A stretch of 64,000 bases of DNA. Origin: an uncultured Verrucomicrobiae bacterium (GTDB lineage Bacteria; Verrucomicrobiota; Verrucomicrobiia; Chthoniobacterales; JAFAMB01). The DNA lies in the NCBI GenBank assembly GCA_963762565.1, contig CAVXLD010000007.1, positions 448,001 to 512,000 of the forward strand. Reading direction: 5' to 3'. The translations under genes were made by a program, and so were the position numbers. Below are positions 1-64,000 of the stretch, one piece after another. Under the pieces are notes generated by a model. The model was not told the DNA's origin and did no database searches. It was given only the letters and a program-made list of their open reading frames with translations. Within the stretch, counting starts at the first letter, position 1; each line of letters begins with the position of its first letter.

Positions 1-806
1 ACCACTCCTTCATCGACCTCGACAGCCACACCGATATCGATTGATTTGGGGAGCACCAATTGGTCTCCGATGATGCGCGCGGCTAATTTGGGGTTTTCCG
101 CGAGAGCGACAGCGATCGCTTTGGCGACGTACAGTGCGGGACCGGGCGGGACGCTAAACTGTTTGCGGTGCGCGAGGATTGCCTCGAGGGAAAAAGCGAC
201 TCCGATGGTGCAAAGAGGCCGGCTCCAGCTGCGGCGCATCGCGTCTGAGATCGCTAAACGCAGGCCGGTTGCCTTTTGAGTAGGGTGCTCTTCAAGCTCA
301 GCCAGATACTTCTCCACGTCATTTGCTGTCACCCGGCCGTTTTTGCCGGTTCCCGGAACCAAAGACAGATCCTGTTGTTGCCAGCCGAGCTGATCAGCCG
401 TTGAACGGACTCGCGGTGAAACAAAGGGGCCGCCGCTTTTCGCCGGCATCATCGGGATGGTAATGGTCGGCATGGCCGGCGGCGTACCCTGGTGCGCATC
501 GAATGTTGCCGGCATCTCCGAAGGCGCCTCACTCACTGATGCCCCAAGGCGTTCGGCGTCTTCCTCGGAAGCTTCAATATATCCGAGAATCGTGCCGTTT
601 GCATAAGTCTGGTTCACTTCCGCGGTGAACTCCGCGATCACGCCGTTACACGGGGTGGTAACACCCATAACGGCTTTATTGGTTTCGACTTCGATAATTT
701 CCTGGTCGCTGGTAACCGCCTCTCCTGCCTGCACATTAAAACGGAGGACGGTAGCCTCGGCGACAGACTCACCAAGCTGCGGCATGATGATCGGGACTTT
801 GGGCAT
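1..806 (-). CDS. 2-oxoacid dehydrogenase E2 dihydrolipoamide acyltransferase (partial, runs off window start)
   Basis: Read manually: ATG at 806, MPKVPIIMPQLGESVAEATV..., lipoyl motif EVETNKAV, E3-binding motif VPGTGKNGRVTANDV; downstream of E1 alpha and beta. Confidence 0.9.
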   Translation of the reverse strand, partial: MPKVPIIMPQLGESVAEATVLRFNVQAGEAVTSDQEIIEVETNKAVMGVTTPCNGVIAEFTAEVNQTYANGTILGYIEASEEDAERLGASVSEAPSEMPATFDAHQGTPPAMPTITIPMMPAKSGGPFVSPRVRSTADQLGWQQQDLSLVPGTGKNGRVTANDVEKYLAELEEHPTQKATGLRLAISDAMRRSWSRPLCTIGVAFSLEAILAHRKQFSVPPGPALYVAKAIAVALAENPKLAARIIGDQLVLPKSIDIGVAVEVDEGV

Positions 807-860
807 ATAGATTAAAACGTATCGGCGTGTCGGTCTTTGGAGATATCGGCGTAAGAAAAG

Positions 861-1829
861 TTACCACTCTAACATTTGTCGAACCTTCTTTACTATCGTG
901 GCGGTAGAAGGTCGATGAGCCAGCCATAGATCCGGGTGATACGGAATCGGCGTGTCTCGGCAATTCAATCGTTCTGGAGGCGAGTCGAGTAAATGAAATC
1001 CTTTGCTGGCGACGCGAGCGATGAGCTCTGCATTAACTCCTCCCCACGGCCAGCCTTCGCTCACGCTAAGGAGATGACCTGTCCGGGCCACCGATTGCAG
1101 AATTGTCTCGGTGTCGAGCGGTTTGACGGTTCTTAGATCAATGACCTCGATATCGATTCCCACTTTTTCGAGTTCGGCGGCCGCCGCCAAGGAGTCGTAC
1201 AGAGTGGCAGAATAAGAGACTACGGTGAGATCTTTTCCAGGACGGCGGCATAGAGCTTTGCCGGCAGAGAACGAAACTTCTTCCGGAAGCCGCTCTGCCT
1301 TGACCCGGTTGTAGAGGAATTTGTGTTCGCAGTACAGGACCGGGTCATCGAGGGCGATAGCCTCAAGCAACAAGTTATAGGCATCCTCGACGGTCGCCGG
1401 CGTCATAATAATCAACCCGGGGAAATGGGCATACAATGATTCCAGGGACTGGCTATGGAACGGCCCGGCTCCCGGATTACCTCCGTTTGGAAGGCGGATC
1501 GTGATCGGCAAGGAAACGCCAGTCCGATAGAAATAGGCGCCCGCCTGGTTGACGATCTGGTTAAAGCCGTTTGCCGAGAAATCAGCGAACTGCATTTCCA
1601 CAATGGGGCGCATCCCTTCCAGGCTCGCACCGATCGCGCTGCCGACCATGGCATCCTCGCTGATAGGCGAATCCAAGACTCGCCCGGGGAACTCTCTTGC
1701 CAAATTCTTAGTGGCCTTGAAAGCTCCGCCGTAGGGGCCCACATCCTGTCCGTAGATGTATACGTTCGGATTTTCGCGTAGGGCCTTGGCTTGAGCTTCC
1801 CGAATTGCTTCGAGATAAGTGATGCTCAT
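861..1829 (-). CDS. 2-oxoacid dehydrogenase E1 beta subunit
   Basis: MSITYLEAIREA...GQDVG.YGG.F, DSPISE, EMQFADF, GPFHSQ, IDLRTVKPLD; start moved to ATG 1829, which overlaps the E1 alpha stop. Confidence 0.95.
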   Translation of the reverse strand: MSITYLEAIREAQAKALRENPNVYIYGQDVGPYGGAFKATKNLAREFPGRVLDSPISEDAMVGSAIGASLEGMRPIVEMQFADFSANGFNQIVNQAGAYFYRTGVSLPITIRLPNGGNPGAGPFHSQSLESLYAHFPGLIIMTPATVEDAYNLLLEAIALDDPVLYCEHKFLYNRVKAERLPEEVSFSAGKALCRRPGKDLTVVSYSATLYDSLAAAAELEKVGIDIEVIDLRTVKPLDTETILQSVARTGHLLSVSEGWPWGGVNAELIARVASKGFHLLDSPPERLNCRDTPIPYHPDLWLAHRPSTATIVKKVRQMLEW

Positions 1830-2860
1830 TCTGCGTACTCTTGGTCGATTAAGTGAGTGGACGCTAACGAGTGCCAATCTTCTTCCGCAGGATCTGGAGC
1901 TGGTTCGCGTTGTACCTGTTGAAGCGTGTCTTCCACTTGGGCTTTGGCTTGCTGCCGCCACTCTTGTAGCGTGACTTCGTCGGCCCAACCCTGTTCCACA
2001 ACGAAGGCTTGGGCCACCCCGACACAATCACGGCCCTCTGGACTAGCCAAGAGATCTTTGTCCATATAAAAACCATCATCGTGCTCAGCGTGGCCGGAGA
2101 GGCGAACATTTGTGGCTACGACCATCTGGACGCCGAATCCCGAGCGAGCACGTTCGACGGCATGACTAGCGACTTCGAGGCACTCTTTGAGGTCCGTACC
2201 ATCCATGCTGTAACCTTCAACGCCATAACCGATGGCTCGATCCACCAAATCATGACAGGCAAACTGGCGATCGTTAGGCGTTGAATAGGCGTAATGGTTG
2301 TTGGTCACCGTCATCACCAGGGGCACGCGTTCGACAGCCGCCTGGTTAAGTCCTTCGTGAAAAGAGCCGGTCGAACTACCCCCGTCGCCGATGGACGTGG
2401 CGCCGACAAAGCCTGTCTCACCTCGCATTCGTCGCGCCATTAAAGCGCCCGTTACCAGGGATACGGAAGCGCCGAGATGGCTAACCATGGGGTAGGTCCG
2501 TTCTCTGGGGCGTCCTTGGTGGACATTACCATCCCGGCCTCGCATCGGTCCGGTTTTCTTGCCCAGATAGGTTCGCAGAATATCGAAGAGAGACTCGCCA
2601 AAAGCGAGCCGGCCGGCTTGGTCTCGAATCAAAGGAGCAAAAGTATCGCCGGGTCGCAGATTCACCCCAACTGCCGCACTCACTGCCTCTTGACCTCTGC
2701 CCAGATAGCAGCCCCCAGCGATTTTCCCGGCGTGCCACAGAGCAGCCACTTTGTCTTCCACAGTTCGTGCCAGCAGCATCCATTTGAATGCGCTGACGTA
2801 TTGCTCCTTGAACCCTAAACGGATGGTTTCACTCTCGAGTTCCCTGAGGGTGTTCAGCAT
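1826..2860 (-). CDS. 2-oxoacid dehydrogenase E1 alpha subunit (TPP-dependent)
   Basis: GQEA, TPP-binding GDG...NN motif (IGDGGSS...TNNHYAYST), RLSGHAEHD. Confidence 0.95.
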   Translation of the reverse strand: MLNTLRELESETIRLGFKEQYVSAFKWMLLARTVEDKVAALWHAGKIAGGCYLGRGQEAVSAAVGVNLRPGDTFAPLIRDQAGRLAFGESLFDILRTYLGKKTGPMRGRDGNVHQGRPRERTYPMVSHLGASVSLVTGALMARRMRGETGFVGATSIGDGGSSTGSFHEGLNQAAVERVPLVMTVTNNHYAYSTPNDRQFACHDLVDRAIGYGVEGYSMDGTDLKECLEVASHAVERARSGFGVQMVVATNVRLSGHAEHDDGFYMDKDLLASPEGRDCVGVAQAFVVEQGWADEVTLQEWRQQAKAQVEDTLQQVQREPAPDPAEEDWHSLASTHLIDQEYAE

Positions 2861-2904
2861 CAGGAACGAATATCAGCATAATGGTAAATCATGCAAGGTT
2901 TTCG

Positions 2905-3200
2905 GTTTGGTGTTGGCGTTCGGCGTTTTGCGTTTTGCGCTCGGCGTTCGGCGTTCGGCGTGTTGGCGTTTGGCGAAGCGCTCCGTAGGAGGAGAATATT
3001 TGTAGCTATGCCACGACGATCCGTAATGAGCTCCGTCAGGAGCGGCATACGGTTCAAGCGTCCTCATAAGCCTTGAACGCTTTGAGACGCGCCAGATGTC
3101 GCTCCCTCGGAGCAGTTCGTCATCATGGACATCGAAGGCTACAAATATTCCCTCCCATGGAGCTGCTTACCCGACACGCCGAACGCCGAACGCCAAACGC
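2905..3200. repeat. Palindromic intergenic repeat: GGCGTTY heptamer array and inverse GAACGCC array enclosing GCTCCGTAGGAG...AATATTTGTAGC / GCTACAAATATT...CCATGGAGC arms
   Basis: Tandem ggcgttc at 2905-2975, gaacgcc at 3175-3200; inner inverted repeats at about 2980-3006 and 3139-3163. Confidence 0.75.
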
Positions 3201-3351
3201 TCCCTGGCACGATTGGCGCTGCAAAAACGCTACTGATGCCAGCAATGAACAGAGCTGCAACCCAGTATCCGAGCCATTCGTTGACTACTGGATTGATAGC
3301 CGGCTCGGACCTGGGTATAGTCTGTATCAGCGGAGTGATTAAGAAGTACAA

Positions 3352-5025
3352 ATGAACGAAGAACGAGCACCCGAGTACGGTGGTTACAGTTCCGAGCCCG
3401 CAACTCCTCTCGAGATCTTAGAGAGAATCGTAGCAAGTCTTCCACCCGGTGACCCAACACGCAGCGAGATAATCGGCCTGAGGTCGAGCGTGGCGGAACA
3501 GGAAGAAGTGATTCAAGAGGCGCGGCAAACGATAGAAAAACTGGACGAAGTGATCAAAAAAGTCACTTCGCCGGCGAATCGGATCGGAACTTACCTTGGT
3601 AGCCCCAACAAAGAAACTGCCCAGATCGTCGTAGGTGGTTCCGATTACTATTGCAACGTCGATCCCCGGATCAACATCAACAAGTTAAAGAAAGGGACCC
3701 GCGTCTTGGTGAACGAGGCGTACGTCATCGTCGGAGACCTCGGATACGATCTTGCTGGGCCTGTCACCAAGGTCACGGAAATTCTTAGCAGTGATCGCTT
3801 GCGGGTAGGCCAAGAGCATGGCGTCCAGTCCATTGTGCTGCAGCGGTCTCAGGACCTCCTCAAAACCAATCTCAAAGTTGGCGATGAGGTAAGAGTGGAC
3901 TCGAACTTTAGGATTGCGATCGAGGTTTTAAGCCGGCCGACTACTCAGGATTACTACTTAGAGGCAGTACCGGAGATTTCTTGGAGTATGGTGGGAGGTC
4001 AGGAAGAAGCGCTCAGTGCGATCAAGGACGCGATCGAGTTGCCGCTATTGCATGCGGATCTCTTCTCCAAGTTCCAGCATCAAACTCCAAAGGGATTTCT
4101 GCTTTATGGACCGCCGGGGTGCGGAAAAACGCTGCTGGGGAAAGCGACAGCCTACAACCTGACAAAACAGCTCAAGGAAAAAACGGGCGAAGACATGCAG
4201 CAGTTCTTCATGCACATCAAAGGGCCGGAGATTCTGAATATGTGGGTGGGAGAATCGGAACGTCAGGTGCGCGAGATCTTCAATACGGCCAGGGAAAAGC
4301 GGAAAGAAGGCTTTATGCCGTTCATCTTTATCGACGAAGCCGAGAGTATTCTGGGTACGCGTCGAGCCGGCCGGTACTCGAGTATCCTCTCAACCTTGGT
4401 GCCGATGTTTTGCACCGAGATGGACGGGATCGAATCCTTAAACGAAGTGGTGATTATCTTGGCTTCGAACCGAGCGGATTTGATCGACCCGGCGATTCTG
4501 CGCCCAGGTCGAATCGATCGAAAGATAAAGGTGAGCCGGCCAGATCGAGCGTCCGCTTACGACATCTACAAGATCTATCTCACTGAAGATTTACCTTATG
4601 ATCCGGAGCTGGTAGAACAGAAGGGCGAGATCGAGGTGGTGGTCGACTATCTAGTCACGAAAGTGGTCGACGCTCAGTTCGCCAGAAAAGAAGAGAACCG
4701 GTTCTTGGAAATCACGCTAAGAAGTGGAAAGCGAGAGACGCTGTATAGGGGAGACCTGGTTAGCGGCGCCATTATCGCATCGGTGGTGGAGCGAGCGAAG
4801 GAACTCGCCATCAAGCGTGCCATCAATACGATGCAAGAAGAAGGGATCAGTGAATCCGATCTGTTACTCTCGCTGAACACCGAGTATGCAGAGAACGATA
4901 TCTTTCCGCCTACCGATATCGTGGAAGACTGGTTGAAACTAATTGATTACGATTCCGAGAACGTGGTGAAGGTAGTGCCAGTTCGATCAGGACCAAAGAC
5001 GTCGAAAACTTCCGATGTTATTTAG
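3352..5025 (+). CDS. arc: Proteasome-associated AAA ATPase (ARC/Mpa family)
   Basis: N-terminal coiled coil followed by OB-like region, Walker A GPPGCGKT, IKGPEILNMWVGESERQVR, Walker B FIFIDE, SNRADLIDPAILRPGRIDRKI; adjacent to dop. Confidence 0.9.
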   Translation: MNEERAPEYGGYSSEPATPLEILERIVASLPPGDPTRSEIIGLRSSVAEQEEVIQEARQTIEKLDEVIKKVTSPANRIGTYLGSPNKETAQIVVGGSDYYCNVDPRININKLKKGTRVLVNEAYVIVGDLGYDLAGPVTKVTEILSSDRLRVGQEHGVQSIVLQRSQDLLKTNLKVGDEVRVDSNFRIAIEVLSRPTTQDYYLEAVPEISWSMVGGQEEALSAIKDAIELPLLHADLFSKFQHQTPKGFLLYGPPGCGKTLLGKATAYNLTKQLKEKTGEDMQQFFMHIKGPEILNMWVGESERQVREIFNTAREKRKEGFMPFIFIDEAESILGTRRAGRYSSILSTLVPMFCTEMDGIESLNEVVIILASNRADLIDPAILRPGRIDRKIKVSRPDRASAYDIYKIYLTEDLPYDPELVEQKGEIEVVVDYLVTKVVDAQFARKEENRFLEITLRSGKRETLYRGDLVSGAIIASVVERAKELAIKRAINTMQEEGISESDLLLSLNTEYAENDIFPPTDIVEDWLKLIDYDSENVVKVVPVRSGPKTSKTSDVI

Positions 5026-5059
5026 GGTCCAGTTCGCCACGGCGTAGAGCACATTCGAG

Positions 5060-6589
5060 ATGAATCGCGTTTTTGGTATCGAAACCGAATACGGCATTAC
5101 TGTAAACGGAGTCGAGAATGTCGACGTAGTTGCCGAGTCCATCGAGCTAGTGCGCTGCTATACCGAGCACGGCGCGTTAATGAAATGGGACTACAACTTA
5201 GAAGACCCGCATTTAGACGCGCGTGGATTCCGGGCGGACTCGTTAATGCAAGACACGGACGAGTCGGTTTACTATGAGCTGGATAAGAACCGGCCGCTTA
5301 GTTACGAGGAGATAAAGAGCGACCTGGTTCTAAGCAACGGAGCGCGTTTCTACAATGATCACGCTCATCCGGAATATTCGACTCCTGAATGCACACTGCT
5401 GGAGGACGTGGTTGCTCAAGACAAAGCCGGAGAGCGCATTCTAGCAGAATGCGTGCGCCGTCGTAACCGTAAGATCGCCCCGGAACGGGAAGTCCGGCTT
5501 TACAAGAATAACACCGATTTCGTGGGCCATAGCTATGGTTGTCATGACAACTACATCATGAGCCGTACTGTCCCGTGGGATCGCTTGGTGTCGGATGTCG
5601 TTCCATTCCTGGTTACTCGACAGATCTTTACGGGCGCGGGCAAACTTGGGATCGAGGGAGAGGGATCGGCGGGGCAACCCGGAGTCTTTCAGATTTCACA
5701 ACGAGCCGATTTTTTCAGCGTGTTGGTAAGTATCGACACGATGAACCGGCGACCCATCGTGAATACCCGGGACGAGCCCCACGCGGACCCGGGGAAATAT
5801 CGGCGCTTCCACGTGATCTTGGGCGACTCAAACATGAGCGAGTTCACGACCGCGATGAAGATCGGAACGATGTCGCTGGTGCTCGAGCTCATCGAGAAAC
5901 GAGAAGCACCGCAACTTGAAGTAGCGCAACCGATCGACGCCACTAAATCAATCAGCCGGGACCAGACTTTCAATTGGATAATCGAGTTGAAAGATGGCCG
6001 CAAGATTTCTGCCGTGGACGTTCAGCGGATGTATTTGGCTAAAGCGCTCAAGTATTGTGATCGATCGCAACCAGAGGTGAATTGGTTGCTGGTGGAGTGG
6101 GAAAATCTGCTGAACGATCTAGATGTCGACGCCATGCGGTGCGCTGATCGGGTCGATTGGGCCGCCAAGAAATATCTGCTGAACGCCTTCCAAGAGAGTG
6201 AGAATCTGGATTGGTCCGATCCGTGGCTACAATCGATCGATCTCGAATACCACAACATTACTTGGGAACAGGGGTTGCACTTTGAGCTGGTCAGGCAAGG
6301 CCGCATGCGCCGGCTGCTGACAGAAGACGCAATCAAGAACGCGATCTTTGGTCCTCCCGAGACGACTCGGGCCTTCTTCCGAGGCCGGGCCGTGGCGCGT
6401 TTCACTTCACAGATCCAGACGATTCATTGGGATGAAGTTGTGTTTGGTCATGACTCCACTCAAACGCGAGTGGCTTTCAATCACGCTTCAGAAGATGAAC
6501 GGCTGTACCAGCTGAACGAGATCATGCGAAACGCAACCACCTATGATGATCTGATCTATCGGATCCATAAGTTGGACCAAGGCGAGTAG
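5060..6589 (+). CDS. dop: Pup/UBact deamidase-depupylase (Dop; PafA/Dop family)
   Basis: GIETEYG, Dop-loop WDY..E.P..DARGF, NGARFYNDHAHPEYSTPE, YKNNTD...SYGCHDNY, SQRADF, RFHVILGDSN. Confidence 0.88.
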   Translation: MNRVFGIETEYGITVNGVENVDVVAESIELVRCYTEHGALMKWDYNLEDPHLDARGFRADSLMQDTDESVYYELDKNRPLSYEEIKSDLVLSNGARFYNDHAHPEYSTPECTLLEDVVAQDKAGERILAECVRRRNRKIAPEREVRLYKNNTDFVGHSYGCHDNYIMSRTVPWDRLVSDVVPFLVTRQIFTGAGKLGIEGEGSAGQPGVFQISQRADFFSVLVSIDTMNRRPIVNTRDEPHADPGKYRRFHVILGDSNMSEFTTAMKIGTMSLVLELIEKREAPQLEVAQPIDATKSISRDQTFNWIIELKDGRKISAVDVQRMYLAKALKYCDRSQPEVNWLLVEWENLLNDLDVDAMRCADRVDWAAKKYLLNAFQESENLDWSDPWLQSIDLEYHNITWEQGLHFELVRQGRMRRLLTEDAIKNAIFGPPETTRAFFRGRAVARFTSQIQTIHWDEVVFGHDSTQTRVAFNHASEDERLYQLNEIMRNATTYDDLIYRIHKLDQGE

Positions 6590-6669
6590 GCACAGAATGT
6601 GAGACGTGAGAAGTGATTGGTGAGAGGTGATTGGTAGAGTCGGCATGACGCCGATTGGCCCCTGATCAA

Positions 6670-6782
6670 GGGAGGGCGCGCGTTCTCGCGCGCCGCGAGG
6701 ACCTTCCCGACATAAAGATGTGTCCAGGTCTTCGGTAGTCAGACGCGTCTAACTCCGACGGATCGCGGGAAGCGAGCCTCCC
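6670..6782. repeat. REPIN-like palindromic element (GGGAGGG...CCTCCC family)
   Basis: Two GC hairpins with gggagggcgcgcg / gcgagcctccc ends; related copy at 11889-12007. Confidence 0.6.
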
Positions 6783-6800
6783 GTGTTTTGTTTCTTTCTC

Positions 6801-6829
6801 GGAAACCTCTACGTCCTGTCAGAGTTTAA
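6801..6829 (+). promoter_or_regulatory. Possible ECF-sigma promoter GGAAAC-N17-GTTTAA
   Basis: Motif spacing resembles ECF promoters; just upstream of GAGGTG RBS and ATG 6838. Confidence 0.25.
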
Positions 6830-6837
6830 TGAGGTGT

Positions 6838-7182
6838 ATGCGTGAGATCTTTACCAATCACCTCAAAAAATCAGGGATCAACCGGCTGGTCTGTGGCGGT
6901 TTGGCATCTTTGATGTTAGCAGGCGGTCTGGCACTCCAGCCAGCCGCAGTCGGCCAAGTTGTTATTAGCATAGCTCCCCCAGCTCCGATTGTTGAGACGA
7001 TTCCTCCGTCGCCGGGACCTACGTGGGTTTGGGTCCCCGGTTTCCATGAGTGGAGAGGCGGGCGTTATGTCTGGGTGAAGGGCCGTTACGCTCACCCGCC
7101 GCACCCTGGGCAGGTTTGGGTCGCTGGCCATTACGATAAGCATGGCAGAGGCTGGGTTTACGTAAACGGCCACTGGCGTTAA
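6838..7182 (+). CDS. YXWGXW-repeat secreted protein
   Basis: Signal-like N-terminus, APPAP..E.IPPSPGPTWVWVPGFHEW.GGRYVWVKG, VWVAGHY, WVYVNGHWR; GAGGTG RBS before ATG 6838 (track start 6829). Confidence 0.85.
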   Translation: MREIFTNHLKKSGINRLVCGGLASLMLAGGLALQPAAVGQVVISIAPPAPIVETIPPSPGPTWVWVPGFHEWRGGRYVWVKGRYAHPPHPGQVWVAGHYDKHGRGWVYVNGHWR

Positions 7183-7267
7183 TCGCCTCTGCAACGGGTC
7201 AGTAAGCCTGACCCTTTCACACCTTCTCTTAGCGTAGCGAAGGGAATCGTATTAGGTTTCCTTTGCT

Positions 7268-8539
7268 ATGTTGTCCCAGACCTCTCCGGGTTCAGGTGGC
7301 AACGACGCTTTCGCGCCGGCGACGCTGCCGTCTCGTTACAGTTCAGCCACCGTTGCAGGTTACAAGATTTTGTCGCCGCTTCCGGAACCAGGGGCGCAGG
7401 CTGACGTTTATGTTGGAGAGGATAATGATAAACAACGCTACGCCGTTAAGCTCTATCGCGGCTTAACAACTCCGTCGCCGGCTACTGCTCGAGCATTGGC
7501 TGAGTTATCCAGCCGCCGGCTTTTAGTGCCCCGTTTCCAAGGTGAGTGGGAAGGAAGGGCCGTCGAAGTTACCGAGTTCTTCCCGTTGGGTAACCTGGCA
7601 GACTTTATCAAGAGGAACGGGCCGTTGGACAAAGAACAGGCGTTGCGTTTGCTCCGTCAGGTGACTGATGGACTGGAGCAACTTCATGGAGCCGGAATCC
7701 AGCACCGCGACCTCAAGCCCACAAACATTTTAGTCCGGTCAGAACGGCCGCTTGACTTAGTTCTCGCCGATTTCGGCCTGGCATCAGTTACGGATACTAC
7801 GGTGCTGACGCAGCCCCGCGGCACTCTGTTCTATTCGGCGCCGGAGACGTTAACGGGTATGTATTCAAAAGCCAGCGACTACTGGTCGCTCGGCATCGTC
7901 TTGATCGAAGCGTTAACCGGAGACTCTATCGCGGCTATACTGCGACATGATGCGCTGCTCCCGTATCGGATTGTGCAAGGCAAGGTGCCGGTTCCATCGG
8001 AGATTCCCAAAGGTTGGCGGCCGTTGTTAACCGGACTACTTGAGCGAGACCATTATCGTAGGTGGCAAGCTCGCCAGGTTCGTCTCTGGCTCGATCGTGA
8101 GAGCCAGAAGGTGGGTGTCGCTGCTGAAAAGAAGGCCAGACCGCTTCTCATCGCCTCCCTGGCCCTGGCTCTGGCATTGACAATTGGCGCTGGCCTTTGC
8201 TTTGACCCCGGCGGGCCGGTTCGCAGCGAAATTTTTGGAAATGCTTTAGGCCAAGCCGAAGATGCTAAGCCACACTCGGTTGTGCCCAATCCAATTGGCG
8301 CTTTGCCTAGGAATGGAGCAGCCGCCGCTCGATTGGAGAGTAATACGCGTTTTAGCTCGATTAATGTGTTTGCTTTGGCGGTCACAACCACGACGGCGCT
8401 GGCCTGGATTTTATCCGGGATCTTTCTGCTGATCGGGATTAGCCATGTGATCAGCGGCGCCCCGCACGGCGCCATTTCGGTTCTCCTCGGAATATCCCTC
8501 GCGGTTGGGGCGTATTTTTTGCCGAGGCTTTGGGGGTAG
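7268..8539 (+). CDS. Hanks-type Ser/Thr protein kinase with C-terminal membrane segments
   Basis: YAVKLY, HRDLKPTNIL, DFG, GTLFYSAPE, DYWSLG; about 3 hydrophobic helices at the C-terminus. Confidence 0.9.
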   Translation: MLSQTSPGSGGNDAFAPATLPSRYSSATVAGYKILSPLPEPGAQADVYVGEDNDKQRYAVKLYRGLTTPSPATARALAELSSRRLLVPRFQGEWEGRAVEVTEFFPLGNLADFIKRNGPLDKEQALRLLRQVTDGLEQLHGAGIQHRDLKPTNILVRSERPLDLVLADFGLASVTDTTVLTQPRGTLFYSAPETLTGMYSKASDYWSLGIVLIEALTGDSIAAILRHDALLPYRIVQGKVPVPSEIPKGWRPLLTGLLERDHYRRWQARQVRLWLDRESQKVGVAAEKKARPLLIASLALALALTIGAGLCFDPGGPVRSEIFGNALGQAEDAKPHSVVPNPIGALPRNGAAAARLESNTRFSSINVFALAVTTTTALAWILSGIFLLIGISHVISGAPHGAISVLLGISLAVGAYFLPRLWG

Positions 8540-8781
8540 GGGAAAGAAAGAATCGTTCTCGTTCTCGTCGCGTCGTCCTCGTCCTCGAAGTTTTGGGGAA
8601 TTTAAGCAATCCACTGCGATGGTCTAGCAATTCAACGCAATGCCTATCTCAAAACGCCGGGGAAAATCCGTGCTGTTCGAGGACGATTGACGACCAACTG
8701 AGATAAGGCTGTTAAGAGCGCAAAAAATAAAATACAAACCAGGCTGCTCCTTGGACTGGGTGAGTCCGGGGTTTGGCGGAT

Positions 8782-9384
8782 ATGGCGCAGAAACAAAACT
8801 TCACGTTCTTAGCAGATCATCTTTCCCTCGATTTCGTAGGTACTGAGTTCCAGCGGTCCGGAGAACATCAAGATCGATTAGAAACCTTTGACGATCTTCG
8901 TGATTGGCTGAAGCAGGCTGGGTTGCTTGGGTCTCCGGAAGCAGTCGCTCTGGTGAAACGCAGCTCTGCAAACACAAGTGAACGTGTCTTGAGCGCCGCC
9001 AGGGAATTGCGGAAGTCAATCCGGGCAGCAGCTGAAGCGATCATCGACGGTAAGCCGGTGGCGCCCGGATCAATACGCGCCATTAATAATCTCCTCTTAA
9101 AGAGGAATGGCCATTTTCAAATCGATCGACGTTCCGCCCGACTGGAAAGACGATTTGTCTCAGAAATGGGTGACCCTTTGGCCTTGCTAGCTCCGCTAGC
9201 CGAGTCTGCCGCAGATCTCCTTTGCGATGCGAATCCTGCGTTGATTCGGAAATGTGCTGACGAGAGCTGCGACCTGCTTTTCTACGATTCTACAAAGAAC
9301 CATCGGCGCCGCTGGTGTAGCATGAGCGCGTGCGGTAACCGAGCAAAGGTTGCTGCGCATCGCGCCCGGCAAAGGGTGGGGTAA
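8782..9384 (+). CDS. ABATE / CGNR zinc-finger protein
   Basis: LSLDFVGT N-terminal motif; C-terminal IRKC....C..LFYD.TKN..RRWCSM..CGNRAK. Confidence 0.9.
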   Translation: MAQKQNFTFLADHLSLDFVGTEFQRSGEHQDRLETFDDLRDWLKQAGLLGSPEAVALVKRSSANTSERVLSAARELRKSIRAAAEAIIDGKPVAPGSIRAINNLLLKRNGHFQIDRRSARLERRFVSEMGDPLALLAPLAESAADLLCDANPALIRKCADESCDLLFYDSTKNHRRRWCSMSACGNRAKVAAHRARQRVG

Positions 9385-9690
9385 AGCGAAACGGCGAGCG
9401 GGCGAAAGGGCGAGACGGCGAAGGGTCCGTTGAGTTTAGGCCCGTGGCTCGGCCACATGCGTCTTCGGCTTCGTGAGCGGATGGGACCTATGCGACTGAT
9501 AGGACTTATAGGTTGAGTGATCGGCGTTTCGCTCGCTCTTTCGCCCATTCGCTGGTGCGCCGGTGCGCCCTATCGCCGGTGCGCCCATTCGCCGGTGCGC
9601 CCATTCGCCGGTGCGCCCATTCGCCGGTGCGCCCATTCGCTGGTGCGCCCTATCGCCGGTGCGCCTTATCGCCCTTTCGCCGTTTCGCTC
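9385..9690. repeat. Inverted tandem arrays: GGCGAAA-type arm and about 8 copies of the 16-mer CGCCCATTCGCCGGTG
   Basis: Direct reading; perfect and near-perfect tandem 16-mers at 9542-9670 with no spacers. Confidence 0.85.
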
Positions 9691-10442
9691 AACGACTTCC
9701 AGGCAAATGGGAATTTCGGACGCAGCACGACGTCCCCTGCATCAGTGATGCCCCATTTGGGAAACTGGCAGTAGAAGCAGCGGGCGCCGAATAGGCTGCG
9801 GAGGAACGCGAAGCGGAAAAAGGAACGGTTACAGCGAGGGCAATTCCAGTTGGCAAGCCACATCGCTAGCAAGAAATAAGCAAAGAAACTGCCGGCAATA
9901 ACGATTGGGGGTAGGAAGAATCGCACCTCGATCATCGCGGCCACAAAGACTGTGATGACAACGCCGCGCAGCCTGCGATAACCCGTCCAACATTGGAAAT
10001 AGTCATTGTCCGCCAAATTCTTGGGGCTGGGCAACTCGGTTTTCTTCACGGAAATAGTAAGCCTGGGTTGCCGGACAGCCTGGCTCAGCGCTCGCTCCAG
10101 CGCGTTACAAATGGTTTCGCGGGTGAACGGTTTCTGGAGAACTTCGAAAATATCAAGAGTGATCGCCTTGGCTGCAATGTCGGTTGCGCCGTAGCCGGAG
10201 ATAAGAATAATGGGCGCTTTACTTCCTTGCTGGCGGACCTTCTCTGCGACTTGCAAGCCGGTACCATCAGCCAGGCGGTAGTCTAGTAGATAGGCGTCAA
10301 ACGACCGTTCTGCGAGGGTTTCGGCGGCGCTAACAACCGATTGGCTGGTGTAAACGTCGTATTGTTGATCCTGCAAAATCCGGCTCAACACTGTGCAAAC
10401 ACCGATATCGTCATCCAGGACGAGAATGCGGTGCATGTTCAT
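9666..10442 (-). CDS. Response-regulator receiver domain fused to a 2-TM, Cys-rich (CxxC...CxxC) domain
   Basis: ILVLDDD, LLDYRLADGTG, ILISGY, LQKPF; then TM helices and CPRC / CFYC. Confidence 0.75.
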   Translation of the reverse strand: MNMHRILVLDDDIGVCTVLSRILQDQQYDVYTSQSVVSAAETLAERSFDAYLLDYRLADGTGLQVAEKVRQQGSKAPIILISGYGATDIAAKAITLDIFEVLQKPFTRETICNALERALSQAVRQPRLTISVKKTELPSPKNLADNDYFQCWTGYRRLRGVVITVFVAAMIEVRFFLPPIVIAGSFFAYFLLAMWLANWNCPRCNRSFFRFAFLRSLFGARCFYCQFPKWGITDAGDVVLRPKFPFAWKSLSETAKGR

Positions 10443-10486
10443 TACGGAGGTAGGGGAGCCTAGAGAGAAAAGGAAACGCCGTCAAC

Positions 10487-10742
10487 GAGCGGGAACGGTA
10501 GGGCGAAAAACTCGGCGCACCCATCGCGAATCTCGCTATTAAACTATCCCGCGCCGGTTTTGAGCCGCGCCGTGGGGGCGGTATGCCCAGGAGGTGTAAA
10601 TTTTCCTAGTCGTAATAACCGATCCCATCAAAAGCGCGTGCCGCGGCCAACCGCACGGAGCGGCTCAAAACCGGCGCGGAGTAAGGCCGCGGAGCGGCCA
10701 TATCATCGGCGCGCCGAGTTTTTCGCCCTACCGCTCCCGCTC
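10487..10742. repeat. GTAG-type REPIN family A (GGTAGGGCGAAAA.CTCGGCGC...GCGCCGAG.TTTTCGCCCTACC)
   Basis: Long terminal inverted repeat plus inner TTTGAGCCGC/GCGGCTCAAA pair; copies at 34532, 56413, 63403. Confidence 0.85.
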
Positions 10743-10743
10743 G

Positions 10744-11802
10744 TTACTCCACTGCCGCGGCAATCGCCTGACCAACCTCGCTGGTGTTTGCTTTACCACC
10801 GATATCTCGGGTGCGTGGACCGTTGGTTAAAACGCTTTCGATCGCCTTCAGAATCGAAGCTGCCGCGTCCGGTTGTCCTAAATGTTCTAACAGCATCGCT
10901 CCGCTCCAGATCTGAGCAATCGGGTTTGCGATCCCCAAACCGGCAATGTCCGGTGCAGATCCGTGAACCGGTTCGAACATGGACGGAAATTCTCTCTCCG
11001 GATTGAGGTTAGCCGAAGGAGCGATGCCGATTGTGCCTGTTACCGCCGGACCTAAGTCGCTCAGGATATCGCCGAACAGGTTGGAGCCGACTACCACGTC
11101 GAACCAATCCGGGTGCTGGACAAAGTGTGCCGTCAAAATATCAATGTGGTATTGGTCGACTCGGATCTCGGGGTAGTGCGCCGCCACGGCTTTCACTCGT
11201 TCATCCCAAAATGGCATGGTGACGGTGATCCCGTTACTTTTGGTGGCGGACGTGAGATGTTTCTTGGGCCGGGACCGCGCCAGCTCAAACGCGAATCGAA
11301 GGATGCGATCAACTCCCCGCCTGGTAAACACCGTTTGTTGAGTGACGACTTCATCTTCGGTGCCATCGTAAATGCGCCCGCCGATAGAGGAATATTCGCC
11401 TTCGTTATTTTCGCGAACGATAAGAAAATCGATGTCGCCGGCTTTACGGTCTCGCAGAGGCGATTCTATGCCTGGCATTAATCGCACCGGTCGCAGGTTG
11501 GCGTATTGCCGAAAGTGTCTCCGAATCGGGATCAGAAGCCCCCAAAGAGAAACATGGTCGGGGATCGGAGGGAACCCGACTGCTCCCAGGAAAATTGCAT
11601 CGTTGTCCTTGAGTTGTTCCAGACCATCCTCGGGCATCATACGCCCAGTCTTTTGATAAAACTCGCAGCTCCAAGGCAACTGATTCCATTGCAAAGCGAA
11701 CCCGTGTTTTCGGCCCGCCGCTTCCACGACACGGATCCCTTCAGGGACAACTTCTTTCCCTATGCCGTCGCCGGGAATGGTGGCGATGCGATAACTTTTC
11801 AT
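10744..11802 (-). CDS. ttuC: Tartrate dehydrogenase/decarboxylase (isocitrate/isopropylmalate dehydrogenase family)
   Basis: IPGDGIGKEV, PDHVSLWGLLIPIRR, RENNEGEYS, TSATKSNG..TMPFWD, SNLFGDILSDL, FEPVHGSAPDIAG. Confidence 0.9.
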   Translation of the reverse strand: MKSYRIATIPGDGIGKEVVPEGIRVVEAAGRKHGFALQWNQLPWSCEFYQKTGRMMPEDGLEQLKDNDAIFLGAVGFPPIPDHVSLWGLLIPIRRHFRQYANLRPVRLMPGIESPLRDRKAGDIDFLIVRENNEGEYSSIGGRIYDGTEDEVVTQQTVFTRRGVDRILRFAFELARSRPKKHLTSATKSNGITVTMPFWDERVKAVAAHYPEIRVDQYHIDILTAHFVQHPDWFDVVVGSNLFGDILSDLGPAVTGTIGIAPSANLNPEREFPSMFEPVHGSAPDIAGLGIANPIAQIWSGAMLLEHLGQPDAAASILKAIESVLTNGPRTRDIGGKANTSEVGQAIAAAVE

Positions 11803-11888
11803 GCTGTTTGATAGCACGAAGGCGGAGAATTGGCACGTGAGTCACAGGCGCTTTGTATTCGTGCCCTGACGAACTCAGTCCTATGGCT

Positions 11889-12007
11889 GGGAGGGATCGC
11901 GTCCTCGCGATCCTTCCTCGTCGAAGTCCACGACAGACCCGATCCAGCGTTAGAGTAGGCCCAAATTTATAAACCTGTTCGCGGCGCGCGGGGACGCGCG
12001 CCCTCCC
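11889..12007. repeat. REPIN-like palindromic element (GGGAGGG...CCCTCCC family)
   Basis: gggagggatcgcgtcctcgcgatcc ... gcgcgcgggacgcgcgccctccc. Confidence 0.65.
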
Positions 12008-12087
12008 ACGCCGCTCCACAACCAGAAACGTGCTATGCATTTCCCGATCAGCCGGGCTACAGTTCCCGTCAGCACGACCTACCCATC

Positions 12088-13245
12088 ATGTCCCCCTACA
12101 AAAAAGTCCTTACCGATAGCAGCCAGGGATTCTCGCTTAAGGAATGGCGATTTGACTCGACAGAAGCAGGCGATGACTCAGGGAAGGGCTCCTGGAGCGC
12201 CAAGAAGCTCTGCCTCGCCGGTGGACGCCAGGAAGGGACCGAGATCGTTGAAATCGACAACGGCGCTCTGAAATTTGTGGTGGTACCAACGCGGGGTATG
12301 AGCATCTGGCGAGCAGAGGCCAAAGGGGTCCGGTTAGGATGGGACTCGCCAGTCAGTGAGATCGTGCATCCAAAATTTGTGGACCTCACTGACCGGGGCG
12401 GAAAAGGCTGGTTGAATGGGTTCGGTGAATGGGTGTCACGTTGCGGGTTAGAATCAATGGGCCCTCCTGGCCCGGATGGGTCTAACGTTCTTACCCAACA
12501 CGGACGCATTAATTATTTGCCCGCGAACCATCTGGAGTTTCGGTTCGAGCCTCAACCAACTCCACGGATCGTGTTGCGGGGAATGGTTGACGAATCGTTC
12601 ATGTTCGGACCCTACCTGCGCTTGATCACCGAGATTTCGACGGAGATCGGCAGCAGTGAGTTAGTGCTAAATGACACAGTGCTGAACTTGGCGGATATCC
12701 CTCAAGAAATGGAGAGTCTTTACCATATCAACTTTGGTCCTCCATTGCTTGGAGCCGGCGCCAAGTTCGTAGCTCCGGTCAAAATAGTCGCTCCTCGAGA
12801 CGCTCGAGCTGCCGAGGTCGATATGGCCAAATGGAATCTCTACGAAGGGCCGCAACCTGCCGGCTATACCGAGCAAGTCTATTTCGCCGAGCTTTTGGGG
12901 GATCAACAAGGTTCTACTCGGGCGTTATTACAAGCTCCTGATGGAAAATCAGGGGCGCTGCTAGCCTTCAATGTGCACGAGCTGCCTTATTTTACTCTGT
13001 GGAAAAACGAGGCCCCGCTGAAGACTGGCTACGTGACCGGCTTGGAACCAGCCACAAGTTATCCGTTTCACAGAACAGAAGAGCGAAAAGCCGGTCGCCT
13101 CGCGACACTCGCTCCAAACGGAGCACATAACGCAAAGGTCACGATCAAAGCGCTGTTGACCGAGGCCGAGGTGCAAGCGGCTATCCGCGGGATTAACGAG
13201 TTGCAAAGGGAGGAGCCCCGTGTGGAGACCAAAGCGATGAGCTAG
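12088..13245 (+). CDS. Aldose 1-epimerase-like protein (DUF4432 family)
   Basis: VPTRGMSI, LGWDSPV, CGLESMG.P, HGRI, LYHINFG.PLL, WKN...GYVTGLEPAT. Confidence 0.85.
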   Translation: MSPYKKVLTDSSQGFSLKEWRFDSTEAGDDSGKGSWSAKKLCLAGGRQEGTEIVEIDNGALKFVVVPTRGMSIWRAEAKGVRLGWDSPVSEIVHPKFVDLTDRGGKGWLNGFGEWVSRCGLESMGPPGPDGSNVLTQHGRINYLPANHLEFRFEPQPTPRIVLRGMVDESFMFGPYLRLITEISTEIGSSELVLNDTVLNLADIPQEMESLYHINFGPPLLGAGAKFVAPVKIVAPRDARAAEVDMAKWNLYEGPQPAGYTEQVYFAELLGDQQGSTRALLQAPDGKSGALLAFNVHELPYFTLWKNEAPLKTGYVTGLEPATSYPFHRTEERKAGRLATLAPNGAHNAKVTIKALLTEAEVQAAIRGINELQREEPRVETKAMS

Positions 13246-13260
13246 GGGGGAGCGTGAGAA

Positions 13261-13312
13261 GTGATTGGTGATTGGTGATTGGTGATTGGTGATTGGTGAT
13301 TGGTGATTGGTG
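13261..13312 (+). repeat. Perfect heptamer tandem (GTGATTG)x7
   Basis: Direct reading; inverse CCAATCAC units at 13539-13566. Confidence 0.95.
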
Positions 13313-13521
13313 CAGCAAAGGCTCCCGAAGGACCCGGTGACAATGCGAGGAAAATCCGCGAACACCTGGACTAATTGGTGAGCGATGCCTAAAAACGCGC
13401 CGAGCCGTAGCCGAGCGATAGACCACGGCTCGGCGCGTTTTTCGACGTAGACGTACTGATGGCTAGGTGAATGTCAGAGGCTGCGCTGTAGCGCTCGGTC
13501 CGTCGGGAGCCTCGCCCTACC
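13309..13521. repeat. REPIN family B (..GGCTCCCGAA...TCGGGAGCCTCGCCCTACC)
   Basis: Same ends and inner CGCGCCGAGCCG/CGGCTCGGCGCG hairpin as the copies at 25107 and 29071; same ends as 23725. Confidence 0.75.
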
Positions 13522-13567
13522 AGTAAGCGCTGCCCGCCCCACCAATCACTCCAATCACTAATCACGC

Positions 13568-14260
13568 CTAATCCGCTGGCCTGTTCAGCGAATATTTGGT
13601 CACTCCGACCTGTTTACGGATCGCCGAAAACAGATCCTCGACTCCTTGCCGATTGGCGAAGTTGATCACGAAAGCCGGTAACCCGCCGCCGCCGTCAGTT
13701 AAAATCGTGTAGGTGGCAATGGTCCTCGTGCCGCCGTCGCACGAGTCGAGGTGCCATGACCCTTGATCGAGCGTGATCCGGATCACTCCGGGACTCGGAG
13801 TTGGTCCAACCGAGTTTATCGGTTCCCAATGGAAATGGTAACTGACAGTTCCATCTTCATGCTTTTCCGCTCGGCTGGACACAGCTACGGTCACATCACG
13901 AGCCCCGATAAACGGTGGGTCCAAACGAAAATAACCGATCACTTGATGCAGCTTGCGCTCGATGATCTGGGTTTTGGTCATATAAGGCATGAAGCTTGGG
14001 TAATCTTCCACCTCGTCGATCACGTTTCTTACCACCCAATTCGGAGCGTCGATTGAACCAACCGCTCGAATTTCTTTGATCGGACAACCTGAGCGCGAGC
14101 GAGCGAAAATTGCTAAGCCCTCATCTTTACTTACCTGTACCCAATCTGAGTTCTCCGGGCTGGCTGAGCCGCTGGAAATAAAGCTCACCAGCCCGCAAAA
14201 AAGGCAGGCGATTGAAACCGCGGCAGTTCCCCTTCGTACCTTTGACTTACGCGATAGCAT
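13568..14260 (-). CDS. START/SRPBCC-domain lipid-binding protein, exported
   Basis: Signal peptide; W......GL.I..R, YPSFMPY, ARD, GSW.L, D.GG.LPAFVIN. Confidence 0.75.
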   Translation of the reverse strand: MLSRKSKVRRGTAAVSIACLFCGLVSFISSGSASPENSDWVQVSKDEGLAIFARSRSGCPIKEIRAVGSIDAPNWVVRNVIDEVEDYPSFMPYMTKTQIIERKLHQVIGYFRLDPPFIGARDVTVAVSSRAEKHEDGTVSYHFHWEPINSVGPTPSPGVIRITLDQGSWHLDSCDGGTRTIATYTILTDGGGGLPAFVINFANRQGVEDLFSAIRKQVGVTKYSLNRPAD

Positions 14261-14433
14261 GACGCTTTCGTTCGGAAATCAGGCCAAGTTCGGCCATCTA
14301 GTCGAGTCTAACTGAAGTAGTCCGATAAAAGCTGCATTATTGTTCAGTTCAAACAGAGAAATTTGTGATGGTTAGGTTAACCGGCCTGCCGAACTGGTTT
14401 TGTAGCCAACCGCCAGGCCGCTCGAAGACAGGA

Positions 14434-15762
14434 TCATTCACCAACGCTGGCGTATTCGTCGCCAATGTCCTTATGCGAGTATTCAACCATGAAAAAGGTG
14501 GAGACGAATGCAATTACCGCGCATATCGCCATGTACAAGGCGACCACCATTCCCGACTTGTAGGTTGCAAATAGCCAGGTGGCGATCAATGGGGAAGGCC
14601 CGCCGGCGATAATGGAGGCGAGTTGATAGCCCAAAGAGGCGCCACTGTATCGCATCCGAGGTGTGAATTGCTCGGCGATTAGCGCTGCCTGAGGCCCGTA
14701 AACCATGGCGTGCGGGAGTGCTCCAAGGATGGCTCCGACGAACACTAACGCTGGATTTCCCGAATCCAGCAGCGCGAAAAACGCGAACGAGGCAACGATC
14801 ATCGTGGCCGCGCCGATGAGATACATGTTCTTTCGTCCAATGCGGTCCGACAAATGACCGAAGAAAGGGATCAAAAAGAATTCAAGGACGGAAAAGACGA
14901 GCATCGCGTTTAAGAAGAAGGTCTTGTCCATCTTCAGATGTTGGACGCCGTATGCGAATATGAAGGCAGTAAAGATGTAATAGGGGGTCTGTTCGGCCAA
15001 CCGAATCAAAGCCGAGAGAATGACCGATCCCCCTTGCTTTCGCAGAACCTTCAAGGCCGGTACTCTTTCGATCTTGTTCTCTGCGACAAGCTTGGTGAAG
15101 GTCGGCGTTTCCAAAATACTGAGCCGGATCCAAAGCCCGATCACGACCAGAACGCCGCTAAAAAGGAAAGGGATGCGCCAACCCCAGGTCTGGAATTGTT
15201 CGGCAGGGAGAGTATTGGCGAAAGCGAGTACAGCTAAGTTGGCCAGAAAGGAGCCCACCGGGACCCCGAATTGAGGCCAGGACGCGATAAACCCGCGGTT
15301 GCCGAAAGTCTTCGTCCACTCCATCGCCAGCAGCACCGAGCCGCCCCATTCTCCGCCGACCCCGACTCCTTGAAAAAACCGGAGGACGGTTAAGATAATG
15401 GCGCCCCAGATGCCGATCTGCGCGTACCCCGGCACAAATGCTACCAGAAAGGTAGCGATACCCATGAGCAAGAGTGTGGCAATAAGCGCTCCTTTGCGGC
15501 CAATCCTATCGCCGTAGTGGCCAAAAATAGCGGCTCCAACGGGTCTCGCTATAAAGCCAACCGCATAGATTAAGAAAGCGTTCAGAGTTCCCACCAACGG
15601 GTTGTCGTTGGGGAAAAATTGTTTTGCGAAGACTAAACCGGTTACGATGCTATAAAGGAAAAAATCGTACCATTCGATTGAGGTTCCGATGGTGCTTGCG
15701 ATGACGGCTCGAAAGAGCATCGAGCGCCGCTTGCCTTCCGTGAGTTCTGGGGCGGTGCTCAT
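14434..15762 (-). CDS. MFS transporter, metabolite:H+ symporter (MHS/ShiA-like) family
   Basis: GTSIEWYDF, RPVGAAIFGHYGDRIGRK, GGEWGG, WGWRIPF, RYSGASLGYQ. Confidence 0.93.
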   Translation of the reverse strand: MSTAPELTEGKRRSMLFRAVIASTIGTSIEWYDFFLYSIVTGLVFAKQFFPNDNPLVGTLNAFLIYAVGFIARPVGAAIFGHYGDRIGRKGALIATLLLMGIATFLVAFVPGYAQIGIWGAIILTVLRFFQGVGVGGEWGGSVLLAMEWTKTFGNRGFIASWPQFGVPVGSFLANLAVLAFANTLPAEQFQTWGWRIPFLFSGVLVVIGLWIRLSILETPTFTKLVAENKIERVPALKVLRKQGGSVILSALIRLAEQTPYYIFTAFIFAYGVQHLKMDKTFFLNAMLVFSVLEFFLIPFFGHLSDRIGRKNMYLIGAATMIVASFAFFALLDSGNPALVFVGAILGALPHAMVYGPQAALIAEQFTPRMRYSGASLGYQLASIIAGGPSPLIATWLFATYKSGMVVALYMAICAVIAFVSTFFMVEYSHKDIGDEYASVGE

Positions 15763-16131
15763 TTCTTATTCCTGATCGAGACTGCGTTAAACGATTGGGA
15801 CACGATTCGCCCAGGGTTGAATTCCATTCGGCGCAAAAAAAACGGCGCGCAGACAAGAACGACAATGATCGAAACGGGGGGGTGCATGACTTTTCCTTGT
15901 AGCAGATCCGGTTTTGGACCGGCGCGAATAGTGTAATCGGAAGAGCTGGCGACCGTCAATGGCGATGGACAAGGGCGAGCAGGAGCTGGCGCACCCCGTA
16001 TATCGTAATGCGATTTAAAGCCCATTGTGATCATGGGGATGTTCGGTTCACTCCAGGATGACGGGCCGACCGCGGTGGATCCACGCCGCACGCCCATTCG
16101 CCCATTTATCCTGACTGCGGTATTTTCCCGC

Positions 16132-16830
16132 ATGAGAGTTCTCCTGTTCGATACCTTTGGTACCCTCGTGGATTGGCGAACCAGCTTGATTACTCTTCTG
16201 AACGATTTCGGGCGCAAGAAAGGGCGGCAGATTCCAGCTACGGAAATCGTTGATCGCTGGCGCACGGCTTACGAGCCGATGATGGGCCGTGTGCGTACGG
16301 GCAAACTTCCTTGGACTGATCTTGACGCGCTTCATCGGATGGCGCTGACGGAGCTGCTCCCTGACTTTCAGCTGGCGGACTTAACGGCGGCCGAGATCGA
16401 TCAGCTGACACTTGGCTGGCACCAATTATCGCCTTGGCCAGACTCGGTGCCAGGTCTCACCCAGCTAAAGCGCAAGTTCATTTTGGGGCCGCTCTCCAAT
16501 GGCAATTTCTCGTTGCTTGTCGATTTATCGAAGTTTGCCGGTTTACCTTGGGACGCAATCTTGGGTGCAGATCTGTTCCGGCACTACAAGCCGGATCCTG
16601 AGACGTATCTGGGAGCCTGCGAGCTCCTCAAGCTGTCACCCCCAGAGGTGATGCTGGTGGCTGCACACAATTATGATTTAAAGGCTGCCCAATCCCTTGG
16701 GCTAAAGACAGCCTTCGTCGGTCGGCCGACAGAATACGGACCACGTCAGATAAAAGACTTCGGCCCCGAAGGGAACTGGGATTTTGTCGCGCGAGACATG
16801 ATCGAGTTGGCAGAGCAGCTTGGGGGCTGA
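16132..16830 (+). CDS. Haloacid dehalogenase type II (HAD)
   Basis: FDTFGTLVDW, PWPDSVPGL, LSNGN, YKPDP..Y, VAAHNYDL. Confidence 0.92.
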   Translation: MRVLLFDTFGTLVDWRTSLITLLNDFGRKKGRQIPATEIVDRWRTAYEPMMGRVRTGKLPWTDLDALHRMALTELLPDFQLADLTAAEIDQLTLGWHQLSPWPDSVPGLTQLKRKFILGPLSNGNFSLLVDLSKFAGLPWDAILGADLFRHYKPDPETYLGACELLKLSPPEVMLVAAHNYDLKAAQSLGLKTAFVGRPTEYGPRQIKDFGPEGNWDFVARDMIELAEQLGG

Positions 16831-16904
16831 GGCGTATCGGCGTGCGGGAAAATCCGGGAACTGAGGGGAACGTCCGGCTGCTCGAGGTCGGTGAACTAAG
16901 ACGG

Positions 16905-17032
16905 ATAGGACCTATACGACCTATGGGACCAATAGGACTTATGGGACCAATAGAACTTATGGGTCGAGGCGCCTGTTGCCTCAGGTGGCACCGGCGGCAT
17001 CATATAAGTCCCATAGGTCCTATAAGTTCCCA
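16905..17032. repeat. Inverted 9-mer arrays (ATAGGACCT/ATGGGACC vs GTCCCATAG/GTCCTATAA)
   Basis: Direct reading; same motif family at 9480-9510, 26232-26280, 50035-50060, 54810-54880, 62327-62350. Confidence 0.75.
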
Positions 17033-17130
17033 TTCGCTGCAGGTCACTGGCCGTCGAGTGATTGCACGTAGGTGCTCACCCCTCGGCTAAACGCCGATAC
17101 GCCCATACGGCATTAACAACCCAGCGCTTG

Positions 17131-17247
17131 CTACTTCTTCTTGAACGGCCCGTGCACGAGTCGTCGTTCCAACAGCCAAAGAACAAAACCGACGATTGCG
17201 TAGAGGAAGAACTGATAGAGGTAGACCCAAAGAGTAGAGGGGAGCAT
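17131..17247 (-). CDS. Small single-TM protein, 38 aa (MLPSTLWVYLYQFFLYAIVGFVLWLLERRLVHGPFKKK)
   Basis: Manually translated; below the ORF-track length cutoff; one hydrophobic helix and a basic tail; lies in unique sequence between two repeats. Confidence 0.55.
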   Translation of the reverse strand: MLPSTLWVYLYQFFLYAIVGFVLWLLERRLVHGPFKKK

Positions 17248-17342
17248 CGGCCGCAATATTACAGGGCTAGATCCAAATTTAAACCAATAAAAGAGGCTAC
17301 ACCGTGGCGGTGTGAGCGAGCGAACGCGTTGGAGAATGGCAC

Positions 17343-17465
17343 TAAGTAAGCGGTAAGCGGTAAGCAGTAAGCGGTAAGCAGGGTGTCAGCCCAACCCGAA
17401 TTTGGCCGCAGAATCTCTGTACTGCCGACCGCTTACCGCTTACCGCTTACCGCTTACTGCCTTAG
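17343..17465. repeat. Inverted heptamer arrays (TAAGCRG)n / (CYGCTTA)n
   Basis: taagcgg taagcgg taagcag taagcgg taagcag ... ccgctta ccgctta ccgctta ctgcctta; same family at 55798-55950. Confidence 0.9.
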
Positions 17466-17588
17466 CCCCCCAATGCGCCTCGGGGCGCCAAAATCGCCAA
17501 CGCTCGCGGGCGTGCCCGCACTCTTTTCTTCTTCCTGCTCGCATTTTTTCTGCAATTTGATATGCGGTTGACGTCTACCAGCGTGTAT

Positions 17589-18449
17589 ATGGCGAAAATC
17601 CCTCATCCTATCAGGCTGACAGGGTTAGTCCTATCAGCCGTCATCATTACCCTCGGCACTGCCCGGGCCCAGAAAGCTCCGGCGACCCCGGCGGGGACCC
17701 CAGACGCGAACGCGATCACGAGCAGTGGAAACCTGCCGTCGCCAACTTGGCTGTTTAAGGCAATCAGCGCAGCGTTACCCGAGTTCGATTGGAAAACAAA
17801 GGTCAAGGAGCTGACCTCAGACCCAAACTTCGAGAAATCGGATTATCCGGATGATCTCTCGAAGATCTCTAACCTAGGAGTGCGACTCGCCGTCGCCTTT
17901 GTCGCCATCATGGCGCAGGATTATGAAAGCGTGGAGAAGGCCGCCAAGGTGAGCACAGAATTGTCCTCCGACTTCAGCGTCGCCTCCGACATAAAGGCGA
18001 AAGCCGAGGAAGCCCAGGATGCGGCAAAAGCCGGCAAATGGGACGAAGTGAACGCGAAACTCGACTTGATCACACAGGATGTCTCCAAAGAATTGAAGAC
18101 GGGAAGCCATAAAGAAGAGGCAACCATGTCTTTTGCGACTGGTTGGCTGACCGGGCTCAACATTATCAGCAGCGCCGTGGCAGAAAACTATAATGAACAG
18201 GCGGCGCTATTGATCCGGCAAGGTCCGCTACCCGGAATGCTTGTGACTCAGCTGAAGGCGGTAAGCCAGAACTATAAGGCGAATAACGACGGCAAGGATC
18301 ACTCGAACTACAAAACCATTACGGATGGGGTCACAGAAATCGCCGAGGCCGTAAGGAAGGATCAATCGAAGCCATTCACTAAAGAAGAAGTAACGGCTCT
18401 CCGGGATAAGACCGGGCAGTTAATAAAGAGCATCGAGACCTTGTCCTGA
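17589..18449 (+). CDS. Secreted alpha-helical hypothetical protein
   Basis: Signal peptide ending ARA-Q; SNLGVRLA and GWLTGL motifs; upstream of the ABC transporter. Confidence 0.75.
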   Translation: MAKIPHPIRLTGLVLSAVIITLGTARAQKAPATPAGTPDANAITSSGNLPSPTWLFKAISAALPEFDWKTKVKELTSDPNFEKSDYPDDLSKISNLGVRLAVAFVAIMAQDYESVEKAAKVSTELSSDFSVASDIKAKAEEAQDAAKAGKWDEVNAKLDLITQDVSKELKTGSHKEEATMSFATGWLTGLNIISSAVAENYNEQAALLIRQGPLPGMLVTQLKAVSQNYKANNDGKDHSNYKTITDGVTEIAEAVRKDQSKPFTKEEVTALRDKTGQLIKSIETLS

Positions 18450-18637
18450 CCTGCGAGTCGCCATATTCCAATTTCCCGTTCTTTAGAGCCTGGACCAGCC
18501 ACCAGTGCACGACTGGTCCGGGACGGAACTGGATTTCTTATTGTTGGCCGTCTCCTACTTGGAGCGGGCTATTTATTGAGTGGGGCGGACGAATCGAAAA
18601 TCAAGAGCGCAAGCGGCGAGCTTAAAGCCCATCAACA

Positions 18638-21600
18638 ATGAGCGGGGATCTAGCCGATATCCTTAAGACGGTCAATGAAACGCCCTTGTTTCTCAAGAAT
18701 GTACTACATCGGGATGAGCGCACCGCCAAAATCATTAAGCTTTTCGGAAGCTTATTCGCCATTAGCCGAGGTGCAGCTGATGACATTCAACAGGGGATAT
18801 CGGAGTACCTGCGCTTCAACTACCAAGAGGAAATCGCCACCGCTCTCGAAGCCGCAGTAGAACAATACCGGGATTCTCCCACCCCGTTCGAGGAAGCCCT
18901 GCAGGCTCTTAGAACTTCCTGGGATGTTGCTGCCAAGGCTTTCTTCGCGATCAAGGTTTGCGAAATTCTAAGAAAGGTAGAACCAGCTTGGGCTAGACGT
19001 CTGCGCGCCATCGGGCAGAACCTTGGCTTACCGGAATCGGTCTTGGGCTTCGTGGGGGCGGTCGTCGATCCGGGCTTTGCTGAGACCCAGCCTCCCTCGA
19101 ACCGCCCCGTTCAATTTCGCCTGGGGCCGACTGGTTCGGCGAATTGTTTCTGTGTCCGAGATCTTCCCGACTTTCTCTACATCACCTGCTGGCAAAACGA
19201 CTTTTATGTTTCGGCTGGGCGGACCGGAGCTTCATTGGACGGGAAAGCGGTGCCGCCAAGCTTCGCCTTTCGTTTCGACCTGCTAAGCGAGTTGAGGTTT
19301 GGCCGTTTCCGGCTCCTATACCGGCAATTACAACTGCTCCAACGCTGGTTTCATCAAGGAACCAATGGAGTACCGAAATTCAGCTTGAAGAAAGAAGGTC
19401 AACTCCTTCTCCGACGGCCTTCCGAAGGGTCAAAAGAGAAGACCTGCACTCTAAAGCCAACGTACCTCGCGATAACAGAAGGCGGGGGCGAACGCCGAGT
19501 GGAGTGGCAAGACCGCCTTGAAGTCGACGGGACGAGGACGCGCGCCAATGAAGTAGCCGAAGTCATTTTGGCCCTGTCGGGAGCCGGCGAAGCCAAGGGT
19601 CAAAGATCCGCCTCATCCTGTCTGCTGGAGCTGGACAATGTTGGTTGCAACTTCGGGAAGATGCGCGGCCTGCGAGAAATCTCGTGTGTCGCAGCCGGCG
19701 GTCAGATGGTTGCGGTGATGGGACCTAGCGGGTGCGGAAAATCGACGCTGCTCGGAACCATGATCGGTGCAGTGCCTCTCACTGCCGGTAACATGAAGAT
19801 GAACGGGATCGACTTGTCGCGCCTGGTAAAAGAGAATCCTCGGCTGCTCGGGTATGTACCTCAGGATAACATCACTTTCGCGACCCTTACCGTTGCCGAA
19901 AATCTTTCTTATGGTGCCCGGCTCCGCCTGAGCGAACCGACTAAATCGCGAGTCGATGATTGCGTAAACAATGTCCTTGAGGAGATCGATCTGAAGGATC
20001 GGGCGACAGTGATTGTCGGAGACGAGGATACCAAGACATTGAGTGGCGGCCAAAGGAAGAGAGTCAGTTTGGGCCTTGAGTTGCTCACGCCAAAGTCCCT
20101 TCTTTTGCTGGATGAACCGACTTCGGGTCTGTCTTCGGGGGATTCGGAACGAATTTTGCGGATCCTTCGCGCCCGAGCCGATGCCGGCGCCTTAGTGTTC
20201 GTGGTGATCCATCAACCCAGCGCGGAGCTCTTCAGGCTCTTTGATCGTTTACTACTGTTGGATCGCGGAGGTGTGGCCGCTTTCTATGGCGATCCGCTGC
20301 ATGCCCGGGCCTACCTTGAAAAAGTGGCGCCGGTTCCCAGCGCTTCTGACGCCGACGAGTTCGATCCAGGCAGCCTTTTGGCGGCGCTAGAGGCACCCGC
20401 CAGACAAGTCGACGGACGCACAGAAGAACGCCGGATGTTTGATCCGGAATATTGGAAAGCTCGCTACGACGGCTATCGGCGGAGACATTTTTCTCCGGCG
20501 CCGGGCCCCGAGCTGACTCGATCACCGGCAGATGAACCCCTGCATGGTTGGCTACTCAGGCAGATGCAGATTTTGTTTGAGCGATCGCTCAGATGCAAAC
20601 TGCGTGACCATCTTGGTCTGGGCATCTCCTTAATCACTGCGATTTTTCTAGGGCTGGTCGTCGGCAAGATTCTCAGCTCCAATCCGGTCCTGAAGATCAA
20701 CAATTTGTTCGTCTCGTTTCCATTTCTTTCTTCGATCGTCGCGCTTTTTATCGGGATGTCTTCGAGTATCACGGAAGTGCTCCGGGAACGCCCGATTTTG
20801 CGCCGGGAAAAGCTTCTAAAGGTGAATCTGACACTGTGGCTGGGATCAAAGTTTGCCACGCTGGTGCTGACCGATTTTGTTCCCATTTTTTTGTATACCG
20901 TGATCAGCATGTACCTGTTGCAAGTACCGGAGTCGCTCTGGGGTTACTTGTTCTTCCTTTGGTTAGTCTCGGCGGTCGGAGTTGCTCTCGGGTTGGCAAT
21001 TTCCAGCGTGCCGAATATCAAAGAGGCAGCAGCCACGAATGCGTTGCCGCTGATCCTGGTGCCGCAGCTGGTGCTAGCGGGGGCCGATCCTTTCAAATTC
21101 GGTGACTTACAGCCCTTAGTCTTGTTCCCGGAGCAGGTTGCCGAGGCGAAAGTCGAAGCCGCGCAAAATGATGGGATGCTGTACCTGAAATCTTACACCA
21201 ATAACGGTAAAAAAACGGAGATTCACTTTCGCAAAACCGTGCCTGAAGTGGCAGCGCTGATGCCGTCTCGATGGGCCTACGAGGGATTGATCTCCTTGTA
21301 CACGAATCATTCCCGGTGGATCGGTGCCGAGCAGGTTGAATTCATTTACCAAGCTTGGAAGAATGCAGCGACTACTGCGGAGAATAGTGTCGCGAAGTCT
21401 GAAGAAGCGAAAGACATCATCCATTCGATAACGGCTCTTCTGGGCGATATTAGCCGCCGGAGCAAGAATCTGTCGGACAAATATCAAACCCAGTTCACAG
21501 ACCAAATCTTTGGCAACGACAAGGCGTCGAAGATTTGGGATCGTCCCCATGAGACCTTGCTGGTAAGATTCAAAACGATTCCGTTCACCAGTGTGTTGAT

Positions 21601-21772
21601 GGCGACCGAATGGTACAATGCGGTGGTGCTGGCCTTGATGGCCTTCATAACCTTGCTGGTCTCCCGGATCCTGTTGAGCAGTTGGGCACAGGCGGTTGTG
21701 CCGGCCATGTTTGGGTTGGTGTCGGATCGGATTTCGCAGATCCGCAGGAAACTTTGGAGCCGCGCGAGGTGA
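18638..21772 (+). CDS. ABCG/White-type fused ATPase-permease with long N-terminal extension
   Basis: Walker A GPSGCGKST, LSGGQRKRVSLGLEL, LLLDEPTSGL, VIHQPS; C-terminal ABC2 TM domain with PSRWAYEGL. Confidence 0.9.
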   Translation: MSGDLADILKTVNETPLFLKNVLHRDERTAKIIKLFGSLFAISRGAADDIQQGISEYLRFNYQEEIATALEAAVEQYRDSPTPFEEALQALRTSWDVAAKAFFAIKVCEILRKVEPAWARRLRAIGQNLGLPESVLGFVGAVVDPGFAETQPPSNRPVQFRLGPTGSANCFCVRDLPDFLYITCWQNDFYVSAGRTGASLDGKAVPPSFAFRFDLLSELRFGRFRLLYRQLQLLQRWFHQGTNGVPKFSLKKEGQLLLRRPSEGSKEKTCTLKPTYLAITEGGGERRVEWQDRLEVDGTRTRANEVAEVILALSGAGEAKGQRSASSCLLELDNVGCNFGKMRGLREISCVAAGGQMVAVMGPSGCGKSTLLGTMIGAVPLTAGNMKMNGIDLSRLVKENPRLLGYVPQDNITFATLTVAENLSYGARLRLSEPTKSRVDDCVNNVLEEIDLKDRATVIVGDEDTKTLSGGQRKRVSLGLELLTPKSLLLLDEPTSGLSSGDSERILRILRARADAGALVFVVIHQPSAELFRLFDRLLLLDRGGVAAFYGDPLHARAYLEKVAPVPSASDADEFDPGSLLAALEAPARQVDGRTEERRMFDPEYWKARYDGYRRRHFSPAPGPELTRSPADEPLHGWLLRQMQILFERSLRCKLRDHLGLGISLITAIFLGLVVGKILSSNPVLKINNLFVSFPFLSSIVALFIGMSSSITEVLRERPILRREKLLKVNLTLWLGSKFATLVLTDFVPIFLYTVISMYLLQVPESLWGYLFFLWLVSAVGVALGLAISSVPNIKEAAATNALPLILVPQLVLAGADPFKFGDLQPLVLFPEQVAEAKVEAAQNDGMLYLKSYTNNGKKTEIHFRKTVPEVAALMPSRWAYEGLISLYTNHSRWIGAEQVEFIYQAWKNAATTAENSVAKSEEAKDIIHSITALLGDISRRSKNLSDKYQTQFTDQIFGNDKASKIWDRPHETLLVRFKTIPFTSVLMATEWYNAVVLALMAFITLLVSRILLSSWAQAVVPAMFGLVSDRISQIRRKLWSRAR

Positions 21773-21776
21773 AACC

Positions 21777-23222
21777 ATGTCCCAGCCAAGATCTTCTGGC
21801 CAAAATCCTTTTTTCCTGATTGCAGGCGATTCAACAGCGGCGGCCTTGACCGCGCTTGAGTTAGCTCGCCAAGGCATCCCCGCTAAGTTGGTCGCCGCAC
21901 CGGGTTCGGCTGGGGCTGGAATCGCTATGTCCTTTGGTATTCCGCTCGATCCTAGTTCGTTTTCCTTGTTCCTTGGGCGGGTAGGGTTAGGGGACGTAAC
22001 GCATCTGATTCTCTTTCCGACCGATCTCTGTGAGCTCGCGCTTTGGTTAGCAGCGTCCCAGGACGCGCTTGACGCAAAAAGTAAGCGAACTCCTCTAAGC
22101 GTATTCGCCGCGGCTCCAAACGCCGAAAGTCTGGCTGCGGTGCGCCGCGGCGTCGTGGTGATCGAGCCTCAGCCAAGTTTCTTTGTTCAGTTCTTTTCCA
22201 CAGACGAGGACGTAGCCCGTGACTTCGTATTTCAATATTTTGGCAACAGGGCCAGGGTTTCGGATGGAGCTGACGGGTTCTTGATCGTTGGTTCCAACTC
22301 GTTAGCCGAAGCGATCGCGCTCAAGATCGCCAAGCTAGGTGGATTGCTCGATGGTTCCAAACCCAAGCTCGACTGGATCGTTGCCCGGGACATGGCGAAG
22401 AGAGTCGATCTTCGCTATCCGGCACTAAAAGAAATCTGTATTCTGAATTTCCACTCGCCCGAAGACGAGCCTCTCGCGATGATCGAGTCGTTTGCTGACT
22501 TGACTCGCGCACTGATCTTAACCGAAGGATCAAGAGGTCTGGAGGAGTGTTCCACCATTGGTCAACGAGGAGTGCTCAAGCATTTCAGTGGAACCTATGT
22601 TCCGCACAGCCGGTCTGACCGGCTGAATAGAATATTTCACAAACATTTCTCCTGGGGCGCCAATGCGGGTCATGTGCGTTTCTTTGGGGATTATTCAGCC
22701 ATTGCGTCCCAGGCCCGGTTCGTAGAAACGGGGCGATTTCGGTTACCTCGCTCTATCCATGAGCGTTATTGTGAGGCGCGGATGGCAGAGGGAGAATTAC
22801 CCGTCGATAATCCGAGTCTAAAGCCCTGGCACGCGATCGATGAAGACCTGCGTCAATCGAACCGGGAACGAGCGGATCATGTGATCTATGTGCTCGGGCG
22901 TTTAGGCTATGTGGTCGAAGAAGCCGGTCGCAACAGTTCCTCTTCACCTATTTCCATCAATAAAGATGTTCTAGAACAGCTGGCTCGGCTGGAACATATG
23001 CGTTGGACGGCCGAGCGTCGATTGGCTTGGTGGTCCTTTGGAGCGATCCGAGACAATGCCTTGCGCCGGCATCCATTGCTTATCCCTTACGAGGCGCTCG
23101 ATGAAGACGAGAAAGAAAAGGATCGACAGACCATGCGTGACATCCCCGAGGTCCTGCGGCGAGCAGGCTTGGTGGCGAGATCCGGAGACCAGACAGGAAT
23201 GCCGCCGCCATTACCGAATTGA
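21777..23222 (+). CDS. RyR-domain protein with degenerate TrkA-N/Rossmann-like N-terminus
   Basis: IHERY...PW..IDEDLRQSNRERADH; LARLEHMRW.AERR..WWSFG..RD...RRHPLLIPYEALDEDEKEKDR; ATG 4 nt after the ABC stop. Confidence 0.8.
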   Translation: MSQPRSSGQNPFFLIAGDSTAAALTALELARQGIPAKLVAAPGSAGAGIAMSFGIPLDPSSFSLFLGRVGLGDVTHLILFPTDLCELALWLAASQDALDAKSKRTPLSVFAAAPNAESLAAVRRGVVVIEPQPSFFVQFFSTDEDVARDFVFQYFGNRARVSDGADGFLIVGSNSLAEAIALKIAKLGGLLDGSKPKLDWIVARDMAKRVDLRYPALKEICILNFHSPEDEPLAMIESFADLTRALILTEGSRGLEECSTIGQRGVLKHFSGTYVPHSRSDRLNRIFHKHFSWGANAGHVRFFGDYSAIASQARFVETGRFRLPRSIHERYCEARMAEGELPVDNPSLKPWHAIDEDLRQSNRERADHVIYVLGRLGYVVEEAGRNSSSSPISINKDVLEQLARLEHMRWTAERRLAWWSFGAIRDNALRRHPLLIPYEALDEDEKEKDRQTMRDIPEVLRRAGLVARSGDQTGMPPPLPN

Positions 23223-23244
23223 GTAGGGTTGTTGCCGGAAAGCT

Positions 23245-23715
23245 ATGAGACGTTATCAAATTATTCTGACGTTTGCGCTGTTGGCCCTGTTAGTAACTGC
23301 TCGCGCCGACGACAAGCTCGGGCCACCGCCCTGGACCAAGGATCATGCGGACGGCGGTGATCAGCGGCCGCCTCCCTGGATGCAGGATGACCCGGGCGGC
23401 AACAAATTTGGGGTTGATCCCATGCAGCTTTTGCAATCCAAGGACATCAAAGAACAATTGAAATTGACCGACGACCAGTCCCGGCAGTTGGCCAGTCTGG
23501 CCACTCGGTACCAGCAGGAAATCAAGAAAGAGCTCGGGAACATGGATATGAGCAAACTGACCGGCGACGAACGGACTAAGAAAGAGGCGGAGCTCAGGGA
23601 AACCTTGACTAACCTGATGGAGTCAGAACGCCAAGAAGTAGAAAAGATTTTGAACGCCGATCAGTTGGACGCCTTCAAGCGCATCATGCTCAAAGTCAAT
23701 GGAGCGGAGGCGTAG
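23245..23715 (+). CDS. Secreted Spy/CpxP-like helical protein (LTxxQ motifs)
   Basis: Signal peptide ARA-D; LKLTDDQ and ILNADQ motifs; two PPPW..D repeats. Confidence 0.65.
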   Translation: MRRYQIILTFALLALLVTARADDKLGPPPWTKDHADGGDQRPPPWMQDDPGGNKFGVDPMQLLQSKDIKEQLKLTDDQSRQLASLATRYQQEIKKELGNMDMSKLTGDERTKKEAELRETLTNLMESERQEVEKILNADQLDAFKRIMLKVNGAEA

Positions 23716-23724
23716 GGATAAAAT

Positions 23725-23990
23725 GGTGGGGCGAGGCTCCGGAATTATCCAGCCGTATTCGCAGGGTTATGGTTGGTTCCAACGATCCCGTTTGCAAGTC
23801 CAAATCATCCGCCGAGCCGGGCCCAGCGTTATGCATGCTGGTCAAGCGGTTATTATCGTCGATACGTCTTTGAGCCTTGGCGTGTCTTGGGCCAACGTCT
23901 CGGCAGCTTATTGGCCCATCACAATTAGGGGAAACAATCCGTTCCCGTCGCTGGAAATGTCTCTGGGTTATTCGGGAGCCTCGCCCCACC
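23725..23990. repeat. REPIN family B copy
   Basis: ggtggggcgaggctccggaa ... ttcgggagcctcgccccacc. Confidence 0.8.
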
Positions 23991-24005
23991 AAATTTGAAT
24001 TTTCT

Positions 24006-25091
24006 ATGTCATCATTCCGTTACTCATCTTTAGTCATTATTTGCGCCGCCTGCTCGGTCTCGCCGCTATACGCCGCAGACGACACCAATACGCCACCAAA
24101 ACCGGCGGAAACCGCGGCTGAGATCACCTCCAAGGTCTCTTTGGTGCATCTCGGCAGCATTGATACCTTCACCATTACCGAACAAGGAACCTTAGCCGGC
24201 CGGTTTTTGTTAAGCGCTCTGAACAGCAAAGACCTGAGCTATGCGAGGAAGGCCAAGGAAATCTATGAAACCATCATTCCGAAGGAACACTATGGGGGAG
24301 AATACACCGCTTTGGAGTGGTTCTGTGATTACTTGCTTGGGAACGAAGACAGTCGTAAACAGCAGCTGGCAGACCGTTATCACAAGAGCTTTTTCGAATT
24401 CTTCAGCGCTAACGATTTCGCCACTCTGAAAGAATATCTGACCCGCAAATACAAGCTAAAGAAGTTGGCCGACTCGGGTACCGAAGCCGGAAGGGATAGG
24501 ATCGCTTTTCTCGAGGACTTCATTCTTTTCAACAATCCGCGGCGCGAAGAATGGGAAAAAACGAGTAAGATCATCGAGGCTCTCAAAATTCAGCCGGGAA
24601 CCACAATCGCCGATGTGGGTTGCGGGCCAGGTTACTACACCTTCAAATTTTCCGAGTTAGTGGGGCCAGGCGGTAAGGTCTTGGGCATCGATACGGTCCA
24701 GGAACATCTAAACTACATCAAGGGCCTTTGTACAAAGTTCGGCATAAAGAATATCGAGACAATCAAGGACCGTGAGGATTCCGCCGGTATCCCCGCGAAC
24801 AGCGTGGACATGATCTTCATGTGCTCGTTGTATCACATTATCTACACGACTTTGATCGAGGAAGTAAAAGACCGCTTTATAGACAGTTTGAAAGCGGCAC
24901 TGAAGCCGGATGGACGGCTCGTGATTGTAGACAACGCGGTTGTGACCCAGGGAACGCTGCCCTATCACGGACCACACATCGCGAAGGAATTAATTATTGG
25001 GCAGCTCTATTACTACGGCTTCGATCTAACGGAACAATATCAGTTTATCCCGCAGCGCTATGTCCTGGTGTTCAAAAAGCGAACCGAATAG
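24006..25091 (+). CDS. Class I SAM-dependent methyltransferase with N-terminal signal peptide and helical domain
   Basis: IADVGCGPGYY motif I, VLGIDT, SVDMIFM..LYH, ALKPDGRLVIVD; start reassigned to ATG 24006. Confidence 0.85.
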   Translation: MSSFRYSSLVIICAACSVSPLYAADDTNTPPKPAETAAEITSKVSLVHLGSIDTFTITEQGTLAGRFLLSALNSKDLSYARKAKEIYETIIPKEHYGGEYTALEWFCDYLLGNEDSRKQQLADRYHKSFFEFFSANDFATLKEYLTRKYKLKKLADSGTEAGRDRIAFLEDFILFNNPRREEWEKTSKIIEALKIQPGTTIADVGCGPGYYTFKFSELVGPGGKVLGIDTVQEHLNYIKGLCTKFGIKNIETIKDREDSAGIPANSVDMIFMCSLYHIIYTTLIEEVKDRFIDSLKAALKPDGRLVIVDNAVVTQGTLPYHGPHIAKELIIGQLYYYGFDLTEQYQFIPQRYVLVFKKRTE

Positions 25092-25106
25092 CAAATAGCA
25101 GATAGT

Positions 25107-25321
25107 GGTCGGGCGAGGCTCCCGAAAGACCCTTCTGTGTCACCGGAGACATTCGGCAAATAACTTTCCGAACAAATGTATTACGTCTACAGACGCGCCG
25201 AGCCGGGGTCACGCGCCGGGATTGCGGCTCGGCGCGCGCTCAGGTGTAACCGGGTTTTCAGTCAGCCCAAACTGAATCGCTGTGCGGAAACCAGTCCGCC
25301 ATTCGGGAGCCTCGCCCTACC
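25107..25321. repeat. REPIN family B copy
   Basis: ggtcgggcgaggctcccgaa ... ttcgggagcctcgccctacc with inner cgcgccgagccg/cggctcggcgcg. Confidence 0.8.
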
Positions 25322-25333
25322 TCCTTCTGCCCC

Positions 25334-26218
25334 TTGACCTCCCACCTCATCGGCATCCTGGCCGCCCTCGGTTCCGCCGCCTCTTGGGCGGTTGGCACCC
25401 TACTATTTAAAGGCATCGGCGAGGAGTTCTCGCCGATGGCGATGACGTTCATCAAAAGCTTTTTAGGCGTTTTGCTATTGGCGGGAGCGATTCTGCTGGT
25501 CGGTTGGGAATCAGTAAGGTCTTTGCCGCTCGGTTGGCTTGCACTCAGCGGGCTGCTCGGTATCTCTCTCGGGGATACTTTCTTCTTCGCAGCGCTGCGC
25601 CGTTTGCCCGCGCACCAATTGGTTATTCTTATGCTGCTGGCGCCGGCAGTCACGTTGTTCCTGGCCTTGTGCTTCCTGGGAGAACGGCCGGCGCTCGTGA
25701 GCTGGGTCGGAATCATCCTCGTTCTCGGTGGGGTTAGTCTGACTTTTAAGGACAAGATAGAGGTCGATCAGGAAGCGCGGCAGCGGGGGCTGGGATTGCT
25801 TTTCGGCGTCCTCTCGGTCCTGTCGATGGCGGGCTCGATCATCATAGCCAAAATCGGCCTTCAAGACGTTTCTGCCATGGAAGGAACGTTTCTCCGGCTG
25901 TTCTTCGGATTTGTCGGGATGCTGGTTGTCGGGCTGGCCCGAAGGGAGCTGAGGAACTGGTTGGTTCCGTTGCGTCAGGCCGGGTTGCGTTGGCGTTTTC
26001 TGTTAGCGGTGGTCGTCGTGACGTTCGGGGGCTTCTGGCTCTCTCTCGATGCCATTAAGCGACTGGATGTTTCGATCGCAAATACCCTGCTTGCCACTGA
26101 ACCAGTCTTTGCATTGCCGCTGGCGGTGATTTGGCTGCGCGAACATGCTACCGGCGCTGCGGTTGTTGGAGCGATCGTCGCATTATGCGGCGCCGGTATC
26201 CTGGCTTTCAGTGGCTAG
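25334..26218 (+). CDS. DMT/EamA family transporter
   Basis: About 10 TM helices in two repeats; G.LAAL.SA.SWA, GDTFFF.AL, TEPVFALPLA. Confidence 0.9.
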   Translation: MTSHLIGILAALGSAASWAVGTLLFKGIGEEFSPMAMTFIKSFLGVLLLAGAILLVGWESVRSLPLGWLALSGLLGISLGDTFFFAALRRLPAHQLVILMLLAPAVTLFLALCFLGERPALVSWVGIILVLGGVSLTFKDKIEVDQEARQRGLGLLFGVLSVLSMAGSIIIAKIGLQDVSAMEGTFLRLFFGFVGMLVVGLARRELRNWLVPLRQAGLRWRFLLAVVVVTFGGFWLSLDAIKRLDVSIANTLLATEPVFALPLAVIWLREHATGAAVVGAIVALCGAGILAFSG

Positions 26219-26468
26219 CGCTCTATGAGACACCTGGGACTTATGGCCAGCATATAAGTCCCATAGGTCATATAGAGCCCGTCGCGCCGTAGGCTTGGCG
26301 AAGGCGGATTCCCATCCGTTCCCCGCCCATCGCGCCGCTTTCCCTCTACCCGCCCAACGCCGATACGCTCACACGCCCAGAATCCCGGCTTGACCTCGGT
26401 TCCAGAAACGAATGAAATGGCGCTGAAAGAAATTCTGCAAGTATCGCCAATTTCGGCATCTAATCCTT

Positions 26469-27953
26469 ATGAATATCGTCGGACAATCTCCGAACATATC
26501 TGACGCGTTGATGGATCGTGCGCTCAGTAGAGTCGCTGACTTCAATCGATTCCGAGAGGAAGGTCTAGTCTGTCGAAGCGGCGACTTTTTTCCCTCAGTC
26601 CACTATCCGCCGATCACGATGTACCATGAAGTGGACGAAAATAGGCTGTTCGAGGATTATTCATTGCCGGCCGATGGGAAATTGGACGTGTACGCGCACA
26701 TTCCGTTCTGCAAGCAGCGCTGCATCTTTTGTCATTACCCGGTGATGCTCGGCAAAAAGGAGGCGGAGATGGATCAGTATCTGGGCGCCATGGAAAAAGA
26801 AATGGATATTTACATGCGCCGGTTGGGCGTTGATCACATCAAGGTCCGATCCATTCTCATCGGCGGTGGGACTCCTTCCTACCTTAGCCCGGTGCAATTG
26901 AAACGGTTTCTGGATTTCTTCACTAAGCGTCTCGATATGTCGGAGTGCGATCAATTTAACTGGGACGTTGATCCTTCGACCCTGGTTGGTCCGATCGGCT
27001 TGGAACGGCTCAAGATCCTGCGAGATTATGGTTCAGACCGGATGACCCTCGGAATCCAATCGTTGGATGAGCGCGTCCTGGAGATCATGAACCGGCCGCA
27101 TGACAAATCGGTCGCGCTGGAAGCGATTCGGAACTGCCAAGAACACGGCTATCAGGTCAACATTGAATTCATTTTTGGTCACCCAGGGGAGACGCTGGAG
27201 AATTGGGTGGACGTTATGCGAGAGGCGGTAACACTGGGTACTGAGGAGATACAACTTTACCGGCTGAAGGTGGAAGCCTACGGCGATTATCAGGGCCCGA
27301 TTAAAAACTATCTTAATAAACGTCCGGATGAAGCAGTTCCGCACGAAGAGCAGATCATGATGAAGCAGCTCGCGATCGATATCCTGGCTGAGAACGGATA
27401 TCATGAGAATCTGCGGCGAGTTTATACTAAGGAGCGGCAACATTTCTCCTGTTACGCAGAGAACCAGTGCTGCAAACTTTATGATGAGGTCGGTTTTGGG
27501 TTGACCGCGTTCAGCAGCTTACGGGATCGCTTTGTCCTGAACAGTGAGACCTTTGGTGAGTACTACCAACATATTGAAGAAGGCAGAATGCCGCTCAACC
27601 GCGGTCTGAAGCGTGACAAAGATCAACAATTGCGCTGGGCCATTGTGTTACCGATGAAGAATCGGGACGTCTATAAGAGCACGTTCGAGGCCGCCACAAA
27701 CGGAGAATCTATCGAAAACGTCTTTCGGCCAAAGATCGAGCGGCTCAAAGCGTATGGCTTGTTGCGGGAAGACGACGTTAGTCTCGGGCTAACCCAACTA
27801 GGGGCATTTTTTGCCGACGAAGTCGCCCAACAATTCCATTCTGACGATTACATCCCGTATCCGCGCGAGGCCTACGCTGACGGTCCTCTCAATCCTTATC
27901 TGGATACGGATCCTTACGCGGCGACAGGTGCGGCAACCTCAGCAGTTTCTTAA
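26469..27953 (+). CDS. HemN-like (class C) radical SAM enzyme
   Basis: YAHIPFCKQRCIFCHY, GGGTPS, R..LGIQS, R.H, IFG.PGET; lacks HemW HNxxYW and HemN RNFQGY. Confidence 0.88.
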   Translation: MNIVGQSPNISDALMDRALSRVADFNRFREEGLVCRSGDFFPSVHYPPITMYHEVDENRLFEDYSLPADGKLDVYAHIPFCKQRCIFCHYPVMLGKKEAEMDQYLGAMEKEMDIYMRRLGVDHIKVRSILIGGGTPSYLSPVQLKRFLDFFTKRLDMSECDQFNWDVDPSTLVGPIGLERLKILRDYGSDRMTLGIQSLDERVLEIMNRPHDKSVALEAIRNCQEHGYQVNIEFIFGHPGETLENWVDVMREAVTLGTEEIQLYRLKVEAYGDYQGPIKNYLNKRPDEAVPHEEQIMMKQLAIDILAENGYHENLRRVYTKERQHFSCYAENQCCKLYDEVGFGLTAFSSLRDRFVLNSETFGEYYQHIEEGRMPLNRGLKRDKDQQLRWAIVLPMKNRDVYKSTFEAATNGESIENVFRPKIERLKAYGLLREDDVSLGLTQLGAFFADEVAQQFHSDDYIPYPREAYADGPLNPYLDTDPYAATGAATSAVS

Positions 27954-27981
27954 ATATATCTTGGAGCACGAATCAACGGCG

Positions 27982-29043
27982 ATGTTTAACGACACGGTAG
28001 CGTTTGCTGGGCAGTCTGGAAACGGTCGTCAATACGTAGATGGTTTGGAACTAAGCGATCCCGATCTATTTTGGGATCGAGATGCTATTCTTCGTTGGCT
28101 ACAGGTTAGGGGATCTGAGCAAGAGCAGCTTTTTGCTGCGGCTCGATCTGCCCGGGAAAAGGTCTATGGCCGCCGGGTGGTCGTTCGGGGTTTAATTGAG
28201 GTCACAAATCTCTGTCGAGTGAACTGCCAATTCTGCCCGATGCGGCGAGATAACACGAAACAAAACACGATTTTCCAGCTAACCCCTGAGCAGATACTAG
28301 AGGTAGTGACCGAAATTAAGGCGGCCGGCATTAACGTGGTTTTTTTCCAGGCCGGTGAGGTGGGCAAAACCACTCGTTTGATAGGCGACGTGATACCCGA
28401 GATCCAGGCACGATTTGGCAATCCGGTTGAGCTTTTGCTTTGTCTTGGTAACAAGACAGATACCGAATTCGAATTTCTGAAAAAGCAGGGAGCCACCAGT
28501 TACATCCTGAAGCACGAGACCAGCGACCCGGATCTGAATGAACGGATGCGGGAGTCGTCGTTCGAAGAAAGAATGCGCTGTTTGCGGACGTTAGTTGGAT
28601 TGGGGTTCAAGGTGGGAACCGGAGCGATTGTTGGATTGCCCGGCCAGTCAATCGAGAGTCTCGCTAACGATCTGGAACTTGCCCGAGACCTTGGCGCGCA
28701 CATGGTCAGCGGCTCTCCGTTTATCCCAGCGCCGGATACCCCGTTGGCTGGTTATCCGGCCGGTGATGTCGAGCTGACTCTGAATTTTATTGCGATTGCC
28801 CGGCTCATGAATCCTTCCTGGCTGATACCCAGTGTCAGTGCTTTGGAGCGTCGGCAGGGCGGAGGCCAGCTTAGCGGGCTCGCCGCCGGGGCTAACGTCT
28901 TGACCGTCAATTTCACACCCCCAGTCGAGCAGGAAAAATATCTGATTTATGGTAAGGATCGGTACGTGGTTCGAAACGACCATGTGACCGAGATCGTTCG
29001 TCAAGCTGGGCTGGAACGCGCGCAGTCAGTGTTCGCAGCCTGA
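27982..29043 (+). CDS. HydE/PylB/BioB-like radical SAM enzyme
   Basis: RGLIEVTNLCRVNCQFCPMRRDN, YILKHET, GTGAIVGLPGQ, PFIPAPDTPL, GANVLTVNFTP...YLIY. Confidence 0.85.
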   Translation: MFNDTVAFAGQSGNGRQYVDGLELSDPDLFWDRDAILRWLQVRGSEQEQLFAAARSAREKVYGRRVVVRGLIEVTNLCRVNCQFCPMRRDNTKQNTIFQLTPEQILEVVTEIKAAGINVVFFQAGEVGKTTRLIGDVIPEIQARFGNPVELLLCLGNKTDTEFEFLKKQGATSYILKHETSDPDLNERMRESSFEERMRCLRTLVGLGFKVGTGAIVGLPGQSIESLANDLELARDLGAHMVSGSPFIPAPDTPLAGYPAGDVELTLNFIAIARLMNPSWLIPSVSALERRQGGGQLSGLAAGANVLTVNFTPPVEQEKYLIYGKDRYVVRNDHVTEIVRQAGLERAQSVFAA

Positions 29044-29070
29044 TTTCCGGTACGGCGAGGCTCCATCGCT

Positions 29071-29357
29071 GGTAGGGCGAGGCTCCCGAATGGCCTTCAG
29101 ATTTTTACGAAGGCGCCGGCTGGCTCAATTCAACGTTTGGCTATATCGATTTGCTGGCCGAGCCGCGGTCTATTGCGTGGCCAGAGTGGAAACGTGTCGT
29201 TTTGGCGGCTGCATGTGTCCATTTCTCACGTCCAACCTAAGAGCTAGCAACGCGCAGACCCCGGCTCGGCGCGCGCGTCGGCCCCATAAATCAGGTCTTG
29301 GCGCTACTGCCAGCATCTTCGCGGCAGCGCTTCGCCAGTCGGGAGCCTCGCCCTACC
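29071..29357. repeat. REPIN family B copy
   Basis: ggtagggcgaggctcccgaa ... tcgggagcctcgccctacc. Confidence 0.8.
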
Positions 29358-29475
29358 AACGATGGGCGGCCTTAAAAATCCGTCTGCGGAGATTGACGGT
29401 CGCGAATCTGACCTGTATAGCGTGACTCATCTCTGGGATCGGAAGAGGCAGGCGGGCCAGAGGTAAGAGGTTAAA

Positions 29476-30378
29476 ATGAAAAAGGCGCTTTTGCTCTGCT
29501 GTTTGCTGCTGGGAGCGAGGTGGGTCCTGGGGGGAGAGACGGAGACGATTCAAGGGCCGACTCCAATCACTGCCAATGCGACGCCGGCAGCCGATCCGAC
29601 TTGGAGTTTTGAGTCAACCACGAGCTATACAAGTGGCGCCCGCATCATGAAAGCGGGCTACTTTGGGTCTCAGGCCGAGGTCGAATATGAGTTGCAGGCC
29701 TACAAGGACATAAAACTATTTCAAAACTATTTCTTGCAGCTCGGTTTCGATTTGGAGCGGTTCAATTTTTCGCGGTCGAACAGTTTCTTTCCCTACGCCA
29801 TGACCAGTCTGGCCGGCGAATTGGTTTTTGCTTATTGGGATGGAGACGATTTTTATCCCGTTTTGAGATTCGAGCCGGGCTTGTATTACACGCGTGCCTA
29901 CATCACTAAAAACTCTTTTGATCTACCGATTCGGTTCACTCCCGGGCTGAAACTCAGTGAAAATCTTTATGTAATCGGAGGGTGCAGCTTCGATGTTTAT
30001 TCGAATCCGATCGTATTTCCCGTCTTCGGGCTCAATTGGAAAATCAGCGACCAATGGAACTTGCGGGCAGTTTTTCCTCGTCCGCGTTTTAGCTATCTGC
30101 CTAATAAGCAATGGGAGTTCTTTGTACAGGGAGACTTGAATGGCGACAGCTTCCGGAATGGGCCAACCGATGACCATCGAACCAATAATGCGGTCCTACA
30201 GTACTATTATTACCGCGCTGGCGTCGGGTTTAACTATGAACTGGTGAGAGGGTTCGAGATTGAAGCTGTCGCGGGCTACAACTTCAAGCGGGAGTACGAC
30301 TACATTCGCGCCGGTCCCATCTATGACGTCAAACCGGCACCCTACGTCTGGCTAGACTTGAAGTGGACGGTGTTTTGA
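29476..30378 (+). CDS. Outer-membrane beta-barrel protein (DUF6268-like)
   Basis: Signal peptide, alternating aromatic beta-strands, FP..GLNW...W.L..VFPRP, C-terminal aromatic residue (..KWTVF). Confidence 0.7.
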   Translation: MKKALLLCCLLLGARWVLGGETETIQGPTPITANATPAADPTWSFESTTSYTSGARIMKAGYFGSQAEVEYELQAYKDIKLFQNYFLQLGFDLERFNFSRSNSFFPYAMTSLAGELVFAYWDGDDFYPVLRFEPGLYYTRAYITKNSFDLPIRFTPGLKLSENLYVIGGCSFDVYSNPIVFPVFGLNWKISDQWNLRAVFPRPRFSYLPNKQWEFFVQGDLNGDSFRNGPTDDHRTNNAVLQYYYYRAGVGFNYELVRGFEIEAVAGYNFKREYDYIRAGPIYDVKPAPYVWLDLKWTVF

Positions 30379-30427
30379 TCCTTCGATCGCACCGGTCATC
30401 AATAGGGCGGGACAAGGCGTAGCGGAG

Positions 30428-30640
30428 CGGAGTGATGGAGTAGCGGAGTATTGGAGTAGCGGAGTATTGGAGTGATGGAGTGATGGAGTGATGGAGTGAT
30501 GGAGTGATGGAGTGATGGAGTGACTGGAGTGATGGCCAAGCGGCGATTCCGCCGCCAGAGTGCTCCAAGACGCGGCTTCGCCGCTGGTCTCACACCACTA
30601 CTCCGCTACTCCAATACTCCAGTACTCCAATACTCCGCTA
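30428..30640. repeat. Inverted octamer arrays (GGAGTRNN) x about 13 / (NNYACTCC) x5
   Basis: Direct reading. Confidence 0.9.
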
Positions 30641-30712
30641 GCCACGTCCGAGGACGAGGATGCATGCGCTTTCCGGTTGCGTGACTACCGGGAACGGAGC
30701 GATAGGATACCA

Positions 30713-31711
30713 ATGAACTATCGTCGACTGGGCAATGCGGGTGTTAAGGTTAGTGAGCTTTCCTTTGGATCCTGGGTTACGTTTGGAGACCAGATCGGCG
30801 ACGACGTCGCAGAGTCGCTGATGATCAAAGCTTACGAAGGGGGGATTAATTTCTTTGATAACGCGGAAGGTTATGCTCGCGGCAAGTCCGAGCTGGTCAT
30901 GGGCGCCATCTTGAAGAAGCTCGGTTGGCCCCGGGATTCCTGGTTGGTATCGAGCAAGGTCTATTTCGGCTCTGCTCCTCAACCGAAACCGAATCAGACT
31001 GGCCTGAGCCGCAAACACGTGTTTGAAGCGTGCCATGCGGCATTGCACCGCCTCCAAGTCGATTATCTTGATCTCTTCTTTTGTCATCGGCCGGATCCGG
31101 AGACGCCGATTGAGGAAACGGTGCGAGTAATGTCCGACTTAGTTACTCAGGGAAAGGTGCTTTACTGGGGCACCAGTGTCTGGAGCGCCGATCAAATCAT
31201 GGAAGCCTACGGTATCGCTCGAGCGAACAATTTAGTGCCTCCGACGATGGAACAGCCTTACTACAATTTGCTGCAACGCGACAAGGTCGAGCTCGAGTAC
31301 AGCCGTCTCTACCAAGGGATCGGGCTTGGTACCACCATCTGGTCTCCGTTAGCGAGTGGATTATTAACCGGCAAATACAACGACGGGTTGCCGAATGATG
31401 CGCGGATGGGTTTGGAAAGCTATGGCTGGCTACGTGATTGGGTTATCAAGCCAGAACGCCTCGAGAAAGTTCGCACCTATTGCAGGTTCGCTGGTAAACT
31501 AGGCCTCTCGCCTGCTGTGCTAGCCGTTGCCTGGTGTCTCAGAAATCCCAACGTCAGCACCGTAATTTTGGGGGCATCAAAGGTCTCGCAACTTGAAGAG
31601 AATCTGAAAGCCACTGCCGCCGCCGAACAACTGACGCCGGACATCCTGGAGGAGCTTGATGAGATTCTGGGTTCCAAACCTAAAGATCCGTCCAACGAGG
31701 ACAACCACTAG
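30713..31711 (+). CDS. Aldo/keto reductase (Kv-beta-like)
   Basis: YRRLG..G.KVSELSFGSW, FFDNAEGY, SRKHV.E, YWGTS.W, MEQP.YN, WSPLASGLLTGKY. Confidence 0.93.
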   Translation: MNYRRLGNAGVKVSELSFGSWVTFGDQIGDDVAESLMIKAYEGGINFFDNAEGYARGKSELVMGAILKKLGWPRDSWLVSSKVYFGSAPQPKPNQTGLSRKHVFEACHAALHRLQVDYLDLFFCHRPDPETPIEETVRVMSDLVTQGKVLYWGTSVWSADQIMEAYGIARANNLVPPTMEQPYYNLLQRDKVELEYSRLYQGIGLGTTIWSPLASGLLTGKYNDGLPNDARMGLESYGWLRDWVIKPERLEKVRTYCRFAGKLGLSPAVLAVAWCLRNPNVSTVILGASKVSQLEENLKATAAAEQLTPDILEELDEILGSKPKDPSNEDNH

Positions 31712-31772
31712 AACGCCGGCATCGCTCCGGCGGCTGCCGGACCGGGAACGGGTTCTACTTCTCATTTCTGAT

Positions 31773-32270
31773 ATGCCGGCAAAAAAGAGCACGAAATACG
31801 GGTCTTTGACGCTGCTGGGCAAGCCGGTGTCACACTATCCAAATGCGCCGTCCGCTAAGACCATTGAGACCTTCGAAAACGAGTACGCGGACCGGCGTTA
31901 CTTGATCAAATTTGAGTGTGCAGATTTCACTTCGCTCTGTCCGATCACAGGTCAGCCGGATTTTGCTAAAATTACGATAGAATACGTACCGGCTACTCGG
32001 TGCATCGAAACGAAATCCCTTAAGTTCTATCTCGCCTCTTATCGCAACACCCGCAGCTTTAACGAAGAAATCGTTAATCGTATTTTGGACGATATAGTAG
32101 CGGCTTCTGGTCCTCAGGAAGCATTGGTGTACGGAGAGTTCGCCGCCCGCGGCGGAATCAGCCTTTCTGTAGAGGCGCAGTATGCAGCGGCTGACAACGG
32201 TCAGGAAATGACTGGAGTCGGGCGTGAAAAAAACCGACGAGGACGAGGACGAGAACGAAGCCCGCTATGA
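31773..32270 (+). CDS. queF: NADPH-dependent preQ0 reductase
   Basis: FTSLCPITGQPDFA, ETKSLKFYL.SYRN, GEFAARGGI. Confidence 0.95.
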   Translation: MPAKKSTKYGSLTLLGKPVSHYPNAPSAKTIETFENEYADRRYLIKFECADFTSLCPITGQPDFAKITIEYVPATRCIETKSLKFYLASYRNTRSFNEEIVNRILDDIVAASGPQEALVYGEFAARGGISLSVEAQYAAADNGQEMTGVGREKNRRGRGRERSPL

Positions 32271-33166
32271 GCGTCGTGGTTCTTCTTAGTGGTGGGATGG
32301 ATTCTGTGGCCGCATTTTACGATGCGATGTCGCGCCACGAGGTCGTCGCTGCGATTAGTTTTGATTACGGAGCGAAACATAACCACAAAGAGATCCCATT
32401 TGCTGCCGATCATTGCCGTAAGTTCAAGGTTGGGCACCAGGTAATCTCGTTGGATTTCGTGAGCGATTTGTTCAAGTCAGACCTGTTGAAGTCTGGTGGC
32501 TCCATACCGGATGGCCACTACGAAGAGCAGACCATGAAAAGCACCGTGGTCCCTTTCCGGAATGGTATCATGCTGTCGATCGCTGCCGGGTTTGCCGAAA
32601 GCAAAGGGGCAGCCGGACTAGTGATCGCGGCACACGCCGGCGATCACGCGATTTATCCGGATTGCCGGGAGGAGTTCATGAAATCAATGGCAGATGCGAT
32701 TCGCCTCGGCACTTACGCCGGCATCACCTTGTTGCGGCCGTTCATTTCCATGACAAAAGCAGACATCGCCAGGCGGGGCCATGCTCTTGGTGTTGATTTC
32801 GCTCAGACGTGGTCCTGCTATAAAGGCGGTGCACTTCATTGCGGCGCCTGTGGCACCTGTGTAGAACGCCGAGAAGCCTTTATCATAGCGGGTATTCCCG
32901 ATCCTACGAAGATATGCAGCGAAGGAACCCATTCCGCCAAGACCCAGCGTGGTCCGATAGACCTTCGTAATCGTTCTCGTGCTCGTCCTCGTCCTCGACG
33001 AATCAACCCAGCGTTCCTTCGCCGATTTGGTTTGGATCCTGACGGGGATCGAGCGAGAATAACTCTGGGCAGAAAATACCCAATCGAGGACGAGGACGAC
33101 GACGAGGACGAGTACGATGAGGCGGGACGGGAGCGGCACCTACCAGCGCTGGCAAAGCCGTGCTAG
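32267..33166 (+). CDS. queC: 7-cyano-7-deazaguanine synthase; apparent frameshift near 32909, natural end probably 32960
   Basis: LLSGGMDS, FDYG..H, VVPFRN, YPDCR.EF, TWSCY...CG.CG.C..R; the last ~85 aa read through a repeat. Confidence 0.93.
   Translation: MSVVVLLSGGMDSVAAFYDAMSRHEVVAAISFDYGAKHNHKEIPFAADHCRKFKVGHQVISLDFVSDLFKSDLLKSGGSIPDGHYEEQTMKSTVVPFRNGIMLSIAAGFAESKGAAGLVIAAHAGDHAIYPDCREEFMKSMADAIRLGTYAGITLLRPFISMTKADIARRGHALGVDFAQTWSCYKGGALHCGACGTCVERREAFIIAGIPDPTKICSEGTHSAKTQRGPIDLRNRSRARPRPRRINPAFLRRFGLDPDGDRARITLGRKYPIEDEDDDEDEYDEAGRERHLPALAKPC
32970..33120. repeat. Inverted hexamer arrays (TCGTYC)n / (GACGAG)n
   Basis: Same family at 8552-8695 and 35413-35570. Confidence 0.8.
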
Positions 33167-33180
33167 GTTCCTTGCTCGCG

Positions 33181-33873
33181 ATGTTCGTTTCCGAAATCTT
33201 CTACTCTATCCAGGGCGAAGGTGAACTAACGGGCGTTCCTTCCGTTTTCGTCCGCACGTCCGGCTGCAATCTGCGATGTAGCTGGTGCGACACCAAGTAT
33301 GCCTCCTGGACGCCGGAGGGTGAAGAAATGGATATCGAAGACATTGCGGCCAAGGTCGAGGAACTCGCCTGCCGGCACGTCGTGGTGACCGGAGGAGAAC
33401 CGATGATAGCAAAAGGAATTCATCAATTGGCGACGCGGCTAAAGGAACTGGGAAAACATATTACCATCGAAACGGCCGCTACGATTTTACCGGAGGGGAT
33501 CCCGTGCGATCTGGCTTCCTTAAGTCCCAAGCTCAGCAACTCAGCCCCGGATACGGCATTGGCAGGCGGTTGGCGAGACCGGCACGAAAAACGCCGGCTT
33601 CAGCCTGAGGTGATTCGGGACTGGATTAACAACTACAATTACCAACTCAAGTTTGTTGTCGCGTCGGGAAACGACCTGGAAGAGATTCAAGATCTCCTAG
33701 CCGGAGTTGGCGCCCCAATCACTCCCGCCAAAGTCTTGCTAATGCCCGAGGGCACCGATGCAGAGACCATCCGCAAACGCAGTTTAACCCTGATCGCTAT
33801 CTGCAAACAGTATGGTTACAGATACTGCGACCGGTTGCATATTCGCCTGTTTGGAAATACCAAAGGAACGTGA
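33181..33873 (+). CDS. queE: 7-carboxy-7-deazaguanine synthase (radical SAM)
   Basis: SEIFYSIQGEG...G.PSVFVRTSGCNLRCSWCDT, VVTGGEP, IET, SPKL. Confidence 0.95.
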   Translation: MFVSEIFYSIQGEGELTGVPSVFVRTSGCNLRCSWCDTKYASWTPEGEEMDIEDIAAKVEELACRHVVVTGGEPMIAKGIHQLATRLKELGKHITIETAATILPEGIPCDLASLSPKLSNSAPDTALAGGWRDRHEKRRLQPEVIRDWINNYNYQLKFVVASGNDLEEIQDLLAGVGAPITPAKVLLMPEGTDAETIRKRSLTLIAICKQYGYRYCDRLHIRLFGNTKGT

Positions 33874-34029
33874 TTGGGGGGAGGAGTTCAGGAGTTCAGC
33901 CTGGGGTGAACCACAAATTTCAAGCAAAAATTCGCCTATGACTGTAGTATGGAATTGACCAGTTACTGTCGCTTGCGGCCTCCTGAACTCCTGCAACTCC
34001 TGAACTTCTGAACTCCTTTGTTTTCCGCC

Positions 34030-34494
34030 ATGCCCTTTCGAATTTGTAAGAGCTTCGAGATTGAGAGCGGTCACATGCTCAGTAAGCATCCGGACAAATG
34101 TGCTTTTCCGCATGGTCATACCCGGCGGGTTGAATTTGTACTGGAAGCCGATGAGCTAGATCAGAATGAGATGGTTTGCGACTTCAAGATCGTTAAAGAA
34201 CTGGTCTCTGATTTCCTGGACCGGCTTGATCATTCGATGTGCATGAACACTGACGATCGGAGATATGCGGAATTCAAAGCTTACTATGGAGAACGCCTGA
34301 TCGGTTTTAAGGGAGCTGACCCTACGACCGAGGTAATTGCTAAGCGGCTCTTTGACCACTGCCAAGAAAAATTAGCTGAGTACGCTGGCACTCCCAAAGA
34401 GACTTATCCGCTGCGCCGGAGCGTCCGGATCATCAAGGTCAGGGTATGGGAGACCAGCAGTTCGTGGTCGGAGTACGGAGAAGGTGAAAGGTGA
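34030..34494 (+). CDS. queD: 6-carboxytetrahydropterin synthase
   Basis: H.L...C..PHGH, MVCDF, LDH, PTTE.IA, VRVWET. Confidence 0.93.
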   Translation: MPFRICKSFEIESGHMLSKHPDKCAFPHGHTRRVEFVLEADELDQNEMVCDFKIVKELVSDFLDRLDHSMCMNTDDRRYAEFKAYYGERLIGFKGADPTTEVIAKRLFDHCQEKLAEYAGTPKETYPLRRSVRIIKVRVWETSSSWSEYGEGER

Positions 34495-34803
34495 AAGGTG
34501 AAAGGTGAAAGGTGAAAAGAGCCCAGGGACCGGTAGGGCGAAAACCCGACTTCGCAAGGCCTACGTCGCGGCCAAGCTCTCTGGTAGGCTGAGACCTAAA
34601 GAGAGGGCGCGCCAAAGCGTAGCGACGGCGGCCTCGGCGCGCCGCTGGCTAGCCATCTTCCTTGAAGCCGATCGCGCCGGATTTGAGCCGCTCCGTGGGG
34701 TTATTTCTTCCAGCGATATGCCCGACCCAGCGCTTCCTGGCTCTTGGATTCTGACTCCTGGCTCCTCTCCTGAACTCCTCGAACTCCTGAACTCCTGAAC
34801 TCC
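34481..34803. repeat. (GTGAAAG)n array, partial REPIN family A, and (CTCCTGAA)n array
   Basis: Direct reading; the queD stop lies inside the GTGAAAG array. Confidence 0.75.
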
Positions 34804-34811
34804 TTCCCCCC

Positions 34812-35396
34812 ATGCCCACCGATTCAAGAAAACGTTGTTCCTGGCCCACCACCCCTGATCCTCTTTACCTCGAGTATCACGATGTTGAATGGGGTACACC
34901 ATCGTTCGATGATCGACATCTTTACGAGATGCTAGTCCTCGAAAGCATGCAGAGCGGGCTGAGCTGGATCACGATCCTCAAAAAGCGAGAATCGTTCCGG
35001 GAAGCATTTAAGAATTTCGAGATCGAAGCCGTGGCGAAGTTCAATGAAAAGAAGGTTGAGCAACTCTTGGCTGACCCAGGCATTATCCGGAATCGGGCAA
35101 AGATCGTAGCGGCGATCGCAAACGCCAAAGCAGCAGCCAAAGTCATCAAGGAGAAAGGCTCATTGTCGGATTTCCTATGGGAAACCGTCGGGGGCAAAGC
35201 CAGGCAGAACCAATGGAAATCGGGTGGTGATATTCCCGCTCAGAGCGAACAATCGCAGGAACTGGCCAAGCGATTGAAAGCACATGGGTTCAAGTTTCTT
35301 GGCCCGACCACCTGCTACGCGTTTATGCAAGCCGTGGGGATGGTAAACGATCATCTGGTGACTTGTTTCCGGCATCGCGAGGTAGCGTCGAAATAG
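34812..35396 (+). CDS. tag: DNA-3-methyladenine glycosylase I
   Basis: RCSW, YHD.EWG.P, E..Q.GLSW.TILKKR, IIRNRAKI, GF.F.GPT.CYAFMQA.G.VNDH...C. Confidence 0.95.
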   Translation: MPTDSRKRCSWPTTPDPLYLEYHDVEWGTPSFDDRHLYEMLVLESMQSGLSWITILKKRESFREAFKNFEIEAVAKFNEKKVEQLLADPGIIRNRAKIVAAIANAKAAAKVIKEKGSLSDFLWETVGGKARQNQWKSGGDIPAQSEQSQELAKRLKAHGFKFLGPTTCYAFMQAVGMVNDHLVTCFRHREVASK

Positions 35397-35662
35397 GCCC
35401 GGACCGGGCATCATCGTTCTCGTTCTCGTCGTCGTCCTCGAAGGGACGCTTTCGCAAGCCTCCAGGGCCTCAATCGCGAGCGGGCGCCTTGGTTAGGTCT
35501 CAACCTGTATCGGCAGCAGCACCAACAATCGAGGACGAGGACGACGACGAGAACGATTACGATTACGAGCGCCCGAAGAGAACGAATGTGAGGCTACGAA
35601 CAAAACTCGAGTATGCGTGGCTCCTATGCGCATCCCCATATCTGAAGTCCACCACCCAACAT

Positions 35663-35860
35663 ATGGGCAGAACTCAGCGTCGTTTACTTAGAAAGACCGA
35701 GAGCAGCGGAATCGATTCGAGTCTTGATGCCCGTTTACGGCTATTAGCCGTAGGACAACTCGATCGCAAGAGCCAGGACCAATTGTTTATTGAGCTAGCG
35801 AAGAACCCGGGATTAGTAAACCGCCTGGCCGAACATTTGCGAGCCTTGTCTCCCTTGTGA
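35663..35860 (+). CDS. Small hypothetical protein (65 aa)
   Basis: ATG 35663 in frame with the track ORF, downstream of the repeat; amphipathic helical sequence. Confidence 0.45.
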   Translation: MGRTQRRLLRKTESSGIDSSLDARLRLLAVGQLDRKSQDQLFIELAKNPGLVNRLAEHLRALSPL

Positions 35861-36239
35861 TGTGTTCAGCCCCGTGGACGCGCCATTGAAGAAACGGCGA
35901 ATGGGCGAAACGGCGCCCGAAGTGGGGCAATGAGGGGCTAGGTGTCATGATTTTGAATGGTTGTACCAACATCGGGCAACACGGATCCCGCTATCGCGTA
36001 ACATCCTCACAACCGAACCGTCGGGCGCCACTTTCAGGGCGCCTTCCCGCCGCGATCGACCCAGGGCTAAAGCCCTGGGCTATGGTCTTAAGCCGCTTCG
36101 CGGCAAAATCCGACAGACTCCTACGGCGAGTCCCTGGCGAGCCAGATTGGAACCGAGCTACAGAAGCAGTGGAACATTAGCCCGCCGCAAAACTGCGCCG
36201 GTTGTCACCGATGAACAACGCCGAGAACGGAATCCTGGC

Positions 36240-36300
36240 AGAAACGCGGAACGCCGAACGCCGAACGCCGAACGCCGAACGCCAAACGCCAAACGGCGAA
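36240..36300 (+). repeat. (GAACGCC)n heptamer array
   Basis: Direct reading; abuts the stop of the 36303 gene. Confidence 0.85.
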
Positions 36301-36302
36301 CG

Positions 36303-37598
36303 TTACATTCCCTCTAGTTCGCGCACGTAGTTCAACGCTGAAACGATTGTGGGAGATTTCGGATTCGAGTCCGCTAACTTAGTCAATTCAGTGTCGGCTT
36401 CGGCGAATAGCCCCGCTCGAGCTAGAAGGAACGATTTTAGGAGGTGCGAAGACTGTGCCGCTTCCGAAGCCAGCGATTGGAGGTCGCTCTCCGAAATGAT
36501 CTTGAATCGTCCGGTTACCGATTTCCCTGGTATGCTTCCTCCAGTAGGGGGCTCAGTGACGTCCCAAACATAAAATCTTCCTGGCCGAAGAGGACCAGGA
36601 ATTGCGAAACTATGTTTGTCTCCGGATAGCTGCGTTTCGAGGACCGTTTCGTTTGTTGCGCAGTCGCGCACTGTGAGAGTTTGATTCTTGGACGCGTCCG
36701 AGCCCGCTGACCAGCTCAATACGGGAATCGTGTCTCGTATAACAATCCCATTTGGCTGAACATCCGGGTCTGGCGTCGCTCGAGGTAGGGCGACGACGGC
36801 GCCGAAAATCTTTCGACTGAAGAAGTACTCACCGCTAGGGAGTTTGGTCTCGGATGGAGCGCGAGTCGTTACCGCCGGCGTCTCGGATAGACCCCGCATC
36901 AGATCCGGTGCCTGTAATTGAGCGTGAGCAAGTTCGAGGATTGAGGTGGCAAGCACAGTAACTGCCTCCCTGGAGAGTGTCGCTGACAGTGGCATCAGTT
37001 GGCCGTCGGCTGACACGTTGAAAGTTAGGGAACCATCTTGGATAGAGTCCATCGCGAGTTGGCTCGGGGCAGGCGATCGGTAAAATAAACCTGTCGAAAC
37101 TACGCCCGTGATGATGACCAAAGCGGCCGCTACCGCTCCCGCAAGAACCAAGGGATTGGCGAACCACTCAGTGACTCGATCGCGGATCGCCTGAAGGTTC
37201 GGTGACTGGTATCGATTGTGCCCCCGGCGTTGCAAAAGCTCAGGCGCATAATTTCGGGAAGGCAATTCTTGGAGCTCGCTCCTGAAGTCCGCCAGATCTG
37301 CGATAGTCTCCCGGCAAAGGGCGCATTTTATCAAATGATCCTCGACGGAACCTTTTTGCAGCGGCATGAGATCGTTGTCTGCGTAGGCGGCAAGTACATC
37401 GTCCGATGGATGCTGCTCGCTGGGCGCAACCGGCAATATCTGGTCTTCCACCGAACCCGCTTTTTCCGATCTAAGCGCAACAAGATCGTTCCGGCACGAG
37501 TCGCAACCTCGAACATGTTCGACCGCGGCAATAGTGTCGGCTGGCGATAGTGACCGCGCCAGCAACCCTCGCCGCAATTGTTCAGTGAGATGAGCCAT
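36303..37598 (-). CDS. Tandem zf-HC2 (ZAS) anti-sigma-like membrane protein, paralog 1
   Basis: EHVRGCDSC and DHLIKCALC; single TM (PLVLAGAVAAALVIITGVV); extracytoplasmic beta-rich plus helical C-terminal domain. Confidence 0.8.
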   Translation of the reverse strand: MAHLTEQLRRGLLARSLSPADTIAAVEHVRGCDSCRNDLVALRSEKAGSVEDQILPVAPSEQHPSDDVLAAYADNDLMPLQKGSVEDHLIKCALCRETIADLADFRSELQELPSRNYAPELLQRRGHNRYQSPNLQAIRDRVTEWFANPLVLAGAVAAALVIITGVVSTGLFYRSPAPSQLAMDSIQDGSLTFNVSADGQLMPLSATLSREAVTVLATSILELAHAQLQAPDLMRGLSETPAVTTRAPSETKLPSGEYFFSRKIFGAVVALPRATPDPDVQPNGIVIRDTIPVLSWSAGSDASKNQTLTVRDCATNETVLETQLSGDKHSFAIPGPLRPGRFYVWDVTEPPTGGSIPGKSVTGRFKIISESDLQSLASEAAQSSHLLKSFLLARAGLFAEADTELTKLADSNPKSPTIVSALNYVRELEGM

Positions 37599-37619
37599 TA
37601 TTCACCAAATTCTGCATTG

Positions 37620-37646
37620 GTAACCGCAATGCGTCCTTTTGTTACA
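37620..37646 (-). promoter_or_regulatory. Conserved upstream motif TGTAACAAAAGGACGCATTGCGGTTAC (candidate promoter/operator)
   Basis: Close match to the motif at 44696-44720 upstream of the paralogous gene. Confidence 0.5.
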
Positions 37647-40600
37647 GATGCAGATGCAGAAACGGTTGCCATATTGCCAATATCTTCAATATCTGGCACA
37701 AACTCATCTATAAAGATTTCGCTCCTAGTCCTTCTTATTTGTCTCGTCGGCCTTTCCTGCGACGCCGATTCACAAACTCAAAATAGTCCAGCGAGCAGAG
37801 ATGGAGCTGATCTTGAGGCCCAACTCGCCAAAGCGAAAGAGGCCGGGCAACGAGGGGATTATGTCGAAGCAGAGCGCCTGGCCCAGCAAGCTTTGGGGTT
37901 CGCCCGGACCAAAGCGGATCCGGATGCGTTAATTGCAGCTTTGCACGAGTCGGGGCAGGCCGCGCTAGGCCTGGGACAGTTCGAAAGCGCTCGGAAGGAC
38001 TTTGACGAGGAATTGGAGGTCAATCGCCGGAACCAGAGCGCCAACCCTATTGGGGAAGCGACGGCTCTCGACGACCTTGCCGAACTTTCGAACGCGACCT
38101 GGGACTACGAAGAGGCACTCAAAACCCTCGGAAAAAGCCAAGCTCTTTGCGATCAAAAGAGCGGTGACGGGCGCGTCTTAAATGCGCGGATCCTACAGGA
38201 CCGGGGTGAAGCCGAGATTGGAATTGGCGAATTCGAGAAGGCCGAAGAACCGATCCAAGCCGCTCTCAAGACGTTCACGAGTGAAGGAGCCCAGCGCGAG
38301 ACACTGACTACCCAGGACGAGCTGGCACGGTCGGAGCTGCTTGTGCGAAAGATGGTGGACGCAAAGGCTCTTTTCACCTCTGTTCTCGAGCAGAGGAAAG
38401 CTCTCCTGGGAGAAAAACACCCAGATACCGCAGAAAGCCAGGCATCGCTCGGTTATTATCATTATGTCGAAGGCGACTACGCGGCCGCTGAGCCGTTATT
38501 TCTGAGCGCGATGGAGACTCTGAGGACGGGTCTCGGCCCCGAGAGCCCGCTGTTCCTTTTGGTTGCTAACTACGAAGCGATGTTGAAAATCCGCACGGGG
38601 CAGTTTGCGGAGGCTCAGCAGATTCTCCAAAAAATATTGGACGCCCGGTTGAAGGTATATGGCGAAGACAGCGCCGCGACGGCCGAGACCCTCAACAATT
38701 TGGCTGCCACTTACTGGAAACAAAATAACCTGGAGAAAACTGCCGATTTACTCCGACAGAGCCTGGCTATCACCGAGAAGAAATCAGGAGAAAGCCTCGA
38801 TACTGCGGATACAGCCAACAACCTGGGCCGAGTGCTGGAAAAGCTGAAGAAATACGATGAGGCGGAGAAGTCATTTATTCGCAGTTTAAGTATCCGGCGG
38901 GCGATTCTGCCTGCCGGACATCCGGATACAGACACTTCGGAGTTCACTCTCGCCAGGCTTTACGACGAAGAAGGGAAGTTCGACCAAGCTGAGCCCTTAT
39001 GGACGCAGGGCATCAGCGCAATGAGCGAGCGTCTCGGAACGCTCCATCGAGACCTGATCTTTGGTTATCAAGAGGCCGCGCTGAATCGACTGGAGCTAGG
39101 TCACCGCGATCAGGCGATAGAGCTCATCCGAAAATATGAGCGGGCAAGCGAAGCCCTGCTGGCCAACATTCTGATATTCACCACAGAAGAAGAACGCCTC
39201 GAGTTTACCCGGACCCAGGATCCGTTCTCGCTGCTAGCCACCGCCGATCTGGGCGAGGACCTGGCGAACGCAGTGCTCCGTTGGAAAGGGATCGTCCTCG
39301 ATTCATTGTTGGAAGATAAATTGGTCGCTTCCCAAGAAGGAGATCCGGCCATTAAAGAATTGGCGGCGGAACTCAAAGCTCAATATAGCGCCTTGAATAA
39401 GGTCCCTCGAGGGATCATCGACAGTTCAGGTAACCCACAAACTGCTGCGGCGAACTCGATTGGCGCAAAAATCGACGAGCTACAAAAACAGCTGGCCCTC
39501 AAGGTGAACGGATATGGCTCTGTCCATCGGGCGCTCAAAGTCACCTACCAGGATGTGCAGGCCGCGCTTACTGACCACACGACGCTGGTGGAATTCCTTC
39601 GTTGCAAAACGTATCAGGGGAAAGGCTCTTGGCTGGACGAATATGGGGCTCTGATTATCGTTCAACATGGCGCTCCGAAATGGATTAATCTCGGGGATGC
39701 TGCCGCAATTGATGCCGCGATCCTTCAGTTTCGAAATGCTATTAGCGGAGATCCTAGCAAATTGTATCCGATTTGCCGCCAGCTGTATGACCGGTTAGTC
39801 GGACCTATCCTTGCTCAGCTTCCGTCTGACTACGACCGATTGATTGTTAGTCCGGACGGCCAATTAAATTTCCTGCCGCTTGCAGTTCTGCTGACGCCGA
39901 ACGGCAAGTTTCTAGGTCAGGGTTACACCATCGGTTATGTGGCCAGCGGTCGTGACCTCCTGCGATCAGCGACGCCCCAGTCAGGCGCTAAGGCAATCAA
40001 GATCTTTGCGAACCCGGACTTTGATCCTGCGGCTCCGACGAAGTTAGCGGAAAAGCGTGGTGACGGAACGCCAAATGAAATCTCCCGTGGGCTTGCGCAA
40101 TCTCTTTCCGCGAGTCTGACGCTTGGGACCTTGCCAGGCACAACCACCGAAGCAGACCTAATCCGGCGTGCCGCTGAGAAAAATGGAATCACCGATGTTC
40201 AGATTCTTCAAGGGGACGAAGCGACCAAAACCGCGTTGTTTGACATAAATTCGCCTTGGGTTCTTCATTTGGCAACGCATGCGCTGGTGTTATCGGAAGC
40301 GCAACTTGCGACCGAGAATCCGATGCATCGCTGCGCCCTGGCTTTTACCGGCGCGCAACGGACTCTGCGCGATTGGGCACACGGTGAGTTTCCTGCCCCG
40401 GAAAACGATGGAATCGTCTTGGCTGATGAAGTCGCGCGTATTCCGTTGACAGGCACCTGGCTAGTGACTTTATCCGCTTGCCAGACCGGTATGGGTGAAG
40501 CGGATGTCGGTGAAGGAGTCCTCGGACTCCGCCGTGGATTCACCATGGCAGGTGCTGAAAATCTTTTGCTGACTCTCTGGCAGATTCCGGATTCCGATAC

Positions 40601-40775
40601 GGCCGAATTTATGTCCTCATTTTATCGGGCTGCGTTTGCCAAACATGACGCCCTGGCCGCACTGACCGAAACCCAGCGCGAAGCTTTGGTCCGTATCAGG
40701 CAAGAGGAAAGTCTCGGCGCCGCCATTCAAAAAGCGGGGCCGTTTGTGCTGACGGTGCAAGCGGGATTGAAATGA
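37629..40775 (+). CDS. Exported TPR-repeat CHAT-domain (caspase-like) protease 1
   Basis: Hydrophobic signal segment; many TPR repeats (LGEKHPDTA, TLNNLA); CHAT motifs SPDGQLNFLP, LHLATH, LVTLSACQTG, GLRRGF..AGA; start uncertain (37629 or TTG 37674). Confidence 0.9.
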   Translation: MRPFVTDADAETVAILPISSISGTNSSIKISLLVLLICLVGLSCDADSQTQNSPASRDGADLEAQLAKAKEAGQRGDYVEAERLAQQALGFARTKADPDALIAALHESGQAALGLGQFESARKDFDEELEVNRRNQSANPIGEATALDDLAELSNATWDYEEALKTLGKSQALCDQKSGDGRVLNARILQDRGEAEIGIGEFEKAEEPIQAALKTFTSEGAQRETLTTQDELARSELLVRKMVDAKALFTSVLEQRKALLGEKHPDTAESQASLGYYHYVEGDYAAAEPLFLSAMETLRTGLGPESPLFLLVANYEAMLKIRTGQFAEAQQILQKILDARLKVYGEDSAATAETLNNLAATYWKQNNLEKTADLLRQSLAITEKKSGESLDTADTANNLGRVLEKLKKYDEAEKSFIRSLSIRRAILPAGHPDTDTSEFTLARLYDEEGKFDQAEPLWTQGISAMSERLGTLHRDLIFGYQEAALNRLELGHRDQAIELIRKYERASEALLANILIFTTEEERLEFTRTQDPFSLLATADLGEDLANAVLRWKGIVLDSLLEDKLVASQEGDPAIKELAAELKAQYSALNKVPRGIIDSSGNPQTAAANSIGAKIDELQKQLALKVNGYGSVHRALKVTYQDVQAALTDHTTLVEFLRCKTYQGKGSWLDEYGALIIVQHGAPKWINLGDAAAIDAAILQFRNAISGDPSKLYPICRQLYDRLVGPILAQLPSDYDRLIVSPDGQLNFLPLAVLLTPNGKFLGQGYTIGYVASGRDLLRSATPQSGAKAIKIFANPDFDPAAPTKLAEKRGDGTPNEISRGLAQSLSASLTLGTLPGTTTEADLIRRAAEKNGITDVQILQGDEATKTALFDINSPWVLHLATHALVLSEAQLATENPMHRCALAFTGAQRTLRDWAHGEFPAPENDGIVLADEVARIPLTGTWLVTLSACQTGMGEADVGEGVLGLRRGFTMAGAENLLLTLWQIPDSDTAEFMSSFYRAAFAKHDALAALTETQREALVRIRQEESLGAAIQKAGPFVLTVQAGLK

Positions 40776-40884
40776 AAACGAAAAATGTAACCGATGGTGA
40801 GTCCGCGAGTCAGAGGTCGCTTACATGGTCGGTCCGCCCCAAGCAATGTTGCCGACTTCGTGGGCCCACTCTCTTAACTGATCG

Positions 40885-43362
40885 ATGAAAGAGCGCCTCT
40901 CTCCGGTTGTTTTTTCGCTATTGCTTGCCTCTATCGCAGTCGCGCAGCAGAACTCTAGTCAATTGCTCGACGCTGGTTTTACCACGCCGATGTTTGAGTA
41001 CCGACTGGCTTTGCGTAGTGCCTGCCACAAACTAAACGTGGCTCTCAGGGAGGAAGCCGGTGGCTACCACGGAAACGGTCAGGACCTTCTGTTTGCTCAG
41101 GCCATGGTTTCAATCGGTCAACTACTCGATGATTCCTGGTTAACTCTAGTTGGATTCCACTACTGGGGTAATATCGAGCTGTACCAAGCAAAATATCCGG
41201 CCGCACTTGAGCATAGCAAAGCGGCTCTTCGATGTCTTGCTCCCCGGTTTGATATTGACCATCCGGCAACCATCGACTTTGCGAAACTGTCCCAGATCGA
41301 CTTCAAGAATGCCGCTGCCCTGCAGTTTGACGAAATCGCGGTTATTTTTACTAACTGGCAAAAGTTTGATTCTGCTGCGGAATACGCTCGGGCGGCGATC
41401 AAACTTTTGCGACTGGAGAAACCGGGTAACGACGCTCTGCTGGCTAATGCCACGGACCTTTGCGCGACTGCTCTTGAGCAACAGGGACGCTGGACCGAGG
41501 CCCTTCATGGTTACGAAGACGCTAGAGACGTATTAGTTGCTACGCTGGCCAAGCTATCTCCATCCGACCGAATAGCGGCTTCCGACACCAAGTTGGTGCT
41601 GGCTGATACGTGGCGTTCAATCGGATACCTCAAATTGGAACATCTTCAGCGCTCTGATAGACCCGAGGCTCTAACTGATTTTCGGGAGAGTCTGCGTCTA
41701 GCGGAGGAGCTGCGTACTCCCTACGAGGTTACTGAAGGAAAACTTGCGTTGGCGATCTATTTCTACGAGACCGGTGATCTCGATCAATCCCTTTCCTGGG
41801 CCAACGCCGCTGCGGCGTTAGCCGACCCAAGTGCGCAGGGCAGCAACGCTGACACGTTATGGAAAGCGCTTTCTATCCAGGGAAAATGTCTAATCGGATT
41901 GCAGCGATTTGAACAGGCTGAGACGGTGCTTCGCCAAGCAGTCGACGTTATCGAGGGGATGCGCAAGGAAGCGGGGATCGATCGCAGTTCCGCGTCGAGT
42001 TTTTACGACAGTATCGCCTGGTTCTTCGCGGAAAAGACCGGAGCATATGTGGCGCTTGCGCAACTTTTTGCCGACCAAAACCGGAATCTCGATGCGTTGA
42101 AATACACTGAGCTTTCGAGGCAACGAGCTCTGTTGGATGCGCTGGCTAAAACCGGATCCGTAGATGAAACAGCGCAGCCTTCCTTTGTGCGTAATGAGAT
42201 AGGAGCTGCCGGGTTAAGTGAATTAATTCCAGACGAGAATACCGCCATCGTCGAATACTTGTTAGGAGCCGACCGCGGTTACGCTTTTGTGCTGAAGAGG
42301 TCCAAGTCGCCTTTGCCGGTCACAATAACGGCAGTTCCGCTAACCTACCCAAAAGTAGTTCAATCGAGTTCTTTGAGCAGTTCGCTGCAATCACTTGACG
42401 CGCTGGTTGATCACTTCCGCAATCAGATAGAAAAGAGCTATGCTGCTTATCCCAAAGAGCAGGCCGAAGCCCTCTTCAATTGCTTGATCGCTCCGATTGT
42501 GCCCGACATAGCCAACGAACGCGCGGTCGTTTTTGTTCCCGCAGGCAAACTCTGGGAACTTCCGTTTCAGGCGTTGCCTGCAATCGATAAGGAAAAGCAT
42601 CGATATCTGATAGAAGACTTCGCAGTTTCGTACGCGCCCTCTCTAGCTGTGCTTTCTCATCTGCGAGCAGTGCCTCGTCCTGCTTTATCGCGAAGCTGGA
42701 TGTTGGCGATAGGGCAACCCACTATCAAACAGGACGAACCGGAGAATTTTAAGGAGATCACTGGCACCGGGGAAATCGTTCAAGATCTGGCGACCCTATT
42801 TGGCTCTGATGTCGTTAAAAGCTATACGGGTGCGGAAGCGACTAAAGCCAATTTTATGGCTGAGGCTCCGTCAAAGCCGGTCATATTTCTGGCTACCCAT
42901 GCGTTCCTCGATGGTGAAGATCCCCTTAGTTCCTACTTTTTACTTAGTCCGATGCCGAGTCAGTCTGGTAGTGAACGTTTAACTACCTCCGAGATCTTAT
43001 CAATGGGGCTGGCCAGCCGCATGGCGCTTCTGTTTGCCTGCGATACGGAGCGCGGACGGATTGTCCAAGGCGAAGGCGAGATCGGTCTAGCCTGGGCTTT
43101 TCTCCATGGGGGCTGCCTGGCGACGTTAGTGAGTCAATGGCCGGTGGAATTAAGGGCGACAGCAAAACTTTCTTACTTTTTCATGAGCGATCTGAAGAGG
43201 GAACTGAATACATCGAGCGAGACGGCTTTTTCAATTTCAGAGTTGCTGCGCGATGCGCAATTACGACTGTTAAATACCGACGAGTTCAACCATCCTTTCT
43301 ACTGGGCGGGAATGGTGTTAGTGGGCGATCCCAACTGGCGTTCGCAGTCGATTACTCCTTGA
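40885..43362 (+). CDS. Exported TPR-repeat CHAT-domain protease 2
   Basis: Signal peptide AVA-Q; TPR helices; VP.G.LW.LPF.AL, SYAPS, FLATH, LFACDT, SQWPV, HPFYWAG.VLVGD. Confidence 0.9.
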   Translation: MKERLSPVVFSLLLASIAVAQQNSSQLLDAGFTTPMFEYRLALRSACHKLNVALREEAGGYHGNGQDLLFAQAMVSIGQLLDDSWLTLVGFHYWGNIELYQAKYPAALEHSKAALRCLAPRFDIDHPATIDFAKLSQIDFKNAAALQFDEIAVIFTNWQKFDSAAEYARAAIKLLRLEKPGNDALLANATDLCATALEQQGRWTEALHGYEDARDVLVATLAKLSPSDRIAASDTKLVLADTWRSIGYLKLEHLQRSDRPEALTDFRESLRLAEELRTPYEVTEGKLALAIYFYETGDLDQSLSWANAAAALADPSAQGSNADTLWKALSIQGKCLIGLQRFEQAETVLRQAVDVIEGMRKEAGIDRSSASSFYDSIAWFFAEKTGAYVALAQLFADQNRNLDALKYTELSRQRALLDALAKTGSVDETAQPSFVRNEIGAAGLSELIPDENTAIVEYLLGADRGYAFVLKRSKSPLPVTITAVPLTYPKVVQSSSLSSSLQSLDALVDHFRNQIEKSYAAYPKEQAEALFNCLIAPIVPDIANERAVVFVPAGKLWELPFQALPAIDKEKHRYLIEDFAVSYAPSLAVLSHLRAVPRPALSRSWMLAIGQPTIKQDEPENFKEITGTGEIVQDLATLFGSDVVKSYTGAEATKANFMAEAPSKPVIFLATHAFLDGEDPLSSYFLLSPMPSQSGSERLTTSEILSMGLASRMALLFACDTERGRIVQGEGEIGLAWAFLHGGCLATLVSQWPVELRATAKLSYFFMSDLKRELNTSSETAFSISELLRDAQLRLLNTDEFNHPFYWAGMVLVGDPNWRSQSITP

Positions 43363-44659
43363 GCCGACGGATCTCTCCAATCATGCGATTCAGGAGGTCT
43401 TTGGCAGCAGAGGTCTGGCCGGGCTCGGCTAACAGGCTCTCGAAATCAGCTTGGGCATCATCGAGAAGACCAGCCTTTAGATTCAACAAGCCGTCCAGCA
43501 AGCGGTCGCTACCAATCTCTCTTTTCGACGTGTTCAATTGAGCCACCTCTCCTTGGCTTAACTCAGCAAATTTTGCTTGGGGTTCTTCCACGCCGGGAGC
43601 ATCGATTTCCTGATCGTTTCGAACGGCCGTCACGTACCAGCGGTAACGCACACCTGAAGTAAGGGATATCGACTCGGGTATCGACCATTCACAAGTATTT
43701 GAGTCCGCCGTTGGCGCAGGAATAGCGGGACTAGTTGCGACCTCTTCCTGAGTTCGGTCGTCGGCAATCACATGAACTATGTAAGCGGTCGCACCTGGCG
43801 CAGCAGCCCATTTGAACGCCGGCCGCTCAGAGCTTATCAGGGTGCGATTCGGGCTAATCACATGAAAAGGAGGCTTGGCTGGCGATTGGCCAAGCAAAAC
43901 TGAAGGGGGCCTCTTTAGATTATCTAACGCGTCTTTAACGCTCTGCGAAAACTCGGGGGTCTCGTCCCGCGAGACTGAGCTTACCAGGTTGTTCATCTCA
44001 GCCAGCTCTTTCTTTGGCAGAGCAGCGGGCGGATTTTTGATTTCGTTCGCTTCGAACGCGATGTGGTGATCCCCGTCGAGCACCGCGATTTGTAGCCTCG
44101 ATCCGATGTCCGCAACCCCGGGCGTCGATGGGGAGCGAACTACGATAATGCCTATCGCTACGATAAGCGCAGCGGCCGCGGCCGTGCCCGCGAGGATCAA
44201 CGGCTGCTTGAACCAGGCAAGAAATCCGAGTTTGTCGCGGAGAAAACCCAATGCGCCACCAGATTCAGGGGTGGCTGAGGCAGACGACCAGGAGCTGGTC
44301 CCCGGCGTGTACTCCCGGCGAGGTGTCTGCAGTAGCTCTTCGCGAAAAGGCTTAAGGTCCGCCAAGCTGCGTTGGCAGAGCTCGCAAGTCCCAAGATGTG
44401 CCTCCAGGTCAACCCTGTCCGAACGAGTTAGATCGTCGTCCAAATAGGCTCCCAGCGTATCGGCTGAAGGATGTTCCTCGTTCGGCGTTTCCGGCAAAAC
44501 AGCGTCAACAAGCGAACCGGGCTTAGTCGTTCTCAAAGCCGATAGTTGCTCCCGGCAAGCGTCGCATTCTCGAAGATGTTTGATGACATCGAGAGTCTCC
44601 TCCGGGGAAAGTAACCGCGCCAGGAAGCGATGCTGTAGTTGTTCGGAAATGTGATCCAT
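43352..44659 (-). CDS. Tandem zf-HC2 (ZAS) anti-sigma-like membrane protein, paralog 2
   Basis: KHLRECDAC and AHLGTCELC; TM PLILAGTAAAAALIVAIGIIVV; C-terminal P.F.W...Y.W.V beta domain; N-terminus clearly homologous to the 36303 gene. Confidence 0.8.
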   Translation of the reverse strand: MDHISEQLQHRFLARLLSPEETLDVIKHLRECDACREQLSALRTTKPGSLVDAVLPETPNEEHPSADTLGAYLDDDLTRSDRVDLEAHLGTCELCQRSLADLKPFREELLQTPRREYTPGTSSWSSASATPESGGALGFLRDKLGFLAWFKQPLILAGTAAAAALIVAIGIIVVRSPSTPGVADIGSRLQIAVLDGDHHIAFEANEIKNPPAALPKKELAEMNNLVSSVSRDETPEFSQSVKDALDNLKRPPSVLLGQSPAKPPFHVISPNRTLISSERPAFKWAAAPGATAYIVHVIADDRTQEEVATSPAIPAPTADSNTCEWSIPESISLTSGVRYRWYVTAVRNDQEIDAPGVEEPQAKFAELSQGEVAQLNTSKREIGSDRLLDGLLNLKAGLLDDAQADFESLLAEPGQTSAAKDLLNRMIGEIRRLKE

Positions 44660-44695
44660 CTATCTAGCCAGAATCTCGCGTCCGAGCACGAGCCC

Positions 44696-44720
44696 GTGAC
44701 GCAAATCGTCCTTATTTACA
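44696..44720 (-). promoter_or_regulatory. Conserved upstream motif TGTAAATAAGGACGATTTGCGTCAC
   Basis: Matches the 37620-37646 motif. Confidence 0.5.
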
Positions 44721-44764
44721 TTAGAGATGAAGAAATACGGATCATATTGGTAATAATTTTGAGG

Positions 44765-45021
44765 TTAACCGCGAATGGACGCGAATCGGAACCGCGAATG
44801 CACACGAATGAATAGCCGCAAAAGAACGCAAAGAACGCAAAAATGAGAAAGATTCCCTCGTGATGAGGGTCTTAGGGGACTCAACGACTGAGGCGTGAGA
44901 TGCCGAGTCCGTTCCTTTTGAGGCCGGTTCCTTTTTTCGCGTAAATCCGTATCCATTCGCGGTTGATTTTATCTGCCTCTATCTGCGTTCATCTGCGGTT
45001 GAACTTCGTTGCGTTCTTTGT
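44765..45021. repeat. REP-like palindromic cluster (AACCGCGAAT.., AGCCGCAAAAGAACGCAAAGAACGCAA arm); the right arm is split by the mobile element
   Basis: aaccgcgaatgga / tccattcgcggtt pair; arm at 44808-44840 complementary to 45009-45021 joined to 46709-46728. Confidence 0.8.
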
Positions 45022-46705
45022 ACTGCAATAACAACATTTCGTTCGTTTTCGCGAGGATTTTAGGCCGCCATTTTGGTAAGCTGGTCGACGTCGCAGTGGC
45101 GTGCGGCAAGCAAAGCGGTGACGATACGTTGTCCGGTTTTTGTGAGGTGGTAACGATGAGTGCCGGAGACTTTTTGCAGGATTCCATGAGCGCGCAACAG
45201 TGCCAGGCGGCGGGTGATGGCAGCGGCTTGGCGAAGTTGTAGCTTTTTATTAGGGGTCTTGGAGTGAAGCAGTTTTCGTAAATCGCGGTTGCGCAACCCA
45301 TTCAAGCGGAACTCACCCCGATTGATCGCTTCCAATAGCGCACCATCCTCATCGGTCCAGGGGTTGAGAGCACGGTAACGTTGGCCCTTAAGAACTACGG
45401 CTCGGCAAACGCCTAGTGCTTCTTGGTAAAGAGGGGTTTTGCCCGTTGTGCTAGCTAAGGCTTGGAGATAGCGCCGATTAGCAGCTTGGCTGACTTGAGC
45501 TCTTCGCCATAGATCGGCAACTCCAAAGCGCAACGGCAGCCACTTGAGCACTTGCTCGGGATCTCCCTCACTAGCCCGATAAACCTTAAACTGTTTGGGG
45601 TCATTAATGGTGGTCTCTACGCGCAAAATCAGGGCTTGCTTGTCGTAGAGCTTAAGTGAGTTGGCGTTGACACTATGGCGGAGGCGAACTCCTTCGGGTC
45701 GCTGCTTCAGGGTGCTGGTCACTTGACCCTGACATCGAGTTGGCCGGCGCTGGCCAAGGAAGCGCAGCACGTCGGGGCTAGCAAAACTACTAATGCCGTG
45801 ATGTAAAAACTGTGGGTAAAGTGCAGCTAGACTCCTGGCATCTTTAAAAAGCAGATCGGTGGCGTACTCGCTTTGGGCCGCGCTCCAGTAATAACCCTGA
45901 CCCAAAGGAGCGCAGAGCTCGGAGTGTAAGGGATGGCATTGATCAAGCAGAGCGTTTAAGACTTGGGGCCAGTCGGTGTGCAGTTGTTCATCAAGCAGGG
46001 CCTGTGCTGCCACCGCATCCTTTAGTTTGATAAAGCAGTTGTCCGCCTTTTGATACCTCAGCCCGGCTCGATCCATTTGCCGAGCTAACCACTCCCGACC
46101 ATTGAGGCAGACTTCCACTGTAAAAGGAAACCAACTCTGCACCCGTACATGCATCAGTCCAAAATCGGCATGCATGAAGTAGTGATAAAAGTGGGTACAC
46201 ATCCGAGGCTCGATCACTAGATGAATCTCTTTGCTGGTTCGATCACCTCGTACCGAATAGGAATAGCAAGGTTCCTTAGCGCTAAAGAGCACGATCAAGC
46301 CCTTCTTTATCCTGTCCTCTAAAGCAATCTGGCGTGCGTAGTCCTCTTTGGATAGTTTTGGACTGCTCAAATACTGCGCCGGTCGCTTGGCGGCTGCTGC
46401 GGCGCGGTAAGCTGCGGCCTTGACTTTGGCGGTCACACTCTCGGCAAAGTGTTTAAACTCCTTGATGAGCACTCCACAACTGCACAGATAACGTTCCATG
46501 GCCGCGGGCTGAAACAGCAGCCGTAGTGTTCCTCTAAACCGAATCCGGTCGAATCCAGAAAGAATCCCCGTGACGTTCTCTCCAAATTTGCTAAGAAAGC
46601 TCTCTGGAACCCCGTGGGTCGCTGGTATTGGTTGAGTCTTCACACACCAGCTTTTATCAAGCCCCCACGGTGTTCCACCATGATTTGGTTGCGGCTTTGC
46701 CGCGC
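45022..46705 (-). mobile_element. Insertion element without terminal inverted repeats, inserted into a REP arm; flanked by TGT direct repeats, with a terminal GCGGC-TTT-GCCGC hairpin
   Basis: Removing it restores a 33-nt arm matching 44808-44840 at 31/33 positions; TGT at 45019-45021 and 46706-46708; single large ORF. Confidence 0.8.
45060..46643 (-). CDS. Putative transposase/relaxase-like protein (Rep_trans-like YDK...RVE motif, C-terminal winged HTH)
   Basis: GFDRIRFRGTL, SLKLYDKQ..ILRVETTIN, C-terminal ITRRLALLRAHGILQKV..THRYHLT; fills the element. Confidence 0.7.
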   Translation of the reverse strand: MKTQPIPATHGVPESFLSKFGENVTGILSGFDRIRFRGTLRLLFQPAAMERYLCSCGVLIKEFKHFAESVTAKVKAAAYRAAAAAKRPAQYLSSPKLSKEDYARQIALEDRIKKGLIVLFSAKEPCYSYSVRGDRTSKEIHLVIEPRMCTHFYHYFMHADFGLMHVRVQSWFPFTVEVCLNGREWLARQMDRAGLRYQKADNCFIKLKDAVAAQALLDEQLHTDWPQVLNALLDQCHPLHSELCAPLGQGYYWSAAQSEYATDLLFKDARSLAALYPQFLHHGISSFASPDVLRFLGQRRPTRCQGQVTSTLKQRPEGVRLRHSVNANSLKLYDKQALILRVETTINDPKQFKVYRASEGDPEQVLKWLPLRFGVADLWRRAQVSQAANRRYLQALASTTGKTPLYQEALGVCRAVVLKGQRYRALNPWTDEDGALLEAINRGEFRLNGLRNRDLRKLLHSKTPNKKLQLRQAAAITRRLALLRAHGILQKVSGTHRYHLTKTGQRIVTALLAARHCDVDQLTKMAA

Positions 46706-46720
46706 TGTGCTCTTTTGCGG

Positions 46721-47788
46721 CTATTCATCTGGACTCCTGCTTTGCATTCGCCGGCGTAGGGTGAAGCGTGCCTGACTGCGCAGGTTCACAACGGTTTGCC
46801 TCCGGATCCCTAGGAGACGCGCAATTTGCTGATCGTCCAGGGGTAATCTCGGTAGCACGGAAAGAATCTGGGTTAGCGAGATACCGAGCGACGCGGCGAG
46901 ATCTTGGAGCGTTGCTACTTGGCTCAGTTCGAAATCGAGCAAATCTTCTGCCTTTAATAGGAGCACCGCCCGTTCTTTTCGGTCCAATCGCTGGAGTTGT
47001 TCCCAGAAATTTCTAAGCCGTTCGCGGTTCAGAGATTCGCCGCGAGTTGGTGCTTCGGGTTGTTGGGTTCTCAGCAGCGACTCCAGGTTTCTGTGGTCTA
47101 AGGAAACGCGTTGATCCTTGACCTGTAAGATAAAAGCGACGGCAGTCACGAAATCGTTCCAGGGTAACGGACCGCCTGCCTGTTGGAGCGCCCAGGCGGC
47201 AATCTCCGGGAGAGGTGATGCTGGCGAAGGAAGGTCTTCGATCGAGTTCTGCTCCAAGAGATCAAAGTGCGGAACCGGACCGACGTGTTTCTGGCGCCAG
47301 AGCGTAAAGCCCGCGAGGGAGCCATGCTTAGCGTCCTGCCATTTGGTGAGGCCGGTTTGGCCCGCGCTTTCCCGGCAGAGATAGGCAAGTCTGAAAGAGA
47401 GCCGTGTCCAAAGTGGGGTCTCGTCACGCACCGCTGCTCGCCACGTGTTGAAGCTGGCCCCGGCAACATAAGCGCGGAAGGCGCCAATCCGGTTTTTTTC
47501 GGGTGTGGCATAGACCTGCCAGAGATGGCCCGTGAGCGCCATCAAGGTTTGTTGGCGAAGGTCCTGGGCGTCGAGGTCGCGCTGGTCAATGAACCCAGGG
47601 TTCCGGGATATCGAGGCCGCACCCAGACGCTGGTTGATGACCTTTTGAATGATGCTCAACGCCTCCGTCCGCAGGAGTGCGTCTAGCTCGTCTTTGGCCG
47701 ACGCTTCATCCGGCGCCAACAGGAACGAATGCAACAACACATCTTGCCCGGCCACTCGGCGATCTGCATCTATCTTACGTCGTTCCAT
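46721..47788 (-). CDS. Atypical long ECF-like sigma-70 factor (355 aa)
   Basis: Region 2 DAQDLRQQTL...FRAYVAGASFN; region 4 LQRLDRKERAVLLL...DDQQIARLLGIRRQTVVNLRSQAR, with large insertions. Confidence 0.7.
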   Translation of the reverse strand: MERRKIDADRRVAGQDVLLHSFLLAPDEASAKDELDALLRTEALSIIQKVINQRLGAASISRNPGFIDQRDLDAQDLRQQTLMALTGHLWQVYATPEKNRIGAFRAYVAGASFNTWRAAVRDETPLWTRLSFRLAYLCRESAGQTGLTKWQDAKHGSLAGFTLWRQKHVGPVPHFDLLEQNSIEDLPSPASPLPEIAAWALQQAGGPLPWNDFVTAVAFILQVKDQRVSLDHRNLESLLRTQQPEAPTRGESLNRERLRNFWEQLQRLDRKERAVLLLKAEDLLDFELSQVATLQDLAASLGISLTQILSVLPRLPLDDQQIARLLGIRRQTVVNLRSQARFTLRRRMQSRSPDE

Positions 47789-48077
47789 CTCGGTGCCGAT
47801 CTCCGGCGAAGCCGTTCCATTTTGTAGTTACTTCTCTTATAAACAAATGATGAGCAGATTGTGCCCCGGTTGGGCCGGAAAACTTCAAGATCCTGAACTC
47901 GAATTGCCCACAGGAGAAGCATTTTTTCGGTAGCTCGCACCTCCTTCTTCCGTCTCTAAGATTTGAGTAGCGTAGCATAGTGAGGGTTAGGGCACGTCTT
48001 GACCGGAATTCAGAGGGGCCGGCCAGACGTGCCCGGTTTGGTTTTCCACCTGGCTTGCTAGGCGATAGAGTGTCGCC

Positions 48078-48359
48078 ATGCATCCGAAGGAGCAAGAGAT
48101 ACGGGAATTCGCAGCCGCTGCACCTTTTGTGCCCTTTACTCTGGTTGCCGCCAGCGGCGAACGGTACAAAGTCCCGACACACGATCATATCTTCTTCGCT
48201 CCAAATGTCGATGACGATGGGGCGCCATTGCCGGACGGAGAGCGTTCACAGATGTTTACTGTATTCGCCAGAGGATCGCGTGTGCGTCATCTTTTCTTTG
48301 ACCTTATTACCGCGATCGAAACCGAAGGGACACCTGGTACGAAGGAACCGGTGAAATAG
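48078..48359 (+). CDS. Small hypothetical protein
   Basis: PFVPFTL...SGERY.V...DH motif, a pattern I recall from small beta proteins of PVC bacteria. Confidence 0.65.
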   Translation: MHPKEQEIREFAAAAPFVPFTLVAASGERYKVPTHDHIFFAPNVDDDGAPLPDGERSQMFTVFARGSRVRHLFFDLITAIETEGTPGTKEPVK

Positions 48360-48376
48360 TCTCTGTGGCGCCAGGG

Positions 48377-49354
48377 TTAAACGATCCGATCAATCAGCGG
48401 TTCACCGTTTTCGAATCTTCGAAGGTTCGCCAGAAAATGTTTGGTCAGGCGCAAGGATTCGTTGTGATGGCCACCACTGCTGTGGGGTGTGATGTAGCAA
48501 TTGGGAGCGGACCACAGGGGATGGTCCGGCGGTAACGGTTCCGGATCGGTCACATCCAGGTAAGCGGCCCTGATTTGCCCTGCTGTGAGAGCATCGAGTA
48601 ACGCGTTTTGATCGGTCGTGGTACCGCGCCCGAGCGAATAATAGCAGGCTCCGGGTTTAAAGCGTGAGAATTTGTCTTTATCGAAGAACCGAATGGTCTC
48701 CGAATTTTCCGGTAAGAAGTTCAACACCTGATCAGCGATCGGAAGGGTTGCGCCTAGTTCATCCAGGGCGAGAACAGTTATTCCCGGGACCGGCTCGGGA
48801 TGGCGCCGGAACCCTAATATCGTGCAGCCGAACGGCTTCAAGAACTCCGCCAGCCGGTGCCCAATCGATCCGAAGCCGGCAATAAGAATCGTCTGTTCCG
48901 AGAGCAGGCTCTCGGCGGCCCTTCTCTCGTTCTGTTGCCATTCCCGGTTCTTCAGCTGATCGAGGTACGACGGGTAAAGCTGCCGGCCGTGCGCCAGCAG
49001 AACAGACAAGGCGTGCTCCGCACAAGGCTCGGAGAACACGCTCGAGCTGTTGGTGAACGCGATCTGGTCCGCCAAAAAGTGATCAAAGACGTCCTTGCGA
49101 TCGTACCGCGTGTAACCTGCGCTGGACACGTGTAGCCAACGAAGGTTTTTCGAAGCGACGATGTCTTCAGCGCTGGGTTGGCCGAAAACGATTGTGGCGC
49201 TCCCGATTTGCGGGTCGCCGCCATTCTCCGCCAAGACATGGGGACCGGCCGCGGCGAGGATGAGCTGGTGGCCCTTGGTTTCCTCCCGAAACAGGTCGAG
49301 TTCCGGTTCCTCTAAGCGAACGTTAGTCCAGATAACAGAAGAATGCTGATTCAT
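48377..49354 (-). CDS. D-2-hydroxyacid dehydrogenase
   Basis: LRWLH.SSAG, AEHA, GFGSIG, LP....T, GRG, AYLDVT.PEPLP.DHPLW, ITPH. Confidence 0.92.
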   Translation of the reverse strand: MNQHSSVIWTNVRLEEPELDLFREETKGHQLILAAAGPHVLAENGGDPQIGSATIVFGQPSAEDIVASKNLRWLHVSSAGYTRYDRKDVFDHFLADQIAFTNSSSVFSEPCAEHALSVLLAHGRQLYPSYLDQLKNREWQQNERRAAESLLSEQTILIAGFGSIGHRLAEFLKPFGCTILGFRRHPEPVPGITVLALDELGATLPIADQVLNFLPENSETIRFFDKDKFSRFKPGACYYSLGRGTTTDQNALLDALTAGQIRAAYLDVTDPEPLPPDHPLWSAPNCYITPHSSGGHHNESLRLTKHFLANLRRFENGEPLIDRIV

Positions 49355-49432
49355 AAGTAAAAATGCCTTGATGTCCTTGACAGTTTTTTCGTTCTCTCCA
49401 TTTACAGAGCAAGATCGCAAAGGAAGGTATAA

Positions 49433-49948
49433 ATGGGCAAAGGGTTATTTTTGGCATTCTTTTTGTTCGCCAGCGTGACGTCGGTCTTCGGCCAGAAACC
49501 GGATCCGGCGCAGCCGGTTCCAGATGACGAGCAAAAGATCGACCGGATGTTTGACTTAACAAACCATCTCCGAGCAGAGCGGAGGATCCCGATCTTAGGA
49601 CTCGATGCTCGTCTTTGCCGGGCAGCGGCCGTGCATGCCGAGGAGATGGCGCGGTATAACTACGTTAGCGATCGAGGTCCCGGAATTTTCCCGATGCGAT
49701 CCAATCCCGGGTCGCGAGCTTGGGCCAGCGGGTATGCCTGGTCGAGCATTGCTGAGACTGTGTGTGCGGGATCTTCCGATGTTGTCTCCGTGTTAAAGAG
49801 TTGGCTACAGAGCCGGGCCCACGCACGAATTTTGCTGGATCCGGAGTATCAGGACGCCGGCATCGGTATCGCCCGGGGAGCCACCCGAACTTATTGGGTC
49901 TTTATGGTGGCCACCAGGCCCCCTAACAGTGCACCCGGGGGGCGGTAG
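49433..49948 (+). CDS. CAP/SCP-domain secreted protein
   Basis: Signal peptide; TN..R....L..D..L..AA..HA..MA, E, W..S..H...LL......GIG, YW. Confidence 0.85.
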   Translation: MGKGLFLAFFLFASVTSVFGQKPDPAQPVPDDEQKIDRMFDLTNHLRAERRIPILGLDARLCRAAAVHAEEMARYNYVSDRGPGIFPMRSNPGSRAWASGYAWSSIAETVCAGSSDVVSVLKSWLQSRAHARILLDPEYQDAGIGIARGATRTYWVFMVATRPPNSAPGGR

Positions 49949-50154
49949 GCGTGCAACGCCGGGAACGAGCACGAACAATGTGAGTGGTGAAAAGTGAAAG
50001 GTGAAAAGTGAAAGGATTGGGGCGCGTCGCTCTCGTCCTATAAGCCCCATTAGTCCTATAGAGCCTGTCGCGCCGTAGGCTTGGCGAAGGCGGATCCTAT
50101 CCGTGTGGCGCCCAGCGTTGTCCTCCCGCTCATCGTTTACGCCCGTTCCCGACG

Positions 50155-51975
50155 CTATTTCCGCTGATCCAGTCGCCGATTCAGCTCGAATGCCGCGCTA
50201 ATCAGCGCCATATGAGTGAAGGCTTGCGGAAAATTTCCGAGTTGTTCGGCCGATGGACCTAGCTCTTCTGAGTAGAGGCCGACATGGTTGGCGTATCCGA
50301 GCATCTTTTCGAAAACGAAGCGCGCCTTGTTCACATCGCCGCTGCGAGCCAGGCACTCAATATACCAGAACGAACACATGCAGAATGTGCCTTCTCCACC
50401 TTCCATACCATCGGGGCTCCGGTAACGGTAAACCAGCGAGTCATCGACTAACCGGTTATCCAGCGCCATCAAGGTGGACAACCAGCGAGGATCGGTTGGG
50501 CTGATAAACCTGACCAACGGCGACAACAGGCAAGACGCATCCAGCCAGTCGCTCTTCTTGGTTTGTACGTAACTATTAATGCTTGGATTCCAAAATTCGG
50601 TTTGGATTTGATGATAGATCTGGTCGCGTACCCTTTGCCAATGCACCTGCGGCCCCGGAAGACTGCGCTTATGGATGAGCCGGAGCGCTCGATCCACCGC
50701 CACCCAGCACATCAGACGGCTATAATAAAAGTGCTGCTGGCCGCCGCGCACCTCCCAAATCCCTTCGTCCTGGCGGTCCCAGTTTTCGCAAACCCAATTA
50801 ACGATCTTCACTAGATCAAGCCAAAGCTCGTAACTGATCTGTTGGCCGAATTTGTCGTAGATATAGATCGAATCCAAAAGCTCCCCGTAAATATCCAACT
50901 GCAACTGGCCGGCAGCACCGTTACCGATGCGAACGGGTCGACTATCCCGGTAGCCGGCAAAATGATCCAAGGCTTCTTCCGGGAGCTCATGCCGCCCATC
51001 GATACCGTACATGATTTGTAGGGGACCAACCGCCGCGCTCTCGGCGCATCTGGCTTCCAACCAGCGGATGAAAGCGCCGGCTTCCGCGGTAAAGCCCAAT
51101 CGGCTGAGGGCATATAACGTGAAGCTGGCATCCCGAATCCAGGTGTACCGATAATCCCAGTTGCGCCCGCCACCGACGAACTCCGGTAAGCCGAACGTTG
51201 GAGCTGCCACGATCGAACCGTATCGCCGGCTTGTGAGCAGCTTAAGGACGAGAGCCGATCGATCAACGATCTCTCGCCACCGGCCACTGTACTGGGAACG
51301 CGCAATCCATTTCTGCCAAAAGTTAAGGGTTTGTAGAAATGAGTCTGTCTCTAAGTGGTCCGGCTGCTTCTCTGTTTCGCCAAGCTCAAACTCGAGGACG
51401 AAAAAGGTCTTCTCGCCCGCATTCAATACAAAATCGGCGGTGACATCCCCATCGGTCATCTGAAGGGGCGTTTGCGAGCGCAACCGCAGCGTTGGCAGAT
51501 TGGATGCCTCGGGGATAAAAAGAACTTCCCGCTCTGATAGCCTTTTGACTTCGTGCTTCGCCCTGGCGTAATCGAACCGGGGCTGGCAGATCATTTCAAA
51601 TCTGACTTCGCCACGAATACATTTTGCGCGTCGAATAATTTTTGCCCCTTTGCGAAGCCCCTTCTCAGTCCCGAGTTCGGTGTCGAACACCGGCATGAAA
51701 TCGCTGATTTCGCCCACGCCATCGGGCGAGAGAAAGCGAGTCATGAGAATGTTGGTATTGGGCAGATAGTTCTGTCTAGGCTGGCTATGTTGGAGGCTGG
51801 CAGCGAGTGAAAACCGGCCGCCTTTATCAGGATGGAGTAAGTCAGCGAAAATCGTGGGTGAATCGAAATCGGGAAAACAGCAAAAATCGATGGTCCCATC
51901 GATAGCAACTAAGGCAACCGTCTCCAGGTTTCCGATAATGCCATGGTTCTCGATGGGTAGATAACCGTCGGGCAT
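50155..51975 (-). CDS. Glycoside hydrolase family 15 (trehalase/glucoamylase-like)
   Basis: AAPTFGLPE..GG.RNWDYRYTWIRD, QLDIYGE, DEGIWEVRG, EGTF..CSFW, GLYSEE, LGNFPQAFTH. Confidence 0.95.
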   Translation of the reverse strand: MPDGYLPIENHGIIGNLETVALVAIDGTIDFCCFPDFDSPTIFADLLHPDKGGRFSLAASLQHSQPRQNYLPNTNILMTRFLSPDGVGEISDFMPVFDTELGTEKGLRKGAKIIRRAKCIRGEVRFEMICQPRFDYARAKHEVKRLSEREVLFIPEASNLPTLRLRSQTPLQMTDGDVTADFVLNAGEKTFFVLEFELGETEKQPDHLETDSFLQTLNFWQKWIARSQYSGRWREIVDRSALVLKLLTSRRYGSIVAAPTFGLPEFVGGGRNWDYRYTWIRDASFTLYALSRLGFTAEAGAFIRWLEARCAESAAVGPLQIMYGIDGRHELPEEALDHFAGYRDSRPVRIGNGAAGQLQLDIYGELLDSIYIYDKFGQQISYELWLDLVKIVNWVCENWDRQDEGIWEVRGGQQHFYYSRLMCWVAVDRALRLIHKRSLPGPQVHWQRVRDQIYHQIQTEFWNPSINSYVQTKKSDWLDASCLLSPLVRFISPTDPRWLSTLMALDNRLVDDSLVYRYRSPDGMEGGEGTFCMCSFWYIECLARSGDVNKARFVFEKMLGYANHVGLYSEELGPSAEQLGNFPQAFTHMALISAAFELNRRLDQRK

Positions 51976-52014
51976 GGTGGCTAATATAGCCGAGAGTCAG
52001 GGGCGTTAAAGGGG

Positions 52015-52322
52015 GCGTGCGGCGAAACGGCGAAAGGGCGAAAGGGCGATCTGAGGCGCGAAGCGCTGGTCAGATCTTAGCCTAGGCTGAGCCTGCGAGG
52101 CCTAGGTAGAACGGAACAAAACGGGTTAGCGCTGAAAGCGCGAAAGAACCGAGTCGAGTTCCACGCGCGGTCAGCAGCATCGCGATCTTTCGCGCTTTCA
52201 GCGCTAGTCGCATTTCTTGCGCACAGTTCCTAGGCCTCGCAGACTCAGCCTAGAGGCTAAAGTCTGACCAGCGCTTCGCGCCTCAGATCGCCCTTTCGCC
52301 CATTCGCCGATACGCCCACACG
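52015..52322. repeat. Long nested inverted-repeat (MITE/REPIN-like) element
   Basis: gggcgatctgaggcgcgaagcgctggtcaga / tctgaccagcgcttcgcgcctcagatcgccc; inner gcgctgaaagcgcgaaaga / tctttcgcgctttcagcgc. Confidence 0.85.
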
Positions 52323-52323
52323 C

Positions 52324-54192
52324 CTATTTCCCCTCCTCGCTTTTCGCCGCCACGGCTCCATCGCCGGTCGCCGGCGGCTCCTCAACATCCGGTTCCACTG
52401 CTCGGGCGACCGCCGGCCTGCTCTGTTCGCCGGCTAAATGCAGGATTAAGTCGGTCTTAGAGATACTACCGATCAGGTGCTGCGAGTTAAAGTTGTCGAT
52501 TACTGGGAGTCGTTCGGCATTGGTCTCTGAAAACCTACGTAAGGCTTCCGCTGTCCCCTGAAGCGGCGAAATGCGCGGAAAATTTTCATCCATGATATCC
52601 GAAGCAATAACCACGGTCTCTAGCTCGGGGCGATCCAAAAAGGCCTTCACGTCGTGGAGCGAGATCGCACCGAGAAATCTCCGCGTGCTGTCCACCACAT
52701 AGAGGTGCTGGAACTGGAATTGAAGAAAAGTCCGGGCTACTTCAGCGAAGCTGGCTTGTTCCGGCAAGGTGATCGGGTCGGTCCGAATTAGGTCTGTCAC
52801 GCTGACTTCCGCCAACTGCGAATTGAAGAACGCAGCTCCCTTTCGTTCCAGCGATTCGCCGTACATGAAGCGGCGTTCGAAAATGCTGCTGCAGTAGTAA
52901 CCCAGCACACACGCCACCATCAAAAAAGGCACAATGGGATAGCTGAGGGTCAGCTCAAACACCATCAGGATAGCCATGATAGGCGCTCCGCTTGCAGCCG
53001 AGAGAAACGCGCCCATACCCACCAAGCCGTAGATATCAGGATCTGGCCGAAGCGCCGGAAACAGCAGCAGCACCGTCTGACCGTAGAGAAACCCGAGTGC
53101 GGATCCAACGAAAAGGGTAGGAGTAAAAACGCCTCCCACTGCGCCGGAACCGAACGTAGCCGAGGTGGCCACCAGTTTGGCAATCACGAGCAATAGAATC
53201 GTATCAAAATCCCAATTCTGGTGGAAAAGAGAGCTCAGCACATCTTGGCCATTCCCGCAGACTTGAGGCAAAAAGATTGCTATGGCCCCGACAATCGCGC
53301 CGCCAATGGCCATTTTGATCGGAGCCGGAAGCCGAAGTTTAGAGAAGAGTTTTTCAGAGCGGCGTAACAGCTGCAAGTAGACAGGAGCTAGGAATCCGAG
53401 CAATAGGCCCATGAGACAAATTGGAATGGCCTCCCAACGAGAGTGGAACTCGAGATCCGGTGATTGATAAAGAGCACTCGCTCCATGAATGGCCCGGGTT
53501 GTAAAAGTTGCGACGACCGAGGCCAGGACCAGCGGTCCAAGAGATTCCACCACAACCGTCCCCAGAATGATCTCAGCGACGAAGAAGGCGCCGGCAATGG
53601 GTGCATTGTAGGCACTGGCGATCCCGGCGGCGGCGCCACAAGCAACCATTTGCCGTTTTTGCGGGACTGGACAATTTCGGAGCCGGCCAGCCAGGGAAGC
53701 CAACAACGAAGAAAGTTGAACTAACGGGCCTTCCCGGCCAATTGACGCCCCGCTGCTGATCGAAAATAGGGCGGAAATGGTTTTTACCAGACTGGCTCGG
53801 AACGAGATTTTTCCGTTTCCGACTACCACCGCCTCCATGTAATCGGTAGTCGATTTTTGACGGATGCTGCCGATCATTCGATTACCAATCCAGAGCGTAA
53901 AACCGCCGAGCAGCCCTCCGGCGATCGGAACCACAAAACGTTGCCAGAGCGGCAGGTCTTCGAAACTGGTGACGATGCTGGTCATGTGACCTGTTCCTAG
54001 GAACTGCAGAAATTCGGTTGCCTTCCTGAATGATTCCGCTGCCAGAGCTCCAAAAAATCCGATGAGTGCGGCCCAGACCAGTGTTACCTGGCGTTCGCTT
54101 AGGCGAAGATGTTCGACGATCCAGACCTTTAAGAGCAGGAGGCGCCGCAGGGCCGGGGTGAGGCGGGCGCGCGATCCGGACTTGTTGTCCAT
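52324..54192 (-). CDS. ClC-family chloride channel (ClcB-like) with two CBS domains
   Basis: SIGREGP, CGAAAG..SAYNAP, GGVFTP.LF.G, C-terminal CBS pair. Confidence 0.93.
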   Translation of the reverse strand: MDNKSGSRARLTPALRRLLLLKVWIVEHLRLSERQVTLVWAALIGFFGALAAESFRKATEFLQFLGTGHMTSIVTSFEDLPLWQRFVVPIAGGLLGGFTLWIGNRMIGSIRQKSTTDYMEAVVVGNGKISFRASLVKTISALFSISSGASIGREGPLVQLSSLLASLAGRLRNCPVPQKRQMVACGAAAGIASAYNAPIAGAFFVAEIILGTVVVESLGPLVLASVVATFTTRAIHGASALYQSPDLEFHSRWEAIPICLMGLLLGFLAPVYLQLLRRSEKLFSKLRLPAPIKMAIGGAIVGAIAIFLPQVCGNGQDVLSSLFHQNWDFDTILLLVIAKLVATSATFGSGAVGGVFTPTLFVGSALGFLYGQTVLLLFPALRPDPDIYGLVGMGAFLSAASGAPIMAILMVFELTLSYPIVPFLMVACVLGYYCSSIFERRFMYGESLERKGAAFFNSQLAEVSVTDLIRTDPITLPEQASFAEVARTFLQFQFQHLYVVDSTRRFLGAISLHDVKAFLDRPELETVVIASDIMDENFPRISPLQGTAEALRRFSETNAERLPVIDNFNSQHLIGSISKTDLILHLAGEQSRPAVARAVEPDVEEPPATGDGAVAAKSEEGK

Positions 54193-54198
54193 AGCAGC

Positions 54199-54648
54199 CT
54201 ATGCCGCGGCGAACGCTTTCAGGAATTCTTCGATATTCGTCGTCCCCATCAGCCGGTCCAGCACGTTCTCTCCTCGAAGGTGACGGGCAAGAAAGGAGGT
54301 CAGTTCCAGATACTCGGCTACCGCCTTTTTGGGCGCACCGATTAGAAGCACGAGTCTGGCCGACCCGGCCGAGAACGGGATTGGTTGCGGCGAAATTCCA
54401 ATTACGATCACAATGCCGCGTACGCTGTCGGTTCTGGCATGTGGGAAGGCGACACCCATTGGTAGGAAGGGTGGATCCACTTTTTGCCGTTCAATGATGG
54501 CCCGGTCGAGTTCAGCTAGATCGGCGACTAACGGGTTGGTCTTTAGTTCTTCCAACAAGCGTCTAATCGCTTCGGTCTCCGAACTTGCAGTCAGCGGGTT
54601 CACTAAGGCGGCTGAACGCAGCGACTCAATCGTTTTCGTATTGATCAA
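54199..54648 (-). CDS. PTS EIIA (Ntr/fructose-type) domain protein
   Basis: GVAFPHAR phospho-His motif; TTG start at 54648 after GGAGAAAGAG; stop 6 nt before the ClC start. Confidence 0.85.
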   Translation of the reverse strand: MINTKTIESLRSAALVNPLTASSETEAIRRLLEELKTNPLVADLAELDRAIIERQKVDPPFLPMGVAFPHARTDSVRGIVIVIGISPQPIPFSAGSARLVLLIGAPKKAVAEYLELTSFLARHLRGENVLDRLMGTTNIEEFLKAFAAA

Positions 54649-54959
54649 CTCTCTTTCTCCCAGGATTCTTCCTAACAGGATAGCACGCCACACGCGAGTG
54701 GGTAAGCGGTTTGCGTTCGGCGTGTAACGTTTGGCGTTCGGCGTTCGGCGAGGCGTGTGGGCGAACGGGCGCTGTGGGCACTCGCCCATCTCGGGAGAAA
54801 TCAACAGACGGGACCCATAGGACCTGTTGAACTAACGAGAGAATCAGTCGCACAAGTCCCATTTGTCCATAAGTCCCATCCGTTAACAGCGTCGCACGCA
54901 CCTGATACCAACACGCGCCCTTTTGCCCACACGCAACGCCAACGCCGAACGCCAAACGC

Positions 54960-55763
54960 CTACCCAAATAGCCGGTCACTGTTCTCTGCGCAGATTTTTA
55001 CTAGATCGGGCAAGTCGACTTTCCGCAGCGAAGCCAACGCAGTGTAGACCGCTTTGATATTTCCAGGGTGGTTAATAGTCTCGCCGTTTGATGCCGGAGG
55101 TAGCCGGAATTCGCCGTGACTGTCGGGCAAGGGCATCGACGGTGCATCAGTTTCGACCAGTAACCGATCCGGACGAATCTGGCGGAACGGCGACAAACGC
55201 TGTTCTTTGCCTGGGTTCAAAAAATATCCCGAGAAAGAAAAATAAGCGCCAATCTCGGTGAACGGTCCGACTAACTCGGAGGGACCGCTATAGGCGTGTA
55301 ACAGAAACCCTCGCGCCGGGAGCCGCTCCGAAGAAAGAAGGTCGAACAGCTCTTCCCAAGCATGCAAACAATGAATCGTGATGGCGCGCTGGTTACGTTC
55401 AGCAATCTCGAGGCTATGCCGGAGGATCTCGGTTTGAGCCGGGAGATCTGGATCCGGCATCCAGAGATCAAGCCCAACCTCGCCCACATGCGCCTTTGGG
55501 TCCGCAATCAGGCGTTGTTCCAGGCGGTCTTCCCAACCTGTTTGTTTCTTAATCAGATACCAAGGATGTAGCCCATAACTGGGTGTTACAAACCGGTATC
55601 GCCCCGACAAATCCCTGATTAAATCCCAATCTTCTTCGGTGATCCCATTGACAATCATCCGTTTGACTCCAAGGCGTCCGCAGGCTGGAATTACTTGACC
55701 CAAAAACGGCTCCAAATTTTTTGCCTGGAGATGATTGTGGGCGTCGATGTAGCCGGCACTCAT
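54960..55763 (-). CDS. TatD family metallo-hydrolase/DNase
   Basis: IDAHNH, GLHPW, VGEVGLD, IHC, LHAYSG, LLVETDAP. Confidence 0.92.
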   Translation of the reverse strand: MSAGYIDAHNHLQAKNLEPFLGQVIPACGRLGVKRMIVNGITEEDWDLIRDLSGRYRFVTPSYGLHPWYLIKKQTGWEDRLEQRLIADPKAHVGEVGLDLWMPDPDLPAQTEILRHSLEIAERNQRAITIHCLHAWEELFDLLSSERLPARGFLLHAYSGPSELVGPFTEIGAYFSFSGYFLNPGKEQRLSPFRQIRPDRLLVETDAPSMPLPDSHGEFRLPPASNGETINHPGNIKAVYTALASLRKVDLPDLVKICAENSDRLFG

Positions 55764-55991
55764 ATGGGCGGGTTCGCTTCCTCGGAGAAATGGCGGATTA
55801 AGCAGTAAGCAGTAAGCGGTAAGCAGCAGAGGAGCCACGCGCCAGAATCCAGGCGCCAGGAGGTCATGAGGTCCTCGGCGAAACACGCGATGCATACGCG
55901 TCCACCCAGCGCATCTCCCGGCTCCCTCTACTGCTTACTGCTCACTGTGCTCACTTGTATTGGTCCTAGCGGTGTGCAGCTCCAATGTGCG

Positions 55992-56408
55992 TCACTCCCC
56001 AATAACCTTGACCAGCACGCGCTTCCTCCTTCTACCGTCGAATTCGCCGTAGAAGATTTCCTCCCAAGGACCGAAATCGAGTTTACCTTCTGTAACCGCA
56101 ACCACCACTTCGCGTCCCATGATGGTGCGTTTGAGATGAGCGTCGGCGTTGTCCTCCGCGCCGTTGTGCTCGTACTGGTCGTACGGCTTTTCGGGGGCTA
56201 ATTTTTCCAGCCAAACATCAAAGTCTCGGTGCAGGCCCGATTCGTTGTCGTTGATAAAGACGCTTGCCGTAATATGCATGGCGTTTACCAGGACCAATCC
56301 TTCCTGGATGCCGCTTTCACGCAGACATTGATTGATCTGCGGCGTAATCCGCAAAAACTCACGCCGCTTTTTGGTCTCGAACCAAAGTTCTTTCCGATAG
56401 CTTTTCAT
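55992..56408 (-). CDS. yjbQ: YjbQ/UPF0047 family protein
   Basis: [41 protein letters not shown]. Confidence 0.9.
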
Positions 56409-56412
56409 GGGT

Positions 56413-56676
56413 GGTAGGGCGAAAATCTCGGCGCGCCCACGATTCCCCTTCTCGATGCGGCATCCCGCGCCGGATTTGAGCCGCTCCGTGCGCATGCTTT
56501 CGCCTAAGAACAATGTCGTGTCCACCCCGTCCCATTCAACGCGACACACGGATTCATGGCGCCACTCAAACAGTAACGCCATGGGCAGAGGCCAACCGCA
56601 CGGCGCGGCTCAAATCCGGCGCGGACAACCGATGTTAGCTGGCACACCGTCGACGCGCCGAGATTTTCGCCCTACC
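56413..56676. repeat. REPIN family A copy
   Basis: ggtagggcgaaaatctcggcgcg ... cgcgccgagattttcgccctacc. Confidence 0.85.
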
Positions 56677-56788
56677 GGCCGCCATTCGCCCATTCGCCGT
56701 TTCGCCAACTACACCACATCCCCATTCGCCGTTGTCTTATCGGCCACTTTCGGCTTCGATCACACTGATCCGGAGATTTCGGACACCT

Positions 56789-57514
56789 ATGGAGCTTTTG
56801 AGTTGGATCACAGAACCGAACCTTTGGGCGAGCCTGGCCACGCTCACTTGTCTAGAAGTTGTCCTCGGCATCGACAATGTCGTCTTCATTTCCATCGTAA
56901 CCGGCAACCTGCCGGAACGAGATCAGCCCAAAGCCCGTGTGGCCGGCATAACGTTGGCATTGCTGACCCGAGTACTGCTGTTGTTCTGTATTTCTTGGTT
57001 AACGACCCTGACCGCGCCCTGGTTTCACCTTTTTGAAAGAACTTGGTCTGCCAAGGATATCGTGCTGCTGGCCGCGGGGCTCTTTCTGATTGGGAAGGGT
57101 ACTCGCGACATCCACGAACGGCTCGAAAACGTAGAACGACGTGTGACCAAGCCAACCCATGGTCGAGTATGGGCAGTTGCATTCCAGATCATGTTTCTCG
57201 ACATTTTATTCTCGTTCGATTCCGTGATTACCGCCGTCGGTATGGCTCAACAATTGGCTGTGATGGTGACGGCAATTGTATTGGCGATGTTGTTGATGTT
57301 GGCCGCATCCGGCGCGATCAGCCGGTTTGTCAACCAGCATCCCACCATCAAGATGCTGGCGCTCGCCTTTCTGATCCTAATCGGCGTGCTGCTCGTGGCT
57401 GAAGGCCTTGGCCAGCATGTCGATAAAGGATACATCTATTTTGCCATGGCCTTCTCAACACTGGTCGAGATGCTGAATCTGCGTGCCGGACGGCGAACCG
57501 AAGGTGAGAAGTGA
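56789..57514 (+). CDS. TerC family integral membrane protein
   Basis: LEVVLGIDN..FI, QI..LD..FS.DSVITAVG, HPTIKMLAL.FL..IG, KGYIYFAMAFS. Confidence 0.93.
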   Translation: MELLSWITEPNLWASLATLTCLEVVLGIDNVVFISIVTGNLPERDQPKARVAGITLALLTRVLLLFCISWLTTLTAPWFHLFERTWSAKDIVLLAAGLFLIGKGTRDIHERLENVERRVTKPTHGRVWAVAFQIMFLDILFSFDSVITAVGMAQQLAVMVTAIVLAMLLMLAASGAISRFVNQHPTIKMLALAFLILIGVLLVAEGLGQHVDKGYIYFAMAFSTLVEMLNLRAGRRTEGEK

Positions 57515-57662
57515 GAGGTGAGAGGTGTAGCGTGTCGGGTAAAGATGCGCCGCCAGGTGTGTTGGGGTGATCGTACTGAATTGCCGGTGTGAGTGGTGCT
57601 GTCCGTTTCGTGAAATACCTCTCACTTCTCACCAATCACTTCTCACCTCTCACATGCGAGGC

Positions 57663-58160
57663 TCAGCCGAGCGTCAGCCGCCCATCGCTCTCCAGCATCT
57701 CGGCCAGCCGCTTCCAACCGGCATCATCCATCATAAGGAACAGATGGAGATAGATAGTCACCACTTCTGGAGAATGATGTTGGAGAATTAGATCGACGGC
57801 GCTTTGCAGCTTCTCCGGCTCTGGCTCCGGCGGCAATTGATCGACCACGCCCTTGCCGTCATGCTTGATTTGGAGGGCATCGAGAAATTCGCAGATTAAG
57901 GGTTGTTGAGCTCCTAAAAGCCAGATCTGCAGAACCTGTGTCGCTAGATCGTCTGCCGGCTTACGAGCTAGCGCCTGCTGTAGCCAGGTATGCCGCTCCG
58001 GCTTCGGTTTTCGCTCGATGAAGACTGGCCGCAGCTTTCTTTGGCCGGCTAGATTCTGGATTACAGCGCGGTAGACCGGTTTTTCCTTTTCTAGAAGATA
58101 CCCAAAAATGTCATTGGCGAGTTGGAAGGAACAGTGACCAAAAATCTCGTAGCTCGTCAT
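57663..58160 (-). CDS. Hypothetical protein
   Basis: 165-aa ORF; RKLRPVF, FLDAL.I.HD..G motifs; protein-like composition. Confidence 0.75.
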   Translation of the reverse strand: MTSYEIFGHCSFQLANDIFGYLLEKEKPVYRAVIQNLAGQRKLRPVFIERKPKPERHTWLQQALARKPADDLATQVLQIWLLGAQQPLICEFLDALQIKHDGKGVVDQLPPEPEPEKLQSAVDLILQHHSPEVVTIYLHLFLMMDDAGWKRLAEMLESDGRLTLG

Positions 58161-58354
58161 ACGTCAAGGCATCGCTTAATGCTCATCCTTATGACAAATT
58201 GCAAATGACAAAGCGCGCTCGGATCAAGAATCTTCGAAAGATTCTTGATCCGAGCGCGCTACTAGCCTGCAACTCCCGCAAGTCCGCAGGTCGGGCGGAG
58301 CTGCCCCCAGACATACGGATTTGCGGGAGTTGCAGGCTCGAGCGACTTTGTCTG

Positions 58355-59446
58355 ATGAACGAAACTCGGCCAGCCATCCTCGATTTATCTCCGGCTGAGC
58401 TCGTTTCTTGGTTGGGGGAGCGAGGCCAACCCAGTTATCGCGCAGATCAGATCTTCGAATGGATCTATCGAAAACGGGTTACCGAGTTCGCTCGGATGTC
58501 GAATCTATCGGAGCCATTGCGTGCCGAACTCCAAAATCATTTCCAGCTGTTTGGTTTACAGAAAGTCCGGCAGACCGGCTCCGAAGATTCGACCCGCAAA
58601 TTCCTTTTCGCGCTGGTGGATGGGAATCTGATCGAGACAGTTCTTATTCCGGCTAGCCCAGATTTATATGGTACGGCAGCGGATCGGAAAACGCTTTGCG
58701 TATCGACCCAGGTGGGTTGCGCTTACGGATGCAAGTTCTGCGCTAGTGGGTTAGACGGCTGGACTCGTAACCTTCGGTCGGGTGAAATCGTCGAACAAAT
58801 TATACAGGTCGAAACCGAAACCGGTGAAAAGGTTAACAACATCGTATTCATGGGTATGGGAGAGCCGCTAGCGAATTTTGAACAGCTCCTGCGAGCGGTT
58901 AAAACGATCAATGCGGACTGGGGTATCGGTATCGGCGCCCGGCACATGACGGTCTCGACCAGCGGGTTGGCGCCCCGCATTCGTGAGCTGGCCGATCAAC
59001 CGCTGCAGATTCGGCTAGCGATCTCGTTGCACGGTGCAACCGACGAGGTTCGGGGCCAGATCATGCCGGTGAATCGCAAATATCCGCTGGCGGAATTGAT
59101 GGACGCTTGCGCCTACTATTCAAGTCGGAAAAAGCAACGGATAACGTTCGAGTTTATTTTAATTAAGGGAGTAAACGACAGTTTGGACCAAGCTGAGAAG
59201 CTTGCCCGGCTGGCCAGGCGGATTGAGGCTAAGGTCAATCTGATTCCCTACAACCAGGTGCACGGTCTTAATTGGACCCGTCCTTCAAACAACCGCCAGA
59301 CCGCTTTTTTGCAAGCTCTGCGCAGCCGCGGCATCGATGCTACCATTCGCCGCGAAAAGGGGCACGATATTGACGCGGCTTGCGGCCAACTCCGGTTGCA
59401 AACGGTGCGTGATAAAACCTTTGCAGCGGTTTCCGAGGTGAGATAA
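58355..59446 (+). CDS. rlmN: 23S rRNA (A2503-C2)/tRNA dual-specificity methyltransferase RlmN
   Basis: IETV, CVSTQVGC..GC.FCASG, VFMGMGEP, STSG, LAISLH, VNLIP.N, DIDAACGQL. Confidence 0.96.
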   Translation: MNETRPAILDLSPAELVSWLGERGQPSYRADQIFEWIYRKRVTEFARMSNLSEPLRAELQNHFQLFGLQKVRQTGSEDSTRKFLFALVDGNLIETVLIPASPDLYGTAADRKTLCVSTQVGCAYGCKFCASGLDGWTRNLRSGEIVEQIIQVETETGEKVNNIVFMGMGEPLANFEQLLRAVKTINADWGIGIGARHMTVSTSGLAPRIRELADQPLQIRLAISLHGATDEVRGQIMPVNRKYPLAELMDACAYYSSRKKQRITFEFILIKGVNDSLDQAEKLARLARRIEAKVNLIPYNQVHGLNWTRPSNNRQTAFLQALRSRGIDATIRREKGHDIDAACGQLRLQTVRDKTFAAVSEVR

Positions 59447-59455
59447 TGGTCGCGT

Positions 59456-60085
59456 ATGGCTGATTTCTTCGATGAGCCAGAGCGGGCCTGGGACGAGTAC
59501 GACTGGGAACGCTTTTTACAACAGCAGGACAGCAAGACCGAGCGCTACATGGAGCTGTTCGAGAAATACATCGACGATCCGAACCGCGACCAAATCATTG
59601 CGCGCGAGATGGGTTGGCCTCACTTGTTGGAGCCGGCAATTGAAGATTTGGAAGAGTTGGAAATCGGCGAGGAAGACGAGTCGGAAGACGACGACAGCCT
59701 CAGAGAGTCTTTCGAGTCGCATCCTTTGTATCAAAGCGCGTTCTCGCTAACCGTCTGGATCGATCAACTGTTTGATGAGGTTCACGGGGTCGCTTCAAAC
59801 CCGGTTGGAGTAAAACTGGCGTCTCATGTGGCGGTGGCCAGCGCTAAGTTGGCGGCAGCTCTGAGCGACCAAGAGAGCGAAGAGATCGGGATGACGATCG
59901 CTTATCTGAAACGAGCCCTACGAGCGATTTCTACGGCGATTGAAGCTGCCACCCAGTTGGACCGGGACGGTCTGGTTAAACGCCCGCAGTTCGATGATTT
60001 GTTGCACCGCTTGTTTCACGTGAGAGACAGCATCATCGTCATGATGGGTGAGCTCCGGGCAGAATGGCGTCGGCGCTACGGCTAG
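59456..60085 (+). CDS. Acidic helical hypothetical protein
   Basis: 209-aa ORF 9 nt after rlmN; WDEYDWE motif, C-terminal helical bundle (AYLKRAL). Confidence 0.75.
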   Translation: MADFFDEPERAWDEYDWERFLQQQDSKTERYMELFEKYIDDPNRDQIIAREMGWPHLLEPAIEDLEELEIGEEDESEDDDSLRESFESHPLYQSAFSLTVWIDQLFDEVHGVASNPVGVKLASHVAVASAKLAAALSDQESEEIGMTIAYLKRALRAISTAIEAATQLDRDGLVKRPQFDDLLHRLFHVRDSIIVMMGELRAEWRRRYG

Positions 60086-60311
60086 ACAGGCTCGGAATAG
60101 CAAATTGCAAATAGCAGATAGCAAATTCTTCCCTAGGGAAGATCTGGAAAAAGCGGCCGCTTAATGCGCGTGGTACGAAGATGAATTTGTCTGATTAAAA
60201 CTGTTTTTAAAGAAGCGGAAGAATTTCCCGGCGTAGCCGGAAGATTCTTCCGCCGTAGCCTGCAGCTTTCGCAAATGCCTGCGCATTTGCGAAAGCTGCA
60301 GGCTTATTTGA

Positions 60312-60953
60312 ATGAATTTTGAAGGACGCACGTCTGTATTGTCTGTAAGTGGTGGCGGCTTCGGTGAGTCTGTCGAGCAGGATGACATTGCTCTAGTCCG
60401 GCGGTGTCAAAAAGGGGATGCCCTCGCCTTCGAACAGCTGGTCATCAAATACCGGAGCAAGGTCTTTTCGATGATTTACGGAATGGTCCAGAACGAACAG
60501 GATGCCTGGGACCTGGCGCAGGAAGGCTTCATCAAGGCTTGGCGCTCGATCCACCGGTTCAAAGGACAGGCCTCTTTTTATACCTGGCTCTACCGCATAG
60601 TGACCAACGTGGCGATCGATTCGCTCCGGCGAAAGGGTTTTAAGAAAACCGCTGAATTCGACGACGAGATAGCAGCTACTCAAGTTGAGCCGAGTTCGAA
60701 GACCATGCCGCGTCCGGACCCGATGCCGCATCAAGGGTTAGAACGCGAAGAAATCCGGCAACGCATCGAGCACGCCATTAATAAACTTTCACCTGAACAT
60801 CGGGCCGTCATTGTGATGAAGGAAATTGAGGAACTTCAATACAATGAGATTGCCGAGGCCCTGGGATGCTCGATCGGGACGGTGATGTCTCGCCTCTTCT
60901 ATGCGCGGAAGAAACTGCAGACTCTGCTGAGGGACGTCTATGAAAACCTTTGA
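60312..60953 (+). CDS. ECF RNA polymerase sigma factor (RpoE/SigW-like)
   Basis: DAWDLAQEGFIKAW, FYTWLYRI..N..ID, L..EHR.VI, Y.EIA..LG..IGTVMSRLFYAR. Confidence 0.95.
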   Translation: MNFEGRTSVLSVSGGGFGESVEQDDIALVRRCQKGDALAFEQLVIKYRSKVFSMIYGMVQNEQDAWDLAQEGFIKAWRSIHRFKGQASFYTWLYRIVTNVAIDSLRRKGFKKTAEFDDEIAATQVEPSSKTMPRPDPMPHQGLEREEIRQRIEHAINKLSPEHRAVIVMKEIEELQYNEIAEALGCSIGTVMSRLFYARKKLQTLLRDVYENL

Positions 60954-61416
60954 GCAACTTTACACTGCCTGGGTCGACGGGGCTCTGAGTAAAGACGAGG
61001 CAGCCGCTTTTGAAAAGCAGCATCCGGAGTTGCTGAAGGAACGTGATGACATGTCTAAACTCAAAAAGCTGCTGCAGGGTAACCTCGTCCCCGCTGAGTT
61101 CGCGCATGCCGAGTTTTTCACCACTAAGCTCATGGAACAGATCGTGCCGGCGGAACGCACCTTGCCGTCCTGGTTCCATGTTCCTCGGTTGGCATGGGGC
61201 GGCATCGGCTCGTTGGCCGCGGCGCTTGCGCTTTCCCTTCTATTAATTCCTCACGGAAACCATTCAGCGGCGTATCCCGAGTACGTGGCTGAGGTGATAA
61301 AGACAACCACCACCGATCCGAAGATCAGTGCGACCGTCGACTCGGAAAAAGGAATTACACTGATCAAGCTTGACGGAGTGGACAAAGTGCCGGATGACGA
61401 AGATCTGACCCGTTAG
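60940..61416 (+). CDS. Putative anti-sigma factor (single TM)
   Basis: Overlaps the sigma stop; L.AWVDG.L...E...FE N-terminus, TM helix. Confidence 0.7.
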   Translation: MKTFEQLYTAWVDGALSKDEAAAFEKQHPELLKERDDMSKLKKLLQGNLVPAEFAHAEFFTTKLMEQIVPAERTLPSWFHVPRLAWGGIGSLAAALALSLLLIPHGNHSAAYPEYVAEVIKTTTTDPKISATVDSEKGITLIKLDGVDKVPDDEDLTR

Positions 61417-61605
61417 CGCGGTTAACCGGCGAATGCATAAACGCATTCGCCGGTTAACCGCGCTATTGCTGACTCGTCCGGCAAGGCCGGGCAATTCAGC
61501 AGGGATTTCTGGGGAGAGAGTTGCAAAAATCTGGTTTTGATCCGGCACGTGAACCCTGCGCGCTACTAACTGCTACAGAGCGCTGCACGCTTTCTACCAT
61601 CCGAC

Positions 61606-62220
61606 TTGAATAGAACGCCTTCGCAATACTTGGCTTACTTGAAATCGCAGCAGATAATTCTGGCTCGGCCGGAATTGTCTGCTGCGATATTAGCCGGCAT
61701 CGCCCGTAAATGCGTGTGCATTTACGGGCGATGCCGGCTGCTGCGATGGTTGGTGGTTAGCCTGGCCGGGTTCGCGTTTGGCATCTCGATGGTGGCGCCT
61801 GCTCACGCCAGCGACAAATTGTGGGCCTGCCTTTTGTTTGCATCCAACGAGAAGATGAGCCGGGATGTTCCGTCATGGCTCAAGAATTACAACGAACGCC
61901 TCACGAAGCTGGTTGGTTATACCAGCCTGCGTTCGCTTGGTCAGGGTGAAGTCCCCTTGCAACCCGGAAAGCCAGCGGTAGTTAACTTGCGGGGCGCCAT
62001 GCGGATTCAAGTGAACAATTGGATCCGCGAAGGGAACGGGAGATTCCTGGTAAATATCAAATTTTTTCGGCGGGATCGTCCCCTAATAGAAACACAAGCG
62101 CGAATCTCTCGCGGCAGTCCTTTGTTTTTCCGCGCTCAGACGTGGCGCAATGGACGGCTCATTGTGGCTGTCGTGATCGGTTATAGGAATGGATGGGATA
62201 TATGGGATCCATTCGACTAG
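61606..62220 (+). CDS. Hypothetical exported protein (start uncertain, probably downstream)
   Basis: Signal-like segment ending AHA-S; beta-rich mature domain. Confidence 0.55.
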   Translation: MNRTPSQYLAYLKSQQIILARPELSAAILAGIARKCVCIYGRCRLLRWLVVSLAGFAFGISMVAPAHASDKLWACLLFASNEKMSRDVPSWLKNYNERLTKLVGYTSLRSLGQGEVPLQPGKPAVVNLRGAMRIQVNNWIREGNGRFLVNIKFFRRDRPLIETQARISRGSPLFFRAQTWRNGRLIVAVVIGYRNGWDIWDPFD

Positions 62221-62467
62221 CCAGCCTGCATCGCAGACAAATGCGTCAGGCATTTGTCTGCGATGCAGGCTAAGGCAGCAGAATATCGGCTACGCCTGGA
62301 TATTCTGCTGCTCTTTGAAGCAAACTCATAAGTCCCATTTGTCCCACAAGTCTCATCCGTTGCCCGCGCTCCAGGCATCGATTTATCTCATCTCGTTCGA
62401 CGCTGATACGCCCATTCGCCGGTGCGCCCTTTCGCCCATTGCCGTTTCGCCCATTTGCCGTTTCGCG

Positions 62468-63325
62468 TTACGCCACACGCCCAGCGCCCGAGTACAGATT
62501 AAATCGGTTGTTGCGCAAAAAGCCGACCAGCGTCATTCCGTATCGTTGAGCGAGGTCGACCGCGAGCGAGGACGGCGCGCCAACAGCAGCCATGATCGGG
62601 ATCCCCGCCATGAGACTCTTCTGAACCAGCTCGAAGCTGGCGCGTCCACTGACCAGTAGTATTAAGTCCGAGAAATCGGTTCGACCGGCCAACAGCTCGT
62701 TCCCGATCAATCGATCCAGCGCGTTGTGTCGCCCCACGTCTTCGCTGATCGCGCAAAGATGACCTCGCCCATCAAAAATAGCGGATGCATGGATACCGCC
62801 GGTCCGCGAGAACTCGGATTGATAGCGAGTTAAAATTTCGGGCAATGTTACCAGCAGCTGAGGCGGAACCTTCGGCCAGGAAGAATTCAGATAAATCTCG
62901 CGGGTAATGCGGAGCGCTTCCAAAGACGTTTTGCCGCAAACCCCGCAACTCGACGTGGTATAGAAATGTCGTTCGAGTCGCTGCAAATTAACTTCTTCGT
63001 TGAGAGTAACCACCACGGAATTTTCGCCTTCTTGATCGACTGCGCTTAACATCGAGATCTCGCGAAGAATGCCTTCAGTAAAAAGGAATCCTACCGCTAA
63101 AGCTCGGTCGGATCCCGGGGTGCGCATGGTGATGGAAAGGGGCTTCCGCACCAGGTTACTACCACGGCGAAATTTCACACTGATCTCGAGCGGTTCTTCT
63201 ACGGTCAGATCGTCCCTCGACATCTGACCTGAAGTCACATTGGCGGTGTATTTCAGTATCGAGACCTGGGCGACTCCTTCTGATGAAGCGGGCGTTTCCA
63301 CGGCTGGTTCCACGATAAACCTCAT
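62468..63325 (-). CDS. fdhD: Formate dehydrogenase accessory sulfurtransferase FdhD
   Basis: VEEPLEI, TMRTPG.D..LA.GFL.TEG, SSCGVCGK, F..TGG.HA, EDVGRHNALD, SGRASFELVQK. Confidence 0.95.
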   Translation of the reverse strand: MRFIVEPAVETPASSEGVAQVSILKYTANVTSGQMSRDDLTVEEPLEISVKFRRGSNLVRKPLSITMRTPGSDRALAVGFLFTEGILREISMLSAVDQEGENSVVVTLNEEVNLQRLERHFYTTSSCGVCGKTSLEALRITREIYLNSSWPKVPPQLLVTLPEILTRYQSEFSRTGGIHASAIFDGRGHLCAISEDVGRHNALDRLIGNELLAGRTDFSDLILLVSGRASFELVQKSLMAGIPIMAAVGAPSSLAVDLAQRYGMTLVGFLRNNRFNLYSGAGRVA

Positions 63326-63349
63326 GAGGGGTGGCTGCAATGGCGTGTC

Positions 63350-63656
63350 GGCGAATGGGCGTGTGGGCGAGACGGCGAAAGGGCGAAAGGGCGAAACGGG
63401 TCGGTAGGGCGAAAATCTCGGCGCGCCCGTGACAGACCATTTCTAACGATGTCTACGCGCCGGATTTGCGCCATGCGTGCGCGCTGTAATGTTGAGCACG
63501 TCATCGTTCTGAGGACCATCCAAGCCAGTGAGGTAGCAACCCCACGGCGCGGCTCAAATCCGGCGCGCCTACACGTGATCTGATGGTCTATCTTCGGCGC
63601 GCCGAGATTTTCGCCCTTTCGCCCTTTCGCCCTTTCGCCCCTTCGCCCCTTCGCCG
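63350..63656. repeat. REPIN family A copy nested in (GGCGAAA)n / (TTTCGCC)n heptamer arrays
   Basis: Direct reading, core at 63403-63616. Confidence 0.85.
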
Positions 63657-63703
63657 AGTCACCACGCCGTTGCCAGCTGTCACCGAGCGGCCTATGATAT
63701 CTG

Positions 63704-64000
63704 GTGCCGGATTTCGAAATTACGCACCTCTATATTTCGCCGGGCCATAACTTCTTCGGTCATGAGCCTGGTAAACCGTCCGGCAATCCAGTTCGTGAGG
63801 TGCCCTCGATTTGGTGCGTCGCGAGGAAGGGAATCGAAGGAGATCGTTTCTTCGGTTATAAGGAGTCCTATAAAGGACAGATAACGTTTTTTGAGGAGGA
63901 GACATATAACGATCTCTGTGCTCAACTCGAGATCTGGGACCGGCCGCCATCGGTCTTTCGGCGCAATGTCATCACTCGCGGTGTCAGGCTAAATGAACTA
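63704..64000 (+). CDS. MOSC-domain protein (partial, runs off window end)
   Basis: Manual translation: VPDFEITHLYISPGHNFFGH...GIEGDRFF...KGQITFF...FRRNVITRGVRLNEL; divergent from fdhD. Confidence 0.85.
   Translation, partial: MPDFEITHLYISPGHNFFGHEPGKPSGNPVREVPSIWCVARKGIEGDRFFGYKESYKGQITFFEEETYNDLCAQLEIWDRPPSVFRRNVITRGVRLNEL

Follow-up and report, generated by a model that had tools for sequence, protein, structure and literature searches.

Analysis of a 64,000-nucleotide stretch of DNA from an uncultured soil Verrucomicrobiae bacterium (hereafter the window) and of related loci showed that genes for a sigma-like protein, membrane anti-sigma factors (AS) and TPR-CHAT caspase-like proteins form a conserved gene module, widespread in soil bacteria. 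This module could act in transmembrane signalling, with sigma held by a membrane anti-sigma factor and freed after an exported CHAT protease cuts the anti-sigma ectodomain, a reading that we consider evenly balanced between belief and doubt. Two exported TPR-CHAT proteins, two double-zinc anti-sigma factors and a split sigma had been described in the earlier note, and the corresponding open reading frames, motifs and folds were all recovered (Table 1). The 3' end of AS2 overlaps CHAT2 by 11 nt, and the locus is flanked by housekeeping genes.

Table 1. Features of the sigma/anti-sigma/CHAT locus (positions in the window)
Feature	Position	Strand	Length	Description	Score or basis
AS1	36303..37598	-	431 aa	Anti-sigma factor: tandem HxxxCxxC modules, one TM helix, beta-sandwich and TPR-like ectodomain	zf-HC2 28.2 bits
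Bipartite element GCAGATGCAGAAACGGTTGCCATATTGCC	37650..37678	+ as written	29 nt	Between AS1 start and CHAT1; promoter-like; working strand could be either	
CHAT1	37674..40775	+		Exported-type TPR-CHAT caspase-like protein; frame open from 37578, probable start TTG 37674	Pfam CHAT E 1.5e-57; many TPR families
CHAT2	40885..43362	+	825 aa	Exported-type TPR-CHAT caspase-like protein; His672 and Cys719	Pfam CHAT E 9.7e-54
AS2	43352..44659	-	435 aa	AS1 paralogue; zinc module 1 at 1-45, zinc module 2 at 60-112, TM 155-174, ectodomain 190-434	zf-HC2 43.5 bits (2 stretches); model
Degenerate copy of bipartite element AGAGATGAAGAAATACGGATCATATTGGT	44723..44751	+ as written, opposite to AS2		Just upstream of AS2 start	
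Insertion with ORF527	44990..46719 (left boundary approximate)	-	about 1.73 kb	ORF527 at 45060-46643; separates sigma gene from AS2	
Sigma-like gene	46721..47788	-	355 aa	sigma2 about 15-125, then about 125 inserted residues, then sigma4 about 250-352 containing a further insert	

The three genes show strict synteny. Of 389 confirmed sigma-family loci from species-representative genomes, the best 80 were evaluated; in 74 of the 75 with sufficient sequence, the gene immediately downstream of sigma belongs to the AS family, and 39 of the 44 eligible loci have a CHAT gene no more than 5 kb downstream or 1.5 kb upstream. This co-occurrence, for which the earlier note had proposed a neighbourhood survey of homologues, is far beyond chance. 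That the locus is one of a large family and not a single case had escaped the earlier note. In 32 of the 39 CHAT-bearing loci, the CHAT gene is convergent and immediately follows the AS gene. Among the five loci lacking it at the usual place, three (L040, L080 and L105) carry a CHAT gene farther upstream or overlapping, and in L065 and L088 none was found within 10 kb. Clustering of all neighbouring ORFs returned only these three as recurrent families (77, 73 and 57 loci); after them, the most frequent family that has a plausible sense-strand gene reaches 13 loci, and two bigger clusters (60 and 34 loci) were put aside as probable antisense shadow ORFs. The sigma family occurs chiefly in Acidobacteriota and Chthoniobacterales, and at E<=1e-8 it was not detected in a sample of 400 other genomes from across the phylum, with only five candidates scored per genome.

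In the curated profile scans, the sigma-like protein had no region-2 family match and scored below the thresholds of TIGR02937 (24.3 vs 42.9 bits) and Sigma70_r4_2 (18.9 vs 25.7). The top structural neighbours of its model (pLDDT 73.2) are sigma factors: residues 253-352 resemble the ECF sigma4 domain of CnrH (4cxf_A, Z 9.2, rmsd 1.9, 67 residues aligned), and residues 15-121 resemble sigma2 of SigC (2o7g_B, Z 7.1) and SigR (1h3l_B, Z 7.0). Sigma function is proposed because of these fold matches, whose Z scores of 7-9 fall in the middling range of the search tool, and the modelled protein looks like a divergent ECF-type sigma factor. It is highly improbable that it is no working sigma at all and instead a sigma-derived DNA-binding regulator or decoy, in a module that does not act via the holoenzyme. 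Such a protein would fit the sub-threshold scores, the 125-aa insert between sigma2 and sigma4, the second insert inside sigma4 and a weak match of the family profile (positions 180-225) to the N-terminal domain of RNA polymerase delta (E 0.0015-0.0037). Against it stand the recovery of both sigma folds, the ZAS anti-sigma gene found next to the sigma gene throughout nearly all of the sampled loci, and the size of a family that comprises 1331 clusters at E<=1e-30 and is conserved over its full length (mostly about 310-420 aa, range 275-422).

Two HxxxCxxC motifs can be read directly in each of AS1 and AS2, and both proteins exceed the zf-HC2 cut-off of 22.2 bits. Among 67 AS homologues, 56 carry two motifs and 11 carry one. 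The AlphaFold model of AS2 (pLDDT 85.7) consists of a pair of three-helix modules followed by a single TM helix and a folded ectodomain, in agreement with the topology put forward in the earlier note. The ectodomain is predicted to be compact, with pLDDT above 90 over residues 190-434, and the flexible tether that precedes it (175-189) is short; residues 248-266 form a sequence-conserved loop without secondary structure (consensus R...P..L..L.G). AS2 gave matches to the MtxA C-terminal domain (E 1.8e-6) and to FN3 folds. The AS ectodomain also resembles DUF928 weakly (E 0.0022 for AS2; E<0.01 for 5 of 70 homologues, best 8e-5), and a protein atlas gave a lead to DUF928 for this ectodomain (score 0.89).

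TPR families were matched on both CHAT1 and CHAT2 by the Pfam scan. Both proteins keep the His/Cys dyad (LATH...SAC and LATH...FAC), whose two columns are invariant in all 57 aligned members of the CHAT family. The export claimed for them in the earlier note appears sound as far as their N-termini can tell: the translation of CHAT2 begins with a classic signal peptide, MKERLSPVVFSLLLASIAVA-QQ, and the CHAT1 ORF as listed begins too early, a start at the TTG giving a signal peptide-like N-terminus. By an in-house heuristic (not SignalP), such N-termini were scored in 43 of 52 CHAT homologues, the remaining 9 lacking one, and in 0 of 75 control anti-sigma N-termini.

The genome (6.1 Mb) holds a single sigma of this family, only two full AS-family genes and only two Pfam CHAT genes, all of them at the locus, so that one sigma gene is present per two anti-sigma genes. 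AS1 and AS2 share 47.3% identity over residues 1-112, the putative sigma-binding part, and 19.6% over the ectodomain; CHAT1 and CHAT2 share 18%. This agrees with the two protease/anti-sigma pairs and one sigma proposed earlier. In genome G012, an AS1-type ectodomain (46.8% identity to that of AS1) accompanies a CHAT1-type protease (58.6% identity to CHAT1). Partial Mantel tests on 31 loci with 2000 permutations, a procedure known to be liberal where sequences share phylogeny, showed that CHAT divergence tracks the AS ectodomain given sigma (r 0.44, reached in 0/2000 permutations) and not the AS N-terminus (r -0.09, 1573/2000), while sigma divergence tracks the AS N-terminus given CHAT (r 0.45, 0/2000). 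In another verrucomicrobial family, true DUF928 genes had a TPR-CHAT gene nearby in 10 of 10 regions (fetched spans of at most 19 kb); these regions, drawn from one family or two related ones, are not independent of one another.

In the signalling scheme that we propose, each anti-sigma factor would use its cytoplasmic tandem zinc modules to keep sigma at the membrane in the resting state. Outside the cytoplasmic membrane, its ectodomain, which combines a small juxtamembrane domain with a DUF928-like beta-sandwich and a TPR-like helical cap, would serve the cognate TPR-CHAT protein as a dedicated binding partner. On sensing a signal, the TPR part would activate the His/Cys protease, and CHAT would then cut the ectodomain as a site-1 protease. 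An RseP-type site-2 protease, together with cytoplasmic proteases, may remove the stump and leave sigma free to act on its putative regulon; a Peptidase_M50 gene (554-aa frame) is present in G000. AS1 with CHAT1 and AS2 with CHAT2, two diverged receptor/protease pairs, would converge on one sigma, and full release may therefore need both inputs.

Binding without cleavage would fit the same synteny and co-variation data. The ectodomain could be a securin-like pseudosubstrate or inhibitor, or a docking receptor reporting whether CHAT is free or busy; a conformational change or a different site-1 protease would free sigma, and the targets cut by CHAT would be other envelope or foreign proteins. 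We regard this as rather unlikely. In its favour, the compact AS2 ectodomain and its short tether offer few evident unstructured substrate stretches, stand-alone DUF928 proteins occur with TPR-CHAT genes without any anti-sigma, and dyad mutants of the Myxococcus xanthus protein DdvA behave like wild type in the available part of its description (PMC11506125). On the other side, the dyad is invariant across the CHAT family and proteolysis therefore matters for something, and the AS2 loop 248-266 and the tether are possible cut sites.

The bipartite element between AS1 and CHAT1 is the best match (20.8 bits) in the whole genome to a PWM derived from 68 element instances in related loci. In reading A, it precedes CHAT genes, on the same strand as the gene, at 13 sites spread over 12 loci, and likewise precedes CHAT1 in the window. 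The locus was found in no RNA run. The block upstream of AS2 is conserved in all four aligned genus members, and this degenerate copy scores only -1.4 because it has TATTGGT in place of TATTACC. ECF sigma factors often regulate adjacent genes, and CHAT could accordingly be an output only: sigma and anti-sigma would sense something else via the ectodomain and turn on the adjoining exported protease gene, with targets in, for example, surface-protein processing or inter-bacterial conflict. Reading A and adjacent-gene control speak for this possibility, which we nonetheless find improbable. The element could work in either orientation, and the output-only explanation does not account for CHAT divergence following the ectodomain rather than the cytoplasmic part, for two diverged ectodomains accompanying two diverged CHAT genes, or for DUF928-type domains occurring with CHAT elsewhere. 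The 1.7-kb insertion between the sigma gene and AS2, which the earlier note does not mention, looks mobile in character: it is absent from three congeners (L023, L018 and L022), in which a spacer of 220-320 nt separates the sigma stop from AS2, and a second, decayed copy is found on contig C3. ORF527 matched no Pfam or NCBIfam family.

The earlier note knew a CHAT/anti-sigma/sigma relay only in cytoplasmic type III-E form. That view is outdated, and the envelope-located idea is not new, because in the closest known system, DdvA/DdvS of M. xanthus, the anti-sigma forms a fusion protein with a TPR-CHAT located in the periplasm; a CHAT site-1 cut followed by RseP is proposed there, and DdvA becomes accessible to RseP once its TPR-CHAT domain is removed (PMC11506125). 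The precedent is itself unproven, because the available text of that report describes dyad mutants without phenotype and autoproteolysis as not observed. In both systems, an ECF-type sigma goes with a single-pass anti-sigma, whose N-terminal part is a zinc-bound helical bundle, and with an extracytoplasmic TPR-CHAT that keeps its His/Cys dyad intact. The AS profile matched the DdvA N-terminal domain weakly (8rlz_A, E 0.016), and no match of CHAT1 to DdvA chains was found by sequence at E<=0.01. DdvA unites TPR-CHAT and anti-sigma in one protein and has one zinc module, whereas here the TPR-CHAT is a separate exported-type protein, the anti-sigma has two modules and a beta-sandwich and TPR-like ectodomain, and the sigma carries the long insert and fails curated ECF models. 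DdvA-like fusions are reported only in Myxococcota and one Comamonas, unlike the family described here, and the locus, with its housekeeping flanks, has no CBASS/CRISPR neighbourhood.

The type III-E Craspase accessory circuit (Csx29 TPR-CHAT, Csx30 and RpoE/CASP-sigma; PMC10028731) also couples an ECF-type sigma with an inhibitor protein and a TPR-CHAT protease, but is described in the available text as cytoplasmic, RNA-guided and CRISPR-linked; here the proteases have predicted signal peptides and the inhibitor is a membrane-spanning protein, and the 36 window ORFs scanned gave no match to a cas family. Exported-type TPR-CHAT and DUF928 beta-sandwich proteins also meet in TPR-CHAT/DUF928/ShlB/TPS (/CHASE2-cyclase) neighbourhoods, the 10 regions mentioned above, where DUF928 is stand-alone, sigma and anti-sigma are lacking and any output would be a CHASE2 adenylate/guanylate cyclase; our literature search found no paper combining DUF928 and CHAT, nor CHASE2 and "CHAT domain". 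ECF54 sigma factors have CHAT, subtilase and carboxypeptidase domains in their conserved context, with proteolytic control proposed, and the sections available describe them as lacking an anti-sigma (PMC8999054), in contrast to the ZAS anti-sigma nearly always present here. EACC2-caspase systems likewise tie a caspase-fold protease genomically to an ECF-type sigma and DUF1822, with autopeptidase activation proposed (Kaur et al., eLife 2021, PMC8195603); as far as the accessible text goes, their partners are EACC2, DUF1822 and TRADD-N in a conflict-system context, with no ZAS anti-sigma, unlike the module described here.

What is new here is the split-gene form, a distribution far wider than that of DdvA/DdvS, and the divergent sigma. 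With the inhibitor and the protease split in this way, the idea that the protease frees sigma becomes directly testable.

The locus belongs to an uncultured Verrucomicrobiae bacterium whose genome (G000) measures 6.1 Mb and is 94% complete; the DNA runs containing the stretch are soil metagenomes, and for positions 36300-46200 a search of sequencing runs listed none from RNA. It carries a divergent ECF-type sigma-like gene, two paralogous single-pass anti-sigma genes (AS1 and AS2) and two genes for TPR-CHAT caspase-like proteins (CHAT1 and CHAT2). A census of G000 found no CHAT gene, full AS-family gene or sigma factor of this family outside this locus, which has two, two and one of them, respectively. 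The flanking genes have housekeeping functions (queuosine synthesis, Tag glycosylase, 2-hydroxyacid dehydrogenase, GH15 and a ClC channel). ORF137, a frame without family or counterpart in congeners, was set aside as probably not a gene. Elsewhere in the window, a 508-aa RyR-domain protein (E 7.5e-18), followed downstream by a methyltransferase and two radical-SAM genes, is unrelated to the module.

Coordinates of the features discussed (window nucleotides unless another contig, locus or protein is named)
Feature	Position	Strand	Remark
Sigma-like gene	46721-47788	-	355 aa
Delta-like region of sigma-like protein	47084-47221	-	residues ~190-235; weak profile match
ORF137	47775-48188		rejected as a gene
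ORF527	45060-46643	-	between sigma-like gene and AS2
Insertion carrying ORF527	44990-46719		~1.73 kb
Second ORF527 copy	G000 contig C3:410431-411070		decayed
Repeats in sigma-AS2 spacer	44780-44990		inverted repeats
Degenerate element copy	44723-44751		abuts AS2 start
AS2	43352-44659	-	convergent with CHAT2
CHAT2	40885-43362	+	
CHAT1	37578/37674-40775	+	two possible starts
Best element match in G000	37650-37678		between AS1 and CHAT1
AS1	36303-37598	-	divergent from CHAT1
RyR-domain gene	21696-23222	+	508 aa
AS2 model, three-helix modules	residues 6-42 and 66-111		two, separate
AS2 model, disordered segment	residues 120-138		
AS2 model, transmembrane helix	residues 155-174		one; short low-confidence tether follows
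AS2 ectodomain, hairpin-plus-helix unit	residues 190-247		juxtamembrane; confidently folded
AS2 ectodomain, beta-sandwich	residues 267-366		confidently folded
AS2 ectodomain, four TPR-like helices	residues 369-434		confidently folded
Anti-sigma relative, locus L020	8719-9864		25% identical to AS1
Anti-sigma relative, locus L021	8913-9422		20% identical to AS1
TPR-CHAT/DUF928 cluster, locus L122 (G486:C13)	5032-13909		TPR-CHAT, DUF928, ShlB-type outer-membrane transporter, TPS-domain protein, CHASE2 adenylate/guanylate cyclase
TPR-CHAT/DUF928 cluster, locus L127 (G481:C6)	5222-14349		TPR-CHAT, DUF928, ShlB-type outer-membrane transporter, TPS-domain protein

An earlier note made from the sequence alone had described CHAT1 and CHAT2 as exported TPR-CHAT proteins that keep a His/Cys dyad, and our analysis agrees. 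Both consist of TPR arrays followed by a C-terminal CHAT domain, which scored 195.7 and 183.2 bits against PF12770 (cut-off 24; E 1.5e-57 and 9.7e-54). The catalytic His and Cys columns are invariant in all 57 aligned family members; the domain scores and catalytic residues together assign both proteins to the CHAT group of clan CD. CHAT2 begins with a textbook signal peptide, and CHAT1 also has one if TTG 37674 is its start codon. By our own charge and hydrophobicity rule, a heuristic used in place of SignalP, 43 of 52 CHAT homologues have signal-peptide-like N-termini versus none of 75 control N-termini. A comparison of CHAT1 with PDB sequences matched TPR proteins only.

The anti-sigma factors had been noted for two zinc motifs, one transmembrane segment and a large ectodomain in each protein. 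AS1 and AS2 scored 28.2 and 43.5 bits against zf-HC2 (PF13490; cut-off 22.2), and the HxxxCxxC signature with its upstream fourth ligand is present in both, as expected of ZAS domains. Each protein has two such motifs about 60 residues apart, those of module 2 being read directly from the sequence; two motifs were found in 56 of 67 homologues and one in the other 11. The motif-1 ligands H3, H28, C32 and C35 are almost invariant among 70 sequences. In two distant relatives, at loci L020 and L021, neither module has the His/Cys ligands, which means that zinc binding is not a trait of every family member. The AS2 model, built from the 70-sequence alignment (pLDDT 85.7), agrees with the layout read from the sequence. 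Its ectodomain resembles the C-terminal domain of MtxA (4z29_A, Foldseek E 1.8e-6) and FN3 modules. AS2 also weakly resembles DUF928 (PF06051; E 0.0022), at 18.2 bits versus a gathering score of 26; E values below 0.01 were obtained for five of 70 homologues, and protein atlas clusters labelled "DUF928" (0.89) and "DUF928/TPR" (0.82) serve as leads only. These profile scores weakly suggest an ectodomain fold related to DUF928, outside the family as delimited by its curated cut-off.

For the sigma-like protein, the earlier reading of regions 2 and 4 separated by long inserts was upheld by the model (pLDDT 73.2, 12-sequence alignment). Residues 15-121 adopt an ECF sigma2 fold, matching SigC (2o7g_B; Z 7.1, rmsd 2.6, 81 aligned) and SigR (1h3l_B; Z 7.0, rmsd 2.3, 78 aligned) in a middling range of Z. 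Residues 253-352 match the sigma4 domain of CnrH (4cxf_A; Z 9.2, rmsd 1.9, 67 aligned) and many further ECF sigma4 domains. These alignments cover only 57-77 of the 100 residues, which indicates a second insert, inside sigma4. ECF sigma factors consist of sigma2 and sigma4 with only a short linker between them and no sigma3; here the two domains are about 125 residues apart, and the model folds part of this stretch (strands 147-161, helices 193-222). Positions 180-225 of the family profile weakly match the RNA polymerase delta N-terminal domain (E 0.0015-0.0037, five distinct chains). We take this domain to be a HARE-HTH fold, and the profile match suggests that the insert is a winged-helix module. 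A rival explanation is that the protein is not a true sigma factor. In keeping with it, the curated models fell short (TIGR02937, 24.3 bits versus 42.9; Sigma70_r4_2, 18.9 versus 25.7) and Sigma70_r2 gave no match at E<=0.01. On the other side stand the two fold matches and the Foldseek neighbours of the model, all of which are sigma factors, although none reached E<=0.001.

The sigma family is a large one. A profile search of 1.84 billion representatives retrieved 2706 proteins at E<=0.001, of which 1331 reached E<=1e-30; the best 150 are mostly about 310-420 aa long (range 275-422). Among species-representative genomes queried with a 67-sequence alignment, 389 of 423 candidate stretches were confirmed as loci of the sigma family, and neighbourhood statistics were computed on the best 80 of these 389. 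These 80 come mostly from Acidobacteriota (Pyrinomonadaceae, Blastocatellia, Bryobacterales and Thermoanaerobaculia) and Chthoniobacterales, with a few from Armatimonadota and other groups. AS and CHAT genes were located with HMMs built from the window proteins and their relatives. An AS-family gene lies immediately 3' of the sigma gene in 74 of the 75 loci with sufficient sequence (the exception being L099), and a CHAT gene occupies the usual position in 39 of the 44 eligible loci. In 32 of these it follows the AS gene directly, in convergent orientation. In the five exceptions, CHAT lies further upstream (three loci) or is absent within 10 kb (two). The co-occurrence of homologues expected from the earlier note is thus seen across genomes, and this synteny, together with the census of G000, rules out chance co-location. 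Clustering of neighbouring ORFs gave no fourth conserved family, the next cluster being present in 13 loci; clusters found in 60 and 34 loci were set aside as probable antisense shadow ORFs. The sigma gene is present in 10 of 61 close genomes, and a profile search across 401 genomes of the phylum (E<=1e-8, five candidates scored per genome) returned G000 only. G012, a genome from another genus, has a plain trio, with a CHAT1-type gene divergent from the sigma and AS1-type genes.

AS1 and AS2 share 47% identity in their 112 cytoplasmic residues and 20% in the ectodomain, which in AS1 is 47% identical to that of its G012 orthologue. CHAT1 is 18% identical to CHAT2 and 58.6% to the G012 CHAT protein. 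The two anti-sigma factors therefore have their sigma-facing part in common, and their outer parts have diverged in parallel with the neighbouring proteases. Partial Mantel tests on 31 loci gave the same picture. CHAT co-varied with the AS ectodomain, given sigma (r 0.44; reached in 0 of 2000 permutations), and not with the AS N-terminus (r -0.09; 1573 of 2000). Given CHAT, sigma co-varied with the AS N-terminus (r 0.45; 0 of 2000) and less with the ectodomain (r 0.25; 18 of 2000); because the test is liberal for related sequences, these values were taken as support rather than proof. A rival account of this co-variation is that CHAT binds the ectodomain without cleaving it, in a securin-like arrangement. 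Co-variation would be expected of a binding partner and of a substrate alike, and the invariant catalytic dyad speaks for some role of proteolysis.

The DUF928 likeness was followed into other genomes. Of 201 genomes searched in the class, 12 carry bona fide DUF928 genes, and almost all of these belong to a single family. Ten of 16 DUF928 matches were examined, and a TPR-CHAT gene was found in all ten regions, each 19 kb or shorter. Domains of the kind seen in the AS ectodomain are thus regular neighbours of TPR-CHAT proteins of the exported type, also where no sigma factor is present. The gene content of the clusters at L122 and L127 points to an extracytoplasmic system of CHAT and DUF928 whose output differs. 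A literature search found no paper joining DUF928 with CHAT, or CHASE2 with "CHAT domain".

The closest characterised system is DdvA/DdvS of Myxococcus xanthus. DdvA unites ZAS, a transmembrane helix and a periplasmic TPR-CHAT in one polypeptide, whereas AS1 and AS2 contain neither CHAT nor a long TPR array and CHAT1 and CHAT2 are encoded separately, each with a predicted signal peptide. In the accessible text of the DdvA study (PMC11506125), dyad mutants behaved like the wild type, no autoproteolysis was observed, the fused form was described as narrowly distributed, and whether a periplasmic CHAT protease is truly the site-1 protease of the anti-sigma factor was left open. Craspase circuits of type III-E CRISPR follow the same logic, but those described in the available part of PMC10028731 are cytoplasmic and CRISPR-bound. 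They are recognised by association with Cas7-11 or a CRISPR array, and a Pfam scan of 8 + 28 window ORFs returned no cas or defence families. The genetic context of ECF54 includes CHAT and lacks an anti-sigma factor, as far as the accessible text goes (PMC8999054), and the caspase/ECF/DUF1822 systems of Kaur et al. 2021 have other partners in the portion available (PMC8195603). A full-text literature search retrieved only the DdvA, Craspase and ECF54 papers and no description of a split sigma/tandem-ZAS/exported CHAT trio. The main text of Casas-Pastor 2021 (PMC7826278) mentions neither CHAT, caspase nor DUF928; its supplementary group tables may list such context.

On the best-supported reading, the module would be a split version of the DdvA model. 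Anatomy, synteny and co-variation were observed, and from them we infer the remainder of the mechanism. The tandem cytoplasmic zinc modules would hold the sigma factor, and the cognate exported CHAT protease, sensing the signal through its TPR array, would have the ectodomain as its partner and probably as its substrate. Once the ectodomain is cut, an RseP-type protease would complete release; a Peptidase_M50 gene (554-aa frame) is present in G000. In the AS2 model, candidate cut sites are the tether at residues 175-189 and the loop at 248-266, which is conserved in sequence and has no structure.

K-mer enrichment upstream of CHAT genes revealed a bipartite element of 29 nt, GAAGATG-N2-GAA-N10-TATTACC with an A/T tract behind it; a naive dyad search in front of the sigma genes showed no signal beyond that of the reverse-strand control. 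A position weight matrix found 102 sites in the 80 loci (L026-L105) versus three in shuffled sequence. Of these, 34 are in the spacer between sigma and AS, on the other strand from both genes (TATTACC a median of 21 nt past the sigma ORF), 14 upstream of sigma, 13 upstream of CHAT, 5 past the AS 3' end and 36 elsewhere. The best match in all of G000 (20.8 bits) falls between AS1 and CHAT1, and the degenerate copy at the AS2 start is conserved across the genus. The genome-wide scan of G000 showed no excess over shuffled sequence (49 versus 67 at >=13 bits; 3 versus 1 at >=19), so no regulon can be called and only the top match is informative. Read as written, which we hold to be somewhat the less probable orientation, the element would serve as promoter for sigma and CHAT genes and for an antisense RNA across sigma, implying a conserved antisense promoter at the sigma 3' end in 34 loci. 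This orientation would accord with the rival view that CHAT is merely an output of the sigma/anti-sigma pair; the co-variation of CHAT with the ectodomain favours a partner. We lean slightly towards the opposite strand (GGTAAT-N16-CATC), on which the element would drive every anti-sigma gene and variable secreted neighbours, a heterogeneous set (DUF11 giants, multihaem-TPR proteins, a TonB receptor, MacB and RHS). We take this spacing to be typical ECF promoter geometry, with the A/T tract at the UP-element position. A co-oriented ORF starts within 400 nt of 67 of the 102 sites in one reading and 73 in the other.

The spacer between the sigma-like gene and AS2 also contains runs of ATTCGCG-type repeats that pair up as long inverted repeats, such as AACCGCGAATGGACGCGAATGAA opposite its near-complement. 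The matching spacers of three other loci (L018, L022 and L023) share such repeats, which might act as a hairpin/attenuator or represent a small repeat element. Alignment with three congeners delimited a single-gene insertion directly past the sigma stop codon; in these congeners, the spacer between the sigma stop and AS2 measures 220-320 nt. Its 527-aa product, ORF527, belongs to no Pfam or NCBIfam family. The closest atlas clusters are hypothetical proteins of about 520 aa from several phyla, and there is a hint of a winged helix at its C-terminus (HVO_A0261_N, E 0.0018). ORF527 may be a mobile-element protein that has not been described before.

More speculatively, exported TPR-CHAT and a DUF928-type beta-sandwich receptor might be the two halves of a general "caspase-like" sensing pair, undescribed so far, that works outside the cytoplasm and feeds varied transmembrane outputs, here a tandem-zinc-clamp anti-sigma factor on a three-part sigma, elsewhere a CHASE2 cyclase. 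On this tentative proposal, the two pairs at the locus would act as an AND (or OR) gate on one sigma factor, and the sigma's promoter ahead of each anti-sigma gene would provide negative feedback.

In DdvA, protease and proposed substrate share one chain; the split form makes the idea of CHAT as site-1 protease directly testable. Since protease and receptor are separate proteins here, cleavage, binding and specificity could be tested by mixing them, with Cys-to-Ala controls; the presence of two natural pairs in a single genome supplies controls for specificity as well. Because curated ECF models do not pick it up, the sigma family is probably missing from ECF censuses. The DUF928 link would give a first functional handle on that domain, and the module, with 389 loci and 1331 sequence clusters at E<=1e-30, is common in abundant, poorly studied soil phyla.

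Follow-up and report, generated by a model that had tools for sequence, protein, structure and literature searches.

How did a single gene come to lie within one arm of a palindrome, and what kind of enzyme does it encode? The palindromic unit in question is found in a 64-kb stretch of DNA that was analysed whole and is called the window here. Its intact arm spans positions 44767–44840 (forward strand; tandem 9–12-nt repeats, TRF rows 44767–44842). The other arm comes in two parts, a proximal one at 44945–45021 (forward strand, repeats I2–I5) and a distal one at 46709–46730 (forward strand, repeat I1) that overlaps the stop codon (46721–46723) of a 355-aa ORF at 46721–47788. Joining 45009–45021 to 46709–46728 and taking the reverse complement gives a 33-mer that is identical at 31 of 33 positions to 44808–44840, the part of the intact arm that pairs with the split one. 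This junction had been pointed out in a first-pass annotation and was reproduced here. A repeat search also recovered the two halves of the split arm independently: 44808–44830 pairs with 46706–46728 (repeat I1; 23 nt, 91%) and 44829–44840 pairs with 45009–45020 (repeat I5; 12 nt, 100%). Once rejoined, the split arm equals the intact arm in length, and matches to the intact arm with three or fewer mismatches occurred in 0 of 100 shuffles. An insert of 1687 bp, at 45022–46708 on the reverse strand, splits one arm of the palindromic unit.

The extent of this element was defined by the split and intact arms and by its conserved ends. The 5′ boundary (46708 ± 2) was placed by homology with five copies from Burkholderiaceae and the 3′ boundary (45021/45022, likewise ± 2 nt) by comparison with other copies, and both agree with the coordinates first proposed. 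The element has a single ORF and asymmetric ends. As the first-pass annotation had claimed, terminal inverted repeats are missing, since the repeat search (seed 9, minimum 12 nt) returned no inverted repeat joining the two ends, and no target duplication is seen at the window element. A search with the 5′ terminal block found one copy and neither a further copy nor a solo end in the 64-kb window, and no empty site or circular junction turned up for the window element.

At 65 nt and 38 nt, the non-coding regions of the element are short, and they are conserved across loci whose proteins share 44–81% identity; the ends are also conserved in loci L001–L003. The conserved 5′ terminal block, CACAGCGCGGC-AAA-GCCGCAACCAAA (46684–46709, reverse strand), has a single match in the window with 0 expected, and four loci share its core AGCGCGGC..GCCGCAACCA without change. 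The predicted GCGGC-TTT-GCCGC hairpin upstream of the ORF is present subterminally at 46691–46703, with a 5-bp stem and a 3-nt loop. Taken alone it is thermodynamically ordinary (z −1.46). Across eight elements, 39 of 40 stem cells are paired and two of the five pairs show compensatory changes; the covariation score was reached by 3 of 500 shuffles, and slid controls gave at most 59% pairing. The hairpin is kept across subfamilies, and its stem covaries between the window element and a Burkholderiaceae plasmid subfamily. At the 3′ non-coding end (45022–45059, reverse strand), an alignment of four 3′ ends revealed a conserved block, AAAATCCTCGCGAAAA, that directly follows the stop codon, and the terminus reads ...GCAGT(A). 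L003 has a clear 3′ hairpin (z −5.6), whereas none is supported in the window copy (z +0.88). No Rfam RNA was detected over 44600–46900.

The ORF (45060–46643, reverse strand, GTG start) encodes a putative transposase of 527 aa that contains LKLYDK...LRVETTIN, as had been read from the sequence, and for which neither Pfam nor NCBIfam has a matching catalytic family. A search returned 7846 relatives, and the family, which is very large and unnamed, counts 7426 clusters at 50% identity; records of it were seen from Verrucomicrobiota, Planctomycetota, Acidobacteriota, Pseudomonadota and Actinomycetota. The relatives' names in the source database are 'hypothetical protein' only, and the plasmid annotations under family matches are mostly the same, with one 'ArsR family transcriptional regulator'. 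The ESM Atlas returned unnamed 'hypothetical protein' clusters only, a PHROGs search gave no meaningful match, and a sequence search of PDB chains (single protein and profile) gave weak winged-HTH and chance matches only. For 96 of the 118 listed matches with contig data the longest contig is shorter than 3 kb, a weak piece of evidence given how short metagenome contigs generally are.

Standard IS families are grouped by transposase chemistry into DDE, DEDD, HUH-Y1/Y2 and serine types. The evidence supports the proposal that the insert is a mobile element with neither terminal inverted repeats nor a target site duplication, and it lies outside the families that Pfam and NCBIfam recognise. Its best explanation, to which we give a probability of roughly 60%, is an autonomous IS-like transposable element of an undescribed family that a Rep_trans-like tyrosine nuclease moves through single-strand or rolling-circle transposition.

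The likeness to Rep_trans proteins was investigated by structure prediction. An AF2 model of the window protein (pLDDT 92.6) and a replicate model on P0268 (pLDDT 91.1) both have two beta-alpha-beta4-alpha repeats by DSSP order. Residues 14–400 (45444–46604, reverse strand) are predicted to form a curved-sheet core of Rep_trans/TBP-like type. When the window model was compared with the PDB by Foldseek, 4CIJ took ranks 1–4 (E 1.3e-3, probability 0.84–0.85). The P0268 model matched 4CIJ and 4CWE with probabilities of 0.90–0.97 and TBP chains too, and two glycyl-tRNA ligase chains rank first when its matches are ordered by E-value. Both 4CIJ and 4CWE are Rep_trans initiators, and they are the highest-probability PDB matches for both models, with low TM-scores (≤0.26 and ≤0.34), E-values near 1e-3 and similar scores for other curved-sheet folds (class II aaRS/biotin ligase and RnlA). 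For the window model, TraI reached a probability of 0.30–0.41, and no HUH enzyme ranked above Rep_trans. In the BFVD, the matches include A0A2N9QVX7 and A0A345MNV4, the second an Inoviridae Rep_trans initiator according to the available text of PMC13107129.

The conserved residues of the family lie on separate predicted strands, in the same order as D46, R140xD142xA144xD146, R189xY191xK193 and R212xE214 of Rep_trans. Among covered family members, D32 is conserved in 217/217, E259 in 254/256, D263 in 253/257, K331 in 249/251, Y333 in 246/250, K335 in 242/251, R341 in 247/249 and E343 in 249/250. The proposed catalytic tyrosine, Y333 (codon 45645–45647, reverse strand), is part of K331-L-Y333-D-K335 on strand 328–335, and R341-V-E343 is on the strand that follows. 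D32 corresponds to D46, E259/D263 to D142/D146, K331-x-Y333-x-K335 to R189-I-Y191-N-K193 of RepC and R341-x-E343 to R212-V-E214; the active-site roles of D46, D142, R189, Y191, K193 and E214 (RepC/RepD numbering) are described in the accessible part of PMC4797284. As in motif III of Rep_trans, the conserved Tyr of the family lies on a predicted beta-strand and has a basic residue two positions before and two positions after it. Rep_trans has three acidic metal ligands on three strands (D46, D142 and E214); the candidate ligands of the family and its RxE follow the same order along the predicted strands, with Glu for Asp and Gln for Arg in motif I. Motif IV follows motif III at a distance of 8 residues versus 21 in RepC, and the first two motifs are separated by about 200 more residues than in Rep_trans.

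Sequence profiles were less decisive for the claimed Rep_trans likeness. Even with E ≤ 10 allowed, the window protein matched neither PF02486 nor PF22477, and 0/60 family members matched PF02486 or PF22477 at E ≤ 1, whereas the positive control RepC matched both. Full-length hhalign against two Rep_trans alignments was not significant (Prob 0.1% and 0.3%), and both times the top alignment paired the D32 motif with the D46 motif. Rep_trans sub-blocks aligned to the whole family profile fell colinearly on the predicted sites (P = 0.017, 0.59, 0.024 and 0.041). A homodimer prediction with two copies of residues 14–510 scored 0.00, which speaks neither for nor against binding. The fold in two models and the colinear motifs argue for a Rep_trans-like protein, whereas the full-length profile score does not reach significance. 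The C-terminal region (45063–45431, reverse strand; residues ~405–527) is predicted to be helical and may be the winged HTH suggested at first, as HVO_A0261_N matches the window protein (E = 0.0018) and 29 of 60 family members, although every match is below the Pfam cut-off; MarR and PhiH1 repressor chains match the same region at E ~ 0.15.

An alternative that we consider unlikely retains the mobile element and changes its enzyme, such that D32, E259 and E343 on a TBP-like sheet would form the triad of a hydrolytic metal nuclease or strand-transferase with cut-and-paste or copy-out chemistry, and the resemblance to Rep_trans would reflect convergence of fold and motifs. The insignificant profile scores are compatible with this idea, as are TM-scores of at most 0.34 and the similar scores of class II aaRS/biotin ligase and RnlA. 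However, Y333 is flanked by K331 and K335 in precisely the way that the catalytic Y191 of RepC is flanked by R189 and K193, and it is kept in 246/250 members, and a hairpin at one end without terminal inverted repeats or target duplication would be unusual for DDE-type chemistry. Furthermore, no RNase H-like structure is among the Foldseek matches listed for either model, and no DDE or DEDD family HMM matched.

Compared with the initiators RepC/RepD (pT181/pC221), RepSTK1 (4CIJ) and RepDE/DN (4CWC/4CWE) and the MOBT relaxases, the protein is predicted to have a curved TBP-like sheet, a beta-strand tyrosine flanked by basic residues (KxYxK here versus RxYxK), an RxE on the next strand and, at the first strand of either half, acidic residues. 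A further C-terminal domain that probably binds DNA and a DNA site with a hairpin would be additional points in common (PMC4797284, in the part available). The family differs from these proteins in showing no significant profile match to them, in being longer by about 200 residues, in having Gln/Glu where motif I has Arg/Asp and in the shortness of the loop that links motif III to motif IV. Its gene is also carried by an integrated element of 1.7 kb that exists in several copies, and not by a plasmid, phage or ICE.

We also looked at copies elsewhere, and a scan of genome contigs gave four loci. The Burkholderiaceae plasmid subfamily, 26% identical to the window protein, provides five copies that are 93–100% identical over ~1813 bp and are distributed over four plasmids from three genera. 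On the left, no two copies have the same flank; on the right, the flanks also differ, save one that is common to the two copies in Burkholderia sp. YI23. All have sharp ends and lack terminal inverted repeats and target site duplications, with no consistent duplication across the five. The copy at locus L002 carries an internal deletion. The YI23 plasmid contains a duplicated segment of 7458 bp (100% identity) that begins with the 5′ end of the element, give or take one shared base, and extends 5.6 kb beyond its 3′ end; other origins of this duplicate are possible because one copy ends next to IS66. A winged-HTH gene that adjoins the element in L005 was considered as a relative and found to be unrelated (E 0.095).

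These copies bear on a second alternative, which we regard as improbable: the insert would be an integrated rolling-circle replicon, minimal and plasmid- or satellite-like, its protein a replication initiator and its integration a side reaction or the work of host factors. Known Rep_trans proteins are indeed replication initiators and relaxases in the available text of PMC5714925 and PMC4797284, and the archaeal Rep-Arvir likewise combines a Rep_trans-like domain with a winged HTH (PMC13107129, in part). The element, though, is just 1.7 kb with no other gene, and every copy examined is embedded in a chromosome, a plasmid or a MAG contig and bordered by host DNA at either end, except that L004 runs off its contig end. 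No tblastn match was found in 50,697 phage records. Rep-Arvir (DUF7845) is otherwise close in design, with a TBP-fold domain that sequence comparison does not see, followed by the winged HTH, and a nearby DNA hairpin on which it acts; the accessible part of PMC13107129 names the two BFVD entries given above. Unlike Rep-Arvir, the present family has no DUF7845 match, is bacterial rather than archaeal and forms integrated IS-like elements instead of viral or plasmid replicons.

With respect to the target, the first-pass annotation had proposed a REP palindrome. At least 14 palindromic units, the target among them, were found in the window; their arms are tandem 6–9-nt repeats that differ in sequence between units. 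However, the arm sequence of the target occurs once in the 64-kb window, unlike the many near-identical copies of a short palindrome that define REP/BIME sequences. Palindromic targets were found at 3/4 sites in the window element's clade but at 1/5 sites in the Burkholderiaceae plasmid subfamily. A preference for palindromes is thus seen in the clade and not in the plasmid subfamily, and the proposed targeting of a REP palindrome is supported in part. Flanks of the window target gave z +0.42, a value that is uninformative as the 100-nt flanks stop short of the partner arm. Short repeats beside the element, CGCGGAGGA and CAAAGAG in L001 and L002, were considered as target site duplications and are best explained by the target arms being tandem repeats. 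The 3′ flank resembles the hairpin loop in the window copy (CAAAG) and in L001 (CGTAG), and the idea that it is a copy of the loop was rejected on its failure in L002. IS110/IS1111 elements in REP sequences, such as ISPpu9, similarly lack target duplications, have little or no terminal inverted repeat and insert into extragenic palindromes (PMC12288879, in the part available), but the window element has no DEDD transposase match, and its non-coding regions are short and without an Rfam RNA.

It is very improbable that the element comes from an established IS family (DDE, DEDD, HUH or serine) and lies beyond HMM detection through divergence: highly diverged transposases do escape HMMs, but no transposase match was found for the window protein in Pfam, NCBIfam or PHROGs even at E ≤ 10, no transposase family is among the 25 most frequent listed families for 60 members (E ≤ 1), and the confidently predicted fold is not RNase H-like and brings no HUH enzyme above Rep_trans. 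An ordinary host gene for a winged-HTH transcription regulator that merely adjoins a palindrome, for which a RefSeq name such as 'ArsR family transcriptional regulator' and the single copy in the window could be cited, is already contradicted by the precise split of an arm whose flanks rejoin, the non-coding ends conserved at 44–81% protein identity, the five near-identical copies in different contexts and the internally deleted copy.

Members of the IS200/IS605 group (for example IS608) are single-strand 'peel and paste' transposons with subterminal hairpins and neither terminal inverted repeats nor target duplications. The window element resembles these Y1 HUH TnpA elements in its small size, asymmetric ends, subterminal hairpin, lack of repeats and duplications, and expected tyrosine nuclease. 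It differs in that its protein has no HUH motif or Y1_Tnp match, is 527 aa long versus ~150 aa and has a different predicted fold, and no conserved target oligonucleotide is established for the family. With IS91/ISCR/Helitron (Y2 HUH) it shares distinct start and stop ends, the absence of target duplication and possibly read-through into the 3′ flank, if the YI23 duplicate arose in this way (for the IS91 rolling-circle model see the available text of PMC5714925). Unlike IS91/ISCR, the enzyme is not an HUH protein by Pfam match, and the putative read-through is a single ambiguous case beside IS66.

For the Rep_trans-like reading that we favour, the following mechanism can be proposed. The sole protein would be a distant relative of pT181-type nicking enzymes with a C-terminal DNA-binding domain; its core would be a TBP-like curved beta-sheet, with Y333 as the candidate nucleophile and D32, E259/D263 and E343 as putative metal ligands. 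Using tyrosine chemistry, the enzyme would recognise the 5′ subterminal hairpin, nick one strand at the 5′ end and become attached to the DNA via a 5′-phosphotyrosine bond. The element strand might then be displaced during rolling-circle copying from the 5′ ('ori') to the 3′ ('ter') end, or it might be excised as a single-stranded circle; the choice of strand and this polarity are what we infer. Joining of the freed strand into a nicked target would leave no target duplication. Insertions in the clade would go to intergenic palindromic units able to expose single strands, which may be the basis of target choice.

A search of the openly accessible literature found no published Rep_trans or TBP-fold transposase or similar IS family, and a Rep_trans-type enzyme acting as a transposase appears not so far described. 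As far as the available text of PMC5714925 goes, Rep_trans proteins serve replication and conjugation, and rolling-circle transposition is described for HUH enzymes only. The chances are about even that the family's enzyme, as a Rep_trans-like tyrosine nuclease with a TBP fold, is a mechanistically new type of prokaryotic transposase, and that the family is among the larger IS families so far overlooked (more than 7000 clusters at 50% identity). It would then move by single-strand or rolling-circle transposition from a hairpin-marked origin end and could carry downstream host DNA on occasion. The system is small, consisting of a single protein and 1.7 kb of DNA with a defined hairpin at one end, and could easily be tested for site-specific cutting and joining of single-stranded DNA. 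At present, annotation pipelines do not mark the family's genes as mobile elements and call them regulators, and the genes probably interrupt metagenome assemblies. If the reading is true, a Rep_trans-like transposase would be a new class of transposase chemistry, very many genes now labelled 'hypothetical' or 'ArsR-like' would be assigned a function, and both families of rolling-circle nickases would have given rise to transposons, Rep_trans having been recruited as the HUH family was.

The target of the insertion is a palindromic unit with arms made of short tandem repeats (44767–44842), the far arm of which is split by the insert. Read directly from the window on the strand of the ORF, the left flank ends ...ATGAATAGCCGCAAAAGAGC, the insert starts ACAGCGCGGCAAAGCCGC... 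and ends ...TTATTGCAGT, and the right flank continues as ACAAAGAACGCAA. As the first-pass annotation had described, the flanks rejoin to a 33-mer, which differs from the intact arm (44808–44840) at 2 positions. Both arm halves were recovered independently by a repeat search (I1, 23 nt, 91%; I5, 12 nt, 100%), and the intact arm sequence is unique within the window, with 0 matches in shuffles. The insert is 1687 bp long, its boundaries being uncertain by 1–2 nt because A/CA is common to both junctions. No inverted repeat linking the two ends was detected in the repeat search, in agreement with the earlier description of an element that lacks terminal inverted repeats. The GCGGC-TTT-GCCGC hairpin (46691–46703) and the sole long ORF (45060–46643, minus strand, 527 aa) are likewise present. 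The initial observation is thus confirmed.

The neighboring genes encode a CHAT/TPR protein (40885–43359, plus strand), a zf-HC2 anti-sigma-like protein (43355–44659, minus strand), a 2-hydroxyacid dehydrogenase, and a 355-aa ORF (46721–47788, minus strand) with its stop codon within the split arm. The 355-aa ORF had no Pfam match at E ≤ 0.001; it lies upstream of the zf-HC2 gene, a position that suggests a divergent sigma factor, and the palindromic unit and the element now stand between the two genes.

A genome scan for relatives of the window protein returned four loci, L001–L004, the last of which runs off its contig and was left out of further analysis. The proteins of L001, L002, and L003 are 67%, 81%, and 44% identical to that of the window, and all four elements of this clade have the 5′ end ...(CA)CAGCGCGGC-NNN-GCCGCAACCA..., the block AA(A/C)ATC(C/T)TCGC directly past the stop codon, and a terminal ...GCAG(T/C)(A/G). 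Outside these shared ends the flanks are unrelated. An internally deleted copy at L002 (896–1720), 859 bp compared to ~1690, retains both ends; it sits in its own palindrome. At L001 (3770–3990), the Verrucomicrobia copy, ~190 nt that are absent from the window and L002 separate the 5′ hairpin from the ORF. CACAGAG and CACGGAT repeats resembling those of the palindromic units make up this stretch, which is flanked by GCCGCAACCAAAG and GCCGCAACGAAAG and suggests that the element can itself receive insertions of such units.

The 5′ hairpin, ~6 nt from the element end, is conserved and covaries. In an alignment of eight elements its position is kept and 39 of 40 cells are paired, with compensatory changes in two of the five pairs (G-C to C-G and C-G to A-T). 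The covariation score was reached by 3 of 500 shuffles, and slid controls paired at ≤59%; the elements sampled are few, and the same sequences served to derive the structure.

A more distant subfamily, ~26% identical to the window protein, is located on large plasmids. Five copies on four plasmids of Burkholderia, Caballeronia, and Paraburkholderia are 93–100% identical over ~1813 bp, start (C)TAACGAGGC-TCC-GCCTCAGACC... and end ...CAAGGAATCTAG(C). Their left flanks are all distinct, as are their right flanks except for those of two copies in Burkholderia sp. YI23; the five copies contain neither terminal inverted repeats nor a consistent duplication. Insertion is simple and without duplication, the ends are asymmetric, and several copies occupy different contexts. 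Among side observations, the Caballeronia copy (L007, 75–1083) adjoins DNA 78% identical to a stretch of another plasmid that carries an IS110 family transposase annotation, and the left flanks of L007 and of another locus, L012, contain a short stretch resembling the element's 3′ end in inverted form (GCTAC(A)TAG(G)AT(T)C(C) compared to GCTAGATTCC). Mycobacterium riyadhense plasmid NZ_OY970457.1 has three protein-matching places, and an IS4 transposase gene adjoins the copy at L009 (2840–4038).

The window holds at least 14 palindromic units with arms built of differing 6–9-nt repeats, such as GGCGAAAG, GTAAGCG, GGAGTGAT, and TCGTCC. They include 2915–3200, 9386–9688, 13261–13559, 17346–17457, 30426–30640, 32971–33117, 33882–34017, 35414–35556, 52020–52318, 54713–54960, 55799–55947, 57502–57653, and 63342–63664, among others. 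The units are ~100–350 bp long, their two arms being inverted arrays whose sequence varies between units, and an inner core such as GGTAGGGCGAAAATCTCGGCGCGCC is common to several (10484–10745, 56413–56676, 63399–63624). They resemble a family of structured intergenic repeats spread through the genome. Because the arms differ in sequence between units, the target is a member of a structural class and not a strict REP with many identical copies, its arm sequence occurring once in the 64-kb window.

Palindromic units contain three of the four insertion sites in this clade. The window site was called by inspection and the others by folding of the joined flanks, which gave z values of −2.6 for L001 and −5.8 for L002, with 28–30 pairs across the junction, and no notable fold for L003 (z +0.95). 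In the plasmid subfamily, only one of five sites was palindromic (L007, z −4.2). The local site ...CAAA(A)GAG^CAAAGA... is common to the window and L002, whose remaining flanks differ, and hints at a sequence preference. The units occupy much of the window's intergenic space, and the association with palindromes may thus owe as much to the persistence of harmless insertions as to active targeting. The proposal that the element targets REP palindromes was thus only partly upheld: a palindromic unit was hit, as at most clade sites, but it is not a strict REP and the preference does not extend to the plasmid sites.

To examine the enzyme, we used two independent AlphaFold models, of the window protein (pLDDT 92.6) and of a relative 31% identical to it, P0268 (pLDDT 91.1). 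Both predict two beta-alpha-beta4-alpha repeats, with a helical winged-helix region at the C-terminus. For the window model, the best four PDB matches all came from 4CIJ, which is the Rep_trans initiator RepSTK1 (E 1.3e-3 to 3.9e-3, probability 0.84–0.85). The P0268 model matched 4CIJ and 4CWE at probability 0.90–0.97, as well as TBP, and two glycyl-tRNA ligase chains with slightly better E-values. Matches in BFVD include TBPs and A0A345MNV4, an Inoviridae Rep_trans initiator according to excerpts of a 2026 study of the archaeal family Rep-Arvir (PMC13107129); they resemble the list published there for Rep-Arvir, itself a distant Rep_trans relative.

In the portions consulted of a structural study of Rep_trans proteins (PMC4797284), the catalytic tyrosine is Y191, the metal ligands are D46, D142, and E214, the conserved residues are R140, D142, A144, D146, R212, and E214, and R189 and K193 are required for religation. 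RepC of pT181 carries these as SFD46..., R140-L-D-L-A-F-D146, R189-I-Y191-N-K193, and R212-V-E214, and more distant Rep_trans proteins have S-x-D-R-(I/L)-T. On separate predicted strands, and in matching order, the window family has G-F-D32-R33, Q257-S-E259-Y-A261-T-D263, F-L-G297-R, K331-L-Y333-D-K335, and R341-V-E343. Among 270 members examined, the motif residues are conserved in 96–100% of the 217–257 covering each position, except for position 257 (Q in 192 and E in 56 of 256). Y153 and Y155, on a strand of the sheet's first half, are each found in 250 of the 253 members that cover them. Rep_trans blocks compared to the whole family profile fell colinearly on the predicted sites (P = 0.017, 0.59, and 0.024; combined block 0.041). 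The likeness to Rep_trans noted in the first-pass annotation is supported by the structural matches and motif order, but TM-scores for the PDB matches of both models were low (≤0.34) and full-length profile–profile comparison was not significant in two runs, although the top alignment paired both Asp motifs each time. The assignment is the weakest link, based on fold probability and motif correspondence. The window protein lies outside Pfam family PF02486 but probably belongs to the Rep_trans/TBP-fold nuclease superfamily as a very remote member.

Searches of Pfam, NCBIfam, and PHROGs gave no match to the catalytic part even at E ≤ 10, consistent with the initial failure to recognize a DDE, HUH, or serine/tyrosine recombinase motif in the ORF. 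The winged helix-turn-helix proposed for the C-terminus was recovered, but weakly: HVO_A0261_N matched in 29 of 60 members, all under the curated cut-off, and the matches to MarR and PhiH1 repressor chains had E ~0.15. Even so, the family is very large, with at least 7846 relatives among 8000 candidates scored and, in an exhaustive HMMER pass, 7426 clusters at 50% identity (E ≤ 0.001), of which 881 also passed E ≤ 1e-30. Members occur in Verrucomicrobia, Phycisphaeraceae, Opitutaceae, Candidatus Dormibacteraeota, Acidobacteriota, Planctomycetota, Burkholderiaceae, Rhodococcus, and Mycobacterium. Source names are 'hypothetical protein' only; plasmid annotations beneath the matches are mostly the same, with one 'ArsR family transcriptional regulator'. 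The longest contig was <3 kb for 96 of 118 matches listed with contig data, which weakly fits an assembly-breaking repeat, metagenome contigs being short in any case. A search of the full-text literature, ISfinder and subscription journals aside, turned up no account of this family or of any Rep_trans-like or TBP-fold transposase; the claim of novelty is 'not found', short of 'not in print'.

Excerpts of a review (PMC5714925) assign Rep_trans proteins to plasmid and phage replication and ICE transfer, and rolling-circle transposition to HUH enzymes only. On Burkholderia sp. YI23 plasmid CP003090.1, a 7458-bp stretch containing a Na+/H+ exchanger gene is common to two copies at 100% identity (L014, 2787–10244; L015, 3549–11006). 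It begins at the element 5′ end, within one shared base, and extends 5.6 kb past the 3′ end. By comparison with IS91, the duplicate fits a rolling-circle start at the hairpin end that failed to stop, but is suggestive only, because one copy ends directly against an IS66 terminal repeat. The interpretation of the insert given in the first-pass annotation was largely borne out. The element encodes a single protein with a Rep_trans-like residue set and a DNA-binding tail. This protein would bind the hairpin end, where Y333 would nick one strand and remain attached to the 5′ phosphate; the 5′ end is taken as the origin because of general nickase chemistry, as outlined in the same review excerpts (PMC5714925), and the single YI23 duplicate. 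The strand from the 5′ to the 3′ end would then be displaced or excised and joined into a nicked target, the element either copying itself in the manner of IS91 or being excised as a circle in the manner of IS200/IS605.
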